NCBI GenBank assembly: GCA_965240325.2
Contig: OZ251222.1
Coordinates: 3,472,001 to 3,536,000, forward strand
Length of the DNA stretch: 64,000 bases
Direction: 5' to 3'
DNA from: Rebecca billardiae RCC1528
Taxonomy: Eukaryota > Protista > Haptophyta
Positions 1 through 64,000 of this stretch are shown one piece after another. Numbering within the stretch: position 1 is the first letter of the stretch; each line of letters starts with the position of its first letter. Under the pieces are notes generated by a model, which was not told the origin of the DNA, made no database searches, and saw only the letters and a list, made by a program, of their open reading frames with translations. A program made the position numbers and the translations under genes.

Positions 1-3000
1 CCACGGTGGCCGTCGCGTCGAAGTTCTCCGCGGCCGTGTTGGTGCAGCCCGGGAAGTCGAACTCGCAGCCGGTGAGCACCGACGCGGTCGGGTCGTAGTT
101 GGACGCGGCCGGGTTGGTGCAGCCGACGTACTGGCACAGGCCGCTGTCCACGGTCGCGTCCGGGCGGAAGTTGACCGCCTCCGTGTCGGTGCAGCCCACG
201 ACGGCAAATTCGCACGTGCTGCTGCCCGTGTTCGCCGTCGAGTCGTAGTTGGTCGCGGAAGGCGAGAGGCAGCCGCGGAAGATGCACGACGACGCGTCGA
301 GCAGCGTGACCGACGAATCGTAGTTGTCCGCGGTGATGATGCTGCAGCCGATCACCTCGGGGATGCACGAGCTGTCGTCGTCCGTCGCGAGCGAGTTGTA
401 GTTGGTGGAGAGCGCGTCCGTGCAGCCAAGCACGATGCACGAGCCGTCGTCCGTGTTCGCGCTCGAGTCGAAGTTCTCGGCGGTGGGGTCGGTGCAGCCG
501 GAGACCGTGCACACGCCACAGACGCCGCTCGACACGGTCGCCGTCGGGTTGTACAGCGAGCACGTCGAGACGAGGCAGCCCCGGTAGATGCAGCCCTGGT
601 CGACGTTGGCGCCCGAGTCGTAGTTGTCCGCAGACGGGTCGGTGCATCCGAGCACCGGCAGCACGCAGAAGCCATCGGAGGCCGTGGCGGTCGAGTCGTA
701 GTTGAAGGCGATCGGGTTGAGGCAGCCGAAGTAGACGCACTCGCTCGAGATCGTGGCGGCCGAGTTGTAGTTGGCCGCCTCGGGGTCGAGGCACCCTGTG
801 ATCGCGAGGTTGATGCAGTTGCCTGAGCTGATGGTCGCGAGCGAGTTGTAGTTGCCCGCAAGCGGGTTGAGGCAGCCGGTGATCTCGCAGCTGCCGTCGT
901 CCGTCGTCGCGAGAGAGTCGTAGTTGTCCGCGCCCGGGTCGGTGCAGCCCGCGATCAGGTAGGTGCACGACCCCGCGTTGTTCACGTTCGCGGTCGAGTC
1001 GTAGTTCTGCGCCAGCGAGTCGCGGCAGCCGGCAAACTGGCACGAGCCATCGTTGGTGTCGGCCGTCGAGACAAAGCTGATCGAGTTCGAGTCGGTGCAG
1101 CCGAACTTCGGGTACTGGCACGAGCCGTCGTTGTCCGTCGCGGTCGAGTCGAAGTTGAGCGCCACGCTGAGCGTGCAGCCGAGGTAGGCGCAGTTGCCGT
1201 CGTCCGCAGTGGCGAGCGACTCGTAGTTGGCCGCGCGCGAGTCCGTGCAGCCGAGGATCTCGCCCGCGCACGAGCCGTCATCCTCCGTCGCCGAAGAGTC
1301 GAAGTTCTGCGAGCCCGGAATCGTGCAGCCCGGGAAGACGCACGAGCCCGACTCGAGCACCGTCGCCGCCGAGTCGTAGTTGCTCGCGGCCGGGTTGGTG
1401 CAGCCGCGCACGAGGTACTGGCACGAGCCATCGTCGAGGTTGGCCGTGGAGTCGAAGTTGTCCGCGGTCGGGTCGACGCAGCTGGCATACAGGCACAACT
1501 CGGGCACGCCGATGTTCGCGGTCGAGTCGAAGTTGTCGGCGAGCGAGTCCGCGCAGCCCGAAACCGCGTCGACGCAGCTGCCGTCGTTCTGGTTGGCCAG
1601 CGAGTTGAAGTTGGCGGCCGTCGGGTCGACGCAGCCGAGGACGCTCGCGCGGCAGCAGGTCGTCGGCGGCGAGGCGCCTCCACACCCGGAGGGCGCGCGC
1701 GTGGCGAGGTTGTTGTAGTTGCGCGCCGTCGAGTCGGTGCAGCCGATGATGTCGTACGTGCACGTCTCGGAGCCCTGCGCGGTGGCGTTCGAGTTGAAGT
1801 TGGACGCGACGGGGTCCAAGCAGCCGAAGATGTCGTACACGCACGAGCCGTCGTTTCTGTTGGCGCGGTTGTCGTAGTTGGTCGCGTTGAGGTAGGTGCA
1901 GCCGCTGATCACGCACGACTGGTCGTCGATCGTCGCCGATTGGTCGAAGTTGTCCGCGCTCGGGTCGATGCAGCCCGAGATGGGGCAGACCGTCGTCAGG
2001 TACGTGACTTGCAGCTCCGCGTTGAAGCACGTCGCGGCCGGCACGATCACCGGGTCCTCGCCCTGCAGCCGGCGCAGGTGCACCTCGCGCGCCGAACGCC
2101 ACGCGGCGATCGCGCGCGCGCGCGCCTCCGCCGGGATGAGCGCCGACGGCGGCGCGGACCACACGGCGTCGAGGTCCTGGACGCGCTCGGCGAAACGCTG
2201 GCCGGCGTCGGAGAGCTGGCCGGCCGGCGGGCTGTTGCCCACGCTGAGGCCGATGAGGTTGCGGATCTGCACCACCTGCGCGGCCATCGTCGTCGGGTCG
2301 TCGAGGACGCCCGCGATGATGCTGCCCGTCGACGACGTGCACCGGTCGTGCAGCCACTGGAGGGTGGCCTGGTTCACGGTGGTGCGGTCGGAGTAGATGG
2401 TGAAGAGGGAGTCCATGCGCCTCAGCAGCTCGGCGACAATCGCCATCGCGCGGATCACGGCGAACGACAGCGGGCGCAACGTGGCGCCCGCCTCGACCTC
2501 GCGCAGGTACTGCTGCAGCGGCCGGTACGTCGTCACGTCGACGGTCGTCGAGAAGTCGAGGCACGCCTGCAGCTCGGCGTTGGCCTCCGAATGCGTGAGC
2601 GCGAGGTCGCGCAGCCCCATGTACGACGTGGTGAGCGGCGAGATCACGCTCGAGTCGATCGGCGCGCGCATCGTGTAGGTGAGCGACTGCGAGTTGATGA
2701 TGTCGCGGCAGTTGAGCGACGGCGGCACCTCCAGGTAGGCGTTGCCCTTCGAGCCCGTGTAGATGAGGTTGTACTGGCCGTTGACGTTGGACGAGCCCGT
2801 GCCGACGACCTCGCCGCCGAGGTTGATGGCGCGCACGGTGCACTGGCGCCTCTGCGCGATGCTCATCACGACGCCGCTCGTCGTCTGGTACTGGCAGCTG
2901 CCGTCGTCGATGCTCGCGCGCTGCACAAAGTTGATGGCGGTCGAGTCGGTGCAGCCCGCGTACCGGCACTGGATCCCGCCCTTGGTGGCGGTGGGCAGGT

Positions 3001-4895
3001 AGTTGACGGCGACCGGGTCTTGGCAGCCGATGACGTGCGGCACGCACGAGCCATCGTTGACCGTGGCGGACGGCTGGAAGTTGAAGGCGGCCGAGTCGGT
3101 GCAGCCCGGGATGATGCAGCTCTGCCCGCTCGACGCCAGGAAGTCGCGCGTGGCCGCCGGGTTGTAGTTGAGAGCGCGCGTGTTGCGGCAGCCGTAGATG
3201 GGGATGATGCAGCTGCCGTCGTCGACGTTCGCCAGCGGGTTGTAGTTGGTCGCCGACTTGCGCGTGCAGCCGCGCACCGTCGGGATGCAGCCGAAGTTGA
3301 CCGTCGCCAGCGGGCGGTAGTTGCGCGCGGTCGAGTCCGTGCAGCCGATCACCGGGAACACACACGAGGCGTCGTCGGTGGTCGCGGTCGGGTTGTAGTT
3401 GGTCGCCGCCGGGGAGAGGCAGCCCGGGAAGTCGATCACGCACGAGCCGTCGTCGATAGTCGCAACCGGGTAGTAGTTCAGCGCCTCGGAGTTCGTGCAG
3501 CCGTCCACCGGGTACGTGCACGAGCCGTCGTCGATCGTCGCGAGCGGGTTGTAGTTGGACGCCCGGGGCGACATGCAGCCGACCGTCGGCAGCACGCAGC
3601 CCTGGTTGACGGTCGCGTCCGAGCGGTAGTTGATGGCGTTCGTGAGCGTGCACCCGTAGATGACGCGCGAGCACGAGCCCGCGCGCAGCGTGTTGGCCGA
3701 CGGGTTGTAGTTGATCGCGGTCGGGTCGGTGCAGCCCAGAATGACCTGGATGCAGCTGCCGTCGTCGACGGTGGCGCGCGAGTTGAAGTTGAGCGCGGTC
3801 GGGTCGGTGCAGCCCGGCCGCGGCAGAACGCACTGCACGGTGGTGGGCTGGAAGGTCGCGCTCGGGTTGTAGTTCGTCGCCACCGGATTGAGGCAGCCCG
3901 GCACCGGGAAGACGCACTGGGTGTTGTCCGCGATGTCGGCGGTCGGGTTGTAGTTGAGCGCGGACGTCACCTTGCAGCCGACCGTCGCAAAGACGCAGGT
4001 GCCGTCGTACACGGTGGCGTTCGGGTTGAAGTTGATCGCGAGCGACGCCGTGCAGCCGGCGATGTCGTACTCGCACGTCCCGTCGTTCTCCGCCGCGTCC
4101 GAGCGGAAGTTCCTCGCCATGGAGTCCGTGCAGCCGCGGATGAGGAACGTGCAGTTGCCGTCGTTCACCGTGGCCGACGGGTCGTAGTTGGTCGCGATCG
4201 GCGAGTTGCAGCCCGGGATGAGGCAGGTGTCCGTGGACACGGTCGCGAGCGGCTCGTAGTTGGTGGCGGCCGTGTCCGTGCAGCCGAAGCGCGGGAACGT
4301 GCACAAGCCGGGCTGGAAGCGGTTCGCCGACGGGTTGTAGTTGGTCGCGGTCGGGCTGGTGCAGCCAAAGTACTGGCACGAGCCGTCGTCGACCGACGCG
4401 TCCGCGTTGTAGTTGGCGGCGGTGGAGACCGTGCAGCCCTTGCAGCTCGTGAAGTCGCAGGTGCCGTCGAGCACGGTGGCGCTCGGGTCGTAGTTGCACG
4501 CCGTCGGCGAGGTGCAGCCGTCGATGTAGTAGTCGCACGTGCCGTCGTCCGTGTCGGCGACCGGGTCGTAGTTGATCGCGTCCGAGTCGGTGCAGCCGAG
4601 CGTGTACGGGAAGCACGAGTCGTACGTGTCCGCGCGCGGGTTGTAGTCGCGCGCCCACGAGTCGGTGCAGCCGATGACGGGGAAGACGCAGGGGCTCACG
4701 CCGTCGAGCGGCTCGGCGGTCGCGGTCGGGTTGAAGTTCAGCGCCGTCGAGTTGATGCAGCCGAACACGGGCAGAATGCAGCACTCCGGCGGCGCCACCC
4801 ACGACGGATCCGACGCGTTCCGCGCGCACGTCGTCGGGGAAGGCAGCAGGAAGGCGAGCGAGTCGTAGTTGTCCGCGACCGGGTTGGTACAGCCG
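1..4895 (-). repeat. Two blocks (1-1975 and 2880-4895) of ~25-aa Cys-rich coding repeats, period ~72-81 nt
   Basis: Recurring + strand motifs gtgcagcc, gtagtt/gaagtt and gcacgagccgtcgtc. Roughly 27 + 25 copies counted by eye. Confidence 0.9.
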
Positions 4896-6979
4896 ATGCG
4901 CGGCGGCGGCGACGATGGCGGCGGCGGGCTGGGGGGCGGGAAAGGTGGCGGTGACGGCGGCGGCACAGGCGGCGGCGACGACGGAGGCGGCGGCGACGAT
5001 GGCGGCGGCGGGCTCGGCGGCGGGCTCGGCGGCGGCGAGGGCGGCGGCGGCGGCGGCGGCGACGGCGGGGGAGGCGGGCTCGGCGGCGAAGGCGGGGGGA
5101 ATGGGTCGAATTGAGGCGGCGGTGGGCTGGGAGGAGGCGACGGCGGCGGCGACGGCGGCGGCGACGGCGGCGGGCTCGGCGGCGGCGACGGCGGCGGGCT
5201 CGGCGGCGGGCTCGGCGGCGGCGACGGCGGCGGCGATGGCGGCGGGCTCGGCGGCGGGAATGGCGGCGGCGGACTCGGCGTGACGAACGGCGCGCTCACG
5301 ATCGCGCTGAGCGGCACGCTGATCGGCGCGCTGAGCACGCGGAGCGGCACGCTGAACGGCGCGCTGAACGGCACGCTGAGCGGCACGCTGAGCGGCACGC
5401 TCACCGGCACGCTGAGCGGCACGCTGAGCACGCTGAGCGGCACGCTGAGCGGCACGCTGAGCGGGAGCGACACCGGCACGCTGAGCGGCACGCTGAGCGG
5501 GAGCGACACCGGCGCGCTGAGCGGCACGCTGAGCGGGAGCGACACCGGCGCGCTGAGCGGCGCGCTGAGCGGCACGCTGAGCGGGAGCGACACCGGCGCG
5601 CTGAGCGGCACGCTGAGCGGGAGCGAGACCGGCGCGCTGAGCGGCACGCTGAGCGGGAGCGAGACCGGCGCGCTGAGCGGCACGCTGAGCGGGAGCGAGA
5701 CCGGCGCGCTGAGCGGCACGCTGAGCGGGAGCGAGACCGGCGCGCTGAGCGGCACGCTGAGCGGGAGCGAGACCGGCGCGCTGAGCGGCACGCTGAGCAC
5801 GCTGAGCGGCGCGCTGAGCGGCACGCTGAGCACGCTGAGCGGCGCGCTGAGCGGCACGCTGAGCACGCTGAGCGGCACGCTGAGCGGCACGCTGAGCGCG
5901 CTCAGCGGCACGCTGAACGGCGCGCTGGTCGGCAAGCTGATCGAGATGCTGAGCGCAAGGCTGATCGGCAGCGACATGGGCATCGAGATGGGCACCGACA
6001 TCGGCTCCGACACGCCTGCGAAGCTGAACTCGAGCGGGAGCGACATGGCCGCGGAGAACGCGAAGGAGCCGACACCGCCGAGCGACACGACCGACATCGG
6101 CGAGCCCTCCGCCGCGACGCGCTCGAGCTGCCGCTGCGCCTCGTCCGAGTGGTGGTGGTGGTGGCGCTCGCGGAGCTGGCGGTAGCTCGGCTGCTGCTCC
6201 CAGAGGTCGTACACCATCGTCTCGAGCTGGTGCTTCGCGTCCGCCGTGACGCCCATCGCGTTGTCCGCGTCGTCGTCCGCGTTGACCGGCGGCGCCGCCA
6301 TCTCCGGCGTGTACGTCGCGCCCGCCGTGCCTCGCGCGTGAGCGATGGCCGCGTCGACCCGGTGGACGCCGAGGCCGGCCCGGTCGTCGGCTGCCCGCAC
6401 CTCCCACTCGCAGTCACGCGCGCTCGCGCCCGCCGAGCGCGCCCACTCGCCCCCGTTGCCACCAAGGACGCTGGCTGCACGCACGAGCGTGTGGCCCTTC
6501 GTTGCGGCCGGCACGCCGCACACGTCCCAGCCGAGGCCCGGGTCGGGGCCGAAGTCGCCGACGCAGTCCACGAGCTCGTACTTCTCCCGCGTCCCGCGCG
6601 CCAGGCACAGGCCGTCGTTGCCGTTGGACAGGTACGGGTGCGTCATATCCGCGCGCGACAGGATCGCCTCATCAGCCGCGGGATGCGCGATGACAAAGAC
6701 GGCCCCGGGTGCGAGAGCGGCACCGGCAGGCAGATCCTTCCAGTACTCGAACTCGCCCGGGCGTGTGGCACCGTTCACCACGCTGGGCAGCCCGTACTCC
6801 GCCAGAGGCGCAGGTGCAGAGCCCACGTTTGCAATCTCCACATAGCGGTTGCTCGCGCTGCCATCGCTCACCTCGGAAATGATAAGGTGCGCACTCCGCG
6901 ACTCCGCGGAGTCCGAGGACGCCGCGGCCAGCGCGAAGAGCGCAGGCGCCAGCCACACGCTCCCGCGGCGGCGCCACAT
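1..6979 (-). CDS. Giant secreted protein, 3'-partial, >2,326 aa: signal peptide, lamin-tail domain (LTD), SxPL repeats, poly-Pro stalk, ~50 GCxDxxAxN(Y/F)...DDGSC repeats
   Basis: Absent from the ORF track, probably because it runs off the window edge. ATG at 6979 gives MWRRRGSVWLAPALFALAAA, then LIISEVSDGSASNRYVEIANVG...SNGNDGLCL...LVDCVG (LTD-like, ~6890-6365). The same frame was confirmed at 5281 (VSAPFVTPSPPP) and at base 4 (ENFDATATV). Confidence 0.88.
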   Translation of the reverse strand, partial: MWRRRGSVWLAPALFALAAASSDSAESRSAHLIISEVSDGSASNRYVEIANVGSAPAPLAEYGLPSVVNGATRPGEFEYWKDLPAGAALAPGAVFVIAHPAADEAILSRADMTHPYLSNGNDGLCLARGTREKYELVDCVGDFGPDPGLGWDVCGVPAATKGHTLVRAASVLGGNGGEWARSAGASARDCEWEVRAADDRAGLGVHRVDAAIAHARGTAGATYTPEMAAPPVNADDDADNAMGVTADAKHQLETMVYDLWEQQPSYRQLRERHHHHHSDEAQRQLERVAAEGSPMSVVSLGGVGSFAFSAAMSLPLEFSFAGVSEPMSVPISMPMSLPISLALSISISLPTSAPFSVPLSALSVPLSVPLSVLSVPLSAPLSVLSVPLSAPLSVLSVPLSAPVSLPLSVPLSAPVSLPLSVPLSAPVSLPLSVPLSAPVSLPLSVPLSAPVSLPLSVPLSAPVSLPLSVPLSAPLSAPVSLPLSVPLSAPVSLPLSVPLSVPVSLPLSVPLSVPLSVLSVPLSVPVSVPLSVPLSVPFSAPFSVPLRVLSAPISVPLSAIVSAPFVTPSPPPPFPPPSPPPSPPPSPPPSPPPSPPPSPPPSPPPSPPPSPPPSPPPSPPPPQFDPFPPPSPPSPPPPPSPPPPPPPSPPPSPPPSPPPPSSPPPPSSPPPVPPPSPPPFPPPSPPPPSSPPPRIGCTNPVADNYDSLAFLLPSPTTCARNASDPSWVAPPECCILPVFGCINSTALNFNPTATAEPLDGVSPCVFPVIGCTDSWARDYNPRADTYDSCFPYTLGCTDSDAINYDPVADTDDGTCDYYIDGCTSPTACNYDPSATVLDGTCDFTSCKGCTVSTAANYNADASVDDGSCQYFGCTSPTATNYNPSANRFQPGLCTFPRFGCTDTAATNYEPLATVSTDTCLIPGCNSPIATNYDPSATVNDGNCTFLIRGCTDSMARNFRSDAAENDGTCEYDIAGCTASLAINFNPNATVYDGTCVFATVGCKVTSALNYNPTADIADNTQCVFPVPGCLNPVATNYNPSATFQPTTVQCVLPRPGCTDPTALNFNSRATVDDGSCIQVILGCTDPTAINYNPSANTLRAGSCSRVIYGCTLTNAINYRSDATVNQGCVLPTVGCMSPRASNYNPLATIDDGSCTYPVDGCTNSEALNYYPVATIDDGSCVIDFPGCLSPAATNYNPTATTDDASCVFPVIGCTDSTARNYRPLATVNFGCIPTVRGCTRKSATNYNPLANVDDGSCIIPIYGCRNTRALNYNPAATRDFLASSGQSCIIPGCTDSAAFNFQPSATVNDGSCVPHVIGCQDPVAVNYLPTATKGGIQCRYAGCTDSTAINFVQRASIDDGSCQYQTTSGVVMSIAQRRQCTVRAINLGGEVVGTGSSNVNGQYNLIYTGSKGNAYLEVPPSLNCRDIINSQSLTYTMRAPIDSSVISPLTTSYMGLRDLALTHSEANAELQACLDFSTTVDVTTYRPLQQYLREVEAGATLRPLSFAVIRAMAIVAELLRRMDSLFTIYSDRTTVNQATLQWLHDRCTSSTGSIIAGVLDDPTTMAAQVVQIRNLIGLSVGNSPPAGQLSDAGQRFAERVQDLDAVWSAPPSALIPAEARARAIAAWRSAREVHLRRLQGEDPVIVPAATCFNAELQVTYLTTVCPISGCIDPSADNFDQSATIDDQSCVISGCTYLNATNYDNRANRNDGSCVYDIFGCLDPVASNFNSNATAQGSETCTYDIIGCTDSTARNYNNLATRAPSGCGGASPPTTCCRASVLGCVDPTAANFNSLANQNDGSCVDAVSGCADSLADNFDSTANIGVPELCLYASCVDPTADNFDSTANLDDGSCQYLVRGCTNPAASNYDSAATVLESGSCVFPGCTIPGSQNFDSSATEDDGSCAGEILGCTDSRAANYESLATADDGNCAYLGCTLSVALNFDSTATDNDGSCQYPKFGCTDSNSISFVSTADTNDGSCQFAGCRDSLAQNYDSTANVNNAGSCTYLIAGCTDPGADNYDSLATTDDGSCEITGCLNPLAGNYNSLATISSGNCINLAITGCLDPEAANYNSAATISSECVYFGCLNPIAFNYDSTATASDGFCVLPVLGCTDPSADNYDSGANVDQGCIYRGCLVSTCSLYNPTATVSSGVCGVCTVSGCTDPTAENFDSSANTDDGSCIVLGCTDALSTNYNSLATDDDSSCIPEVIGCSIITADNYDSSVTLLDASSCIFRGCLSPSATNYDSTANTGSSTCEFAVVGCTDTEAVNFRPDATVDSGLCQYVGCTNPAASNYDPTASVLTGCEFDFPGCTNTAAENFDATATV
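5290..5930 (-). repeat. Coding minisatellite with 12-nt and 36-nt units encoding SVPL/SAPL/SAPVSLPLSVPL
   Basis: Tandem gctgagcggcac units and near-perfect 36-mers gagaccggcgcgctgagcggcacgctgagcgggagc. Confidence 0.92.
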
Positions 6980-7565
6980 AACCCCCGCTCGGGCCGGCGT
7001 CGACAGCTGCACCCGACGAGGCGACTCCTCTCCACTCCCAGCGGGCTGCGGCGGCCCTTGCGCAAGCCCCCCGGAGCCACGGCCCAGAAAGTGCGCGCGC
7101 GTCGAGCCGCACCTATCACGAATGGGTGCGGCGCGCCGGTGAACAAATTTTTGATAGGAGGGCACACGCAAGGCGGCCCACCGGCGCGAGTTACTCTCTG
7201 CCCCAAACCCGACAACTATTCATCGACCCGTCGTCCGGGTCGTAACGCGTAAACTTGAGATGCAGCCCGACGATAAAACGCATGCCGATATAAGAGATCG
7301 CAGCCTCAGCCAGTCTGAATAGAGAGACGCAGTCTGAAACGCGCCTGCCGTGCTCGACGAAAGCGTCTCCGTGGCAAGGTGGGCAGCCGAGAGATCCCAA
7401 GCGAGGGCGACAGATGATTTGCGGGCTGGAGTGCAGGCGCGCTGTGATGACATCCGGTGCATCGGTCCCTTGCCGGCGCCGCGAGAGCGCTGTCCGGGGC
7501 AGGTGAATACTACGACCACCCGAAATACGGTATTCGCGCCTGCACGCATGCGACCGGCGCGAGAC

Positions 7566-9744
7566 CTACGATGGCAGCTGCGCCGTGATGCCGCGCAAGT
7601 AGTCGTGGAGCCGCACAGCAGAGGCGGAGGTGTCGGCGTCATCGACGGCCTCTCCCGGCCCTCCGTCGTCGCGCGTGATGCCCTCGGCAGCGCCTCGGGC
7701 GGCGTGATGGCTGGAGCTACCCGCGCCGTTCGCACTGTCTGCGACGTCCCGAGTGTCCGCGGGGCCTGCGAGCGTGATCACGCAATCGCGCTCGTGCGGC
7801 TCGCGCCACTCGAGGCCGAGCGCCTCGAAGATCTCCACCTCTGTGTGGCACTCGAGCTCCTCGCCGCCCGGGAGGGTGAGCCCGCGGTCGGAGAGCCTGC
7901 AGCCGTTGAGCTTCGCCCAGTGCCGCATGCTCCGGTTGAAGTAGTCCGAGCCCGTGAAGTAGAGGAGTGCGAACGGCAGCTTGGCGCGGGGGTAGACCTT
8001 CATGTCGATCCGCCGGTGCAGCGCGCCCGGCTCGCTCAGGCGGCAGATGCCCATGAAGGACTGCGAGTCACCCTCGCCCCCGGCCGCGTCATCGCCCGCA
8101 CCGCCTGCGGCGTGCGGCCTGGCGAGCACGTCGGTGATGAAGCCGCGCGCCTGCAATGCCGCCAGCAGCCGGCAGAGCAGGCCGTCGCTCGGCGCGCCCT
8201 CCACGAGCGAGATGAGCACGTCCAGGTCGCCGCTCGACGCCTTCCCGCGCCGGTACGAGCCCACGGGCTCGCAATACGCCACCTGCTCGGCGGGCACAAG
8301 CTCGAGGAGCACGGCGCGCACGACGGCCGCGCACCGCGCGACCTCGGCGCGAGGGATCCGCTGCTGCAGCTCGTCCAGGTAGCGCAGGCCCACCTGCGCG
8401 CGCGCGTCGAGCACGCGAGCGCTGACCAGGTCGTCCAACGTGCGCAGGCCCCGCGCGTAGAAGCTGTCGGCTGTCTGGATGCCGACACCTGCGCGTCGAA
8501 GACCACGGCACGGCGCGGAGGCGCGCGCACACCCGGCAGCGAGCACACACGGTGAGGAGGGGCGAGGGGAGGGCGGGAGGTAGAGGGGGGTGGGGAAGGC
8601 AGTGAGCGGGGCTAGGCGCGAGGAGGTGGCGCGCAACGAGGCGAGCTCTCGCCCAGGCGCGCTCCGCGGCCGCACCCCAGATGCGCGCGAACGAGAGGAT
8701 CGTGAGAACCTTCTCGTTCTTGCAGAGCTCGACCAGTCGGTCGAGCCCGGCGCGCGGGTCGAGGCCGCTCTCGTTTGCGTTGAGCATCTTCTCGAGGCAC
8801 TCCACGGTGGTCGCGCCGAAGACCTTGTCGTTCTGCCAGGCGGCCCCACCTCGCTTGCGCCCGCGCAGCATGGCGTGCAGGTCGTCGCACGTCTCGAGCC
8901 GCACGCCGCAGCCGCGCAGCGCCTTGGCGACGCGCGCGAAGGCGTCCGCGCGGAACCTGTCCTGCTCACGGCCGGAGGGGCGCACCTTGTAGAGCGCCGC
9001 GAGGTCCTCGAGCGGCTTGCACAGGTGCTCGTTGTCCACGGTAGAAACCGCGAGCGGCTGCTGGCACATGAAGCTCTGGCGCACCGCCGTCTGCGCGAGG
9101 CGCGGCATGATCCGCACGCGCGCCGCAGGTGCGGGGCCGTTGCCCGCCTCGTCATGTGCTGCTGCGCGCGGCTCCGCTTCTCTCCCTCGCTTGCGCGCGC
9201 CAGTGCCGGGCGCAGCCTCCACGGCCGACGCCGCGACCGCGGGTGCATTGTCGGCACCCGCATGGTACACGGCCAGGAGGTGGTCATCATACCCGCGCCC
9301 AGCCATCGCGCACTTGCCGGTGGAGATCCACTGCGGCGACATGACGGGCGTGCATGGCTCACATCGCACCCCTGATGCCTGCAGGAGGATGCGCACACGC
9401 TGGCTCTCGGAGCCCGCCGGGAAGTGGGAACACAGCACAATGTGCGTCACGATTGACGGCTCCGCACGGAACGGCAACGCATCCGCCCCCGCAGCGCCGC
9501 TCTTGAACACGACGACTCGAGGGATGCCGCGCTCGAGCGCAACCTCGCGGAGTCGCCCCACGCGCGCGCTGCTTGCAGCGGCGTCTGCGCCCTCGGCGAG
9601 GATAGCGACGGCGAGCCGAGGCGAGGGCTCGCCCTCTCCCGCGGGCTCGGGCCGTGGTGTCGTGGGCAGAATGCGCTCCAACTCCTCCCACACCTTGGCA
9701 GTCTCCAGAGCTGTCGGGCTGCCGCCGCCATCGCTGTGCCCCAT
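7566..9744 (-). CDS. DNA polymerase X family, Pol lambda-like, with degenerate N-terminal BRCT; exons 9744-8676 and 8488-7566 (~663 aa)
   Basis: Motifs GSYRRGKASSGDLDVLIS, RRIDMKVYP and YFTGSDYFNRSMR. Splicing the GT-AG intron 8675-8489 restores the HhH motif IWGVGIQTA. Confidence 0.92.
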
Positions 9745-9900
9745 GCGGCCGTGTATCCACTATCCACAAAATAATGAAAAGCGCGACGAGAGAGATTTTC
9801 ATCAAAAAGCGAAAGCTCGCACATTTTCCCGCGGGACAGCGGGACGAGTTTCTTTTGAGCTCCGGCCGTTGCGGGTCCGCAGCGACGGCGGGCCGGGGCG
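9745..9900. promoter_or_regulatory. Putative bidirectional promoter between Pol X and IFT140
   Basis: 156-bp, relatively A/T-rich gap between divergent start codons. Confidence 0.6.
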
Positions 9901-12900
9901 ATGGCGAAGATCTTCACGCCTGTGCAGTGCAAGGGGCTGGTGGGCCGGGTAATCCACAGCGCGTGGGGCCGGCACCCGTCCTTCACCGCGCTCGCCGTCG
10001 CCCTCGAAGGCGGCCTCGTCACATTCTACCAGGATGAAGTGCGTCGCCGCGCGGCTGCGGCGCTGTGCCTGCCGCAGCCAGCATCCACTCACGCGCACGC
10101 GCCCGCTTCCTGGCCCCGCGCCGAGCTGCGCAGGGTGACCTGCTCGACCAGCGCACCGTGCGACGCGGGCTGGGCGCGGAGGTGCTTGCCATCGCCTGGT
10201 GCCCGACCAAGCCGATCCTCGCCATCGGCTGGTCGGATGGGACGCTCAGCATCTGGAGTGAGTCCACGAGCACCGGACTGACACACGACGACACCGACGT
10301 GCACGGCGGCCATGGCGTGTGCGTGCTGCAGTGGAGCCCTGACGGCTCACGACTCGTGAGTGGTGACGAGGTGCTGCTGCCCGCCCGGCTCCCACGCGCG
10401 CGCGCGCGCCCGAGCGCGTGTGGGAGTCGGCGGTTCACGTGCTGACCTGCGTCACCGTTACGCACGCGCCTGCGACCGCGCACTTCCGCGCGCAGAGCGG
10501 GCGTGTGGGCGTGTGGAAGATCGACTCGATGGGCCGTCTCTCCACCGTGTGCCGGCACTCGCGCAAGGGCGCGATCACCCACTGCGTGTACAAGCCCGCC
10601 CCGAAGGCCAAGTCCGCGGCCGCGTCGATCGCGTCCGGCTTCTCGGTTGCCGAGCAGCCGCCCTTCTTCTTCGCCTTCGACGCGGGCTCGGTGTGCATCG
10701 CGGACGACATGGGCCACTGCAACGACGCGGTGTCGCTCGGGATGCCGCTCGCGGACATGCTCTACTTCGCCGCGAAGGAGCACCTCGTCGTGCTCACGCG
10801 CGGGCTGGTGATGGCGCAGTTCCGCTCGGAGGCGGGCGGCAAGATGGTGCAGGTGATGAAGGTCAAGCTGAGCGTCGCGGGCGGCGCCGACGCGGGCATC
10901 ACGAGCTGCGCGTGGCTGTGCGACGGGCACCTCGCGACGGTCTCCTCCGAGCACATCGTGCGCGTGTGGGACCTCGCCAACGAGGACAACTACGTGCTCT
11001 CGCTCTCGGACGACGAGGGCGTGCTGAACGGCGAGCGCGCCGTCTCGGCGGCGTACCACCCGACCAAGCGCATGCTTGCGGTCGGCACGAGCGGCGGCAA
11101 GATCGCGCTCTGGGCTCTGCGCGCGCCGCAGACGGCGGGCGTGACGATCGACGACGCGTCGTGGCACCCGATGCACCCGCTCGTGGCGCAGGACAGCCCC
11201 GTGCACTCCGTCGGCTGGGCGCCGAGCGGCCTGCTCGCGGCGTCGGCGATCGACGCGGTGGCGGTGTGCGCCGAGTCGTCGCTGGTCCGGCTGCTCCGCG
11301 GCGAGTGGGCGCTCGTGCAGCTCACGGCGTACTCGTTCGCGCTGGAGCACACGGGGCGCGGGCTGCAGCTCGAGCTGAGCACGGCGATGCGCACGCGCGG
11401 CGCGGACATGCACAGCCAGCGCGTCCTGCTGTGGAACGGCACGCGCGCGGAGGTGCACGAGGTGAAGGCGGGACACAGCGCCGCGCACCCGGGCACGGTC
11501 GAGCTCGTCTCGTCCTTCCACGCGCCGTCGCTCACGCTCGCGCTGCACGGCGAGTCGGTGTACATGGTGTCCGAGGGGCGGCTGAACGTGGCCAACCTGA
11601 AGGGCGTCGTGCGCACCGTGCTCCCGTTCCTCGACGCCGAGGGCCCGCCGGTGCTCGTGGACATCTGCCGCTCGATGCTGTGCGCGTGCACGGCCAAGGG
11701 CGTGCTGCGAGTGTGGGACATCTCGCGCAAGGAGCCGCGCCAGCTCGCGGCGGGGCGGACGTTCGACGCGAAGGGCGCGGGCGCGATCACGTCGGTGCGC
11801 ATCAACCCGTTCGGCACCGCGGTCTCCATCCTCACGCAGCCCCCCCCCGCCGCCGCCGCCGCGAGCCGCACGCGCAGCGGCGCGGCGGCCGCGCCGGGCG
11901 GCGGCGCGGCCGTCTCGGCCGCGAGCGCGAGCGGCGAGCGCTCGGCCATGGTGCACGTGTACCAGCTCGAGTCGGACATGTTCCACGAGTACGACATGAG
12001 CTCGCACGGCGCCGTCCCCGTCGAGCACGCGTGGGACGAGACCGACCCCAAGCTCCTCGGCATCCTCACCGAGCCGGCCATCGACGCGCCCGCCGCAGAG
12101 GGCGCGCCGGGCGCGCGCGCGGGCGAGGCGCCGACCGCGCGCAAGGCGGCGAGCCCCGAGCTGACGACGCTCTTCGCGACGGCGGACCACGGGATCAAGA
12201 TGCAGGACACGTTCGGCCTGCCGCGCGCCGTCGAGTCCCTCCTCGGGCTCAACTGCCCGCGCCTCTACTTCGCCGGGCTGCCGCCGGCGCACGCGGGCGA
12301 CGGCAACGCGGACGGCGGCGGCGCGGGCGGCGGCGACGAGGACGGCGACGCCGAGGCGGCGCGCGCGATGGCGGACGACATCCCGTTCGAGCGGCTCGGC
12401 GCGACGTGCCGCGTGTCGACGCGGCTGATGCGCGACTTCGCCGGCATCAACCTCGAGCGCGGCGCCGAGGTCGAGCCCGCCACGCGCGAGGCGCTGCTCG
12501 GCTTCTCGTTCAACCTCGCGATCGGCAACATGGACGAGGCGTACAAGGCGGTGCGCACGATCAAGTCGAGCTCGGTCTGGGAGAACATGGCGCGGATGTG
12601 CGTGAAGACGCGGCGCGTGGACGTGGCGGAGGTGTGCCTGGGCAACATGGGCCACGCGCGCGGCGCGGCCGCGCTCAAGGACGCCGCCGCCGAGCCGCAG
12701 CCCGAGGCGCGCATCGCGATGCTCGCCATCCAGCTCGGCATGCTGGACGACGCGGCGCGGCTGTACAGCGCGTGCGGCCGCTTCGACCTGCTCAACAAGA
12801 TGTACCAGGCGGCGAGCCGGTGGGACGAGGCGCTGCAGCTGGCGAAGGAGTCGGACCGCATCCACCTCTCCTCGACGTACTACGAGTACGCCAAGCACCT

Positions 12901-14993
12901 CGAGGCGTCGGGCCAGCTCGAGCGCGCCATCAGCGCGTACGAGCAGGCGGGCACGCACCGCACCGACGTGCCGCGGCTGCTGTTCGCGGCGGGCCGCAAG
13001 GAGGAGCTGCGCGCGTACATCGACCGCAAGGACGACCAGGAGCTGTTCAAGTGGTGGGCCAAGTACGCCGAGTCGGTCGGCGACTACGAGGGCGCCCTGC
13101 GCTACTACGACCGCGCGGGCGACCAGCTCGCGCGCGTGCGCGTCCTGTGCTTCCAGGACCGACTGGACGACGCGGCCGAGCTCGCCAACGGCTCGCCCGA
13201 CCTCGCCGCGTCCTACCACCTCGCGCGGCAGTACGAGGCGCGCGGGATGGTGCGCGAGGCGATCCACTTCTTCTCGCGCGCCGAGCGCTTCAACCAGGCC
13301 ACCCGCCTCGCGCGCGAGCACGGGCTCACCACCGAGCTGCAGTCGCTCTCGCTGCAGGCGCCCGCACAGATGCAGGAGGAGGCGGCCGGCTTCTTCGAGC
13401 AGCGCGGCCAGCTCGACAAGGCGGTGCAGGTGCGCGCGCGCGGGGCGCGAGGGGCGCTGAGCGCCGCGCCGCCGCGCGCCGCCCCCCCCCCCCCCCCCCC
13501 CCCCCCCCGTACTCCCGCCCGCCGCGCCCACCACGCCACGCCCACCATCACACCACGCCCACCGCGCCCACCGCGCCCACCACGCCACGCGCGCCCGCGC
13601 CGCTCCCTTCCCGCTCCTGCGCGCTGCGCGCTGCGCGCTGCGCGCTGCGCGCAGCTGTACACCAAGGCGGGGCACGTGCAGCGCGCGATCGACCTCTGCT
13701 TCCGCCACCAGCTCTTTGACCAGCTGCGCGACATCGCGGACACGCTGGACGAGGACGCGGACCCCGCCGTGCTCTCGCGCTGCTCCGAGTTCTTCCTCGA
13801 CCACGGGCAGTACGACAAGGCGGTCTCGCTGCTCGTGAAGGGCGCGCAGCACGGCAAGGCGCTCGACCTGTGCGTGCTGCACAACATCGCGATCACCGAG
13901 CACATGGCAGAGTCGATGGCGCCGACGAGCAAGCTGGACGACCCGGTGGCGGAGCAGCGGCGGATCGAGACGCTGCTCAAGATCGCAAAGTGCTGCAAGC
14001 GCCAGGGCTCGTACCACCTCGCGACCAAGAAGTACACGCAGGCGGGCGACAAGGTGAAGGCGATGAAGTGCCTGCTCAAGTCGGGCGACACGGAGAAGAT
14101 TGTCTTCTTTGCGGGCGTCTCGCGCTCCAAGGAGATCTACATCCTCGCGGCGAACTACCTGCAGAACCTCGACTGGCACTCGGACGCGGAGGTGCTCAAG
14201 AACATCGTGAGCTTCTACACCAAGGCGAAGGCGCTCGAGCAGCTCAGCTCGTTCTACGAGGCGTGCGCGGCCGTCGAGATCGACGAGTACCGCGACTACG
14301 ACAAGGCGCTCGACGCGATGCGCGAGGCGGCCAAGGCGATGGACAAGGCGCGCGTGCCCGAGCGGGAGGAGAAGGTCGAGATGATCAACGCGCGCATCGC
14401 GCTGATGGAGCGCTTCGTCGGCGCGCGCAGGATCGTCAAGACCGATCCGCAGGTGCGCCGACCCCCCCCCCCGCCCCGCGGCGCGGGAGACCGCACGCGG
14501 CACCTCATCACACCCGCGCCGCCGCGTGCGCGCAGGCGATGGTCGACACGTGCAACGCGCTGCTCAACGAGCCAAACGTCTCCGCGGCCGTGCGCATCGG
14601 CGACATCTTTGCGCTCATGGTCGAGTGGTTCGCCTCGCAGAACAACAACGAGCAGGTGCGCTGCGAGCCCGGGCGACGCGCGCGAGTAACGCTGCGCCAC
14701 CGTCCGCCCCGCCTGCGCGCGCGCGAGCCGGGCACACGCGGGACGCGCCGCGCCGGCATCGACTGAGGCGCACCACGCTCGACGCCCGGCCTGATGCGCA
14801 GGCGTACGAGCTGATCGAGAAGATGCGAGCGCGCAATATTGCCCTCGCCCCGTATCTGGACGCTCCGTTGATCGAGAGCGTGTACCGCTCCGTGGGCGCA
14901 CAGCCGGCGTACGACCCAGAAGTCGAGGCTCGGCCAGAGGAGGAGGAGATCGACGAGGATGTGGACATCGACGAGGATGTTGACGACGACTGA
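9901..14993 (+). CDS. IFT140: Intraflagellar transport protein 140; exons 9901-10038, 10134-10370, 10496-13429, 13655-14452, 14536-14655, 14802-14993 (~1,472 aa)
   Basis: N-terminal WD40 repeats and C-terminal TPRs with IFT140 motifs VWENMARMCVKTRRVDVAEVCLGNM, QGSYHLATKKYTQAGDKVKAMKCLLKSGDTEKI and YILAANYLQNLDW. All five introns are GT-AG and keep frame. Confidence 0.96.
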
Positions 14994-15202
14994 CGAGTGA
15001 CTACGAATCTGCTGATGATGTAGTGCCGGGCTGTGGCTGCTGAGCCTGATGTCTGATGCGCCAATAAGTGCCCGGGCCGTCAGAGTCGGCTGAGGCGTGA
15101 CTACGCGCGCGTGTCACTGACACTGTCGGCGCCAGAGTCTGCCAGACGACTGATGACGATGACTGACAGTCTGCTGCACGGAGTCCTGCGGCTGATTCAC
15201 TA

Positions 15203-15207
15203 TCATG

Positions 15208-15239
<32 letters not shown>

Positions 15240-16429
15240 GGCACGACTGCTGATCGGATGCTGCCGCTTCGTCCATGAGCAAGTCGTGGTCGTGGACCAC
15301 GCCGCCTCGCCTTGGAAACCGCCGCCGCCATCGGCTCGCATATCCTCGCTGTCGCCGAGGCGTCGCTGTGCTCCGGCGGCTGGGCGAGCTCTCCAGATGC
15401 GCGACCGTTTGTCGTGGCGTTGGAGAAGAAGCTCAACGGCCGCCGTGCGCGCGGGAGCGATTGGTTGAGTGCGATGAAGCGTGAGAGCGCCTGCTCGTCA
15501 CAGCGACTCGCCATGCCACAACCTCTGCAGATGGGCACGACGGCCGTCGACGCGTTGCGTGCCGCCTCGCGCGCCTCCAAGCTCATTCTGAAGAGCGCGA
15601 AGTCCGAGTTGGCTGCGCCTGCCGTCGCTGCCGACATGAAGTGGACTGCCAGCTTCGTTCCAAGCTGCTCGCGCAGTGGCTTGAGGAGGTAGTGCGCCGG
15701 ACCGTATGGAAGCGCTTGCTCGCGCGTGGCCTCGAGAGCGCGGGAGACGTGCTGCGACATCCAGTACGGGAAGACGAACGCGTTGTCATTCACCTTCAGC
15801 TGCGACTTCCAGAACTCGGAGCTGTCGCGGTGCGCCACGTTGAAGGCGAACCAGCGCAGGTTCCAGCGCGGCAGCGGGAACGGGAATTGCACGTCGAACC
15901 TGAGCAGAAGTACGTGGTGCCCCGGGCGAGCCCGTTCCGGCGGGCCACCGGATTGGATCAGGAGTGCGAGCGCCGCGACGTACGAGTCTAAGATCATCGG
16001 GAGCGTTTTGTCGACAAACGCGTACGCGTGCGGCCGCAGGGCAGCGATGAGCGCAGCGTCAGCGAGTGGGCAGGCTTTGCGACGCACGGTGACGACAAAT
16101 GTGCGCACGGGCACGCCTGCCGCGCGCAAGGGAGAGAAGATCATCTCATGGTGATTGCGCGCGCTGAGGAAGAAGTCGCTGCATATCGCGGGCCTGCCAA
16201 TGTGCTGTCCATGGTGGATCAGCCAGTGCACCGACCTGGTATGTCGAGCGTACTCGCCCCTATACACCACATCCAGCGAGCATGGGTAGTCGGCCGGCGT
16301 GTTGTGAGGCCATGGCTGGCGCACGGACGAGAAGTTGACCGCCGACGGAAACGCCTGGTCCGGCCGCTGAGCGCACTGCAGCACCCCCAGCGCTGCAGAG
16401 CCAAGCGCCAGGAAGATGGCAGCCGCCAT
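15203..16429 (-). CDS. Secreted or Golgi hypothetical protein with a putative glycosyltransferase-like domain (~408 aa)
   Basis: Signal peptide MAAAIFLALGSAALG. Motifs VVYRGEYAR, VLLLRFD and VNDNAFVFP are shared with the divergent neighbour. Confidence 0.65.
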
Positions 16430-16673
16430 CTTTGTCGACCCCACTGGTCTGGACTCTTGATCACCGACGCAACAACTTCCGCCCAATGTTGGCGGAGGGC
16501 GCGAGATCCTCGCGGGAGATTGCTGCTACTAATACCACCATTCATGTCTCAACATTCGCTGTATTGTAGCGTTTCGGCCGTCATGATTCTCGTTCGAGAA
16601 TCGCCGCCCGTGCTGACGACCGAGGGTGTCACCCATCATCGTGACAGGAGTGTCCGGCGGTCGCGACGCCGCG

Positions 16674-19433
16674 ATGGACGGCGCAGCCGGCTACGCTCGC
16701 TCCGGGGCTCGCGCCCTGGCGCTCATCCTCGCTACGATGCGATCAGACGCGGCGCGACTGGAGCACACATTCGCGCACGAAATCGCGCCGAACGCTTCGG
16801 CGACCTACCATGGGGGCGGCGCAGCCGTGCGCGAGCGGACGCGTGAGATCAGTGGGCGCCGACTCGGCGAGATCAGCGTCGCACCGCGGCCCGACGCAGA
16901 TAGGCTCACGACTACACGCGTGCAGGCTCTCATATTCGGCGAAAGCGCACGCGATGCCCGCCCGGAGCAGCGTTGCTCATCGGGAGCCATCGTGCGCCAG
17001 CAGCAAGCATCTGAGACGCATGTGGCACACGTGCTTCGGCCACTGGGGGCGCTCGTGAAGGAGTTGCGAGCAGTAATCGCGACAAACGACTGCCCGCTCC
17101 CCGTGCGAGCGGACGCCGAGCCCGCCACGTGGGAAGCGTGGCTGCGCGAGAGGTACGCGCCGTGGGCGCAGCACGTGGAGATTGTGCAGCTCAGCTCGGG
17201 GCAGCCGGCGAGCACGGGCTCCTTCCTGCTGCGTGCGATGCGCGCGGCCGGTGCCGCGCGAGCAGGAGTCGCTCCTCTCGACGCGCTTGTCCCCTATGAT
17301 GGCTCGTATCCCCGCCTCTTCCCTCCGCTCTCGCGACGGAGCGGTGCGCAGCTCACCGAAGGGCAGCGCCTGACGCTGCCTCAGTGTGACATCGTGCTGC
17401 TCATGCGCATCGATGCCTCGCTCACGGCGGCCGATGTACCCTACGCAGGCGCGCTCGCGAGTGGGCGACTGGTCGCCAGTAGCCCGTGTGGCCCTGGGGC
17501 GTCGAGCGCGTGGCACTGCGTGCGCGACGAGGTCATCGCCGTGCCTCTGCCGATCCTGGCCAAGCTGGACATGCACTGTCTCGGCACGGTAGGCTGCTTC
17601 CTCGGCTATGGCGGCAATCGTCAGTTTGAGGGCGGGCCGATTGCAGTGGACGACCCTGTGGCGAGTGCCTTCACTGCGCCAGCCTCGGCGTCCGGGGGGC
17701 CACACGGCGGCGCCGCGCTCGCGCACTGCGCTGAGCTCCTCGGCGAGCGCGCGCACGTGCTCCATGATTCAGCAGCCACTCGTGCGCGTTCGGGGCTGCC
17801 AGCCGAGAGACAGCCGATGCCCGCGGCGGCCTCCTTGGCCACGACAGCGTCCGTGGCCACCGCGTCGGCAGCAGGGGCCGCGTCATCGGCCGCAGCCGCC
17901 TCCCCCTCGGCGCAGGCCACCTCATCGCCGGCGGCCGCGGGCGCGGGAGTACTGCTGCACGCCGCTGGCCCAGCCTCCGTGGCCACCGTGTCGGCGACGG
18001 GGCGTGTGCCATCTACCGCGGCCAGCTCCACCTCGGGGGAGGCCATCCCGTCGCTGGCGTCTACGGGCTCGGCTGCGGGGCCGCGCGTCGCTGGCCTCGC
18101 AGCCGGGCCACCCACCGCAGACCGTGCCGCGGGCACGGCTCGTGGCTGCAGAGCGGGCGAGAAAGTGGCCGGCCTGCCATGTGTGTGCGCGCCCGCGATC
18201 GCCGATGTCCGGGGCCCCGCCTCTGCATCCCGCGCCGGCGAGGGCCAGAGCGGTGCGCAGCCCGAGGTGCACTGGCCAAGCCCGCCGCCCGGGCACACGC
18301 CCGGCCTGATCACGCACGACCCGCGCGCCGATGGGATCTGCTCCAACTTCTTCCGCGCCGAGCCCGGCGCCAACACAACGCTTGTCCGCCCGGCGCACTC
18401 GCGCGACTTCGCTGTGGTCGAGGACGTGCTGAGCCGCGGGCAGCAGGTGCGGCGCAAAGGCTTGCTCTTCGACCCGTACGGCCGGTTGGTCCGACTGCGC
18501 ACGCCCCCGGGCACGCGCTGGCCCAAGAGGGCGGTTTGGCTCGAGGTCCCCAAGGCGGGCAGCACCATGCTCAAGCGGCTGCTCGGGCTCTACCCGCCGT
18601 ACGCCGAGGTGATGCGGAAGCACGCGCACCTGAGGATCGCGCGGCTCGTCAGATACGGGCACGAGATGGGGGCGTTCGCGATCGTGCGTGAGCCGCTCGA
18701 GCGCGCGCTCTCCGCGATGGGCACCGTGCGGCACTGGACCCTGTACGCGTGTGCCAACGACACGTGGACGCGCTCGAATGGCCGTTTGCTCAGAGAGATC
18801 GCGTGCCCGCGCTGGATCTACGAGCAGGACCGGGCTAAGGCGTTGCGCGAGTACGTCGATTACGTCACCTCGGGGAAGCTCGTGCGGGCCACCGCCTGCC
18901 TGAGGGGCTTCCACCCGATGGTTCTGCGCCGACTCGCGCACGGCTTCTCGCAGATGTTCTTCCTGCAGCTGTACGGCGGGACTGTCGAGCGCGTCGGCCG
19001 GCTCCCCTCGATCGCCGCGGACATCAGGGAGATTGGCGTCCAATACGGCCGCGTGTTGGGGTTGAACGACGAGCCGCTTGAGAAGCTCCTCGCGCAGGCA
19101 GAGCGCGTGAACGTGGACCAAGGAGGCCTCGGGCGGAGCTCGCTGCTCAAGGGCGCGGACAGGGCGACGCTGATGCGGTTGGCGTGGTACTACCGTCAGG
19201 ACTACGCCTGTCTGGGCTACCCATTCCCTCCCCCTCTCCTCGCACAGGGCTGGCCGAGCACTGGTGACGTCGGGCCATCGGCCGACGTTGGGGCCACCAT
19301 CACCACGGCCACTGTGCCTGGAGCCGGTGATGCTGGCTCGTCGAGGTCAGATCCTCCCTCTACTTCATTTGGTGGCGCCATCACGCCAGCTGCTCCCGGC
19401 ACGGCTGACGAGGCGCCTTGGTGGACCACATAG
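16674..19433 (+). CDS. Fusion of an N-terminal transferase-like domain, an Ala/Ser linker and a C-terminal Sulfotransfer_2-type sulfotransferase (~919 aa)
   Basis: 5'-PSB motif WLEVPKAGSTML, 3'-PB motif IVREPLERALSA and the C-terminal YYRQDYACLGY typical of Golgi carbohydrate sulfotransferases. First ATG is at 16674. Confidence 0.8.
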   Translation: MDGAAGYARSGARALALILATMRSDAARLEHTFAHEIAPNASATYHGGGAAVRERTREISGRRLGEISVAPRPDADRLTTTRVQALIFGESARDARPEQRCSSGAIVRQQQASETHVAHVLRPLGALVKELRAVIATNDCPLPVRADAEPATWEAWLRERYAPWAQHVEIVQLSSGQPASTGSFLLRAMRAAGAARAGVAPLDALVPYDGSYPRLFPPLSRRSGAQLTEGQRLTLPQCDIVLLMRIDASLTAADVPYAGALASGRLVASSPCGPGASSAWHCVRDEVIAVPLPILAKLDMHCLGTVGCFLGYGGNRQFEGGPIAVDDPVASAFTAPASASGGPHGGAALAHCAELLGERAHVLHDSAATRARSGLPAERQPMPAAASLATTASVATASAAGAASSAAAASPSAQATSSPAAAGAGVLLHAAGPASVATVSATGRVPSTAASSTSGEAIPSLASTGSAAGPRVAGLAAGPPTADRAAGTARGCRAGEKVAGLPCVCAPAIADVRGPASASRAGEGQSGAQPEVHWPSPPPGHTPGLITHDPRADGICSNFFRAEPGANTTLVRPAHSRDFAVVEDVLSRGQQVRRKGLLFDPYGRLVRLRTPPGTRWPKRAVWLEVPKAGSTMLKRLLGLYPPYAEVMRKHAHLRIARLVRYGHEMGAFAIVREPLERALSAMGTVRHWTLYACANDTWTRSNGRLLREIACPRWIYEQDRAKALREYVDYVTSGKLVRATACLRGFHPMVLRRLAHGFSQMFFLQLYGGTVERVGRLPSIAADIREIGVQYGRVLGLNDEPLEKLLAQAERVNVDQGGLGRSSLLKGADRATLMRLAWYYRQDYACLGYPFPPPLLAQGWPSTGDVGPSADVGATITTATVPGAGDAGSSRSDPPSTSFGGAITPAAPGTADEAPWWTT

Positions 19434-20550
19434 TCGGTATGCTGTCGGCTATGTATCAGTGATGGCGGCGCGTGGTTGTTCACCGATCAGTGTTCCGAAG
19501 GCGAAGGCCAGTGATCCGTCCCGCGGAATAATAATCGATGATCGACCGCGCGAATAATAATCGCGGTAGTCGTCGTCTGGTCCGACGCGCTCTGAGACAG
19601 ACTGTGAGTCATCCCGAAGCCACATCAGATCAGCCTCATCAGGTCTTTGCCGGGCTTGATGAGCCTTGATCGGCGGAGCATGATGCCCGACGAGTCGTAT
19701 GCCATTGGCTGAGTATGCCGCCGCTGACCGACTAGTGACAGACGCAGGATCAGTACTCACGAGAGTCCGATCGGGAGATTCAGGTGATACGACTGACGAG
19801 TACTGCTGCCAGTAAGGCTGTAACTCTATATAGCAGCAGGTATATAACCCGTGAGAGACCGGTAGCTTAGTCGTTAGTCATCGTCAGCGCATTGACAGCA
19901 TCCCCGGGCCCCGCTCCCCGCCAGGCGTCAGGGGGGCAGGGCCGCGGGTTGCGGCACTGCCTGACCTGGCGGTCGGAAGGCTCGGATGCATTCTAATTCT
20001 ATGTCGGTCTGCTGCACTCTGAAGTCCGTGAGCCTGACGCTTGCCCGTTGCATACCAGTTAGCTACCACGTCGTTAATTAAGTAATATAATTGATCAAGT
20101 ATTGTTTATTAACTAATTAAATATTAAATAACATATAAACAAATAAATACCGTACCGCTGCCGAATCCGGCCGATGACACTGCTGGAAGTTTTTGGTACA
20201 CTACAGTTTATTTGTTTAACGTGCGTAAGGCTCACGGTGGCAGGTTGCCGCGCCATCCTTCATCGCATTATTCGCACGCTCTCCGAAGCCGGAGAGACCT
20301 GGTCATGCCGGAAACAGTACTCATAAACGCGCGACTAGTCATCTGACTACGACAATAATATCTTATTAATCTGCTAATAAACAATTAATAAAAGCCGCTA
20401 AATCTAAGATGATCGACGATAGTACAGCAATAATCGATTATGTCATATGACGGCTCATATGTGATTATCGGAGCGGGATCGACGCGAATAATATAACCTC
20501 TCCCACGGATGTAAGACATGACTGATACTTATCTGATGATGGACTCGTCA

Positions 20551-22188
20551 TCATCGGGCACCCGCACCCAGCGCAGCCGAAGCGGAAGCAGCGATAGCAC
20601 CATGACGATCAGAGGCAAGCACGCCCAGCCCATTGTCAGCTCCGAGCGCAACAAGCGATGCGATGAGGGAAGGCGGTTCGCCCGTGCTGACAACTCCGGG
20701 TGCGCTCAGCAGAGAGCTGCTCGTACCACGCGCAGGCGCGGGCTGCGCGTAGAAAATCGTGGCCAGGATCCACGCAAGCAGGCAGCACGCCGTTCGCGTG
20801 ACTGTGGCAGCGCAGGGGCACACAGGGTGGAAGGGGCACGTGAGTGCTTCGGCGCAGAGCATGGCAGCGGCAGGATGATCGCATCGCGCGACGTACTTGC
20901 GAGCGCGCGCCACATGGGGTAGCTTGGCTCGAATAGCTCTCGGTACACAGCGTCGCTCGCGCTCTCGGACAGCGCCAGCACGTTGGACGCGTTCACGTTC
21001 GACCAGCGCCACACCGTGTCCACCTGCGCGCAGCGCGAGAGGTGGCGGAGCGCGGCGGCCAGTGGGTGAAGCGCGCGCGTTGGGCAGCATGCGCAGGGGA
21101 GAGCGGCGAGTCGCGTGGCGAGGCAGCCGCACGTTGACCAGCGTGACCACCAGCGAGGTCGCGTACAGCAGCGCTACGACGGCCGCGACCGCCTTCTGGT
21201 AGCTCGCGTCGCGCATGAGCGCGAGCGTGTCCCACTGCCCGCGCTCCTTCTCCAGGGCAGCCAGGCGCTCACTGGCGGCGCTGTGCGAGATCAGCGCCGA
21301 GATCGTGGCGAGAGTGCTGAGCAGCTGAAACGTGTGCTGCACGCCGAGCGCGGCCGGCAGGTACGCGACCAGCAGGAAGGGCCACTGCGCGCACTGCTCG
21401 ACCACGAGCGCGTGCAGCAGCGCCATGCCCGCGAGGATGCCCTCGGCGACACGCAGCGTGGCGATCAGCACGAGCCTCGAGTGAGCAGCGACGACGAGGA
21501 GCTGCGCCGTGCCAGACTCCTCGCCAGTGGCAGACATCCGCGTGAAGCCCAGCGTGTCGAGCAGTGTGCGCTTGCCCGCGGGCCTTGTGCCATCAGCCGC
21601 ACCCTGCCGGTCAGCAACGCGGTAGAATTCCCCGGTGCCAGGATCCTCCGCCCACGTGGCGATGGTCGCACCACCCGCGGCGGCACCGCCGCCCGCGCCG
21701 GGACCCGCATCGCGCGTGGGTGCGATCTCGCCTTCAGTGACGGATCCGCGTTGCGACATGAGCTCGTCGTCGTTGGGCACCATCTCGAGCAGCGCCTGCT
21801 CATCGGCCAAGCGCCTCCGAGGGGAGATGCGGTCGATGGCTGCGCGGACCACTTCTCCCGCGGCCTCTGCTGCTGTCTCGCCGCGCTGGCGACGGCCACT
21901 ACGGCGGCGATCCGCCGATGAGGGCGTGAGCCCGGGCTCAGATCCCGGCCGTTCCCCACGGCGCGGCGGGGAGCCGTCGTCGGTGCGATCGCCCGTCGCC
22001 ACAGCTTCAGCGCGGCGTCGCTCCTGACGCAAGGCCCGGCGCGAGCGTTGAGAGTCCTGGGAGAGGCCGGCAGCGCCAAGTGGCTCGGTCTCGTCCACGC
22101 CCGCCGCAGCTCCACCCGGGGATGCGCCCATCTCGAGCCGTCGCCGCCGGCGCGACGCCGGCCCGCCGCTTGATTCGACCTCCACCAT
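20551..22188 (-). CDS. TMEM237: TMEM237-like ciliary transition-zone 4-TM protein; exons 22188-21133, 21023-20897, 20801-20551 (~477 aa)
   Basis: Long disordered N-terminus, then GILAGMALLHALVV, QHTFQLLSTLATISA, LLYATSLVVTL and CCLLAWILA, matching my recollection of the four TMEM237 helices. Both GT-AG introns keep frame. Confidence 0.72.
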   Translation of the reverse strand: MVEVESSGGPASRRRRRLEMGASPGGAAAGVDETEPLGAAGLSQDSQRSRRALRQERRRAEAVATGDRTDDGSPPRRGERPGSEPGLTPSSADRRRSGRRQRGETAAEAAGEVVRAAIDRISPRRRLADEQALLEMVPNDDELMSQRGSVTEGEIAPTRDAGPGAGGGAAAGGATIATWAEDPGTGEFYRVADRQGAADGTRPAGKRTLLDTLGFTRMSATGEESGTAQLLVVAAHSRLVLIATLRVAEGILAGMALLHALVVEQCAQWPFLLVAYLPAALGVQHTFQLLSTLATISALISHSAASERLAALEKERGQWDTLALMRDASYQKAVAAVVALLYATSLVVTLVNVRLPRHATRRSPLRMLPNARASPTGRRAPPPLALRAGGHGVALVERERVQRAGAVRERERRCVPRAIRAKLPHVARARKYVARCDHPAAAMLCAEALTCPFHPVCPCAATVTRTACCLLAWILATIFYAQPAPARGTSSSLLSAPGVVSTGEPPSLIASLVALGADNGLGVLASDRHGAIAASASAALGAGAR

Positions 22189-22773
22189 CTTTGGTTACAA
22201 CGGCAGCGGCCAAGCGGGCCAGCGGCGTTGCGTGCGGGCCGGACTTTCAGAACTTGCTGAGTGATCAAGAGTCCGGGGGTAGCCCAGTCGGGAGCGACCA
22301 CCGCCGAGCCCGACTCACTGGTCACTCAGTCACTGCCACTGGCGGCTGGCGACTGGCGAAGACTGCGTCGACTCGGTCAGGAGGCCGAGGCTGTCCAGTT
22401 CTTAGAAGCTATTCTAAGCTGAGGACTCTGATGCCGACGCAGCGTACGCAAGCGCCGCCGTCGGCGTCGCACTCGCAGCGATTCTGCGATACGAATAATA
22501 CGGGCGCGGGGCCGTCGCCGCCCTCGGCGCTGACCACGGGAATGTCTCATGCCCCGGGCGCCTGGAGCCCTGTCACACTCACCGACTCACAGGCGACTCC
22601 GGCGGCGAGTTGCCGCAGTGACGTGCGCTGCGGACGGCAGCGCGCGTGCTGCCGCGGCCACACGCAGGACACGGCACCTCGACCAAGTGGAGGCAGAGCT
22701 CCCCGGTGCGTTTCGCAGCCGCCCACGGATGGCGGGGCAGCGCGCCGTTGCGTTGAAGCTCGGCTTCGGTCGG

Positions 22774-24145
22774 TCAGGCCGCCTGCAGGGCCTCCGCCCC
22801 GAGCGCCTCCGCAATCAGCACCGCGTTGAGCGCGGCGCCGCGCAGCAGCTGGTCACCGCAGACGAAGAAGTCGAGGCCGTAGTCCCCGAACACGTCGTTC
22901 TTGCGCAAGCGGCCGACCTCCACGTCGTAGTCGCCAGTCGCCGTGAGCGGCATCGGGTACTTGTTCTCGTGCGGGCTGTCCACCAGCCGCACGCCCGGAG
23001 CGCTGGAGAGCACCGCCTTGAGGGCGTCGATGTCGACGGGCTTCTCCGTCTCGACCGTCACGGCCTGCGCCGTCGCAGGAGGGCCACACGGTGCGCGCAC
23101 GACACGCCCATCAGCGCGGGCGTCCGACCCGTCCACGCGCACGCGCGCGCGCGGAGCGCTCACCTCGGAGTGCGCGCGCAGCGTCGGGATGCGCACGGCC
23201 GTGCACGAGAGCGGGAGGTCGGGCAGGTTGAGGATCTTGCGCGTCTCCCACGTGACCTTCATCTCCTCCTTGGTGTACATGTTCTCCTGGAACACGTCGA
23301 TGTGCGGGATGACGTTGAACGGCAGCGGGTGTGCGAAGATCTACACGGGACGCGCGCGTGGGGTGCAGGGCACGCAGCACACCGGGCGCGCGCCACACGT
23401 CAGCATGCGGCGGCGGCGGGCACCTCCCACGGCAGCTGATCGCAACCGACGGCGCGCGCACCTTGTTCTCGATCGGCTTGTCGTCGAGCGCGGCCACCAG
23501 CCCGTCGCGCAGCTCGTTCATGCCCGGCGCGCCCGCGCCGCTCGCCGCCTGGTACGTGGAGACGATCGCGCGCTTGATGCCGAGCAGCTTGACGAGCGGC
23601 GCGAGCGCCATCAGCAGGATGGCCGTCGTGCAGTTCGGGTTGGCGAGGAGGCGCTTGCCCTTGCCCGCCTCGGCGTTGATCTCCGGCACGATGAGCGGCA
23701 CCTTCGGGTCGAGCCGCCACGCCGACGAGTTGTCGATCACGATCGGGCCGCCAGCCGCCGAAAGCGCCTCGCCGTGCTCCTTGGAGAAGTCGCCGTCGAC
23801 GCACAGGAAGAGCACGTCCGTCGTGCGCGCCGTGTCGACGGAGAAGGCCTCGATGGCGACCTCGCCGAAGGGGGTCGACACCTTCTTGCCTGCCGAGCGC
23901 TCGGAGCCGAAGAGGCGCAGCTGCGAGACCGGATAGCCGCGCTTCGCGAGCACACCGATCACCTCGGTGCCGACCGCACCCGTCGCGCCGACGATGCCGA
24001 CGACCTGGCTGCTGGCGCTCGCGACGATGCGCGGGAGCGGGCGGCCGCCGAGCACCGAGCGCGAGAGCGGCCGCGCCGCGCCCGCCGCATGGGCGCGGAA
24101 CGCGGGCGCGCTGAAGCCAAGCGCGAGCACGACCGCTGCCAGCAT
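22774..24145 (-). CDS. asd: Aspartate-semialdehyde dehydrogenase, plastid-targeted; exons 24145-23462, 23340-23164, 23064-22774 (~383 aa)
   Basis: Motifs [46 protein letters not shown] and [12 protein letters not shown]. Bipartite leader [16 protein letters not shown]. Confidence 0.96.
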
Positions 24146-24332
24146 ACTGGCTGTTGTCGTCGACGGCGGCTCCGGGCTACGCGGCTGGACCGCCGCCCGC
24201 GCCGCGGCTGCGCAACGCGGGTGGCTGGCTGGGCGTCAAATATCAGGCTCCAGCCAATGGGGAGCCGCGGCCAAAACAGGGTCCGGTGTCGCCGCCTCCT
24301 GCCGGAAACAGCGCCTGGAGCGCCCACCGGCA

Positions 24333-26464
24333 ATGGATACCTCCCTGCTGCGCAAGTTTGGCCTCGAATTCAAGGCACGCGCCGCGCCGCCAGGCTCACC
24401 AATCGGTGCACCTCTCACCCCTTCGCGCCCGTGCGCGCTATATCGGTCGCCTGCGCCGCGCAGGTCTCGCTGCCTAGCCTGGGCTGCGAGCGCACGCACT
24501 GGCGCACGCACAAATGGGAGGCGGTCGACCCGGCCGCAGATACGGGGGGCAGCGGCCGTGATGAGGCCGAGAAGGCGCAGCAGGCAGACACTCGCGAGTC
24601 GGCTCGGAGGTCGTCCGCAAAGCTGCAGCTCTCCGACTTTGACCTCGGCCGCGTCGTCGGCGAGGGCAACTACTCGCGCGTGTTCCTCGGGAAGCTCAAG
24701 TCCACCGGAGAGCAGATGGCGGTGAAGGTGATTGACAAGAAGAAGCTCGAGCGGTACAAGAAGCAGGCGGAGGCCCTGATGGAGAAGCACGTGCTCTCCA
24801 CCTGCTCGCACCCGTTCATGATCCGGCTGCACCACACCTTCCAGGACCGCTCGTGCCTCTACATTGTGACGGAGTACGTGCCCGGAGGCGAGCTCTGGAG
24901 CCACTCGCAAAAGACGGGGCTGCGACACTCTCTGGCGGCGTTCTACACCGCCGAGCTGATTGATGTGCTCGAGTACCTGCACTCGCGCCAGGTGCGCGCC
25001 GCGCGTGCGCACCTGCTGCGCGTCCGCGCGCACGGCCGCCGTGCGCTCAGCGCCGCGCCGCACTGCGCGCGCGCTCCGCAGATTGTGCACCGCGACGTCA
25101 AGCCGGAGAACGTGCTGCTCGCTGCGGACGGCCACATCAAGCTGATCGACTTCGGCACGGCCAAAGTGCTCGGCGAGGACGCCAAGGAGACCTCGGGCAA
25201 CTTCAAGTTTGGGAAGGTGCGGCGTCACTGGCGCTGCCCGTGCGCACTGCCCGCCCACCCGAGCGGCGCGGACTGATGCCCGCGCACGCTTGCACGCGCA
25301 TGCGCGGATTGGGCGAGCGCAGAACTTCAAGGAGTTCGTGGGGACGCCCGAGTACATGCCGCCAGAGGCGATCAACAACAAGCCCTCCGACTTCCGCGCC
25401 GACCTGTGGTCCCTCGGGGGCACCATCTACCACCTCGTCACCGGCGCGCTGCCGTTCAAGGGCGGCTCGGAGTACCTGACGTTCAAGCGCGTGCTCGAGC
25501 TCAAGTACCGCTGCCCTGTCGGCATGCCGGAGGACGCGCGGGATCTGATCAGCAAGCTGCTGCGGGTGGAGCCGCGCGAGCGGCTTGGTGGCGGGCTGAC
25601 CGTCCCCGAACGCCACGCTGCGCTGCGCGCGCACCCATTTTTCGAGCAGATCGACTGGAGCCAGCCACTGCACGCGCAGCGACCGCCGGACGCGTCGCCG
25701 GCTGAGCGGGCGACGCCGCAGCTCGCAGCGCAGCTGCAGTCGGCGTCTCCGCTCGAGCTGCCGCCGCCCATCGAGATGCCGGCGCCCCAGCCTCGCGTTG
25801 CGCAGTCGAAGAAGCAGCGTGAGGCCGAATCGGCCGAGGCAGAGCGCGCAGCGGCAGAGCTGCAGCGCCTGGAGGCTGCCAAGCAGATGCGCGCTGCCGA
25901 GGTCGCAGTGCTCGTGCGTGCGGGGCAAGCGCACGCGCTCGCGAGCAGCTGGACAGAGGACGAGCGCAGGCGGGTTGCTTTCCACCTCGACGTGCGTGGC
26001 CAGCTCACGGAGGAGGTACGCTCGCGCCCGCCAACCCGGCCCGGCCCTCGCGCCAAGTTGACCAGCACCTGCGCCGCTCGTCCCCCGCGATGCTGACCTG
26101 CCACTCCTTCCATCGCCCGCCCGCCGGCTCGATCTGTGCATCCCGCGACCGCGCGCAGCTCCGATTCGCACTCGGCATGCCAGCGCCTGAGCCTGAGATT
26201 GTGGATGAAATCGAGCCGTTGCCTGACAGCAGTGACGAGGACGAGGAGGCCGCAGCGGATGCTGAAGCCGACCAGCACGGTGAGTCGGGTGAGCGCCCCC
26301 CGCCCGCGGCGGCGCAGCAGGCGGCGACGGTCGCATCTCCGGGGTCAGCCAGCGGCGCCGACACGGACGCTCGTAACGCTGTGCCTTCTGGGACCGGCGC
26401 CGCTCGGACTGCAGACACCGTTGCTGGTCCCAAAGCAGCGACGCAGCCGGGGGTTCCTTTGTAA
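24333..26464 (+). CDS. AGC-family Ser/Thr kinase, PDK1-like, no PH domain; exons 24333-24374, 24464-24991, 25082-25216, 25323-26015, 26159-26464 (~567 aa)
   Basis: Motifs GEGNYSRV, AVKVIDK, HRDVKPEN, DFGTAK, FVGTPEYMPPE and GGSEYLTFKRV. Exon 1 depends on a GC donor and is less certain. Confidence 0.88.
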
Positions 26465-26533
26465 TCATCAATGATAACGACGCCACGACTAGCTCAGATG
26501 ATCGCCGACGATATATGTAGATTATTCGACGGA

Positions 26534-26565
<32 letters not shown>

Positions 26566-27511
26566 GTAGCGTATATTATTTATTCACTAACACTATTCAG
26601 TAGTCGTATATTAATTATCATTGGCTCTGGCCTATCAGTTCAGATCACTTGATGGCACTGCTCAGACTGCTGGCCACTGGGCCTGGCTGCCATCGCCGAG
26701 CGGAAGCCCGACGAAAATACACTGCGACGCGTATATGTATATATATATTAATTATATATATTAAATAATTATATTATTTAATATATATATATATATCAGT
26801 TAGTGTAGTTAAGTTGTAATGGCCCGCGGTGCAGGGCGGAGCGCGCAGCGTGGAGCCCGCACCAGCGGGCCCGAACCACGTTTCAAAAAGATCTTTGATC
26901 AGCAAGAAAAAGGGACGGGGGCCGATTTTTAGGGCTGGCGGAGACCGAATTTCGATTTTTGAGATCGCAGTAGAGAGGTCTATCCCGGTCGAAATGACCG
27001 CGCCCACAGATTTCGCCTATTCAATCGTGGACGGCCGGGCGTGAGATTCCGTCAGGTTGTGTGAAGTTGGACGGTTACAAGTTCGATACAACATCACCCC
27101 CTTTCGAGGCTATTTTCGTCTTGGCATTCAAGGAGCGACGCGACGTTTGATGATCAAATGTTGATCGCGCAACCACAACGCAATCTTCATACTATCTCGT
27201 CCCTTGATGAATACTGGATACGGCCTTCTGAGCTCTGGAGTAGTGGAGTCGTCGCCTCGCCGCCTCGGCCACTGCCAGCACAGCCGAACGAAAGCGAACG
27301 GAGGCCGAGCGGCGGCCCGCTGCGGCAGCGCACGATCGTTCAATCCGACGGACTCAGCGCAGGTGCGCGCTGCTGCGGCGGGTATCCCGACGGTCGTCAG
27401 CGTCGCTTTCGTGCCCGCTCACCCCGCGCGCCCCGCCCTGCCGATCCCTCTTCGGCCCAGTCAGTGCGGTTTCCAACCGAGCACCGGACCGCGGACACGA
27501 ATCGATGTCGA

Positions 27512-27912
27512 CGCTCGCGCGCGGAGAGCAGTCGGCGACGGTACGAGGAGGAGACCGCGGGGCATCCTAACGCGTGAATCCATGCGCGCGCCCGCGCGCG
27601 CCACGCCGCACGCCGCGCAGCTGAACTCTCGGCATGTTCAAGCGCGGGCGGTCGCGAGGACGTCGCGGTTCAGCCGCGTCTCGCCGAGCCTGATCTGCAG
27701 TGCGGAGCCTTGCGCTCGCGCGCGGAGAGCAGTCGGCGACGGTACGAGGAGGAGACCGCGGGGCATCCTAACGCGTGAATCCATGCGCGCGCCCGCGCGC
27801 GCCACGCCGCACGCCGCGCAGCTGAACTCTCGGCATGTTCAAGCGCGGGCGGTCGCGAGGACGTCGCGGTTCAGCCGCGTCTCGCCGAGCCTGATCTGCA
27901 GTGCGGAGCCTT
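27512..27912. repeat. 200-bp tandem duplication, period 201
   Basis: 27512-27711 and 27713-27912 appear identical by eye. Confidence 0.95.
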
Positions 27913-28097
27913 CGCCTGATCCAGTCGGCGTGGTGCGAGCGGGTAGTCTTGGACGTTTTGTCGGGATGTGGAGCAGCCACCACGGCCATCTCGCTCGCCC
28001 AAGCCCTCGCTCGCGCCGTCCATGGCCGAGCTGTGATGGCTCATCCGCGTGCGGCGTGCTGACTGACTGACTGACTGGAGCCTCTGGCTGCACATGA

Positions 28098-29032
28098 TGC
28101 AGGCCTGTTTTATTTCTACCAGATTCCATTTACTATGTCACGGCGACAAACCCGTGCCCGCCAGTGGGAATCGGTGTCACGCCCCGTTCAGTGTACCTCT
28201 CACGGCCGATGGCGGCCCCAGCGTGCGCGAGGAATGCGATTCCTGCACTCCTCGGTGACCGGTGAGTGCAGGAATCCAGTTGCGGCGCTCGTCCGCCTCG
28301 TCGTCGTCGCACACGAGGTACACTGAAGAGCACGGGTCAGAAGCCAGATCTCTCTGCGCGCTCGCGCCCGCGCGGCGAGGCACTGGCAGGCTTGTTCTGG
28401 CATCATCTTGGCCAAGACTGCAGCCTGCCAGATGCGCGAGGACGCGTGTGCACGCCTTTCCCGCGTCATGGGTGCGCGTGGCACGCACCCTGTCGTCATC
28501 TACGCCGAGGAGGCCTGAGCAACCAGCCCACCAACCTGCCGTGACCACGTTCAAATGCAGGCGGCAAGCTGCATGCGAGCGCACGCAACGGAAGCATCTC
28601 ACGCTCGACAAGGAAGTGGCGGCGGAGCGAGTGTAGCTGGTACCGTTTGCAGCCCATCGGTTGTTCAACAATCCTGGTTCAACAACTGACACGGGCGCGA
28701 CGCAGCCAAGGCAGAGTGCTTGCAGCTCGCAGCGCGCCCGCAACTGCGGTTTGCCGCCGCGGCGCCGCGGCGATCGTCACACCGCCGTGCGCTGCGAGTG
28801 ACCTCTGTGTCATGGCGAAGCACCATGGCAAGGCTAAGCAGCATGCCTTGGCAACACCTTTCGCTACAGCTCAGCGCCCTAGTACGAACATGCGCCAACG
28901 ACGTGCCATCCCTACTCCGCAATCGCGCCGGCACCCACCACCAGCGGGCAAGCCGCCATTTTACCCGGTTTTGGCGAATGTCGCCGTTGGGGTTGGGCGG
29001 TTGGGCTCTCGTAGAAATAAAACAGGCCTGCA
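28098..29032. mobile_element. MITE-like element (935 bp) with 22-bp perfect terminal inverted repeats
   Basis: TGCAGGCCTGTTTTATTTCTAC at 28098-28119 versus GTAGAAATAAAACAGGCCTGCA at 29011-29032. Subterminal inverted 9-mer acggcgaca/tgtcgccgt. Confidence 0.75.
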
Positions 29033-29685
29033 GCGGCGCGGCAAGCAGCGCGCGCAGATCTGCGGGCGACGAGACTGGGCGAGTCCGAGTCGCAGCACGA
29101 GCTGGACCACGCGCACATCCTTTTTGCTCTCGTCCGCCGCATCCGAGCTGTCTCGAGTCTCGACGGCTTGACTGGCGCATGGGCGGGCGTTTCGCGCGCG
29201 AGCTCGGAGCTCGGACTGCGCGCTGACCGTGAGCGGCGGCTCTCACTCACTCAGTGACTGAGAGCCAGCTCTGGCGCTGATGGGCACGACGGATGCCTGA
29301 CTGCCTGACACGAGAGCCACAGGCTGATCTGCGAGCGGCGAGTCCGCGCGACGAACCGGCCGGCACAGACAGACTCTGCACCGCGGGCCCCCAACTACGT
29401 TGGTTCTGACTGACGGAAGAGGACCGCGGAACGCGGTCATATTACTTTTAAATTACTCTAGAGCTACGTACTTTATATTGACTTTCTGATTAGAAATAGA
29501 CTTCAGAAGGTCGTCGCTGCTCCGAGTTTCAGTAATCAGTTTGCATCAGCCCCGTCAGAGTGAGTGAGAGTTGCCCGCCAGTGAGTAGTGACCCGCGGGT
29601 CTGCGCCGACTGCGGGAGTGCGCCGTCAGAGTCATCTCACAGTGAGAGGAGTCTCGACTGAAGTGAGAGGAGTCGCGCTACCACC

Positions 29686-30933
29686 CTAAACGAGATGGCT
29701 GAGAATGGGCTCCTGCTCGACCTGCTTGACGATCGCCATGGACCGACCTTCCAGTGGCCGCACGAGCTTGTAGTACGCCTCGGCGTTGTGCACACCATTG
29801 TCAGAGACGGTGAGCGCCGCGTGCGTAAAAAAATCCGACACAAGCGAGTTGGAGACGCCAACCAACGAGGGCGTGTACTCGACGCTGGATTGCGATGTGA
29901 TCTGCGTGCCCAGGTCGCCCGGAACGAAGTTGCTGCTGCCGGCAATGTCGGCGCGCCCGGCCGTCGTCATGGTCAAGTCACGGCTCCGCTCGGCCTGGTT
30001 GACGTGCGCACTCGGCTGGTACCCGAGGTAGCCCGGCACGTTCTTCGGGTATTGGCGGAGCTCAGACAGCAAGATGTTCTTCGTCGACTCCTTCTGCACC
30101 GTCGTCGAGTGCTGCACCGCCCGCCGGTTGTTCGGTGCCGCGGCGATGAAGCCCGAGTAGCCCGGCACGTGTGCGACCGCCTTGGGCGTGCCGAGGAAGA
30201 ACTCGCGTGTGGATGCCTTCAGCGAGAGGTCGCGCGTCGTCATGGGCACGACGGATCTCGGGTTGAAGTCACGCCCGCCAAACGATCGGCGGTACGATGT
30301 GTCGAAGTTCTCGCGCGCCGCCGCCCGCTCGATGCTCTGGAAGTCCCTCTCGAGCCGCGCGCGCTCGGTGCTCGACGGCAGCGGTGGCGGCGGATCGTAC
30401 CCGCCAATGTTGACATGCGGACGCTCAACCTTGGCGACCATCAGGGCCTCCGCCGACTTCTCCTGCGTCTCGGTCTCGTACAGCGGGTTTTTGAGGCCCT
30501 TCGCCTCGGGGCGGATCTTGCCGCCCACGAACGGGCCCGCGCGGAGCACGCGCTCCACTTTGTCAGAGCCGGAGAGGATCTCCTGCTGGTAGGTGGTCCG
30601 CGCGACAAACGGCTTCGGCGCGTGTGTCCGGCTGTCGTGGAAGGGGTTGTACGGAGAGATCGCGCCGCTAGCCCGCTTAGCCATGTCCTTGGGGAACTGG
30701 TCGGGCGTGATCGAGAAGGCGGCCTGCGACTCTGTGCCAAGCGAGTCATCTATGACAAAGCCACCCGTGCCGCGCTCGGACGCGGACGCGCGCACTTTGC
30801 CCGTGTGCATCGTCGTATCCTTGATGGCGGGTGGAATCACCTCGCCGTTCGGGACGTACCCGGTATAGCCCGAGATCCCGCGCTGCTCGAAGCTCGCGGG
30901 CATGGTCGCTGACATCGTCGCCGCAGAAGCCAT
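29686..30933 (-). CDS. Probable ciliary microtubule inner protein with GYxG repeats (FAM166/CIMIP2-like) (~415 aa)
   Basis: Three spaced motifs ISGYTGYVP, VPGYSGFI and VPGYLGYQP in a disordered protein. Intronless ORF. Confidence 0.68.
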   Translation of the reverse strand: MASAATMSATMPASFEQRGISGYTGYVPNGEVIPPAIKDTTMHTGKVRASASERGTGGFVIDDSLGTESQAAFSITPDQFPKDMAKRASGAISPYNPFHDSRTHAPKPFVARTTYQQEILSGSDKVERVLRAGPFVGGKIRPEAKGLKNPLYETETQEKSAEALMVAKVERPHVNIGGYDPPPPLPSSTERARLERDFQSIERAAARENFDTSYRRSFGGRDFNPRSVVPMTTRDLSLKASTREFFLGTPKAVAHVPGYSGFIAAAPNNRRAVQHSTTVQKESTKNILLSELRQYPKNVPGYLGYQPSAHVNQAERSRDLTMTTAGRADIAGSSNFVPGDLGTQITSQSSVEYTPSLVGVSNSLVSDFFTHAALTVSDNGVHNAEAYYKLVRPLEGRSMAIVKQVEQEPILSHLV

Positions 30934-31190
30934 CGTCGGCGGGGGTCGAGACGCGGCGCGGCCGCTCAGAAACAGCAAATCGCGAAACGAACGTCCTCGC
31001 CAGCGCGGTCGCGTCCGTTCTGAGGCCGCGGGTCCGGTTGGGGCGGACGTCACCCAGTGCGTTCGTCAGGACTCCGCTGCGCAGGCTTGCAGCAGTGGCA
31101 GTGATCAAGAGCACACCCGTGCCGCACGGCCACAACGAGCGCTGGTGAACGTGACGCTCGTCGTCAGCGCGGCCGTCGGCCAGCCCAAGC

Positions 31191-31847
31191 ATGGACGAGG
31201 CGCAAGCAACCAAGCTCGCGGAGGAGATGGCAACTCGTGGTCCAGTCGGGGGCCGTGGAGGCCTCGGCTTCGAGGCGGGCACATCGAAACAGGACAGGGG
31301 CAAGTTGAGCGCAGCAGAGAAGGAATTGCTTGGAGCGAGCTCGCGTAAAGGCGGGCTGGCGTCGATGCAGGCGACGGTCGCGCGCGCTATCACGCATGGC
31401 CACGCTGACTTTGATCCATGGAGGAAGCCCGTGAAAAGTGCGGACTTGAACAAAGTAAATGGCTCGAAAGTCGGCCTGTATGGCCACTTCCAGAGCGGCG
31501 GCTTGCTCTCGGGGAATCCAGCGGCAAACTCTGATCGCGACGGGCGTGGCCACGGAGGGCCCAGCGCACGGGGGCAAGCAACCGGGGATATCTCGAGGAA
31601 AGAGGTGCGCAAGGCACTGAAAAGCGTCCTGCGCGCGTCTGCAGGGTCTGCACCCGATGGACGCACCGTGCTCAAGGCCAAAAAGCTGCGCAAGGCAGTC
31701 ATCGCCCGGGTTGCAGGCGAGGCGGCGGGGAAGTCCAAGCGGCGAGCCGCGCGGCAAGTGTTCGCGGAGGTACTTGCGGCCGGTGCCGAGAAGGGGCTAT
31801 GGCAAATGGATGATGGCGTCGTAATACCTGTCCCGGCGAAGCCTTGA
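31191..31847 (+). CDS. Small basic hypothetical protein (218 aa), possibly nucleolar or RNA-binding
   Basis: ATG-started ORF divergent from the previous gene. Lys-rich, with GRGGLGF and LYGHFQSGG reminiscent of G-patch-associated proteins. Confidence 0.6.
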   Translation: MDEAQATKLAEEMATRGPVGGRGGLGFEAGTSKQDRGKLSAAEKELLGASSRKGGLASMQATVARAITHGHADFDPWRKPVKSADLNKVNGSKVGLYGHFQSGGLLSGNPAANSDRDGRGHGGPSARGQATGDISRKEVRKALKSVLRASAGSAPDGRTVLKAKKLRKAVIARVAGEAAGKSKRRAARQVFAEVLAAGAEKGLWQMDDGVVIPVPAKP

Positions 31848-32159
31848 CCCGTGAGAGAGAAAGTACCGTGCCGTGGCGCGCCGTCCGGGACCGGCTCCCC
31901 CGTCCGCGCGTCACCGCAGGCACCGTTGGCGTTTGTCTGACGTACATTGACAGGCTCGGCACAGGCGGCTCAGTCGACTCATCATTCGCTAGCAGCCTCT
32001 GGCATCCTGTCGGAATACAAATGTACTACGGACATTCAGCTGCTGGCAGGCATGGCATTGTAACTAGCACGGCTAGCAGCAGCTGCGGCTGCGCCGGGCC
32101 CCGTGCTCGCCGGGCCGCGCCCGCTGGCGCTGGCCTGCATTACAGACCGCGCGCACATA

Positions 32160-32355
<196 letters not shown>

Positions 32356-32605
32356 GCTCTCCGGTCCGACGCCGCATCCGAGCTGTCTCGTCCTCTCGAG
32401 ACGGTAACCCCAGCTAATTGACAGTCTACTCAGGCTGCTACTACTGACCGGATTCATTGTCGTCATCAATGATTTGAATAAACGGCGGCCCTTATGCCGT
32501 ATGCGGAGCCGGGGTGCGCGGACCGTACAGTACTGATGTAGTCATACAGTGCTCTGCAAGTACCGGACTACCGGAGTGCCCCCTGACTGATGCCAGGTCG
32601 CCGTA

Positions 32606-33304
32606 TCAGCTCGCCATCGTGCTACCCGCAGCAGCATTCGCCATTGTACGAGCGAGCAGCTGCCCCCCAACGTTGGCGCAGAGCCACACGCCAATGGTCG
32701 CAACCACGGCCTGTGCGATGGCGGAGCTCGCGTCATCAGTATCGGCAGCAGTTTCGGGAACGAGCACGGAACGCACGATCGGCATCTCGCCAGGAGATCC
32801 GGCGCGTTCAGCGGCCGTGGTACGGGCCACGACGCGCACCATGCCATCGTCAAAGCGGCATCCGTAGCGCTCCTCCACGAGCACCAGGTGCCATCCCACA
32901 TCCGACTCGATTGGCTTGCTCACGCGGCCGAGCGGCGAAACAAAGCATGCGCGATCAAGCACTGGGCAGGCCACCTCCCCCTGGCGGAGACGCCGGCCGA
33001 GCAGGCCTCCTTCAGCGCGTGTCGTCTCGTCCACGCTCGCGCTCTGAGCGGTGCGCGCGAACGCATCCACCACAAACTCGCCGCGCGCGACACATGCATC
33101 GATCTCGGACTTGAGCTGCGCACACTGCTGCGCGCCATCCTGCGTGCGAGGGAGCTGGATGTGGCGCGCGGTGCTTCGCATGTTGAGCGCCGCCCAGTCG
33201 CGACGCAGCACTTTCAGCGGGTTGCGCCATTCGCTGGCAACCATCTCGACACACGCGACGAACAGCCAAAGCCGCCGCGTCGCGCGAGTGGCCGCCATTC
33301 TCAT
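32606..33304 (-). CDS. Parvulin (PpiC-type) peptidyl-prolyl isomerase-like protein, likely organelle-targeted, with a C-terminal hydrophobic helix
   Basis: Motifs ARHIQL, EGGLLG and VSKPIESDVGWHLVLVEER. Hydrophobic leader LWLFVACVEMVASEW. Start could be 33304 or 33298. Confidence 0.8.
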   Translation of the reverse strand: MRMAATRATRRLWLFVACVEMVASEWRNPLKVLRRDWAALNMRSTARHIQLPRTQDGAQQCAQLKSEIDACVARGEFVVDAFARTAQSASVDETTRAEGGLLGRRLRQGEVACPVLDRACFVSPLGRVSKPIESDVGWHLVLVEERYGCRFDDGMVRVVARTTAAERAGSPGEMPIVRSVLVPETAADTDDASSAIAQAVVATIGVWLCANVGGQLLARTMANAAAGSTMAS

Positions 33305-33597
33305 CGTCCGAGCAAGTTTCCGCCCGCCACCAACGTTCACATGATATGAGGACGAAATCGGATGATGATGGATGGATGAATAGAAGTCGTCACTCGTCAG
33401 TCGTCACAAACCATCCGTGCGCCCGTCGATCGACAGCGCTCGCCGCCGCCGCCGCCTACTAGTACGGTATCATAACTACGCACTCGGACGACTGGACCGT
33501 TCACCTTGCGCTCGGCGCTGTCACTGTCAGGGGCTGACCAGGTCCAAGGGTGTGACGTTCGCCTGAGGCCGCAGCTCCGGCGAGCATGCGCGGGGTG

Positions 33598-34659
33598 TCA
33601 TCCCGGAGATGCGCGCCGTCGCAGCTCAAAGACGTGCACCAGCCTCGCCGGGCTGCCGGCCGGCACGCCTGCGCGGAACATGGGCGGTGCGCGCACGCAC
33701 AGCAGCCGGCGGCTCTCGAGCCCGAGCTCGGCGGCGGCGGTGAAGAAGCCGAGCTGACGCTGCAGCTGGATGGGGTCGTGCGGCTGGAACGCGGCCACCA
33801 CGCGCGCGTGCGGCCGCGACGCGAGGCACGCCACGCACGAGCGCAGCAGCGCCTCGTGCTCGAGCTCATACAGCAAGTCTGAGAGCAGGATCAGCTCAAA
33901 CCCAGAGGCCGCGCCGGAGCTGCCGGCATGTGGGGATGGCTCGAGCAAGTCTGCCAGCGCGCCGAGCAGCGGCGAAGCGTCTGCGCCCCACGCGTGCCCG
34001 ACCACGCGTGTGCGTCGCAGCGCAGCCTCGGGCAGACTCCCCTCGAGGTTCGCGCGCGTGTTGCGCAGCATCTCCGGCTGAGGGAAGTCGGACGCGACGA
34101 CGGCAGCAGCGTTGTGCAGCGCAGCGAGGATGCACGGGAGGGCTGCGCCCGCTCCGAGCTCGAGCACGGTGCGCCCGTCGGCCACGAGGAGGCCCGAGTC
34201 GAGCATGCGCGCCAACACAACGGCCGCGGGGTAGAGCTGATGCGCGAAGAGCCGCTGCTCGCTCAGCAGCTCGAGCTGGATTGCATCGGGCACTGCTTCG
34301 TCGGCGCCGCCGGGCGCGGGAGGGCCAGCTGGCAGGCCACTCACCTCAACGACCGTGGCGAGGATGCCGCCTGCGAACGGGTGCACGAGAAGCTGCAGAT
34401 CGACGCCTGCCCCCACGCCTGGCAGAGCTGCGCACGAGCCGGGCGCGCCATCGCCTCCATCATCCTCCACTTCTGTCGCCACGGCGCGATGCACGCCCGC
34501 CTCCGCCCAGGTCTGGCCGCGCCGGCTGTAGGTCGCGCGCGCGCGCCAGAGCGGACGCGGCGCGGGCTCGGTGGGCTGCTCCGGCGGGAGTGCGGCACGT
34601 TGCTCCGCGCGGAGTCGTAGGCGACGCCCCCACGCCAGGAGCTCGTCAGCGGTGGACAT
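33598..34659 (-). CDS. SAM-dependent protein methyltransferase, Methyltransf_16 family (EFM7/NNT1-like), 353 aa
   Basis: Motifs LFAHQLYPAAVVLA, VLELGAGAALP, SDFP, HAWG and ILLSDLLY. Confidence 0.88.
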   Translation of the reverse strand: MSTADELLAWGRRLRLRAEQRAALPPEQPTEPAPRPLWRARATYSRRGQTWAEAGVHRAVATEVEDDGGDGAPGSCAALPGVGAGVDLQLLVHPFAGGILATVVEVSGLPAGPPAPGGADEAVPDAIQLELLSEQRLFAHQLYPAAVVLARMLDSGLLVADGRTVLELGAGAALPCILAALHNAAAVVASDFPQPEMLRNTRANLEGSLPEAALRRTRVVGHAWGADASPLLGALADLLEPSPHAGSSGAASGFELILLSDLLYELEHEALLRSCVACLASRPHARVVAAFQPHDPIQLQRQLGFFTAAAELGLESRRLLCVRAPPMFRAGVPAGSPARLVHVFELRRRASPG

Positions 34660-34800
34660 GTGCCAACGGTCCGAATGCCGCCATGGAATCGTGAGAACAG
34701 ACGAATCCGGAATTGCATCACAGAGGCTGCAGCCTCGTGCGTCGCAAACGGCCGGACAAAATAATTCTCACGTACCTTCGACGTTCTGGTTCTTGCAACG

Positions 34801-35244
34801 ATGCCGCTGTTGGATCGAGTCGTGCAGGGCGCTGGAGCGATGACCACGGCGTACTGCGGCTACCGCTTGTTCGAGCTGTATTACGACTTTCCCGAGCCAT
34901 GTCGCCTTATGCTTGCAGAGGCAAGGGCACACGAGAAAGTGCGCGAGCACGTTGGGGAGTCGATCACGCGATCGATGTTCTGGTCGGGCACCGTGACGGA
35001 CAGACGCGCATCCGTGCAGATCCCCGTGACAGGCGAGCACGGGAGCGGTGTCATCGTCGGGAAAGCGCTGCGCACAAACACCCCCGATAATGCTCAAGAT
35101 TTGTGGCGCGTGCTCATGCTCGAGCTGGACGGCGTGCCTGGGCAGCCTAGTGCGGATCTCCTGCCACCACCTGTCATCACGGCATCACCTGAAGCACTTG
35201 CAGCAGCAGCAGCAGCGCACGGCAGTCTTGGGAGGAGGACGTAA
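34801..35244 (+). CDS. Coa1/Tim21-like mitochondrial inner-membrane protein (147 aa)
   Basis: N-terminal TM, then VREHVGESI...GTV...ASVQIPVTGEHGSGVI. Confidence 0.65.
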   Translation: MPLLDRVVQGAGAMTTAYCGYRLFELYYDFPEPCRLMLAEARAHEKVREHVGESITRSMFWSGTVTDRRASVQIPVTGEHGSGVIVGKALRTNTPDNAQDLWRVLMLELDGVPGQPSADLLPPPVITASPEALAAAAAAHGSLGRRT

Positions 35245-36683
35245 GAGGGGCACCTCGGTTGCAATGGCCACCGGCATGCACCGTCATGGTCTATCGACAT
35301 CGCTCGTGCCGGCAACATCATCTGCATCACCATGCCTGAGCATTGTCATTGTGACGCAGTCAATGAGTCAAACCATTGATGACTAGTGACTGCCCGGTAA
35401 CGAGTGACCCGCAAAGTGGACTGATGACGAGTGATGGAGCCGTAGCTACAAGTACACTGGGCAACATATAATGTGTTCCATCACCAGGGCACCACCTCCG
35501 ATCATGTCACTGTGAGTGCGTAGTGTTAGACCGTCAGGATGAGGATTGGCCGTGTGGCTTGCCTCTTCAATCGGGCGGTCTTCCGACTTCCTCTTCGACT
35601 TCGGGGCTCTTGGCGACATCATCATGCAGCAGTATAGTGATGCATTATAAGTATAATTATATGCAGTAAATAACTGCTATGCTGAATGATGATATGTGAT
35701 AACTGTCACTGATATCATGTATATATATCGTCAATATAATATATATTGACATAGGTATATATATATATATATATATATATATTGATGACGCTCACGCTGC
35801 TGCCATTTGTCGCTGTGCAGTGTGCATCATAATCATAATTGATTCGTAATTCGACGAGTCTCTAGAGCTAAGTCTTATAATCGCGTAGACCTTAGTTAGC
35901 TTAACTAGTACCGTAGGTATTCGTCGTTACTGACGTTAGTCGTCGTACGCCATCATATTTTATTTCATACTACATTATGTGAATAATAAATCTGCTGCAT
36001 GCGATGAACTGTGCGTGGCCGTGAAGTAATGCATTCTTCGTAACTGCTGGCTCAGCATCAGTCACACTCACAGCCTGGCGTCGGCGAACAGATCGTCATG
36101 ACTCAACATCAATCGGTGCGCTCATCGCGGCATGGCAGCGCAACTTGATGGAGTCGACGCTGCTAACGCTTCGCGAATTACTACATCAATTGTTGATATC
36201 ATGCGTGTCAGTGCTGATGCCAACACACGACGGTGGATGAGGCGTCTACTCAGATTCCTGGCGAGGCCGGGGGGCGCGCGGCGCACAGCGCAGGCCGCAG
36301 TCGCAGGGTGAGAGAGGCCAGAGGGCGCAAATGAATCATCGATTCAACAACCGCGCCGCCACGTGCGCCGCCCTTCCGGGCATCTCAATTCTCAGCGGGC
36401 GCGGAGCCTCGCGCCGTGCGCGCCCCAGCCGCGCCCCCCGGGGCCGGGCCCGTCCGTGGCAGCTGACAAGACACAAGAGTGACAAGTGACAGCGGACAGA
36501 CCACCTTGGTGGTTGCCCTACCCGTCCTGCGGCTGCAGCTCGGAGGGCGCCGTGACCCGCCGTTAAAAACGCATGGCATGCTGAGAATAGTAGTAGTAAG
36601 TAAGTAGTAATACAGTATGATTAACTAGGTAGTAACATTACGATAGCAGGCGTGCATCAAGGTGGCGAACACACTCTGAGGCC

Positions 36684-39600
36684 ATGGCTCCGCCGCGAGG
36701 CAACGGCGCGGTGGGCCCTCGACCCGGTGCTGCCGACGAGGGCCTCGAGCTGAACCGCCGTGAACCAAAAGTCCACGGTAGACTGGTGCATCGGCTGCCG
36801 TCCAGCCGTGGCCGTCGGGCGCTCGCAGCGCTCACGGTCCTCGCCGCCATTGTCATCGGGGCGCAGGGCCAATTGCCGCCGGCCGCGGGGCCGCTCCCGC
36901 CGCCGAGCCCGCCGCCGAGCCCACCGCCGAGCACGCCACCGAGCCTGCCGCCGTCCCCGCCCGAGACAGTGGCGTCGCTCACGCGCATCTCGCCCACCGA
37001 AGGCGGCTTTGTCGGCCCTGCCGCTCTTTCTGGGCAGTTCTTCGGGCACACGCTCGCGCCGCTGGGCGACTTTGATGGCGACGGTGTGCCCGACGTGCTC
37101 GTGGGCAGCAGCAGCGGGTTTGGCGAGGTATTCGTGCTGCTGCTCAACGCCAGCGGCACCGTAAAGGCAGACACGAAAGTGGTCGTCGACGGCAGCATTT
37201 GGCTGGGCATTGGTCTGGATGCGCTCGGCGATGTGGACGGTGACGGCGTGACCGACATCATGGCCGGCGATTTTGTGGACGCTGGTGCCGGTCGCGGCGC
37301 GGCGTATGTGCTCTTCATGCACGGCAACGCCACCCTCAAGGCATCGAGCAAGATCTCGAACACAGAGGGCGGGCTGAGCTATGCCCTGCAGGATTTGTAC
37401 AGGTTCGGCTCGTGCGTCGCAGGCCTCGGAGACCTTGACGGCGACGGCGTGCCCGATGCGCTGGTGGGTATGGGGGGTGCGAGTAGCGTGGCCGTGCTCT
37501 TCCTCGACAGAGACGGCACCGTCAAGTCGGAGGTCGTGCACAACATCACGTCGATTGACGCGGCTGGCACGCAGTCCGCTTTGCTCGGCGAAGGCTGCGC
37601 CTCGCACGGCGATCTCGACGGCGACGGCGTGACCGACGTGATGGTCGGCGCGAGCGGCGACACCGACGGTGGAGCCGAGCGCGGCGCCGTGTACACGCTC
37701 TTCCTCCGCACCGACGGCACGCTCAAGCGTGTGCAGAAGGTGTCGGCGACTGCCGGAGGCGGCGTGACAGGGCTCGACCGGGTAAGTGGCTTTGGGTTCT
37801 CCGTCTCTGCCGGGCAGGACGTTGACGGCGACGGCATCACCGATGCGCTCGTCGGGGCTCCGAACTACGACGGGAACACGGGCGCGGCGTTCGTGCTCTA
37901 CCTCCGCAGGGACGGCACGGTGCGCCAATCTGAGCTGATCACCAACGGGACGCAGGGCTTCGGCTCGCCGCTCTCGGCGGACGACTTCTTCGGCTCCGGC
38001 GCGGCGCTGCTCGGCGACCTCGACGGCGACGGGCTGGCGGATGGCGCGGTGAGCGCGCAGAAACTTCAGACGGTGTTCATGCTCGAGCTTGGTGCACGCG
38101 TCCCGCCCGCGAGCCCACCGCCACCGAGAGCGCCGCCAAGCTCGCCGCCGCCGAGCCCGCCGCCGAGCCCGCCGCCGAGCCCGCCGAGCCCGCCCCCCTC
38201 GCCGCCCGAGATGGTGGCGTCGCTCGCGCGCATCTCGCCCACCGAAGGCGGCTACGTCGGCCCTGCCTCGGCGGGCACGTTTGGGTACACGCTCGCGCCG
38301 CTGGGCGACTTTGACGCCGACGGGGTGCCCGACCTGCTCGTCGGCACAAATAACCCCCGCGGCGAGCTGTATGCGCTGCTGCTCAACGCCAACGGCACCG
38401 TCAAGCGGGACACGAAGCTCGCCATCGCCGGCAGTTTCTGGCTGGGCATCGGCATGGATGTGCTCGGCGACGTTGACGGCGACGGCGTGGACGACATCAT
38501 GGCCGGCGACATACTGGACTTCGGTGGCGGCGGCAGCGCTCGCGGTGCAGCGTACGTGCTCTTCCTCCACGCCAACGCCACGCTCAAGGCGTCGAGCAAG
38601 ATCTCGGAGACAGGGGGCGGGTTGAGCCACGCCCTCCAAGACTCGGGACTTTTCGGCTCGTGCGTCGCAGGCCTCGGCGACCTTGACGGCGACGGCGTGC
38701 CCGATGCGCTGGTGGGCGAGTGGGGGACCGAGAGCGTCCTTGTGCTCTTCCTGAACAGCGACGGCACCGTCAAGTCGGAGGTGGTGCACAACGTGACGTC
38801 GATTGACCCGTCTGCGCTTTCATCGTCCTGGTTCGGCAGGTCGTGCGCCTCGCACGGCGATCTCGACGGGGACGGCGTGACTGACGTGATGGTCGGAGCG
38901 AACGGCGACAACGTCGGAAACCTCGGCGCCGGCGCCGTGTACACGCTCTTTCTGCGCATCGACGGCTCAATCAAACGCGTGCAGAAGGTGTCGTCGAACG
39001 CGACGGTGGGGGGCGCGGTGGAAGGGCTCGACCAGGTGAACATGCTCTTCGGGACCTCCGTCTCTGCCGGGCAGGACGTTGACGGCGACGGCATCACCGA
39101 TGCGCTCGTCGGGGCTCCAAACTACGGCGGGAAGACGGGCGCGGCGATGGTGCTCTACCTCCGCAGGGACGGCACGGTGCGCCAATCTGAGCTGATCACC
39201 AACGGGACGCAGGGCTTCGGCTCGCCGCTCTCGGCGGACGACGCCTTCGGCACCGGCGCGGCGCTGCTCGGCGACCTCGACGGCGACGGGCTGGCGGATG
39301 GCGCGGTGAGCGCACCGGGCGATACGACTGTGTACATGCTTGAGCTTGGTGCACGCGTCCCGCCCGCGAGCCCACCGCCACCGAGGGCGCCGCCGAGCCC
39401 GCCGCCGCCGAGGGCGCCGCCGAGCCCGCCGCCGAGCCCGCCGCCAAGCCCGCCGCCGAGCCCACCGCAGAGCCCGCCACCATTGCCGCCACCGTCGCCC
39501 CCGCCTGTCCCACCGCCACTGCCACCGCCCTCGCCACCACCGCGCCCGCCGCCGAGCCCGCCGCCGAGCCCGCCGCTAAGCCCACCACCATCACCTCCTC

Positions 39601-42600
39601 CAGACCCACCGCCGGTTCCGCCGCCGAGCCCGCCGCCAGGCCCGCCACCACCACCGCCTCCGTCGCCCCCGCCGTCGCCCCCGCCATCGCCGCCGCCATC
39701 GCCGCCGCCATCGCCGCTGCCATCGCCGCCGCCCAGCCCACCACCGAGCCCGCCTCCGTCGCCACCGCCGTCGCCGCCACCGGCGGCCTCGCCACTGCCG
39801 CCGCCGTCCCCGCCCCCTCGGCCGCCGCCGAGCCCGCCGCCATCACCACCGCCCTCGCCTCCTCCGAGTCCACCGCCACCAGGCGCACCGCCCTCACCGC
39901 CACCAAGCCCTCCGCCCAGCCCGCCGCCCTCGCCACCGCCGGCACCGCCGCCGCCACCGAGGGCGCTGCCCTTCCCACCGCCGAGCCCACCTGCGCCGCC
40001 GCCCAGCCCTCCGCCCAGCCCGGCTCCGTCGCCACCGCCGTCGCCGCCGCCGGCGGCCTCGCCGCTGCCCCCGCCGTCCCCGTCTCCGCGGCCGCCGCCG
40101 AGCCCGCCGCCGTACACACCGCCATCGCCGCCGCCATCGCCACCGCCGTCGCCACCACCGGCGGCCTCGCCACTGCTGCCGCCGTCCCCGCCCCCTCGGC
40201 CGCCGCCGAGCCCGCCGCCATCCCCACCGCCCTCGTCGCCGCCCTCGCCGCCGCCCTCGCCGCCGCCCTCGCCGCCGCCCAGCCCACCACCGAGCCCGCC
40301 TCCGTCGCCACCGCCGTCACCACCACCGGCGGCCTCGCCACTGCCACCGCCATCACCGCCGCCTTCGCCGCCGCCGAGCGCGCCACCGTCACCGCCGCCC
40401 TCGCCTCCACCGAGTCCACCGCCACCAGGCCCACCGCCCTCGCCGCCACCCAGCCCTCCGCCCAGCCCGCCGCCCTCGCCACCGCCGGCACCGCCGCCGC
40501 CACCGAGGGTGCAGCCCTTCCCACCGCCGAGCCCACCCGCGCCGCCGCCCAGCCCTCCGCCGAGCCAGCCGCCTCTGCCGCCGCCGAGCCCGCCGCCTGC
40601 GTCGCCACCGCGTCCGCCGCCCTCGCCGCCACCAAGCCCACCACCGCCGCAGTTGCCGCCGACACCACCGCCAACCCCACCGCCGAGCCCTCCGCCCATC
40701 GCGCCGCCCAGCCCCCCGCCGACTCCGCCGCCGAGCGCGAATGGGTCGTCGCCGCCGCCGCCGCCGCGGCCGCCGCCGCCGCCGCCAGCCGCGCCGCCTC
40801 GGCCTCCGCCGAGCCCGCCGCCGGCCCCGCCGCCACCCTCAGCGCCCCCGAGCTCGCCGCCTGCGCCGCCTCCGCCCGCGCCTCCGCCGAGCCCACCGCC
40901 GAGCAGGCCGCCGCCGCCGCCGCGCACAGAGCCCTTCCTGCCGCCGCGGCCGGCGCCGCCGCCCCCGCCGCCTGGAGCCAAGACGTTCGTCGCCCTCACG
41001 ATCGCGGGCAGCGTGGAGGACATGCAGGAGGATTCGCGCGAGGCCGTGCTGGGCGGCCTGTCGCGGCTGACGGGCGTGCCTCGGCCGAGCTGGCGCATCG
41101 AGGCGGTGAGCTCTGCGTCGGTCGAGGTGGTAGCGAGCGCGCTGCAGGCCGAGGACGGCGCGGCGCAGGTGGACGTGGTGGGGGCGCTGGCGAACGCGAC
41201 GCTGGAGGAGCTGAGCGCCGAGCTCGGCGTCGAGGTCACAGCCGCCCCGACAGAGCGCTTCGCCGGCTGCACCGACGCCGACGCGACCAACTTCGACTCG
41301 AGCGCGACGTTCGACCCCGAGCCTTCGGGGTGCGTCTACTTGCTTCCGCCGCCGCCGAGCGCGCCGCCGTCGCCGCCGCCGTCGCCGCCGCCGTTGCCGC
41401 CGCCGCCGGCGTCGCCGCCGCTCAGCCCGCCGCCGCCCGCGCGCGTCAACACGACGGTGTACCGTGTCGAGCTGCCGCTTGCGTCGCGCATCGTCGTCGG
41501 CGTGGGCGAGGAGCTCCGCTTCGAGGGGCACGGCGTCGCTGACGGTGACCGCGCGCGCTGGGTGCGCGCGGGGGCGACGGCGTGCGCCGGCGAGTCATCC
41601 GCGGGCTACGGAGGCACGCGGGTGCTGACCGACGGCGGGCGCGCGAGCTTCACGCCGACGCTCGCCGGCGCGGGCCTGCAACTGTGCTACGCGCACACGG
41701 GCACGTCGAGCGTGGAGCCGTTCGTGCTCTACCCCGCGATCACGCTCGACGCCATCGCCGTGCGCACGCCCGTGTCCGCGCTCGGCGTCGTCGGCACGCG
41801 CAAGACGGTTTGGTTTGGCGGCGTCGGGCTGCGCGAGGGCGACCGCGCGCACTGGGCGCCTCGCAACGGCACGGCCGTCGACTGCGAGCGCGAGGCGCCG
41901 CGCGCGGGCCTTGGTGGCGAGCAGGCGCTCGACGCGAACCTCTCGGCGACGTTCGCGCTCGCCGAGGCGCACGCCGCCACACACCTGTGCTACACGCACG
42001 CCGGCAAGCCGCGCGTCGCGTACGCGGGCGTCTCGCTCGCGTCGGCGCAGCTACGCGCGCCGACGTCCGCGCTCGCGGTCGCGGGCGCGGTGGAGACGCT
42101 CGCGCTGGAGGGCGTGGGCGTCGGCGCGGGCGACACGGGCTTCTGGGTCGTCGCCGCCGAGGCGTGCACGCCGGGCACGCGCGCGGGCGAGGGCGCCTCC
42201 GCCGAGTACGGCGGACTCTGGACGGTGGGTGCGGACGGGACCGGCTCGTTTGTCGTCTCGGCCGCGGCGTGCTCGAGCGCGGGCGCGTCGTGCCCCGCCT
42301 TGTCGCTGTGCTACCGATTCGGCGCCGAGCCGTTCGTGCACTACCCCGACGTCACGCTCGAGACGTTCGCGCTCTTCGGGATCCGCAGCGAGCCGCGCAC
42401 GCTCGCCGGCTCGGCGCTCCGGGTTGGCTTCGACGGCTTCGGCGTGAGCAGCGCGGACGCGGCCTTCTGGGTGGCCGCGGGCTCGGGCGGGTGCGACGGC
42501 GGCGCGCGGCGCGCGCTGGGCGGCGCGCAGCCCGTCTCGAGCGGCGCGCTCGAAGCGAGCTTCACCTTCTCGCGCGGGCAGGGCGGGCTCGCGCTCGAGC

Positions 42601-45600
42601 TCTGCTACCGCTTCACACCCGCCAAGCCGTACACGCACTACGCCCACCTCACGCTCGACGTGGTGGAGGTGACGGGGCCACTCGCCACCGTCGCCGTCGA
42701 GCTGCAGCCAGAGACGGTCGTCTTCGAGGGCCCCGGCGTGGGCGCGGGCGACCGCGCGTACTGGGTGCCCGCGAGCGCGGCGGAGTGCGACGAGGGGCGC
42801 TCGGTGAGCGGCCCGCCGACCAACGTGAGCCTGGGCGCACGCGCCACCTTCACCCTCGGCGCCGTCGGCAGCGGGCTCAAGTTGTGCTACCGGTTTGCGC
42901 GCGCGGCCGGAGGCGCCGAGCTGCCGTGGGCGATGTGGCCGAGCGCCAGCCTCTCCGTCACCTACCCGGAGGACCCGTTCGCCAACGCGCGGGTGGAGCG
43001 CGTCACGCCCACCGGCGCGGCGGTCGGCGAGCCGACGCAGCTCACCGTCCACGGCTCCGGCTTCGGCGCCGCCGCCGCCAACCGCGACCGCATCAAGTGC
43101 GTGTTCGGCGGCGAGACCGTCGTCGGCGTGCGCGCGATCACGCACACGCGCATCGAGTGCCCCGTGCCCATTGGCGCCGAGGCCGGCACGACGAGCCTCG
43201 AGCTGCTGGCGAACGAGAGCGTGCCGGCGGCGGACGGCACGCCGCGCGCGCGCGAGACGATAGGGGTGCTCGGCGCCTTCTCGTACTTTGATCTGTCCGC
43301 GGTGCGGCTCACGCAGCTCCGGCCGCCGGGCGGGCCCCAGGGCACGGCCTCGCTGGCGCTCACGATCAGCGGCGCCAACTTTGCCGACTACGGCGGGATC
43401 AGGGTGCGCTTCGAGGGGCGAGGCGACGTGGCGGCGACGATGCCCGACGCGGGCGTGGACGCGGTGCGCTGCGTCGCGCCGTACGTCTCGCCCACGCGCG
43501 CGCCCGGCCGCCTCAACGTGTCCATCTCTCTCAACGCCGGCGGCTCGTTCAGCTCGGCCTCGCTGCCCTTCGAGTTGTACACCGCCACCGTCTCGTCGGG
43601 CGTGCCCGCCGGCCTCCCGCGCGGCGCGGCGGGCGCGGGCCTCGCGGCGACGGTGACGCTGCTCGGCACTGGGTTCGTCGACCTCGACGGCGCGGCGCGG
43701 TGCTACTTCTCGCCGCTCGCACCCACCGGGGTGCCCACGGGCGCCGCCGCGCGCGGCTCGAGCGCGCGCGTCGTCTCGCCCACGCGCGCCGAGTGCGACG
43801 CGCCCGCGGGCGCGGCGGCCGGGGCGTACGAGGTGCGCCTGTCGCTCAACGGCATGAGCCGCGTGCCCAACTTCTTTGACGGCGTGCGCCTCACGCTGTA
43901 CGACATGGCGGCCGTGAGCGTGCGCGCGCTCGTGCCGCCCGGCGGGCCCGTGCGCGGCGGCACCGTGCTCACCGTGCTCGGCTCGGGCTTTGCCGAGTAC
44001 GGCGGCGGCGGCGGCGCGGCGCCCTCGCTGCTCTGCTGCTCGTTCGGGCGCAGCGGCGGGTGCGACGCGGCCGCGACGCTCCTCGACTCGACGCGTCTCC
44101 TGTGCACCACGCCCGAGGCGGCGGGCGCGGCGCCGGCCAACACGACCGTCGACGTGACGCTCAACGGCGGCGCGCCAGCCTCGACGACCGACGCGGGCGT
44201 GCGCTTCGTGTTCTACGACGAGCCGCGGCTGGCGCGCGTCGAGCCCGCGCTCGGCGACGCGAGCGGCGGCACGCTGACCACGATCACGGGCGAGGGCTTT
44301 GCGGCGCTCTCGCGCGAGCGCGTCGGGTACGGCGCCGACCCTTCGTCCTTCCTGCGCGTGCGCTTCGGCCCGACCGTCGCCGAGCCGCCGATCTCGTTCA
44401 GCGACCGCGAGATTGTGCAGCCGGCGAGCTACGGCCAGCAGGGCGCGGCGAGCGTGGAGGTGAGCCTCAACGGCCAGCAGTACAGCCCGGTGGCGCTCGC
44501 GTACCGCTTCGTCGGCCTGCACCGCCCCGACGTCGTGTCCGCGCGCTTCAACGACGCCGCGACGACGCTGATCGTGCAGTTCGACGCGCAGCCGACGAAC
44601 CGCGCGGGCATGAGCGGCGTCGCGCCGTGCGCGCGCGTGCTTGACGCGCCGACGGTGGCGCTCATCCGCGGCGACGGCGCCGCCGAGCCGCAGTGCTACT
44701 GGGAGGACGACTCGACGCTCGTCGCTCAGCTGAACTCGCGCACGCGGCTCTCGGCCGGCAGCGCCGTCTCTCTGCGCGACCACGTCATCTGGCCCCTCGG
44801 CTTTGGGCGCACGTGCCCGGGCGAGGCGGAGTGCGGCGTGGGGCTGGGCGCGACGATCGACGTTGACTTCCCGTGCGCCGCGTGCGTGCGGCCAGTCGCT
44901 GCGCTCGTCGCGCCCACTCTGATCTCGAGCTGCCCGGACGCGGTGATACGGCTGGACGCGTCCGCGTCCTCTGGCGGCGGCATCTGGCCGCTGCAGTACA
45001 CGTGGCGCGTCGACCCCGCCCTCTCCGACATCGCCGACGAGCTGAACGCCGCGCTCGCGCTCCTGCCCTCCGATCGCGCCGTGCTCGAGATCCCGACCGA
45101 CCTGCGGCTGGGCGCGCCGCTCGCCCTCGCGGGCGAGGGCTCGCAGTACGTGTTCCTGCTGCGCGTCTCCTCGTTCCTCGGCCTGCGCTCGGAGGTGGTG
45201 CGCTGGGCCGTCACGCGCTCGGGTGGTGCCAGCCCGAGCCTTGTGATCGACGGGCCGTACCGGCTGACCGTGCGGCCCGCCTCGGAGGTGCTGCTCGTCG
45301 GCAGCGCGGAGCTCGCCGCGTGCTGGCCCGCCAATGGCTCGGGCGCGATCGACTTTGCGTGGGCGGCGACCAACGCGAGCGTGAGCGCGACGGGCGCGCT
45401 CGCGCCTCACCTGCCGCTGCCCGCGCTCGCCGAGCCCAACCAGCCGTCGCTGCTGCTCGGCGCGTTCACGCTCGCGCCCCTGCACACGTACGAGCTCGAG
45501 CTGCGCGCGTGGATGCGCGCACACCCGCACGCGCGCGCGAGCGCGAGCGTGCTGCTCGTCGTCGAGGCGCAGCCGCTGCAGGCCGTGCTCGCGGGCGGCG

Positions 45601-48600
45601 ACCGGCGCGTGAGCTCGGAGGCTGAGCTCGTGCTCGACGCGTCGGCGAGCTACGACCCGAACGTGCCGCTGGTGCCCGACGCGGCGACGGGCGAGCCCGC
45701 GCGCGACGCCGAGCTGCGCTTCGAGTGGAGCGCGGCGCTGCTGAACGGCACGGCCGCGCGCGAGGTCGCGCTCCCAGACGGCGTGGACGGCAGCGCGCGC
45801 GCGCTGCGCATCCCGCGCGGGGGGCTGGGCGTGGGCAGCTGGACGTTCACGCTCTCGCTGTCCAAGGAGGGCTCGGCCGCGCCGCCGGTGGCCGCGTCGA
45901 TCGGCGTGGAGGTGGTGCCCGGCCCCGTGCCCGCGATCACGTTCGCCCCGCTGGACGCGCTCAAGTACAACCCGAGCTGGGCGCTCTCCACGCAGCGCGT
46001 CGCGCTGCAGACGTCGCTAGACGCGCGCTCGGCCGCGCTCGAGGCGAGCGGCGCGCTCTCGCTCGAGTACGAGTGGAGCGCGGCGACCGTCGTCTCCGGC
46101 GTGGAGCGCGCCGCCGAGCTCGACCTCCGCTCGGACGCAATCACAACGACGGGCGCCGACCAGCCCTCCCTCGCCTTCCGCTCGGGCGCGCTCACGCCCG
46201 GCGCGCTCTACGCCTTCTCTCTCACCGTGCGCGGCGCCGAGCAGCCGGCGTTTGCGCGGGTGCGCGTGCTGATCAACCGCCCGCCGTTCGGCGGCACGCT
46301 GCTCGTCGTGCCGAGCGAGGGCGTCGCCGTGCTCGACGAGTTCTTGCTCGAGGCGCGCGCGTGGACGGACGACGCGGAGGACCTGCCGCTGCGCTACGCG
46401 TTTCAGTACGCGCCGCGCGGCGCCGCGGGCGACGGCGCCGAGTCCGCCGCCGCCGAGGGCGCGCCGGCGCAGGCGCTGTCCGAGCTCGTGCGGTCGCCCT
46501 CGCTCGCCGCGTTCCTGCCCGCGGGCGAGCTGCTCGCCTCGGTCGACGTGCTCGACTTCTACGGCGCGCGCGCGTCGGCCTCCGCCGCCGTCTCCGTGCG
46601 CGAGCCCGCCGCCTCCGAGCTGTTCAGCATCGCGGGCGCGCTCTCGCGCGCGCGCGAAGCCGTGGACGTGGGCGCAGCGTCGCGCGCCAACCAGCTCGTC
46701 TCGTCGGTGGCGACGCTGCCCGGCCTCTTCGAGCGGGCGGCGGGCGGCGCGAACGCGTCGAGCGCGCTCGTGCACGAGATGCTGGCGATCGTCGACGGCG
46801 CGGACGAGCGCACGATCTCGACCGCCACCAGCCGCAAGCAGTCGAGCCGCACGCTCGCGGCCGTGCTGAGCCACCCGGCTGCGCTCGACGGCGCTGCGCA
46901 GGCGCGCGGCCTGCTGCAGGTCGAGCGGCTCGCGGGGCGCGCGGGCGGCACCGGCCTCGACGCGTCGACGTCGGCCAATCTGCTCGACGCGATGGACGCC
47001 GTGCTCGCCGCAGACGTCTTGGCGCTGCCGCCCGACGAGCGGGACGAGGTCAACAGCGCGGCGGGGAGCGCCGCGGCGCAGCTGGCGCGCTCGCTGCTCG
47101 TTGGACTCGTGCGCGACGAGGCGGCGGCAGAGGCGCTCGGCGAGAACCTCAACGTCTCCGCGAGCCGGCGCTCGCCGTCCGCGCTGGCGAACGCGACGAT
47201 CCGTGGGCCCGGCGGCGCCGGCGGCGTGGACGTGCCCGCGAGCGCGCTCGCCAACCGCGCGGCCGTCGCGGCGGGCGTCGACGTTGTCATGTTTGCATTC
47301 GCGCGCAACATCCACGGCGACCCTTCCGACCAGCCTGCCGCGCCGTCGGGCGGCGACGCGGGGAGCACGCTGGGCGCGCTGCGCACGGGCGTGCTCTCGG
47401 TCACGCTCGGCGCCGCCGCGTCGGGCGAGGAGCTGTCCATCCGCAACCTGAGCGAGCCCATCGTCATCGCCATCCCGCTGGCTCCCGCGCCGCCGTCGGA
47501 GGAGGCGGAGGAGGCGGAGCAGCAGCAGCAGCGCGCGGCGGGCTGCGCGCACCTCAGCGGCTGCCACGCCACCGCGGGCCGCGGCACGTGCGTCGAGGGC
47601 GCGTGCGCGTGCCACCGCACGTACTCCGGCGAGCGGTGCACGCTGCGCGCCGCGTGCCACTTCTGGGACGCGAGTGCGCAGCGCTGGTCGACCGAGGGGT
47701 GCGAGACGCTGCCCAGCGCGGCGCAGCCGCTGCCCGCCGACGCCGAGCCGTCGCTGCTGTACTGCGCGTGCGACCACCTCACCGACTTTGGCGGCATCTC
47801 CGTGCCCGCCACGCCCGAGGAGCTGGCCGACGACTCGGAGTCGTTCGCGCGCGGCGTGAACACCATCTCGGCGGGGGACGCGAAGGAGGCGCTCCTCGTC
47901 TCGCCCGAGCAGCTGGGCGCGCGCATCGAGCGCAGCCCGCACATCTACGCGCTCATCCTCGGCATGAGCGGCGCGTGCGCTCTCTCCGTCCTCGCCTTCT
48001 GCGCGCGCGACCGGTACGAGGCGAGCGAGCGCGCCAGGCACGCGGCGGCCGCCAAGCAGGCGGCGGCGGAGCAGGAGCGCCTGCGCGCGCTGGCCACCGT
48101 GACCGCCGAGCTCGAGCTCAAGCTCGACGAGATGGACGAGGCGATGGCGCGGCGCGCAGAGCAGGCGGCCATCATGATTCAGAAGGTGGCGCGCGGCCGG
48201 CTCGTGCGCAAGCAGGTCCGCGCGCTCTTCGACTTTGCGAGCGGCACGCGGCGCGAGCGGCGCGGCGAGCACGCGTGCACCAAGGTGCTGCGGCTCGTCC
48301 TGCAGCGCATCGGCACGGACCACTCGCTCTTCGGAATGTGCGCGCCGCGCGCGCGCGCGCGCGCGCGCGCCCCGCTGCTGAGCGCCCCGCCGCTGAGCGC
48401 GCGCGCGTCGCCCGCGCCGCTCGCCCCGCCGCGCGCGCGCCCTTCAGCTGGTTTGGCGACCCGGCCGAGTCGAAGCGCTCGGAGCTGTGCCAGCAGTTCT
48501 GGACCCTGTGCATGCTCGCGCTCGTGATCGAGTGCGTGCTCTGGGCCGACCCGACCGGCGGCGCCCGCACCGTCGACGCGCTCGCGGTCGTGTACACAGG

Positions 48601-50874
48601 CGTTGTCACGGCCACGCTGTGCATGCCTGCGCTGCTAGCGTGGCGCGCGCTGTACACGTGGGGTTACTCGCGGGACTCGCCGCTCGTCGAGCGCTTCGGG
48701 CAGGCGCTGCTCGGCGGCGCGCGGGCGGAGGTGGACTCGCAGCTGGCGAGCCGTGCCAAGCCCGAGGTGAAGGAGGCCATCGAGCAGGACGCCTCCGCAA
48801 AGGGCGCCAGCCTGCGCGCACCGCTCGCGCCTCCCATGTCACCCGCGCGCGGCACGCGCGGCGGGCGCTGGGGAGAAGCAAGCGCGGGCGGCGGCGCCGG
48901 CATGGCCGAGGGGTCGGGGCGCGGCACGCCGGTGGCGCAGTCGCCAGTCTCGCCGTACCGCGGCGCTCGGCCGTCGCGCCCCGACCGGTGGGCGCGTCCA
49001 GGCCGGCCGTCGGATCCCGGCGCCGCGGCCGACGGCGCCGCAGACGCGCCGCCGGGAGCCGAGCCGCCCGCCGCGCCGCCCGCCGCGCTCGCTCGGGCTG
49101 GGCGCGTCTTGCCCACGCCCACCTCCGCCGGGCGGAGCGCTGCCAGCATGCCGTTCAGCCCGTCGCGCGCCGTCGTCCGCCCGCCGCTCGTCGCGCCGCG
49201 CCCCCCTGCCGCCGCCGTGCACCCGCAGCCCGCCACTCCGCCCTCACGCTGGGCGTGCGTCTCTCCGGAGGAGGCGGCAGATCTCGATCTGATCGACGAG
49301 CCGACCGCGCGGCTCGTGCCGGACTTTGCGCTGGACGAGCCCGCCGACGCGGGCGCGGCGCCGGCGGGGCAGGAGCCCACGCGCGCCGACGCCCGGCCAG
49401 CGGGTGCTCGCGCGGAGCGCCAGGCCTCGCCGGCCTCCGCGCGCGAGCCCACGGAGGCAGCCGCGCGCTCGCTCACGCCCGGAGCGGGCTGGCCGCCGGG
49501 CGGCGTGCGGCAGCGCTGCGGGGCGGACGGCACGGCGCTGCCCTCCCGCCCGCCGCCTCCGGGCGAGAGGCCGCCGTTGCCCCCGCCACCCGCGCCGCCT
49601 GCGCCCACGCCACCGCCGGCGACGCCCCCCGCGGCCGCGCACACCGAGAGGGGTGGCGGCACCCCCGAGCCCGCCGGCCAACGCGCCGTGCGGTGGGCGA
49701 GCGCCCAGCGCTCCGGCGGCGCGCCCGCGACCTCCCCTGCCGAACTCGGCTCGCGACGACGGCCGCCGCCGCCGACGCCGCCCGCAACGAGCGGCGGCGG
49801 CCGAGGTGGCGCCGCGGCCGGGCGCAAGGGCATCGTGCGCACCGTGCTGACGGGCTCGCCGCAGAAGGTGGCCAGGGCGATCAAGCACAAGACGAGCGGC
49901 TGGCGCTCGGAGCGGCGGCAGCAGCTCCTTTCCCTCGACGCCGTGCAGCACGACCTGGACGAGCAGACCGTGCGCCAGCTGCGCGCCAAGTTCGTCAAGT
50001 ACGACCGCGACGACTCGGGGTACGTGTCCACGCACGAGCTGGGGCAGCTGGTGAAGGACCTCGGCTTCACGCTCTCGAGGCGCAAGCTGGGGCAGCTCGC
50101 CAACGAGCTCGACGAGTCCGGGAACGGCAAGATCACGCTGCCCGAGCTCGGTGCGCAGCGCAGCGGCGCGACGCCTCACGCCGTGCGCCTTGCCCCTCAC
50201 GCGCGCGGCCACGCTCGAACCCCCCCCCCCCCCCCCCCCCTCCGTCCCCCGACCGAACCCCCCCCCCCCCCCCCCCCCCCCTCCGTTCCCCGACCGGTCA
50301 CGGCCCTGGCGTGCACGCGCCGCCCCTCGCAGTCTGGTGGTACGATGGCGTGGTGAAGGAGGCGATCTGGCGCGAGGCGCGCCGCCAGAAGGGCTGGCGC
50401 AAGCAGTGGGCGCGGCTTCAGCCGTACGTCACGCCGCCGCCACTCGTCAAGATCGCCATCGCATGGCTTGTGATGTGGGCCTGCTTTGCCGCGCTCGCAG
50501 CCATCGCGATCACGTTCGCGTTTGTGTTCGGCCCAGAGCGCACGAGGCTGCTGCTGTTCTCCTGGACCTTTGCGGAGGGGCAGACGCTCTTCCTCGAGGT
50601 GCGCGAGCGCGAGCGCGCGCGACGGTGCGCTTGTCAGCGTTGCTACGCGCGCGCGCGCGCTCACACGGCGCGCCGATGCATGGCCCATGCTCGTGCCGCG
50701 GCCGAGCAGGAGCCGCTGATCATCGCGATGACCATCGTCCTGCCCTACGTCATGGACGCGCTCACTGCGAACGGCGTGATCGGCGAGGTCTTCAACGAGG
50801 TCTTTGCAAACGTGGTCGGGGCAGTCGTCGCCAGCTTCAAGTCGGGCGTGCAGGCCATCACCGGCGGAGCCTGA
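36684..50874 (+). CDS. Giant receptor-like protein (~4,595 aa): signal peptide, 2 FG-GAP propellers, Pro stalk, 5 novel repeats, IPT/TIG domains, REJ, EGF, GPS, ~5 TM, IQ, 2 EF-hands; exons 36684-48337, 48448-50150, 50333-50598, 50710-50874
   Basis: FG...GDLDGDGxxD repeats; GPVRGGTVLTVLGSGF (IPT); LDASASYDP and INRPPFGGTL...WTDDAEDLPLRYAF (REJ); CHFWD...WSTEGC...CACDHLTDF (GPS); IQKVARGRLVRK (IQ); DRDDSGYVSTHEL and DESGNGKITLPEL (EF-hands). Three GT-AG introns give a 13,788-nt CDS. Confidence 0.9.
36960..39385 (+). repeat. Internal tandem duplication (~1.25 kb) of the FG-GAP propeller
   Basis: Copies at ~36960-38125 and ~38205-39385. Their 3' thirds are nearly identical at DNA level. Confidence 0.92.
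39360..40980 (+). repeat. Extensin-like (SPPP)n coding region (~540 aa)
   Basis: Translation PPSPPPSPPP with repeated AASPLPPPSPP sub-blocks. Confidence 0.95.
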
Positions 50875-51611
50875 GGGCCACGCCGGCGTGCCGGCGGCCG
50901 CGGCGTTGGCCGCGTTCCAACTCCAAGGCCATCGCTCGTCCGGCGGCGGTCATCATTGTCAGCAGGTGATGCAATAACGACCCGTCTATCCGCCGGGCAG
51001 TCGCTGCTATGTCACGTAATGACGACCGAGGAACGCTATAGGCGCCAGCGCTGCACATTATCAGGTCGATCATCATAAGTCCCATCGCTCTTCATTACAG
51101 CAGTACCAGCAGGCAGCAGACCATCGCCACGCACACCTCAAACTCAGTAGTCTCACAGGGCTGCTCTTGGACTACTGTACAAAGCTAAAGGGTCCGCCGC
51201 CATCCTGCATCCATTCGCGGCGGGTTATTTTTCTGAATTCTGTCTCATGCTGACTCTGATGCTACTGCTGGCATGCAGCGCCGTCTGACGCGCGCTGTTT
51301 TCTGTCTGCTACTGCTGGCAGCGCCGCTGTCATACGACGATCGCGACGACTACGGTGATTACGAGTCCATCCACAAGGGACTAGTAGCATCAGTGAATTC
51401 ATATTCACGGACTGTCAGTGTCACTCGGTCTCGGTGTGCTGTCACTCGCGTCGATCAGTCAGATCACAGATGGCACGACGCACAAGGCAGCTGGTATGGC
51501 CTCGTCGCCGGTCGTGCTCGCACCTCGCAGACACGAGTGCGGGCCGGAGCCTCCAGCAGCATGACCCGATGCCATCGCCGCACCGGCCTCTGCTGTCTGT
51601 CTGTCATCTGC

Positions 51612-52446
51612 TCACGACCAGATGGCGGGACGAATAATGTTCTTCATGACCCACCGCACCTGCGTGTGCACACAGGCCGTCCAAAGCACCAACCGGTCAG
51701 GGCGTCCCCAGGGGGGCACGTAAGGAGGGGCGCGCGCGTGAGCGCCGCGCATGGCCGGCGAGAACTCGCGAGGCCCGTGCGCGAGGCGCCGCGCGCACCC
51801 CCAGGAAGCAGAGCAGAGGCCAACCTTCGCAGAATCGTGTGGCTGCGGGCGAGGGTGGGGGTAGCGGTGGCGGTGCAGGCGGAGGCGGTGGGGAAGGAGG
51901 CGGCGAGGGCGGAGGCGGTGGAGGTGGAGACGGTGACGGCGGCGGTGACGGCGCAGGGGCGGGAAACGCGCAGGGATTGTCGTCCCCAGCACTGTTGTCC
52001 CAGGTGATGCCACCGCAGGCGTATGTCTCGTCCGGGCGGGCCGCAAGTCGGCGCTGCTCGCGCATGGCAAACAGGAGGCGGCGGCCTCCTCCTCCTTCCG
52101 TGGGGCAGTACATGGCGCAGGTGAAGCCATCTGTGACGGGCGTGAAGAGTCGGCGGCCGTGGAGAGAGCCCACCGCGGCCAAAGCGTCCTCCTCGCTCGA
52201 GAAATCCTCGGTCAGCGCGCGCCGCCCGCAGCTGACCATCTGGCACGTACATGCGGTCGGCGTGCACTCCCACATTGCCACCAGCGTGTTGCCGTCGAAG
52301 CAGGAAAAGTCGACCGTCCGCGTTGGGGCGAAGGCAAGGAGGTTCGAGGCGAGCGTCTCCAGGTTGCACCCGCTGCCTGCCACGAGCTCACACCGCACGA
52401 GGAACGCAGTGAGCGTGACCGCGTGCACGAGCGCACCACGACGCAT
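51612..52446 (-). CDS. Small secreted Cys-rich protein with four RR(x)L sites and a Pro stalk; exons 52446-51799, 51659-51612 (~231 aa)
   Basis: Signal-like MRRGALVHAVTLTAFLVRCELVAG; GRRAL, GRRLF, GRRLLF and RRLAA; GT-AG intron 51798-51660. Confidence 0.72.
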
Positions 52447-52934
52447 GACCGCGGGTGCGACGATCTGCGGCGATGGGAGACACGGAGGGCGCCGCGTGAC
52501 ACGAGTCAGTGTGGCGCGTGCCGGTTCGAGCGTCACATCGCGCGGAGTGTGCGCGGGCGTGAGTGTGCGCGGGCGAGTTCGAGCGGCCTACCGTCGTCGG
52601 CCGCGGGACAACGAGTCAAACGACCTATCTGGCCAGGCCCAGCTCCTTGAATATCGGAATGAAATTAGTGATCACCTGCTTGATTCCTTTGATATCATAA
52701 TGATTGTCGTGCCGACTGCCGATGACCGATTGACCGTCGGCGGCGCTCATTATGAAAGGGGGCGGGCAGCCGAGATAGTAGTACTCGCACGGCGAGATGA
52801 GCCCTCGCGACTAATTGTCGGCTTCTTAGATCGGCGGATGCGGCCAGATACTATTTTCATGATCATAATTATGATCGGATTCCATGTCATCAGAAGCTTC
52901 GGAACGTTATTCGTGGCCGCCTGTGCTTCGCAAC

Positions 52935-54549
52935 ATGCGCTCCACCCTCGCGACGTGGGCCGTGTGCGTGCTCTGCATCCCGCTGGCTGTCGCCCATGAC
53001 GAAGACGGGGCACTCGGAGATGGCAGCCCTCGGCCTGCACGCGACCTCGCTGCGCGCGAGGACCAGCACAGCCGCAGGATGTGCGCGCACGCCAGCCAGC
53101 GACTGCGGGCGCGGCGGCAGCGCTGCCGTCGCGTCGTCGCGTCTCACACTGCGCTTCTCGGCCCGGCCCGGCGCGTGCAGGCTAGCAAACGCTCCGCTCG
53201 TGCAGACAGGCACGGATGGCGCCGACACTCTCGAAGGTGGTGAAGGGTGGGCCAACATAATCTATGGTTACGCTGGTGATGACAACCTGATTGGTGGGGA
53301 TGGCTCGTACAATCCGCGCGGCTTCGATGACACGCACAACTACATCTTCGGTGGTGCTGGCAACGACGACATTGTTGGCGGCGACGGTGGGGCATTTGGC
53401 ATAGTGCAAGGTGGCGACGTGTACAACTTCCTCCACGGCGGGGCTGGCGACGACACACTCTCTGGCGGCGACAGCTTTCCTTTGGAGGCCTACGGCACCA
53501 ACGCGTACAACTACGTTTATGGTGCGCGCCGGCGCTCGGCGCCCTTGTCGCACCGCGGTGCTCGGCTCACGCGTCGCGTCGCGTCGCCCGCGTGCACACC
53601 GGTCTGCCTCTGTAGGCGGCCAGGGTGAAGACACTCTGTACGGCGGCTACAGCGCCTACGACGTGCTCGAGGGTGTGCGCGCGTGCGCTGGATGCGCGTG
53701 CGCGCGTGGCGTGCGCACGCCGGGGTTGGGTGGCGTTTGGTTGGGGAGCATCTCGCGCCCGTCGATGCCACCTGCATAGGCGGATCGCGCGCGCAGCACA
53801 CGGGTGGCACACGTTGAGCGCGTGTGCTGCCCGCCGCGCCGCCGCCCTGCGCAGGCGGAGCCGGATACGACAAGATCTTCGCGGACAATGCCAACGACGG
53901 CTGGTTGGGTGGCAGGGACGTGATCAACGTGACTGACGGCGAGTACGACAAGGTGTACGCAAGGGATGGTGCCTACGACCTCGTGTATGCCGACGTTGGC
54001 GACTACGTGGACGCGGATGAGACCGACGTCGTCGTGTGGAGCGGAGGGGACAGCGACGGCACTGGAGCCGGGGACGATCAGGTTGGCAACACGACGAAGT
54101 CGCTGCTGCCCTCGCCATCGCCTCCGCCACCGCCGACGCCCTCGCCGCCCATCACGCTCGTCGTCAATGTCGACTGCTCGTGTCCGCCATCGCGGCCATC
54201 CTCCCGGCGCTCACTCCGGCAGGTGGTCCCAACGGTGGTGAGAACTGAGACGCGCATGTCGCCTGGCCAGCTCACTTCACATGAGCGTGCACCGACGTCA
54301 AGCCCCCCTCGCAGCAAGCAGGCCAGCCACGACAGCGCGACGACGCACGGAGATAGCCGTCCAAAATCACGCGCGCACGCTCTTGCGAGCGCTGTCGCAC
54401 GTGCTCTTGCCCCTCACGCGGCGAGCTCACGCCGTCGGCCGCGACGGCTACTCTTTGGTGGCTTCGGGGGAGTGCCACCGTGTCCGGCCGCGCTGTGCAC
54501 TCCCAACGCCGATGGCATGCCGGCTGCCTCACCTGCGAGCCAGCCTTGA
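52935..54549 (+). CDS. Secreted RTX/hemolysin-type Ca2+-binding repeat protein; exons 52935-53080, 53181-53521, 53616-53672, 53855-54549 (~412 aa)
   Basis: Signal peptide MRSTLATWAVCVLCIPLAVA; nonapeptides GYAGDDNLI, GGAGNDDIV, GGAGDDTLS, GGQGEDTLY and GGAGYDKIF. Three GT-AG introns keep frame. Confidence 0.85.
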
Positions 54550-55030
54550 TGAGTCCATGCTGCGCCCGCGCCCGGACGGCTGCCCTGGTCAGCTCGGCTC
54601 CGCCCAAAGTCTATTTTCCGCGGCGAAGAATCTACTGAAGATCGAACTAGTGATATCCATCCGCACACAGTACTGCAGTCTGCACGCTGCAGCACCGCCA
54701 ACCGCCGCCAGCCAGCCGCAGCTGAGCCGAGCGGCAAGCGCGCCGGCCGTCTGCCATCCGGTCCTGCACCCTCGCCCCTGGCTAGGCCGCAGCAGGCCCA
54801 TGCGAGCCGCGCAGCGCAGGTGGATCGCGCTGCAGCAGCTCAAGACGCGCTAAAGCTATTCGATCGCGATGTAGGCGGAGCTCTGCCACGAACGCCCACT
54901 TGTTGATGATCGAGCTCTGCCAACGACGAATCAGGAGACCGCGCCGTCATACCTTACTGTACTGTTCATGGGCGGTGACAGTGCCAAGTGATGTTAAAAA
55001 CTGTACAGTATACAGTTTCCTAAATCATAG

Positions 55031-56612
55031 ATGAATCTGTACGACCAGGTACTGCTGGCAGATCCTTACCGCCGCCCCCAGCGAGGCGGAGGCCTCGCCC
55101 GGATGCAGCAGAGACGGGGCGCGCCCCCGTGCAAAGCATGCCGGATCTCAAAGGTGCGCGCGCTTCGTCCCGCGTTGCGTTTCATGCGCTGGAGCGCTCC
55201 CTCCCTCCCATGCGCTCGACAACCCGGGTCCGCACTCGTGCCGGCTCGTGACGCGCGCGCAGGTCAGGTGCGACCTCGGACCCCATGCTCGTGGCCAATC
55301 GTGCTCGCGCTGCACACGGCTCCTGCTTAGCTGCGTGCCGAGTGGCCCGAGCCGGCGCGGCAGGAACTCGCACAACGACCCCACGTCGCGGATGTCGTCT
55401 GCCGTGTTGGCGCTCCGTGCGATGCCGGGGCACGGGCCAGAGGCGACCGCACCATTGCTGCGCGCGCTCGACATGCCGACTGAGTTCTCCTCGGTGTCCT
55501 GGGCGATCCACCACGCCGCGATGCACGAAGCCAGCCACTCGGTCAACTCGATTTGGATCGGCCAGTTTCTCACGCTTGCCCGGCGCAAGGAGAGCTGGGG
55601 TGCGTGGCGCGTCGCAGCACGCAGCGTCGCGCCCGGCGCGCGCGCGCTGGCGCTCGCGCGCGTGCGGGCTCGCTCGCGCGCTCACCGCCGCCGCGCCGTG
55701 CACCGTTGCCGCCGCGCGCGCCGCGCCGCAGTCCTCACGCATGACGCACTCCGCTTGGCGCGCTCAGTCGACCTGCCCTACGCCGAGACGATGCGGCAGC
55801 TGCGCGCGGCCGACGAGGCAGTTGCCCTGCAGCCGTCGCGCGCCGACGTGGGCGAGCCGCGGCAGCCCGACTACGTCGCCGAGTGGCACGCGCTCGACTG
55901 CCCGTGCGTCACGCGCTCCGAGCACGTCGGAGTGATCCAGTGGTACCCGAACGCGGCGCTCGCGCGCTTCTGGGCCGCGCACGCGCCCACCGAGGGGCTC
56001 GAGGCCATCTTGGGAGAGCGCGTGGATTCGCACGTTCCCGACTTCAGCGATGACTGGCTGTCCTTGCTCTCGACCGACGCAGAGCGCCGCGCGTTCATGG
56101 GCACGTGGGTGCGCATGTACGCGCAGGTGGCCCTGCCCGAGGCGGGGCTGGCGGCGGGAGGGACGCGCTGCGTCCAGCAGCACATCGAAGCCTGCTGCCC
56201 GCAGCTCGTCCACCTGCGGCTCGGCGGGCGCACGATCGGGCCTCTGCGCGTGCGCATCCGCCTCGCCGTGCAGCACGCGACGCAGGCGCTGTGGGACTGC
56301 GTCGCGCTCGAGCCCGTCGTCGCCGCCGAGCCCGTCGGCGGAGCAGCCGGCGTCGGCGCGCCGGGAGCCGCGCAGCGCCAGCCGATGCCGCCCGTGCCAT
56401 CCCTGCCATCACAGCGAGTGCGCGCGGATGGCCCGCGCGCTGCGGGCTGCGCGCCGCTCGCGCTGCACCGGCCTGTCACGTCCGAGGCCGAGCCCTCGGA
56501 CAGCGTGTCCTCGATGGCGCCGCCGCCTGCTTTCGGGAATGACGACGTGCTGCTGATGCTCGCGGACGCCTTGCCGCTGGACGAGCTGGCGCAGCTGGCT
56601 GCAGGGCTTTGA
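55031..56612 (+). CDS. Zn(II)2Cys6 (GAL4-type) binuclear cluster transcription factor; exons 55031-55153, 55263-55599, 55732-56612 (~446 aa)
   Basis: Splicing 55154-55262 gives CKACRISKVRCDLGPHARGQSCSRCTRLLLSC, which fits CX2CX6CX10CX2CX6C. Start may be 55103. Confidence 0.85.
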
Positions 56613-56988
56613 GCAGCAGCCGGCACAGATCGCACGGCGCCGCCACTCGCCCACTCGCGACGAGCCATCACGCGACGGACTGCTCACGGCCGGACGACGA
56701 CGAGCAGCGCGCCGCATCAAATGATCAATATTATGCTGGAGCGCGCGCCGCGCGCGAACGCGCCGCCTATTCGTGGTATAGCCATGTCGTTACTGTCACA
56801 TGAGCGCTCAGCGCATCATCATCCGTGCTGTAGCTACTGCGATAACAGTGATGATGAGTGCCGAGTCTCACACTATACAGCCACACACTGCACAGTGACG
56901 ACAAGCTTTCGGTGGACATATATGTCGTCAGGCCGCGTCCGTGACGCGCCGCCGTCCGTCACGACGATCATTGTCCTGCCACTGGTGC

Positions 56989-58074
56989 TCATATCATGGC
57001 GAGCAGGACGGACGCGAGCAAGAAGAGCGGCGCGAGCTCGACGAGCATGCTGACACGCCGGGCGGGCACGTTGCCTGAGCGCTCGGCGAGCCCGCATGCC
57101 ACGAGCGCGGCCGCGCCTGCCATCACGCCGAGCGGCCCTGCCGCCGCCCACCGCTTGGGCAGCGCCGCGCCGATCACTGCGGCCGCCGCGACGAGCGGGA
57201 ACACGGCGACGAGAACGGCCTGCTGCCGCCCGAGCAGCACGGGCAGCGTGCGGATGCCCGCCGCCGCGTCACCCTCGGCGTCGAGCACGTCCATCATGAT
57301 CTCGCGATGCAGGATGCCGCTGAAGACGATGACCATCAGCGGCCACACCACGCGCACGCCTGCGAGCACGCTCCCACCGCTCACGACGGCCGCGCCCGTC
57401 GGGATGCTCATGGCGATGACAGCGGCGCAGACGATGTTCTTCACGCCCGGCAGCGGCTTGAACACGCGCGAGTACAGGAAGGTGGCGAGAGTGTTGAGGT
57501 AGATGCACATCCGGAGGTCGGCCGTGCTCACGAGCAGAATCAGCGCGAGGTGCGTGGCGTACAGGTACTTGAGCGTCGTCTTGACCGTGAGCGGCTCCAG
57601 CGTCTTGCGCACGAGAGGGCGATCGCTGTGCGTCTCCTCCGAGTCGATGTTCAGCGCGTGGTCCCAGTAGTCGTTGACCATCATGCTAGTCCCAGTCGTG
57701 AGTATCACCAGCACGGTCACCAGCCCGAGCTGTGCGCACGTCGCCGGCGAGGAGAGCAGGCCCCCAAAGCCGCCGGCGCCACCGACGCCGACGGCCACCA
57801 GACCAACCGCCATCGGCAAGTTATGCGGCCGCGTCATGCGGAAGAGCTCGCCAGCCGCACGCCACCGACGTGTGCCTCCATCGCCAGGAGAGGCCACCAC
57901 GGCCGACGCGCGCGATGGTTGTCGGAGCGACCGCGCGGCCACACGGCGAGAGCGCGGAGAGCGCAGGCAAAGTGACGGGGCCCGGTGGAGCACATGCGCA
58001 TCGGCGACCGTCGCCGCGCCGACGATCGCAAACGCCCACAAGAGAGCGCCGCGCCGCGCGCGCATGAGGTCCAT
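56989..58074 (-). CDS. UbiA-family prenyltransferase (DGGGP-synthase-like clade), probably plastid-targeted
   Basis: Motifs RPHN, NDYWDHALNID...DRPL and REIMMDVLDAEGD...GIRTLP; multiple TM helices; signal peptide followed by an Arg/Ser-rich transit peptide. Confidence 0.88.
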   Translation of the reverse strand: MDLMRARRGALLWAFAIVGAATVADAHVLHRAPSLCLRSPRSRRVAARSLRQPSRASAVVASPGDGGTRRWRAAGELFRMTRPHNLPMAVGLVAVGVGGAGGFGGLLSSPATCAQLGLVTVLVILTTGTSMMVNDYWDHALNIDSEETHSDRPLVRKTLEPLTVKTTLKYLYATHLALILLVSTADLRMCIYLNTLATFLYSRVFKPLPGVKNIVCAAVIAMSIPTGAAVVSGGSVLAGVRVVWPLMVIVFSGILHREIMMDVLDAEGDAAAGIRTLPVLLGRQQAVLVAVFPLVAAAAVIGAALPKRWAAAGPLGVMAGAAALVACGLAERSGNVPARRVSMLVELAPLFLLASVLLAMI

Positions 58075-58229
58075 CGCCGACGCCGCCGCCGACGCCGCCG
58101 GTGTGGAGTGACCTCCCGCGCCGCCGGAGTGGTCCGGTGTTGGAGTGTGGGAGCGGAGTCCGGCACCGGTCGCAACGCGCCGACGGACGCGCCCTTCACG
58201 CTTGGCGCGGAGCCCGGGCGTGACGGCGA

Positions 58230-59822
58230 ATGGGGCCGCGCATGCCTGCACGTAGGAGCGCGGCCGCCAAGGCGGTGGCGTGGTTCCAGCGCGCAGATGA
58301 CGATCCTCTGCTTTCAACGCCGACTGAGAAGCAGAAGCGCACGTTCGCGCCCAGAGGGCAGGGCGGCTCCAAAGCCATACCGATTGCGCGGGAGCACTAC
58401 GATCCGCCCGAGCACGGGGTCGATGAGGGCGCGGCCCCCGAGCTCCCTGCAGCTCAAAATGGTGTGAGCGCGAGCAAATGGCTGGGGGTGCACATCGATC
58501 GCAAGAACAAGGGGAAGCCCTGGCGGGTCAAACTCTCACACGAGGGCCATCACTACTTCCCGGACGAGGGCTCGTACTACAGGACGGAGGAGGAGGCGGC
58601 GCGCACGTACGATGCGCTCGTTCGCCAGCTCGAGCTGGTGGGCCAGAAAGCGCTGAACTTCCCGCGATCGGGGGAGCCCGTCATGCCCGTCGGCTACCGC
58701 GCGCGGAGTGCGCGAGGGCCTCGCCGGTCGCGGTATGCCGGCGTGGCCTTTGACGCGCGCAAAGATCGCAAGTGGCTCGGCGTCGTGCAAGTGCGCGAGG
58801 ACGGGAAGGCGCGCAATGTGTACACGGCGACGTGCTACAGGAGCAAGGACGCCGCACTCGCGCGCGACGACCTGGTGCGCAAGCTCGGGCTGGTGGGCGT
58901 GAAGCTGCTCAACTTCCCGCGCGAGGGCGAGGGCGAGTCTGCGATCATCGGCAGCGGCGATGACGACGACGGCGACGACGAGGATGAGAGCAATGAGAGC
59001 GATGCGGTGGAGGAGGAGGATGGCGAGGAGGAGGAGGAGGAGGAGGAGGGGGAGGAGGAGGAGGACGAGCAGCAGCGGCGGCAGCAGCGGCGGCAGCAGC
59101 AGCAGCAGCAGCGGCAGCAACGGCAGTTGCAGCGGCAGCAGCGGCAGCAGTGGCAGCAGCGGCCGCAGTGGCAGCGGCAGGACGAGGGGGCGGACGGCGC
59201 GGATGAGGAGTACGGCGAGGTGGACGAGTACGCGCTGACGGAGGAGGACGAGCAGGCGCCCGAGAAGGCACACGCACGCGCGGCTGCGGGGCCAGGGGCA
59301 ACGGCGGTGGCGGCGGACCGCCCAGCCCTCCCTGCAAGCGGCATGCAAGCGCGTTCGCAGCCCTTCCGCCCGGAGGCGGCCGCGGCGCAGGCCGCTGAGC
59401 TCGGCGGCGTCGAGCACGCGTGCGAGCACGGTACTGCAGCCACGGCCTCGCTGGATGGCGGCTGTGAGGCAGGTCTCGCCCCTCCCAGCTCGCCAGCAGC
59501 CAAGCGCGCGCGCACTTGCGCTGCCAGCACACCAGTGCAGGATGTGCCGCTCACCGCTCAGATCGTGTCGGACATCGAGTCTGTGGATGGCTCGGCTGAG
59601 CTGACAGTTGCCGAGGGCGTCCGCGAGGCACACGCGCACGGGCTGCCCCAGCTGGCGGCCTGGCTCGTCGCGAGCGCGCGCGCACAGGCAGCGGCGGTGC
59701 AGCAGCTGGGTACCGAGCGCGCGGAGCGCGCACGTGAGCGCAGTGAGCACCAGCGTGTGCGCGATGAGCTCGAGAGGCTGCGTGCGCGGGTGCAGCGCGT
59801 CACCGCCGAGTTGAGATTTTAG
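58230..59822 (+). CDS. AP2-domain transcription factor (two AP2 domains, acidic and Gln-rich tracts, C-terminal coiled coil), 530 aa
   Basis: SKWLGV...W...TEEEAARTYD...LNFP and SRYAGV...W...AALARD...LNFP. Confidence 0.85.
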   Translation: MGPRMPARRSAAAKAVAWFQRADDDPLLSTPTEKQKRTFAPRGQGGSKAIPIAREHYDPPEHGVDEGAAPELPAAQNGVSASKWLGVHIDRKNKGKPWRVKLSHEGHHYFPDEGSYYRTEEEAARTYDALVRQLELVGQKALNFPRSGEPVMPVGYRARSARGPRRSRYAGVAFDARKDRKWLGVVQVREDGKARNVYTATCYRSKDAALARDDLVRKLGLVGVKLLNFPREGEGESAIIGSGDDDDGDDEDESNESDAVEEEDGEEEEEEEEGEEEEDEQQRRQQRRQQQQQQRQQRQLQRQQRQQWQQRPQWQRQDEGADGADEEYGEVDEYALTEEDEQAPEKAHARAAAGPGATAVAADRPALPASGMQARSQPFRPEAAAAQAAELGGVEHACEHGTAATASLDGGCEAGLAPPSSPAAKRARTCAASTPVQDVPLTAQIVSDIESVDGSAELTVAEGVREAHAHGLPQLAAWLVASARAQAAAVQQLGTERAERARERSEHQRVRDELERLRARVQRVTAELRF

Positions 59823-60440
59823 CGGCGGCGTGTCGTCTGACGCCATTGCCAGACGCGCGATGACAACAACGGCGCCGACGCTGATATTTTATATCAGCGA
59901 AAGTAGTCATCGTCATCGTCAGTTATTATTACGACTGAACGATGACAGTGTAAATAATCGTAACTACGACATCAATAATATATATATATATGTGGCGTAA
60001 ATTCGTCGTATATGCGCATGCTGTTGCCAACGACTGCATATAGCCTGGTCGTCCTGGATCGCGGATCGCCGGCCGATCGGCACTGCATAGTACAAGTTTG
60101 GTGCCAGTCTGAACTCAGCCTACTAATAGTAGCCCCTTTGGCTGCAGCACTGTGGGGGCACGGGCCCCGGGACGGACCGATGATGATGACTGATCATCAG
60201 CAATACAGCGCGCCGTAGCCTACCCGGGCTACCGGGCTACCTGAAGGCTACTACCGCCGACCGCGCGCTATTATCGGACGGATGATGTAACTAGCAGCTG
60301 ATTGTCAGTACTCGAGCAGAGTAGTTCCGGGACTTCCGGGTAACTCAAGCGGACGAGCAGAATATTAAATCGCCAGACGGGCAGTACAGTTTATTACTAT
60401 GATGATTTAACGTGCACACTACCTGCCGTCCTGCGCTTAG

Positions 60441-61757
60441 CTAGTACTGCTTCAGCCGAGCGTACACGGCGCGGATGGCCAGCGCGAGGCGGCGCCACTT
60501 CCTCGCCTCCTTCCGTCGGTCATCAGTGCAGTGCGCGGCGACGAGCTCGTCCAGCGTGCGTTCCCCAAAGCCCTCGCAGCCCGCTAGCGCCGTGCGCCAG
60601 TCCGGCGGGAACCAGCACGGCACTGGCGCTGGCTCACCGCCGCCCTCCGGCCCGTACCAGCGGCTGCCAAGGAATCGCGAGAGCTCGCCACGGTGGTAGG
60701 AGACGGGCTGACGCCGCCTGATCGACGGTATGCCTGGCAGAAAGGTGAGCTCGCCGAGCACCGGCCCGTCCGCCTGCGAGATGTACCAATCGATTCGTAC
60801 GAAGGCGCCGAGCGCGCCCCCAAGCAGCCGGGAGAGCTCAAGGAGTGCCCTCGCGTGCGGAGGCGTTGGCGCGAATGCCACGCGGCGTCCACCGGCGCTC
60901 CGCCCGAGATATGTCAGGTGTTTGGGGTGCACGGCGTAGCACTCGAGCGCCGCGCCGGGACTCGTACAGCCAAGTTGCGTGTGCTCGCACATGACGCAGT
61001 TGCTCGTGCGCTCGGCCGTCTCGATTCCGTCACGCGTGCCGTCCGGGTCGAGCGGGGGCAGCATGCGCAGCAAGGGCACGTCCTCGCCGAATGCGAAGGC
61101 CTTCACCTCGAGGGCGGGGGTGGGCACCATGTCCTCGACAAAGTACAACACCGGCGCATCCCCGCTCACGTTTGCCACTTTGTCGAATGCATGCGCGATC
61201 GATGCGGGCGTCACGCTTCGGCCGCGGATCAGGTCGACGCCGTTCTGCACCACGAAGACTTGAGCTGAGGCGTATCCCTCCGAGCGTTTGACTACGTACG
61301 CCGTGCGTGAGGCGCTCGCCGGCGCGTCGTGCATCCGGACCAAGTCGGATGTGTGCGCGGTGCACATGCGCCACCGGTGCGTCGGCATGCCGATGGCTCG
61401 AGCAAAGTGGTGGAGGCTCTGCTTCAGGCCGCTGAGGAAGACCATCCATTGATGCGCGCCACGCGTGGTGTTGGACGTTCTGCATGAGGGTGGGGGCTTG
61501 CGCGCGTGCCAGCACACGCCTCGCGCCCAGACGTACGCTCTCAGATTCTTCGCCCCCCCACGGACCTCTGATGCCGATGTGCACGAGTCGTGCTGCTGCT
61601 GGCAGTAGCGAATGCGCCCGGCTGAGGGCGACAGGGTCCTGGGATCGACCGCGACCATCACATCCGAGCGACCCTGACCGAAGCTCGTACTCGGAGGGGC
61701 CGCCCGCGACGAAACGATCACGATGACGACGATGGCGAGCGTCGCGTGAGCGCGCAT
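60441..61757 (-). CDS. Signal-anchored TupA-like ATP-grasp protein (438 aa)
   Basis: N-terminal LAIVVIVIV; motifs YVVKRSEG, YFVEDMV, EVKAFAFG, FVRIDWY and LGELTFLPG in ATP-grasp order. Confidence 0.75.
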   Translation of the reverse strand: MRAHATLAIVVIVIVSSRAAPPSTSFGQGRSDVMVAVDPRTLSPSAGRIRYCQQQHDSCTSASEVRGGAKNLRAYVWARGVCWHARKPPPSCRTSNTTRGAHQWMVFLSGLKQSLHHFARAIGMPTHRWRMCTAHTSDLVRMHDAPASASRTAYVVKRSEGYASAQVFVVQNGVDLIRGRSVTPASIAHAFDKVANVSGDAPVLYFVEDMVPTPALEVKAFAFGEDVPLLRMLPPLDPDGTRDGIETAERTSNCVMCEHTQLGCTSPGAALECYAVHPKHLTYLGRSAGGRRVAFAPTPPHARALLELSRLLGGALGAFVRIDWYISQADGPVLGELTFLPGIPSIRRRQPVSYHRGELSRFLGSRWYGPEGGGEPAPVPCWFPPDWRTALAGCEGFGERTLDELVAAHCTDDRRKEARKWRRLALAIRAVYARLKQY

Positions 61758-62051
61758 TGTGTGCCACGACGGTTAGCTCTATCAGCAAGGACGAACACCA
61801 GGATCAGCGCTCCTCGCAAGTCCCCTCCCCTCCCCCTCGTCAGCGTAGTCGCCCATCGACTACTCCATCGCGAACTACGGAAGGCGCCTAACTTCAAGCA
61901 AGGGCCTTGCTTCAAGGGCGCGCGTTCCCGGGCTCCTGCCACACGCTCCGCGAGGGGTTTTGGCCAATCTGTTTTGGCGCCGTGGGGGCCAAAACCCCTC
62001 CGGACTGGCGCTGCGCCAGTGGCGGCCACCAACCCGGACTGCGGCGCACCA

Positions 62052-62954
62052 GCGCTTGGCGCGCGCGCGGCGCGGCGCGCTGCGGCCGTCGAGTTGCCAT
62101 GCGAAGGCGGCGCGTTGCGTGCGTGGCATCGGAACGCTACCGTGTTCCGCACTGCGCCCCGCAGCTCGCTCCTCGTCGACTTTGCCGCGCCTACGATCAG
62201 CGCGCATGCGAGCGTCGCCTCGGAATGAGCAGCCCGCGCCGGCCTCAGCCGTGAGCGCCCGCCTGGCGCGCGATGCGATCAACTTGGGTCACGAGCTGCG
62301 GCTGGGCGAGGAAGCATGTGCCTGCGCGCAAGCCGCGCCGCCTTGAGACACCGATCGTGAGCAGGGCATGCACCTTGCACGCAACTATTCTTCTTGCCCT
62401 TGCGAATGTCGCGGTGCCCTTGAAAGGACTCCTCATCAGAGCAACTACTCAAGCATGGCATGACGGCAGCCACGCGCGCAGGCGATGCATACAGCTGTAC
62501 ACGAGTCGCTGCGCGCACACGCAACCCGAAGACTCCTGTTCATCACTTCAGGGCGCTCACGGTCTGTTGTTTCATCTCCACTGCATGCAAGGCTCGTGCA
62601 GGCTGATCGGCATTCGTCGACAACCGTCTGAAGCTGCATCAACGCGCACGATCGATGTCTCAAGGCGGCGCGGCTTGCGCGCGGGCACATGCTTCCTCGC
62701 CCACCCGCAGCTCGTGCCCCAAGTTGATCGCATCGCGCGCCAGGCGGGCGCTCACGGCTGAGGCCGGCGCGGGCTGCTCATTCCGAGGCGACGCTCGCAT
62801 GCGCGCTGATCGTAGGCGCGGCAAAGTCGACGAGGAGCGAGCTGCGGGGCGCAGTGCGGAACACGGTAGCGTTCCGATGCCATGCACGCAACGCGCCACC
62901 TTCGCATGGCAACTCGACGGCCGCAGCGCGCCGCGCCGCGCGCGCGCCGAGCGC
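62052..62954. repeat. Long inverted repeat or foldback element: 308-bp arms (62052-62359, 62647-62954), 287-bp spacer
   Basis: Arms are reverse complements with about 7 substitutions and no indels seen. CCA flanks both ends. Confidence 0.93.
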
Positions 62955-63161
62955 CCATCGACGCCAGCGCGCCTTCGCGCCAAGCGCGTTTTCATTTTCC
63001 TCGCTTTGTTTTCGCGCGTGAGTTTTTATTGGCGCATGACCCGCGCGGAACGCCCCCTGCGGCTGAGCTGGTGAGCAGCAGGTGAGCTGCCATCGTGTTT
63101 TGCGGCGTCTCGGCAGCTACCGCTCTCCGCTCAGTCTCGTGCGGCGACGCACGCGGCAGCG

Positions 63162-64000
63162 ATGTCGGACGACCCGCTCTTCGACGCGCGCAACCACTTC
63201 CACCTGGGGCACTTTCAGACCGCGATCAATGAGGCGATGGGCGCGAATGTCGGCACCGACGCCCTGCGCGTCGAGCGCGACGTGCTGATGTACCGCGCAT
63301 ACCTCGAGCAGGGCAACTTTGCGGTCGTGATGAGCGAGGTGCAGGACAGCGCGCCGCCCGCGCTGCGCGCGGTGAAGCTGCTGTGCCAGTACAAGCAGTC
63401 TGACGACGCGGGTCGGCAGGCCGCCGTGGGCGCGCTGCAGGAGCTGCTCGCCGGCGCGAACGTGGCGAGCGACACGCCGCTGAGCGTGACGGCCGCGGCG
63501 ATTTTCTGCCTTGAGAAGGACTACAAGGAGGCGCTCAAGTGCACGCACCAGGGGCAGACGCTCGAGGCGCTGGCGATGGTCACGCACGTGTACGCCGCAA
63601 TGAACCGCGCAGACCTCGCGGAGAAGCAGGTCGCCATCATGCAGCGCCATGACGACGACGCGACGCTCACGCAGCTCGCGGCCGCGACCGCGATGATCGC
63701 AAAGGGCAGCGGCAAGTACCAGGACGCGATGTACATCTACCAGGACATGTCCGAGAAGTACGGCCCGTCGGCGCTGCTGCTCAACAACCTCGCCACGTGC
63801 TGCATGCTGCTCGGCAAGTACGAGGACGCCGAGTCGCACCTGCAGGAGGCGCTGGGCAAGAACCCGGCAGACCCGACCACGCTCGCCAACATGGTGGTGT
63901 GCCTGCAGCACCTCAAGAAGGCGCCCGACGTGGTGACGAGGTACATCACGCAGCTGCGCACCGCGGCGCCCACGCACCCGTGGGTCGAGGCGTACGGCGC
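63162..64000 (+). CDS. COPE: Coatomer subunit epsilon, 3'-partial
   Basis: MSDDPLFDARNHFHLGHFQTAINE...ERDVLMYRAYL...DDDATLTQLA...YQDAMYIYQDM...PTHPWV. Not in the ORF track, probably because it runs off the window edge. Confidence 0.95.
   Translation, partial: MSDDPLFDARNHFHLGHFQTAINEAMGANVGTDALRVERDVLMYRAYLEQGNFAVVMSEVQDSAPPALRAVKLLCQYKQSDDAGRQAAVGALQELLAGANVASDTPLSVTAAAIFCLEKDYKEALKCTHQGQTLEALAMVTHVYAAMNRADLAEKQVAIMQRHDDDATLTQLAAATAMIAKGSGKYQDAMYIYQDMSEKYGPSALLLNNLATCCMLLGKYEDAESHLQEALGKNPADPTTLANMVVCLQHLKKAPDVVTRYITQLRTAAPTHPWVEAYG

What the first reader, a model, noticed from the sequence alone, without database searches (positions are those of the whole stretch)
36684..50874. Integrin-alpha-propeller / polycystin-1 chimeric receptor with built-in calcium sensors and no channel
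Seen: one gene encodes two FG-GAP propellers, a ~540-aa SPPP stalk, IPT domains, REJ, EGF, an intact GPS site (HL|T at 47775-47783), about five TM helices, an IQ motif after TM1 and two EF-hands in a later loop. Known: polycystin-1 has REJ-GAIN/GPS-TM1-PLAT-TM2-5 plus six channel-like helices, and FG-GAP propellers are integrin-alpha ligand-binding heads. Here PLAT is replaced by a coiled coil plus IQ and the protein ends after about TM5. Inference: an autocleaved adhesion or mechanosensory receptor regulated by Ca2+/calmodulin, possibly acting with a separate PKD2-like channel on flagella or haptonema. I know of no described protein with this architecture.
Basis: partly seen in the sequence, partly recalled or inferred. 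Interest (0 to 1): 0.85.

Follow-up and report, generated by a model that had tools for sequence, protein, structure and literature searches.

The report
Stalked polycystin-1-like receptor without channel
One gene of a GC-rich alga, probably a pavlovophyte, encodes a 4,595-residue surface receptor with two calcium-binding propeller heads on a proline rod, anchored by the front half of a polycystin-1-type protein that has its own calcium-sensor motifs and no ion-channel half; it belongs to a large, unpublished family.

Summary
A four-exon gene (36684-50874, + strand; three GTGCGC...CAG introns) encodes 4,595 aa. In order, it has:
- a signal sequence
- two duplicated FG-GAP units
- a ~595-aa Ser-Pro rod
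- five unassigned ~100-aa 'LCY' repeats
- IPT/TIG domains, REJ, and an EGF-like module
- a GAIN domain with HL|T exactly at 47775-47783
- TM1, an IQ motif, TM2-3, a calmodulin-lobe-like EF-hand pair, and TM4-5, then a stop.

No PLAT or channel half occurs here or in the 12 homologues examined that keep the C-terminus, so being channel-less is a family trait.

'Integrin-alpha' overstates the head: its nearest relatives are bacterial FG-GAP arrays.

The architecture is not unique. The base module is deposited as hypothetical proteins from Pavlovales. This scan had already noted many paralogues on other DNA of this genome, with different heads, some of them FG-GAP. No paper describing it was found.

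Function is inferred. No RNA run was listed.

The parts
36684..48337 (+). Exon 1 (aa 1-3884 plus 2 nt), ATG at 36684
   Evidence: Stop-free frame. Donor aat|GTGCGC. The join is confirmed by homologues reading ...H[ST]xLG[LI]WFGD....
36819..36875 (+). Hydrophobic signal sequence or anchor (aa 46-64, ...IGAQG|QL)
   Evidence: Kyte-Doolittle peak of 1.84. Cleavage is not tested.
36966..38126 (+). FG-GAP unit 1 (six FG-GAP repeats, each with a D-x-D-G-D-G loop)
   Evidence: Pfam FG-GAP 2.7e-24, 6 stretches. Loop positions.
38217..39398 (+). FG-GAP unit 2, a tandem duplicate of unit 1
   Evidence: 78.8% aa and 85% nt identity to unit 1; dN/dS 0.47.
39399..41183 (+). Ser-Pro3 extensin-like rod, about 595 aa (61% Pro, 16% Ser)
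   Evidence: Translation and composition. A relative (L002) also has a stalk of at least 500 aa at this position.
41265..41339 (+). Single 'GCTD...NFD...GC' Cys motif after the rod
   Evidence: The same motif is at the same position in P0002.
41451..42938 (+). Five ~100-aa 'LCY' repeats (G.GV..GD.A.WV...C...LCYRF), family unassigned
   Evidence: repeats also in P0001/2/3/11/28. No Pfam match.
42951..44781 (+). IPT/TIG region (about 600 aa, at least 3 recognised TIG domains)
   Evidence: Pfam TIG 8.8e-26.
45471..46622 (+). REJ domain
   Evidence: Pfam PF02010 1.6e-37.
46641..47807 (+). GAIN domain: helical subdomain A plus beta subdomain B, with the EGF-like module inserted at 47544-47639
   Evidence: AF2 pLDDT 88.3. 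Foldseek hits: BAI2 1.4e-10, BAI3, latrophilin, CELSR1, GPR126. EGF-like Cys pattern.
47775..47783 (+). GPS cleavage triad H-L|T (CACDHL|TDFGGISVP)
   Evidence: H, L and T are invariant in 26 aligned family sequences. The strand after T is the last beta strand of the model.
47949..48005 (+). TM1
   Evidence: Hydropathy 2.12. Helix in the model.
48162..48221 (+). IQ motif (IQKVARGRLVR) on the long cytosolic helix that stands where PLAT is in PC1
   Evidence: Pfam IQ 20.8 bits. Conserved in most family members. No PLAT hit.
48338..48447 (+). Intron 1 (110 nt, GTGCGC...CAG)
48448..50150 (+). Exon 2: TM2 (48485-48553), TM3 (48569-48637), a 446-aa Ala/Pro/Arg/Gly-rich loop, and the EF-hand pair
49976..50146 (+). 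EF-hand pair (loops DRDDSGYVSTHE and DESGNGKITLPE)
50151..50332 (+). Intron 2 (182 nt, GTGCGC...CAG, with two poly-C runs of 21 and 24)
50333..50598 (+). Exon 3: the helix leaving EF-hand 2, TM4 (50452-50520), and the first part of the TM5 helix
50599..50709 (+). Intron 3 (111 nt, GTGCGC...CAG). Its position is shared with relative P0026, which reads through an intron at this point.
50710..50874 (+). Exon 4: the nearly invariant E-P motif, the rest of TM5 (to 50769), a short amphipathic tail, and the TGA stop
   Evidence: In 12 of the 13 homologues with both a TM2-3 and a TM4-5 match, the match runs to within 7-31 aa of the C-terminus.

Best explanation
This is an intact, single four-exon gene for a 4,595-aa surface receptor. 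It belongs to an expanded family of 'head on a pole' polycystin-1-like receptors in a probable pavlovophyte, for which I found no publication.

Shown by sequence and predicted fold:
- The ectodomain carries two duplicated Ca2+-loop FG-GAP units at the tip of a ~595-aa Ser-Pro rod. If the rod is a polyproline-II helix it is roughly 0.18 micrometre long (my estimate at 0.31 nm per residue).
- Below the rod come five LCY repeats, IPT/TIG domains, REJ, and a GAIN domain with a canonical HL|T site.
- The membrane part corresponds to the TM1-TM5 front half of polycystin-1. PLAT is replaced by a long helix carrying an IQ motif. A calmodulin-lobe-like EF-hand pair sits close upstream of TM4; in the homologue model its exit helices lead almost straight into TM4. 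The protein stops after TM5.

Inferred:
- The protein cleaves itself at HL|T, and the two fragments stay together.
- Binding or pulling on the propeller head is passed down the rod to the GAIN domain, which exposes or releases the TDFGG... strand and changes the 5-TM base.
- Cytosolic Ca2+ is read by the EF-hand pair and by calmodulin (or the receptor's own EF-hand lobe) on the IQ helix. This sets or feeds back on the receptor's state.
- Output would go through a separately encoded partner, not through a pore of its own.
For: Gene model and product. Domains. HL|T at 47775-47783 and invariant across the family. GAIN fold of the window's own sequence: pLDDT 88.3; BAI2 1.4e-10 and seven further adhesion-GPCR GAIN entries below 1e-5.

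Family: 1,691 relatives at E<=1e-3. Thirteen of the 150 listed have both a TM2-3 and a TM4-5 match, 10 of them also with an EF-hand match; 12 end 7-31 aa after TM5. IQ, EF loop and CxCxHLTxF are conserved. Homologues confirm exon joins 1 and 3. No PLAT or PKD_channel was found in this gene, in 13 relatives scanned, or in three downstream ORFs. Both head units are under constraint (dN/dS 0.47).
Confidence: 0.6

Rival explanations
1. Mainly an adhesin or surface-coat protein. The propeller heads on a glycosylated rod mediate cell-cell, cell-prey or cell-substrate adhesion. The 5-TM base is only an anchor, and the GAIN site serves as a force-limited release (shedding) point rather than a signalling switch. 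The EF-hand and IQ elements would govern trafficking or turnover.
For: The layout (globular head, Ser-Pro rod, membrane anchor) parallels Hyp-rich rods such as the Chlamydomonas mastigoneme protein MST3, which is tethered by a polycystin-type membrane domain (PMC11015965). The same genome carries many paralogues with other binding heads (lectin, LRR, RCC1), according to the scan's unchecked notes. Head duplicates diverge fairly fast (dN/dS 0.47).
Against: A single helix would be enough for anchoring. The five helices, the IQ motif and the EF-hand loops are conserved across relatives only about 30-40% identical overall, which argues for a function in the base itself.
Confidence: 0.22
2. Split polycystin. 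The 5-TM base assembles non-covalently with a separately encoded TRP/PKD2-like channel protein, or a channel-half protein. This would rebuild a PC1/PC2-like complex from separate genes, and the EF-hand and IQ elements would gate that channel.
For: The base matches the PC1 region that precedes its channel-like half. Splitting polycystin folds between genes is documented for MST3 plus SIP plus PKD2 in Chlamydomonas (PMC11015965).
Against: My word searches of the scan's notes for this genome found no PKD2-like gene; the only TRP channel noted is an ankyrin/EF-hand TRP with a plastid-type presequence. That is weak evidence either way. I ran no co-fold or co-expression test.
Confidence: 0.13
3. Mis-joined reading. 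The FG-GAP head and rod are one gene, and REJ-GAIN-5TM is another. They would appear continuous only because a proline-codon tract keeps frames open, or because of a mis-assembly in the repeat.
For: There is no RNA evidence. None of the 150 nearest relatives has an FG-GAP head. The head's nearest relatives are bacterial.
Against: The same frame runs through head, rod and base with no stop for 3,947 codons, and no other + strand ORF of 80 aa or more lies within the rod except a 109-aa one. There is no start codon with a signal sequence after the rod. Relative L002 also has at least 500 aa of rod directly upstream, in frame with its LCY-TIG-REJ part. The scan's notes describe other FG-GAP-headed paralogues in this genome (unchecked).
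Confidence: 0.05

Closest known systems
Human polycystin-1 (PKD1; PDB 8z6b chain A)
   Same: REJ domain, GAIN/GPS with HL|T just before TM1, and a five-helix N-terminal membrane domain. The top fold match is to residues 3063-3610. A long cytosolic loop lies between TM3 and TM4.
   Different: There is no PLAT in loop 1 (an IQ helix instead), no TOP domain, no S1-S6 channel-like half and no C-terminal coiled coil. An EF-hand pair sits in loop 3. The ectodomain is FG-GAP plus Ser-Pro rod plus LCY plus TIG, not LRR/WSC/lectin/PKD repeats. Sequence similarity in the TM part is undetectable.
Sea urchin REJ proteins (SpREJ1-10; PMC1934368)
   Same: REJ + GPS proteins with 1 to 11 TM segments. SpREJ1 and SpREJ2 lack the large TM domain, and half of the family lack PLAT. 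Channel-less REJ receptors therefore have precedent.
   Different: Those have one or two TM helices or the full eleven, not five. They have lectin or PKD-repeat heads, and no rod, IQ or EF-hands.
Ectocarpus Esi0130_0068 (PMC4700764)
   Same: An algal REJ + GPS protein with only 6-7 predicted TM helices. It is specific to male gametes and proposed as a gamete-recognition receptor.
   Different: It is 1,427 aa with no head or rod, and no IQ or EF-hands are reported. Its relation to the 5-TM module was not tested here.
Diacronema lutheri KAG8462819.1; Pavlovales sp. CCMP2436 KAJ1636386.1 and KAJ1633484.1 (deposited as hypothetical, 'EF-hand domain-containing' or 'REJ domain-containing' proteins)
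   Same: The same base module: TIG/REJ, GAIN with HL|T, TM1, IQ-type helix, TM2-3, EF-hand pair, TM4-5 with the SW...EP motif, then the end.
   Different: They are 32-37% identical over the REJ-GAIN part and 40-47% over EF-TM5. KAG8462819.1 starts at a signal peptide followed directly by TIG and KAJ1633484.1 begins at the REJ region, so as deposited they lack an FG-GAP head, rod and LCY repeats. I found no publication on them.
Chlamydomonas MST3 / SIP / PKD2 mastigoneme anchor (PMC11015965)
   Same: A very long Hyp-rich polyproline-II rod with extracellular binding domains, held in the membrane by a polycystin-type domain. Seven further Chlamydomonas proteins combine large ectodomains, poly-Pro regions and incomplete PKD domains.
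   Different: MST3 uses the PKD2-like channel half, completed by SIP. This protein uses the other part, the GAIN plus TM1-5 front half of PC1. The lineage is different (a green alga).
Adhesion GPCRs (BAI2/3, latrophilin, CELSR1, GPR126)
   Same: GAIN domain fold with a GPS. Large modular adhesive ectodomains. The tethered-agonist logic may apply.
   Different: The base has five helices of PC1 type, not a secretin-like 7-TM bundle. No G-protein coupling element was identified.
Bacterial tandem FG-GAP surface proteins (Planctomycetaceae, Actinomycetota, etc.)
   Same: The head is 33-40% identical to them over 70-90% of its length, with the same Pfam set listed for them (PF01839, PF13517; also PF14312).
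   Different: Those are bacterial secreted or cell-surface giants without REJ/GAIN/TM bases. Two long ones also carry a precomputed REJ hit, but no GPS.

Membership tests
Polycystin-1 / REJ (PKD1) family | REJ domain | tested here: met
   Pfam PF02010, E 1.6e-37, aa 2930-3313.
Polycystin-1 / REJ (PKD1) family | GAIN domain with a GPS (HL|T/S) immediately before TM1 | tested here: met
   GPS 26 bits against a cut-off of 22.5. HLT is invariant in the family. The AF2 model of the window sequence (pLDDT 88.3) matches solved GAIN domains at E 1.4e-10. Actual cleavage was not tested.
Polycystin-1 / REJ (PKD1) family | PLAT/LH2 domain in the first cytoplasmic loop | tested here: not met
   No PLAT hit in the window protein or in 13 relatives. 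Half of the sea urchin REJ proteins also lack it (PMC1934368).
Polycystin-1 / REJ (PKD1) family | N-terminal membrane domain TM1-TM5 | tested here: met
Polycystin-1 / REJ (PKD1) family | TOP domain plus six-helix TRP-like channel half (PKD_channel), followed by a C-terminal coiled coil | tested here: not met
   The protein stops 34 aa after TM5. There is no PKD_channel hit in the gene, in relatives or in downstream ORFs. The C-terminus is conserved in 12 homologues.
Adhesion GPCR | Secretin-like 7-TM bundle after the GAIN domain | tested here: not met
   There are five hydrophobic segments, no 7tm Pfam hit, and the fold match is to PC1, not to a GPCR.
Integrin alpha | Seven-bladed FG-GAP propeller followed by thigh/calf domains, a single TM helix and a GFFKR tail | tested here: not met
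   FG-GAP repeats are present, but only six are recognisable per unit. No other integrin family appears among the Pfam matches. The nearest relatives are bacterial FG-GAP arrays. The blade number was not modelled.
Hydroxyproline-rich (extensin-like) rod proteins | Long Ser-Pro3-4 repeats forming a glycosylated polyproline-II helix | not testable with these tools
   The sequence criterion is met (about 595 aa, 61% Pro, 16% Ser). Hydroxylation, glycosylation and rod shape cannot be tested here.
Pavlovophyte REJ-GAIN-5TM family with IQ and EF-hand (unpublished; deposited as hypothetical proteins) | CxCxHLTxF GPS; TM1; [IVL]QxxxRGxxxR helix; H[ST]xLGLWF...RAEL...ECMLY TM2; TM3; EF-hand pair; TM4; SW...EP TM5; end | tested here: met
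   All motifs are present in the window protein and aligned with the homologues.

The most novel reading that the evidence does not exclude
The GAIN plus 5-TM 'front half' of polycystin-1 is an autonomous, Ca2+-sensing receptor module that exists on its own in protists. Here it carries its own EF-hand lobe and an IQ helix, which might clamp in cis. Animal polycystin-1 would then be a fusion of such a receptor with a PKD2-like channel subunit. In pavlovophytes this module has been used as a universal socket for interchangeable heads held on sub-micrometre rods, forming a modular mechanosensory or recognition system on the cell surface.
Probability: 0.3. Interest if true: 0.8.

Novelty: new variant of a known kind. 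Interest (0 to 1): 0.62.

Why it matters
The role of polycystin-1's TM1-5 domain and of GPS cleavage is still debated, because in animals this domain is always fused to the channel-like half. A natural family has the front half alone, with recognisable Ca2+/calmodulin elements in place of PLAT and in loop 3. That family offers a simpler system for asking what the front half does. It also suggests how PC1 may have been assembled. For algal biology, it points to a large, modular set of surface receptors on long Ser-Pro rods in a haptophyte lineage. Their ligands could be prey, mates, surfaces or bacteria, and all are unknown.

Tried and rejected
1. RNA evidence. The look-up of sequencing runs on 45300-51200 listed no RNA run, so read laying could not be used.
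2. Sequence-level link of the TM part to PC1. Profiles of GAIN-TM3 (A2), TM2-3 (A4) and TM4-5 (A5) against all PDB chains gave only GPS, GPCR-noise or no hits. The whole-module profile was swamped by calmodulin.
3. Foldseek with the 5-TM model, the VIA second look, and the ESM Atlas shape search returned only EF-hand proteins. Only the exhaustive VIA-wide search found PC1.
4. An Atlas feature search for the 5-TM module with EF-hand families excluded gave no usable hit (one search was a format slip).
5. LCY repeats: no Pfam match even at E 5, and only unnamed eukaryotic clusters in the Atlas.
6. Search for an FG-GAP-headed orthologue. Relative L002 has the rod, but its contig ends before any head. 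Two protein searches with the head found only bacterial proteins.
7. Taxon of the more distant GPS-5TM relatives: the cluster look-up gave only unnamed environmental records.
8. Hidden channel exons downstream: rejected (family C-termini).
9. The spliced 4,595-aa product has no reference, so it was never handed to the fold or search tools. I used pieces of the window and natural homologues instead.

Full report
**Observation**

The + strand has a stop-free frame of 3,947 codons from an ATG at 36684 to 48527, in DNA of 74-80% G+C. I estimate about 40 stops would be expected by chance in that span.

Pfam on this translation gives:
- REJ, 1.6e-37
- FG-GAP 3.7e-35 and FG-GAP_3 3.4e-29
- TIG, 8.8e-26
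- GPS, 26 bits against a cut-off of 22.5
- weak EGF-type hits
- an IQ motif, 20.8 bits against a cut-off of 20.3 when the piece is scanned alone.

**Gene model**

After '...TDHSLFG' the frame degenerates into GC-repeat text. Coding sense resumes in another frame. Three introns with identical ends (GTGCGC...CAG; 110, 182 and 111 nt) join four exons: 36684-48337, 48448-50150, 50333-50598 and 50710-50874. The product is 4,595 aa with one terminal stop.

Two of the three joins are confirmed by homologues:
- At join 1, a public-assembly contig that reads straight through the junction (P0001) and 14 other relatives read H[ST]xLG[LI]WFGD...RAEL..FW...ECMLY across it.
- At join 3, the family reads ...LxLE|EPxxI..., and relative P0026 reads through an intron at this very point.

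Exon 2 encodes two hydrophobic helices, a 446-aa Ala/Pro/Arg/Gly-rich loop, and an EF-hand pair (Pfam 4.5e-9). The pair has two canonical loops, DRDDSGYVSTHE and DESGNGKITLPE. Exons 3-4 encode two more helices and a short tail.

Hydropathy gives a signal/anchor segment (aa 46-64) and TM1-TM5. With the N-terminus outside, both the IQ helix (loop 1) and the EF-hands (loop 3) are cytosolic, which is where such motifs work.

**Anatomy of the ectodomain**

- There are two FG-GAP units, each with six D-x-D-G-D-G loops. They are 78.8% identical in protein and 85% in DNA, with dN/dS 0.47, so this is a tandem duplication under constraint. Only six repeats per unit are recognisable. The blade number was not modelled.
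- The rod is about 595 aa, 61% Pro and 16% Ser.
- After a single Cys motif (41265-41339) come five ~100-aa repeats ending in 'LCY[RAT][FH]'. They match no Pfam family even at E 5 and only unnamed eukaryotic clusters in the ESM Atlas. They are a separate, unassigned repeat, and relatives have up to about a dozen of them.

**GAIN domain**

I modelled the window's own residues 3320-3790 with an alignment of 26 family sequences. The model has pLDDT 88.3 and pTM 0.78. It shows a helical subdomain, then a beta subdomain whose last strand begins right after H-L-T.

Foldseek places it with solved GAIN domains: BAI2 at 1.4e-10, then BAI3, latrophilin-1/3, CELSR1, GPR126, GPR110 and CD97. C, W, W, G, C, H, L, T, F and P of the GPS are invariant or nearly so across the family. 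The site therefore looks competent for self-cleavage. Cleavage itself is untested.

**Membrane base**

No reference exists for the spliced protein, so I modelled the same module of the Diacronema lutheri homologue KAG8462819.1 (P0004:1480-2088). It is 37-47% identical to the window protein in these parts. The 28-row family alignment included the window's exon pieces (pLDDT 75.4).

Against this, HMM profiles of TM2-3 and TM4-5 find no PC1 chain at E<=10. Homology of the base therefore rests on fold, order and context, not on sequence.

No PLAT, TOP or PKD_channel domain is found in this gene, in 13 relatives, or in three ORFs downstream.

**Family**

An exhaustive HMMER search with REJ(C-terminal part)-GAIN-TM3 found 1,691 relatives at E<=1e-3 and 33 at E<=1e-30.

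Local searches with pieces of the spliced protein show that 13 of the 150 listed have both a TM2-3 and a TM4-5 match, 10 of them also with an EF-hand match. In 12 of these the match runs to within 7-31 residues of the C-terminus. The IQ-type helix, the first EF loop and CxCxHLTxF are conserved in most.

Named members are from Diacronema lutheri and Pavlovales sp. CCMP2436, plus one MMETSP transcript. They are annotated only as hypothetical, 'EF-hand domain-containing' or 'REJ domain-containing'. More distant environmental members keep GPS and the SW...EP helix but carry a PDZ domain in the loop.

The organism of the window is therefore most likely a pavlovophyte haptophyte. Its own protein is not in the collections searched. 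Being channel-less, and having the IQ/EF-hand elements, are family traits, not accidents of this locus.

**Head**

None of the 150 relatives has FG-GAP repeats. The relative with the longest contig has at least 500 aa of Ser-Pro rod in frame upstream, but the contig ends there.

Searches with the head returned only bacterial tandem FG-GAP surface proteins, at 33-40% identity over most of the query. They come from Planctomycetaceae, Actinomycetota, Latescibacterota and Bacteroidota. 'Integrin-alpha propeller' is thus true only at the level of the FG-GAP superfamily. A bacterial origin of the head is possible but untested.

**What the scan already had**

Word searches of the scan's notes show many other loci in this same genome read as heads on Ser-Pro stalks over a REJ/GPS/5-TM base. 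The heads include lectin arrays, RCC1, LRR, FG-GAP and kringle. Three follow-ups (s1-363204, s1-332035, s1-338727) reached the same family reading. One of them describes three tandem FG-GAP-headed genes and calls the five-helix base novel. My PC1 fold match adds to that. These notes are unchecked AI notes. I used them as context, not as evidence.

**Literature**

- Sea urchin REJ proteins span 1-11 TM segments. SpREJ1 and SpREJ2 lack the large TM domain, and half of the family lack PLAT (PMC1934368).
- Ectocarpus Esi0130_0068 is a male-gamete-specific REJ+GPS protein with 6-7 predicted TM helices (PMC4700764).
- Chlamydomonas MST3 is a Hyp-rich polyproline rod tethered by a PKD2-like domain that SIP completes, and similar proteins with large ectodomains exist there (PMC11015965).
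- For PC1 the stalk is proposed to act as a tethered agonist on the TOP domain (PMC9672506), which this protein lacks.
- Full-text searches found no paper on an FG-GAP/REJ/GPS protein, or on this haptophyte family.

**Mechanism**

Shown: the domain order, the topology logic, the GAIN fold, the PC1-like base (by fold, via a homologue), the conserved IQ and EF-hand elements, and the absence of a channel half.

Inferred:
- self-cleavage at HL|T
- transmission of binding or pulling on the head through the rod to GAIN
- a change in the 5-TM base on exposure of the TDFGG strand
- Ca2+ read-out through the EF-hand pair (in the homologue model its exit helices lead almost directly into TM4) and through calmodulin, or the receptor's own lobe, on the IQ helix
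- output through a separate partner.

Rivals are a mainly adhesive or shedding role, a split-polycystin complex with a separately encoded channel, and a mis-joined reading. They are given with odds in their own sections.

**Verdict**

This is a new variant of a known kind (the PKD1/REJ family), and one member of a large unpublished family that the scan has already met on other DNA of this genome.

Noticed in passing
window 41451-42938; also P0001, P0002, P0003, P0011, P0028: A ~100-aa repeat (G.GV..GD.A.WV...C...GG...F.F...L.LCYRF..PF..Y..V.L.V). There are five copies here and about a dozen in relatives. It has no Pfam match and only unnamed eukaryotic clusters in the ESM Atlas, so it is probably an undescribed extracellular domain.
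   Followed up: partly
window 36966-39398: The FG-GAP head's best matches are all bacterial tandem FG-GAP surface proteins (33-40% identity). No haptophyte homologue was found. This may mean a bacterial origin of the head, or only a database bias.
   Followed up: partly
window 48338-48447, 50151-50332, 50599-50709: All three introns start GTGCGC and end CAG. Intron 1 is largely (GC)n, and intron 2 holds two poly-C runs of 21 and 24. The position of intron 3 is shared with relative P0026, whose called protein reads through an intron there.
   Followed up: partly
L001 9670-9708 (ENA ERZ4290864 NODE_3211): The public contig carrying the closest homologue ends in a Nextera adapter (CTGTCTCTTATACACATCTGACGCTGCCGACGA). 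The last residues of P0001 (...LSLIHI) are therefore adapter-derived, and the protein is truncated at its 3' end.
   Followed up: yes
P0059, P0129 (environmental relatives): More distant EGF-GPS...SW..EP members carry a PDZ domain (one also a weak IQ hit) in the long region between the GPS and the last helices, with no EF-hand match. The region between the helices may be a variable slot for signalling modules.
   Followed up: partly
P0162, P0265 (bacterial giants from the head search): Two bacterial proteins of more than 5,000 aa list both FG-GAP and REJ (PF02010) among their precomputed Pfam hits, together with cadherin and RTX repeats. An FG-GAP plus REJ-like combination may therefore exist in bacteria, without GPS or TM.
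   Followed up: no
window 41265-41339; P0002 aa ~95-120: A single 'GCT[DN]..A.N[FY]D..A.FD...C.Y' Cys motif sits just after the rod in both this protein and P0002. A scan note (s1-336932) reports about 50 'GCTD' repeats in the giant gene at 1-6979 of this window. I did not compare them.
   Followed up: no
window 47784-47948: The segment between the cleavage site and TM1 is about 55 aa. In the model it forms three short helices after the last GAIN strand. From memory, this is longer than the stalk of adhesion GPCRs or PC1.
   Followed up: no

What the first reader, a model, noticed from the sequence alone, without database searches (positions are those of the whole stretch)
51612..54549. Divergent secreted pair sharing a prohormone-like 'Cys - RR(x)L - spacer - RRLLF - Cys' module
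Seen: the minus-strand protein reads CTCQMVSC-GRRAL-(acidic spacer)-GRRLF...CAMYC...GGGGRRLLF-AMREQ-RRLAA...C...C. The divergent RTX protein has RRML after its pro-piece and ends DCSCP...RRSL-(~80-aa spacer)-RRLLFGGFGGVPPCPAALC. Known: dibasic sites are convertase targets, Gly before a dibasic site is the PAM amidation signal, and RXL processing occurs in diatom wall proteins. Inference: spacers are excised like a C-peptide, leaving disulfide-linked and possibly amidated chains. This would be an undescribed processing-dependent peptide or matrix-assembly system driven from a shared 488-bp promoter.
Basis: partly seen in the sequence, partly recalled or inferred. Interest (0 to 1): 0.78.

Follow-up and report, generated by a model that had tools for sequence, protein, structure and literature searches.

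The report
Algal surface proteins with RRxL-bracketed spacers
Two neighbouring genes of a GC-rich (probably pavlovophyte) alga encode secreted proteins in which cysteine-free spacers are bracketed by conserved Arg-Arg-x-Leu motifs; these motifs look like site-1-protease cutting sites and are kept in the paralogues, but no cutting has been shown.

Summary
Both genes are real, intron-containing and signal-peptide-bearing, and their ATGs lie 488 bp apart on opposite strands. Every quoted motif is present.

- **RTX gene tail.** It is a conserved, undescribed C-terminal module: (SPPP)n rod, VDCxC, RRxL, a Cys-free spacer of 44-122 aa, R-x-L-L-F-G-G, PxCPxxLC, stop. At least 12 genes of this genome carry it. 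Only 2 of 1.84 billion public cluster representatives match.
- **Minus-strand gene.** It has two paralogues (38% identity) that keep three RR(x)L sites. Each head has 4 motifs against about 0.1 expected (P<5e-5). A sample of 68 other coding ORFs shows no enrichment (obs/exp 1.08).
- **Protease.** RRxL and RxLL match the recognition motifs of site-1 protease (S1P/SBT6.1) and the diatom "RXL" sites. The genome encodes a clear S1P orthologue. No kexin-type convertase was found.

Not supported:
- The two genes' modules are not detectably homologous.
- "RRLLF" in the minus gene is not conserved in its paralogues.
- The divergent pairing is unique to this locus.
- No Gly precedes the module's sites, so amidation is unlikely there.

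Cleavage is inferred, not shown. This is a new variant of a known kind of processing; interest is moderate.

The parts
51799..52446 (-). Minus gene, exon 1. It encodes a signal peptide, a 10-Cys head carrying four RR(x)L motifs, and a Pro/Ser-rich stretch.
   Evidence: Translation. Two paralogues are 38% identical.
51612..51659 (-). Minus gene, exon 2 (VRWVMKNIIRPAIWS-stop), after the intron 51660-51798. It has no transmembrane helix, unlike the paralogues.
   Evidence: Splice signals GTGCGCGC...ACACGCAG. Exon 2 of the paralogues encodes a TM helix and a basic tail.
52213..52224 (-). RRAL, site 1 of the minus protein. It lies directly after the 6-Cys segment. The paralogues have RRVL here.
   Evidence: R75, R76 and L78 are invariant in A1.
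52147..52158 (-). GRRL, site 2, within the invariant HGRRL. It lies 8 residues before C-x3-C.
   Evidence: H96, G97, R98, R99 and L100 are invariant.
52072..52083 (-). It is specific to this copy and is not conserved in the paralogues.
52045..52053 (-). RRL (QRRLAARPDE), site 3. The paralogues have RRRL followed by acidic residues.
   Evidence: R132 and R133 are invariant.
52447..52934 (.). The 488-bp stretch between the two ATGs, with an AT-richer core at about 52640-52880. A shared promoter is possible but untested.
   Evidence: The pairing is not seen at any paralogue.
52935..53080 (+). RTX gene, exon 1. It encodes the signal peptide and a 30-aa pro-piece ending in RR-M(L). The Met codon is split by intron 1.
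   Evidence: Three RTX-family paralogues also have R(R)xL directly before the repeat domain (RRSL, RGRAL twice).
53181..53521 (+). RTX gene, exon 2: RTX/beta-roll nonapeptide repeats.
   Evidence: Pfam PF00353, E 1.7e-8, 34.7 bits.
53616..53672 (+). RTX gene, exon 3: GGQGEDTLYGG..., one more repeat.
53855..54549 (+). RTX gene, exon 4. It encodes YAxDGxYD repeats, a short SP-rich linker and the C-terminal module.
54154..54498 (+). The conserved C-terminal module: LVVNVDCSC, RRSL, a Cys-free spacer, RRLLFGGFGGVPPCPAALC.
   Evidence: The profile of the module matches 13 places in the own genome, 9 of them at E<=2e-11. See also alignments A3/A4.
54205..54216 (+). RRSL, module site 1. RRxL is present in 10 of 11 module sequences; the eleventh has RPYRAL.
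54442..54453 (+). RRLL, module site 2. The invariant core in all 11 sequences is R-x-L-L-F-G-G.
54499..54549 (+). A 16-residue extension plus stop, unique to this copy. All other copies stop 0-1 residue after the last Cys.

Best explanation
Both genes encode lineage-restricted secreted or cell-surface proteins. Their conserved RRxL / R-x-L-L motifs are most likely proprotein-processing sites of the site-1-protease (S1P/SKI-1/SBT6.1) or diatom 'RXL' type, cut in the Golgi or late secretory pathway.

In the RTX protein there would be three cuts. One removes a 30-aa N-terminal pro-piece (after RRML). Two bracket the Cys-free, hypervariable spacer of a C-terminal 'foot' module. After those cuts the last ~17 residues (LFGG..PxCPxxLC) would stay tied to the VDCxC segment through the four invariant cysteines.

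In the minus-strand protein, three conserved sites separate a 6-Cys segment, a C-x3-C segment and a final 2-4-Cys segment. Cutting would likewise give disulfide-held chains and release short acidic or Gly/Tyr-rich spacers.

Shown: the motifs, their conservation and their statistical excess; the Cys pattern; the coding status of the spacer; and the presence of an S1P orthologue.

Inferred: that any cut happens, which enzyme makes it, the disulfide pairing, and the biological role (maturation or anchoring of rod-like surface proteins).
For: 1. Motif excess over composition.
- 4 observed against ~0.1 expected in each minus-family head, P<5e-5.
- 3 observed against 0.16 expected in the RTX protein, P=0.001.
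- No excess in 68 other coding ORFs, obs/exp 1.08.

2. Positional conservation.
- In 11 module sequences from at least 7 lineages under 50% identical, the only invariant columns are D-C-x-C, R-R-x-L, R-x-L-L-F-G-G and P-x-C-P-x3-C.
- In the three minus-family proteins, RR.L, HGRRL and RR are invariant at 38% overall identity.

3. Spacers run from 44 to 122 aa, cannot be aligned between subgroups, and contain no Cys.

4. RRVL, RRLL and RRIL are experimentally used S1P recognition motifs (PMC2685025). RRXL is the S1P/SBT6.1 site of plant RALF precursors, which are also 4-Cys peptides (PMC11371470). A signal peptide followed by ~30 aa ending in RRL/RXL is the diatom 'RXL domain', removed by an unknown protease (PMC5525289).

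5. The genome encodes an S1P orthologue.
- E 1.6e-138 to human S1P 8uw8_A over chain residues 160-763.
- Pfam MBTPS1_3rd and MBTPS1_4th at 79 and 171 bits.
- It carries an RGLL about 20 residues before its catalytic domain.

6. Four RTX-family paralogues place R(R)xL directly before the repeat domain.
Against: - There is no peptide, protein or RNA evidence for cleavage.
- P2 of module site 1 is often polar (S, Q, E, A, R), whereas characterised S1P sites prefer a hydrophobic P2.
- The second Arg of site 2 is not invariant (SRDLL, GRELL). One relative has RPYRAL at site 1.
- The RGLL of the algal S1P does not align with the human RRLL autoprocessing site.
- AlphaFold models were of low confidence (pLDDT 57.6 and 46.1). 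Exposure of the sites and pairing of the two ends are therefore not shown.
- The background ORF sample is small and biased: mostly protease loci plus this window.
Confidence: 0.45

Rival explanations
1. The proteins are not cut. The module would be a small disulfide-closed loop domain with a disordered insert. The Arg-Arg-x-Leu motifs would be kept for structure or binding, for example to acidic or sulfated polysaccharides or to scale material.
For: The four invariant Cys sit at the two ends with a variable loop between them. The polar P2 at site 1 is atypical for S1P. No evidence of cleavage exists. Within the closest subgroup the spacer itself is partly conserved.
Against: Binding motifs rarely need an exact RRxL at the boundary between Cys segments and Cys-free spacers in two unrelated families, and again after an N-terminal pro-piece. 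The motifs are verbatim protease recognition sites (PMC2685025, PMC11371470).
Confidence: 0.25
2. The C-terminal module is a removable sorting or anchoring signal. It could be a GPI-like or vesicle-targeting C-terminal propeptide. The whole tail after the first RRxL, or the hydrophobic LLFGG... end, would be removed, and no two-chain product would remain.
For: The module always lies at the extreme C-terminus after a rod, with the stop 0-1 residue after the last Cys in 10 of 11 copies. The last ~17 residues are mostly hydrophobic. Paralogues of both heads use a TM anchor instead, so the module occupies the position of an anchor.
Against: GPI signals are not conserved in sequence and do not carry invariant Cys and Pro. 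The hydrophobic stretch is short and is interrupted by D, Y or N. The window copy ends with 16 hydrophilic residues after it. This reading does not explain the minus-family sites.
Confidence: 0.12
3. The sites are cut, but by another enzyme. Candidates are a plasmepsin-V/ASP5-like aspartyl protease (the TEXEL motif RRLxx) or one of the at least 36 mostly secreted subtilases of this genome.
For: [quoted passage not shown] The minus family has RRL sites (GRRL, RRRL). The subtilase family is large, and some members carry SP-rich rods themselves.
Against: The module sites have a residue between RR and L (RRxL), which fits S1P or RXL sites better than TEXEL. No ASP5 orthologue was sought. The S1P orthologue is clear-cut.
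Confidence: 0.13
4. The motifs are a chance product of the Arg-rich, GC-driven composition, or of reading non-coding DNA.
For: The genome is 65-80% GC and non-coding frames hold 18% Arg.
Against: Shuffle tests give P<5e-5 and P=0.001. The motifs are invariant across paralogues and two foreign relatives. The reading frame is kept and the stop position is conserved.
Confidence: 0.02

Closest known systems
S1P/SKI-1 (animals) and SBT6.1 (plants) substrates with RRXL or R-x-hydrophobic-L sites, for example plant RALF precursors
   Same: The proteins are secretory. The tetrapeptides are verbatim (RRLL, RRVL, RRxL). They lie at the boundary between a pro or spacer region and a Cys-bearing segment. 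RALFs also have four Cys. An S1P orthologue is present in the genome (PMC2685025, PMC11371470).
   Different: There is no sequence homology to any known substrate. Two sites bracket an internal spacer at the C-terminus of large rod proteins. P2 is often polar. Cleavage has not been shown.
Diatom 'RXL domain' proteins (silaffins, cingulins, silicanin-1)
   Same: A signal peptide is followed by ~30 residues ending in RRL/RXL. In the diatom silaffins this piece is known to be removed, by a protease still unknown (PMC5525289). The RTX gene has exactly this N-terminal layout.
   Different: The organism is a haptophyte-type alga, not a diatom. There is no similarity to silica proteins. The additional internal and C-terminal sites and the module are not known from diatoms.
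Insulin-type two-chain precursors with an excised C-peptide
   Same: Conserved Cys-bearing ends, a variable Cys-free connecting piece, and basic processing sites at both junctions.
   Different: There is no homology. The sites are RRxL rather than KR/RR cut by a kexin-type convertase, and no such convertase was found. The module is the tail of large extracellular proteins, not a small hormone.
Toxoplasma TEXEL (RRLxx) substrates of ASP5
   Same: RRL motifs in secreted proteins, used at N- or C-terminal ends (PMC4764566).
   Different: Most sites here are RRxL. The lineage is different. No ASP5 orthologue was tested.
Hydroxyproline-rich rod glycoproteins of algae and plants (extensin/pherophorin-like), including GPI-anchored AGPs
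   Same: A globular head sits on an (SPPP)n rod, and the C-terminal element occupies the position of an anchor.
   Different: The C-terminal module has no counterpart in Pfam, the PDB, the Atlas or 1.84e9 cluster representatives, apart from 2 hits.

Membership tests
S1P/SBT6.1-type proprotein substrate | Enters the secretory pathway (N-terminal signal peptide) | tested here: met
   Judged by inspection only, as no predictor was available. The N-termini are MRSTLATWAVCVLCIPLAVA and MRRGALVHAVTLTAFLV...AG. The paralogues have clear hydrophobic N-termini.
S1P/SBT6.1-type proprotein substrate | RRXL or R-x-(L/V/I)-L recognition motif | tested here: met
   RRML, RRSL, RRLL, RRAL (window); RRVL, RRQL, REL-L and others (paralogues). 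The motif definitions come from PMC2685025 and PMC11371470. P2 is polar at several sites.
S1P/SBT6.1-type proprotein substrate | The cognate protease is encoded by the organism | tested here: met
   G000:C1:1914000-1916800 (-) matches human S1P at E 1.6e-138. It has Peptidase_S8 plus MBTPS1_3rd and MBTPS1_4th.
S1P/SBT6.1-type proprotein substrate | Cleavage after the motif in vivo or in vitro | not testable with these tools
   This needs proteomics or an enzyme assay.
Diatom RXL-domain proteins | A signal peptide followed by a short pro-region ending in RXL | tested here: met
   In the RTX gene a 30-aa piece ends in RRML. The paralogues read ...ARRSL|QG...RGRAL|AN and ...RGRAL|QI, but their splice models are unverified.
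Diatom RXL-domain proteins | Homology to silaffins, cingulins or silicanins, or association with biosilica | tested here: not met
   No Pfam hit apart from RTX. No homologues by word search. Only 2 orphan relatives of the module.
Kexin/PC-processed, PAM-amidated peptide precursor | A kexin/furin-type convertase (S8 domain with an adjacent P domain) is present | tested here: not met
   There is one P_proprotein hit (28.9 bits) on C37 with no S8 domain in the same frame, and none of the 36 S8 hits lies on that stretch. The counts are lower bounds.
Kexin/PC-processed, PAM-amidated peptide precursor | A conserved Gly directly before the dibasic pair | tested here: not met
   Module site 1 is preceded by A, S, G or P, and site 2 by R, Q, T, S or G. 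The one exception is the invariant HG-RR-L in the three minus-family proteins.
Kexin/PC-processed, PAM-amidated peptide precursor | A PHM/PAM monooxygenase is encoded | tested here: inconclusive
   Cu2_monooxygen N-domain: 5 hits over the cut-off. C-domain: 23 hits. At least 3 loci carry both. The lyase (PAL) part and the specificity were not tested.
RTX / beta-roll calcium-binding repeat proteins | GGxGxD nonapeptide repeats matching PF00353 | tested here: met
   E 1.7e-8, 34.7 bits against a cut-off of 23, in 3 stretches.
GPI-anchor attachment signal | A C-terminal hydrophobic stretch running to the end, with no sequence-specific conservation | tested here: inconclusive
   The tail is hydrophobic but short, with invariant Cys and Pro and polar interruptions. 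The window copy has a 16-residue hydrophilic extension. No GPI predictor was available.
TEXEL/ASP5 substrates | An RRLxx motif and an ASP5/plasmepsin-V orthologue | not tested
   RRL occurs at two minus-family sites, while the module sites are RRxL. The protease was not sought.

The most novel reading that the evidence does not exclude
A pavlovophyte-specific two-chain 'foot'. S1P-type cuts at two conserved sites excise a hypervariable C-peptide-like spacer from the C-terminus of rod-shaped surface proteins. A 17-residue hydrophobic peptide stays disulfide-tethered to the rod and anchors or cross-links it. The released spacers, and the short spacers of the minus-strand family, act as diffusible peptides. 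If so, S1P would also be a strong candidate for the still unidentified RXL protease of diatom wall proteins.
Probability: 0.25. Interest if true: 0.65.

Novelty: new variant of a known kind. Interest (0 to 1): 0.5.

Why it matters
Proprotein processing at RRXL/RXL sites is well studied in animals (S1P) and plants (SBT6.1: RALF and other precursors). It is observed in diatom wall proteins, where the protease was still described as unknown in the 2017 paper read here (PMC5525289), and a full-text search for RXL, diatom and site-1 protease found nothing. I found nothing comparable described for haptophytes.

This locus gives a compact, testable case. It offers a new orphan C-terminal module on at least 12 rod-like surface proteins and a small 3-gene family. 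In both, invariant S1P-type motifs sit exactly at the borders of Cys-free spacers, and a single clear S1P orthologue is encoded in the same genome.

If cleavage is confirmed, it would show how these algae mature or anchor their very abundant (SPPP)n surface rods. It would also point to S1P as the RXL protease of chromalveolate algae. If it is not confirmed, the module is still a new lineage-specific domain of unknown role.

Tried and rejected
- **Spacer as an unspliced intron or UTR: rejected.** It is open and in frame in all 11 copies, the stop position is conserved, and a transcript-like contig carries it.
- **Homology between the two genes' modules: rejected.** hhalign gave E 0.17 over only 8 columns.
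- **A conserved divergent gene pair: rejected.** No paralogues lie next to each other.
- **Known domains for either protein: none found.** Pfam gave RTX only. PDB profile searches hit only the Pro-rich part or nothing. The ESM Atlas was blank. The word search for the minus protein was blank.
- **AlphaFold2 of the module and of the minus protein: uninformative.** pLDDT was 57.6 and 46.1, so no fold search was run.
- **More relatives in metagenomes: none found.** A 20-base-specified pattern for LLFGGLxxLPxCP found nothing.
- **A decayed TM remnant downstream of the minus gene's stop: rejected.** The alignment score was 24 against a shuffle mean of 25.
- **RGLL of the algal S1P as the counterpart of the human RRLL autoprocessing site: not supported** by the alignment.
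- **Tool failures.** The listing of cluster members timed out and one contig look-up failed.
- **Spliced model.** All searches were run exon by exon by reference. The joined four-exon model was built only inside scripts, to check the frame and count motifs. It was not sent to any search or fold.
Full report
**Setting**

The window is part of a 72-Mb, 41-contig eukaryotic assembly. GC content is 58-80%. Introns are of GT-AG type and share the donor GTG[C/T]GCGC. Earlier notes of this scan call the organism a pavlovophyte haptophyte. I did not test that.

**Gene models**

The minus-strand gene has two exons.
- Exon 1 is 52446-51799. It encodes a signal-like N-terminus, a 10-Cys head and a Pro/Ser-rich stretch.
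- A 139-bp intron follows (51798-51660).
- Exon 2 is 51659-51612 and encodes 15 residues plus the stop.

The plus-strand gene has four exons: 52935-53080, 53181-53521, 53616-53672 and 53855-54549.
- When joined inside a script they give an uninterrupted 412-aa frame.
- The protein reads signal peptide, a 30-aa pro-piece ending RRML, RTX repeats (PF00353, E 1.7e-8), YAxDGxYD repeats, a short SP-rich linker and a C-terminal tail.
- All database searches used single exons by reference. The joined model was used only for frame and motif counts in scripts.

**The RTX gene's tail is a real, conserved module**

tblastn of the last exon against paralogous loci showed both ends of the tail conserved around a divergent middle.

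A profile of the tail matched 13 places in the genome, 9 of them with E from 2.6e-54 to 2.1e-11, and none had an internal stop. The layout is always the same:
- an (SPPP)n rod;
- [LV]V-x-G-V-D-C-x-C;
- 3-11 residues, then R-R-x-L;
- a spacer;
- (R)-R-x-L-L-F-G-G, then 4-9 residues, then P-x-C-P-x-x-L-C;
- the stop.

Further properties:
- The stretch from the C-x-C to LLFGG is 44-122 residues long, cannot be aligned between subgroups, and never contains Cys.
- The stop follows the last Cys by 0-1 residue in ten copies. Only the window copy runs on, for 16 residues.
- The heads differ widely: an RTX beta-roll here, an RCC1-like propeller, unknown Cys-rich heads, and open frames of 1,633 and 5,315 aa.

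So the module is a generic C-terminal 'foot' of rod proteins.

A full HMMER pass over 1.84 billion cluster representatives found only two relatives.
- One is on a 1.1-kb JGI contig that ends in a ~490-nt untranslated tail, so it looks like a transcript.
- The other is on two metagenome contigs with eukaryotic neighbours.
- Both keep the motifs: ARRAL...RRALLFGG, and RPYRAL...GRELLFGG.

The frame conservation and the transcript-like contig together show that the spacer is coding, not an intron.

**The minus-strand gene belongs to a three-member family**

Two paralogues, on C5 and C12, are 38% identical to it.
- Invariant columns include the Cys, RR-x-L right after the 6-Cys segment, H-G-R-R-L a few residues before C-x3-C, and RR(R)L before the last Cys pair.
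- The stretches between the sites are Cys-free. The first is acidic. The second is Gly/Tyr-rich in the paralogues.
- The paralogues have a second exon with a TM helix and a basic tail. The window copy does not, and no remnant could be detected.
- No homologues were found outside the genome.

**Are the motifs more than Arg-rich noise? Yes.**

| Sequence set | RR.?L observed | Expected | Result |
|---|---|---|---|
| Each of the three minus-family heads | 4 | 0.07-0.13 | P<5e-5 |
| Whole RTX protein | 3 | 0.16 | P=0.001 |
| 68 other coding-like ORFs (37,099 aa) | 44 | 40.6 | obs/exp 1.08 |
| Non-coding frames (18% Arg) | 1,147 | 1,201 | obs/exp 0.95 |

The expected values in the first two rows come from shuffling each protein. 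The ORF sample comes from the loci in hand and is small and biased.

**What the motifs resemble**

- RRIL, RRLL, RRVL and RRYL are S1P recognition motifs (PMC2685025).
- RRXL is the S1P/SBT6.1 site of plant RALF precursors, which also have four conserved Cys (PMC11371470).
- In diatoms, a signal peptide plus ~30 residues ending in RRL/RXL is the 'RXL domain'. An unidentified protease removes it in silaffins (PMC5525289).

The RTX gene's N-terminus has exactly that layout. Three RTX-family paralogues also have R(R)xL directly before the repeat region, though their splice models are unverified.

At module site 2 the invariant register is R-x-L-L, followed by FGG. This is the S1P consensus R-x-hydrophobic-L.

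**Candidate enzymes**

- **S1P.** One clear orthologue lies at G000:C1:1914000-1916800. It scores E 1.6e-138 against human S1P and has Peptidase_S8, MBTPS1_3rd and MBTPS1_4th. It carries an RGLL about 20 residues before its catalytic domain, but this does not align with the human RRLL site.
- **Other subtilases.** At least 36 S8 domains exist. One is tripeptidyl-peptidase II.
- **Kexin type.** A kexin-type S8+P enzyme was not found.
- **PHM-like monooxygenases.** These are numerous. Gly is not conserved before the module sites, so amidation is plausible at most for the HG-RR-L site of the minus family.

**What is not supported**

- hhalign finds no homology between the two families, only the RRxL octet at E 0.17.
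- The divergent pairing is unique to this locus.
- Structure prediction gave low confidence. Neither the pairing of the two Cys-bearing ends nor the exposure of the sites is shown.

**Reading**

The most economical explanation (about 45%) is S1P/RXL-type proteolytic maturation at conserved sites that bracket Cys-free spacers, giving chains held together by disulfides.

| Alternative | Weight |
|---|---|
| Uncut disulfide-closed loop domain | ~25% |
| Another protease makes the cuts | ~13% |
| Removable C-terminal sorting or anchor signal | ~12% |
| Chance | ~2% |

It is a parallel lead, not evidence.

**Verdict**

This is a new, lineage-restricted module that carries a known kind of processing motif, and its function is unproven.

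Noticed in passing
G000:C1:1914000-1916800 (locus L077, minus strand): A clear orthologue of site-1 protease (MBTPS1). It has the S8 domain plus the MBTPS1 third and fourth domains, and scores E 1.6e-138 against human S1P.
   Followed up: yes
G000:C12:2839812, 2845606 and 2851400 (L025-L027): Three tandem copies of a rod-plus-module gene at a spacing of 5,794 bp. Their module sequences are identical.
   Followed up: partly
L021 about 1500-2400; L002 600-1420 (-); L003 1990-2420 (+): An RTX-family paralogue and the minus-family paralogues share a second kind of anchor. It consists of the SP-rich linker, C-G-P-[IV]-C-[FL]-[FV]-T, an intron at that exact point, and then an exon with ...SRFL..DD.. 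and a TM helix with a basic tail. Heads seem to be shuffled onto two alternative anchors, a TM cassette or the C-terminal module.
   Followed up: partly
window 51273-51640 (+): An ORF convergent with the minus gene. It starts with a signal-like MQRRLTRAVFCLLLLAAPLS followed by an acidic, Tyr-rich DDRDDYGDYES. It may be a small secreted protein, and it reaches to the 3' end of the minus gene.
   Followed up: no
G000:C12:478-491 kb (L051-L053, L055) and C5:841-888 kb (L063-L065 and more): Tandem arrays of subtilase genes. Four copies on C12 each have one in-frame TGA inside the S8 match (an intron or a break). At least five near-identical copies (99%) lie on C5. Several subtilases carry SP-rich rods.
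   Followed up: no
G000, many contigs: At least 23 matches to the C-terminal domain of copper type II ascorbate-dependent monooxygenases (PHM/DBH-like). This is an unusually large family for a unicellular alga.
   Followed up: no
G000:C37:709316-709624 (L037, minus strand): A lone proprotein-convertase P-domain match (26.6-28.9 bits) in a long open frame, with no subtilase domain next to it.
   Followed up: partly
G000, genome-wide: The first look found 7,227 candidate matches to an (SPPP)n rod. The open frames around them reach 21,132 aa, so Ser-Pro rods are a dominant feature of this proteome.
   Followed up: no
G000:C12:553100-554482 (L049): An orthologue of tripeptidyl-peptidase II (E 6e-147 to 3lxu_X).
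   Followed up: yes
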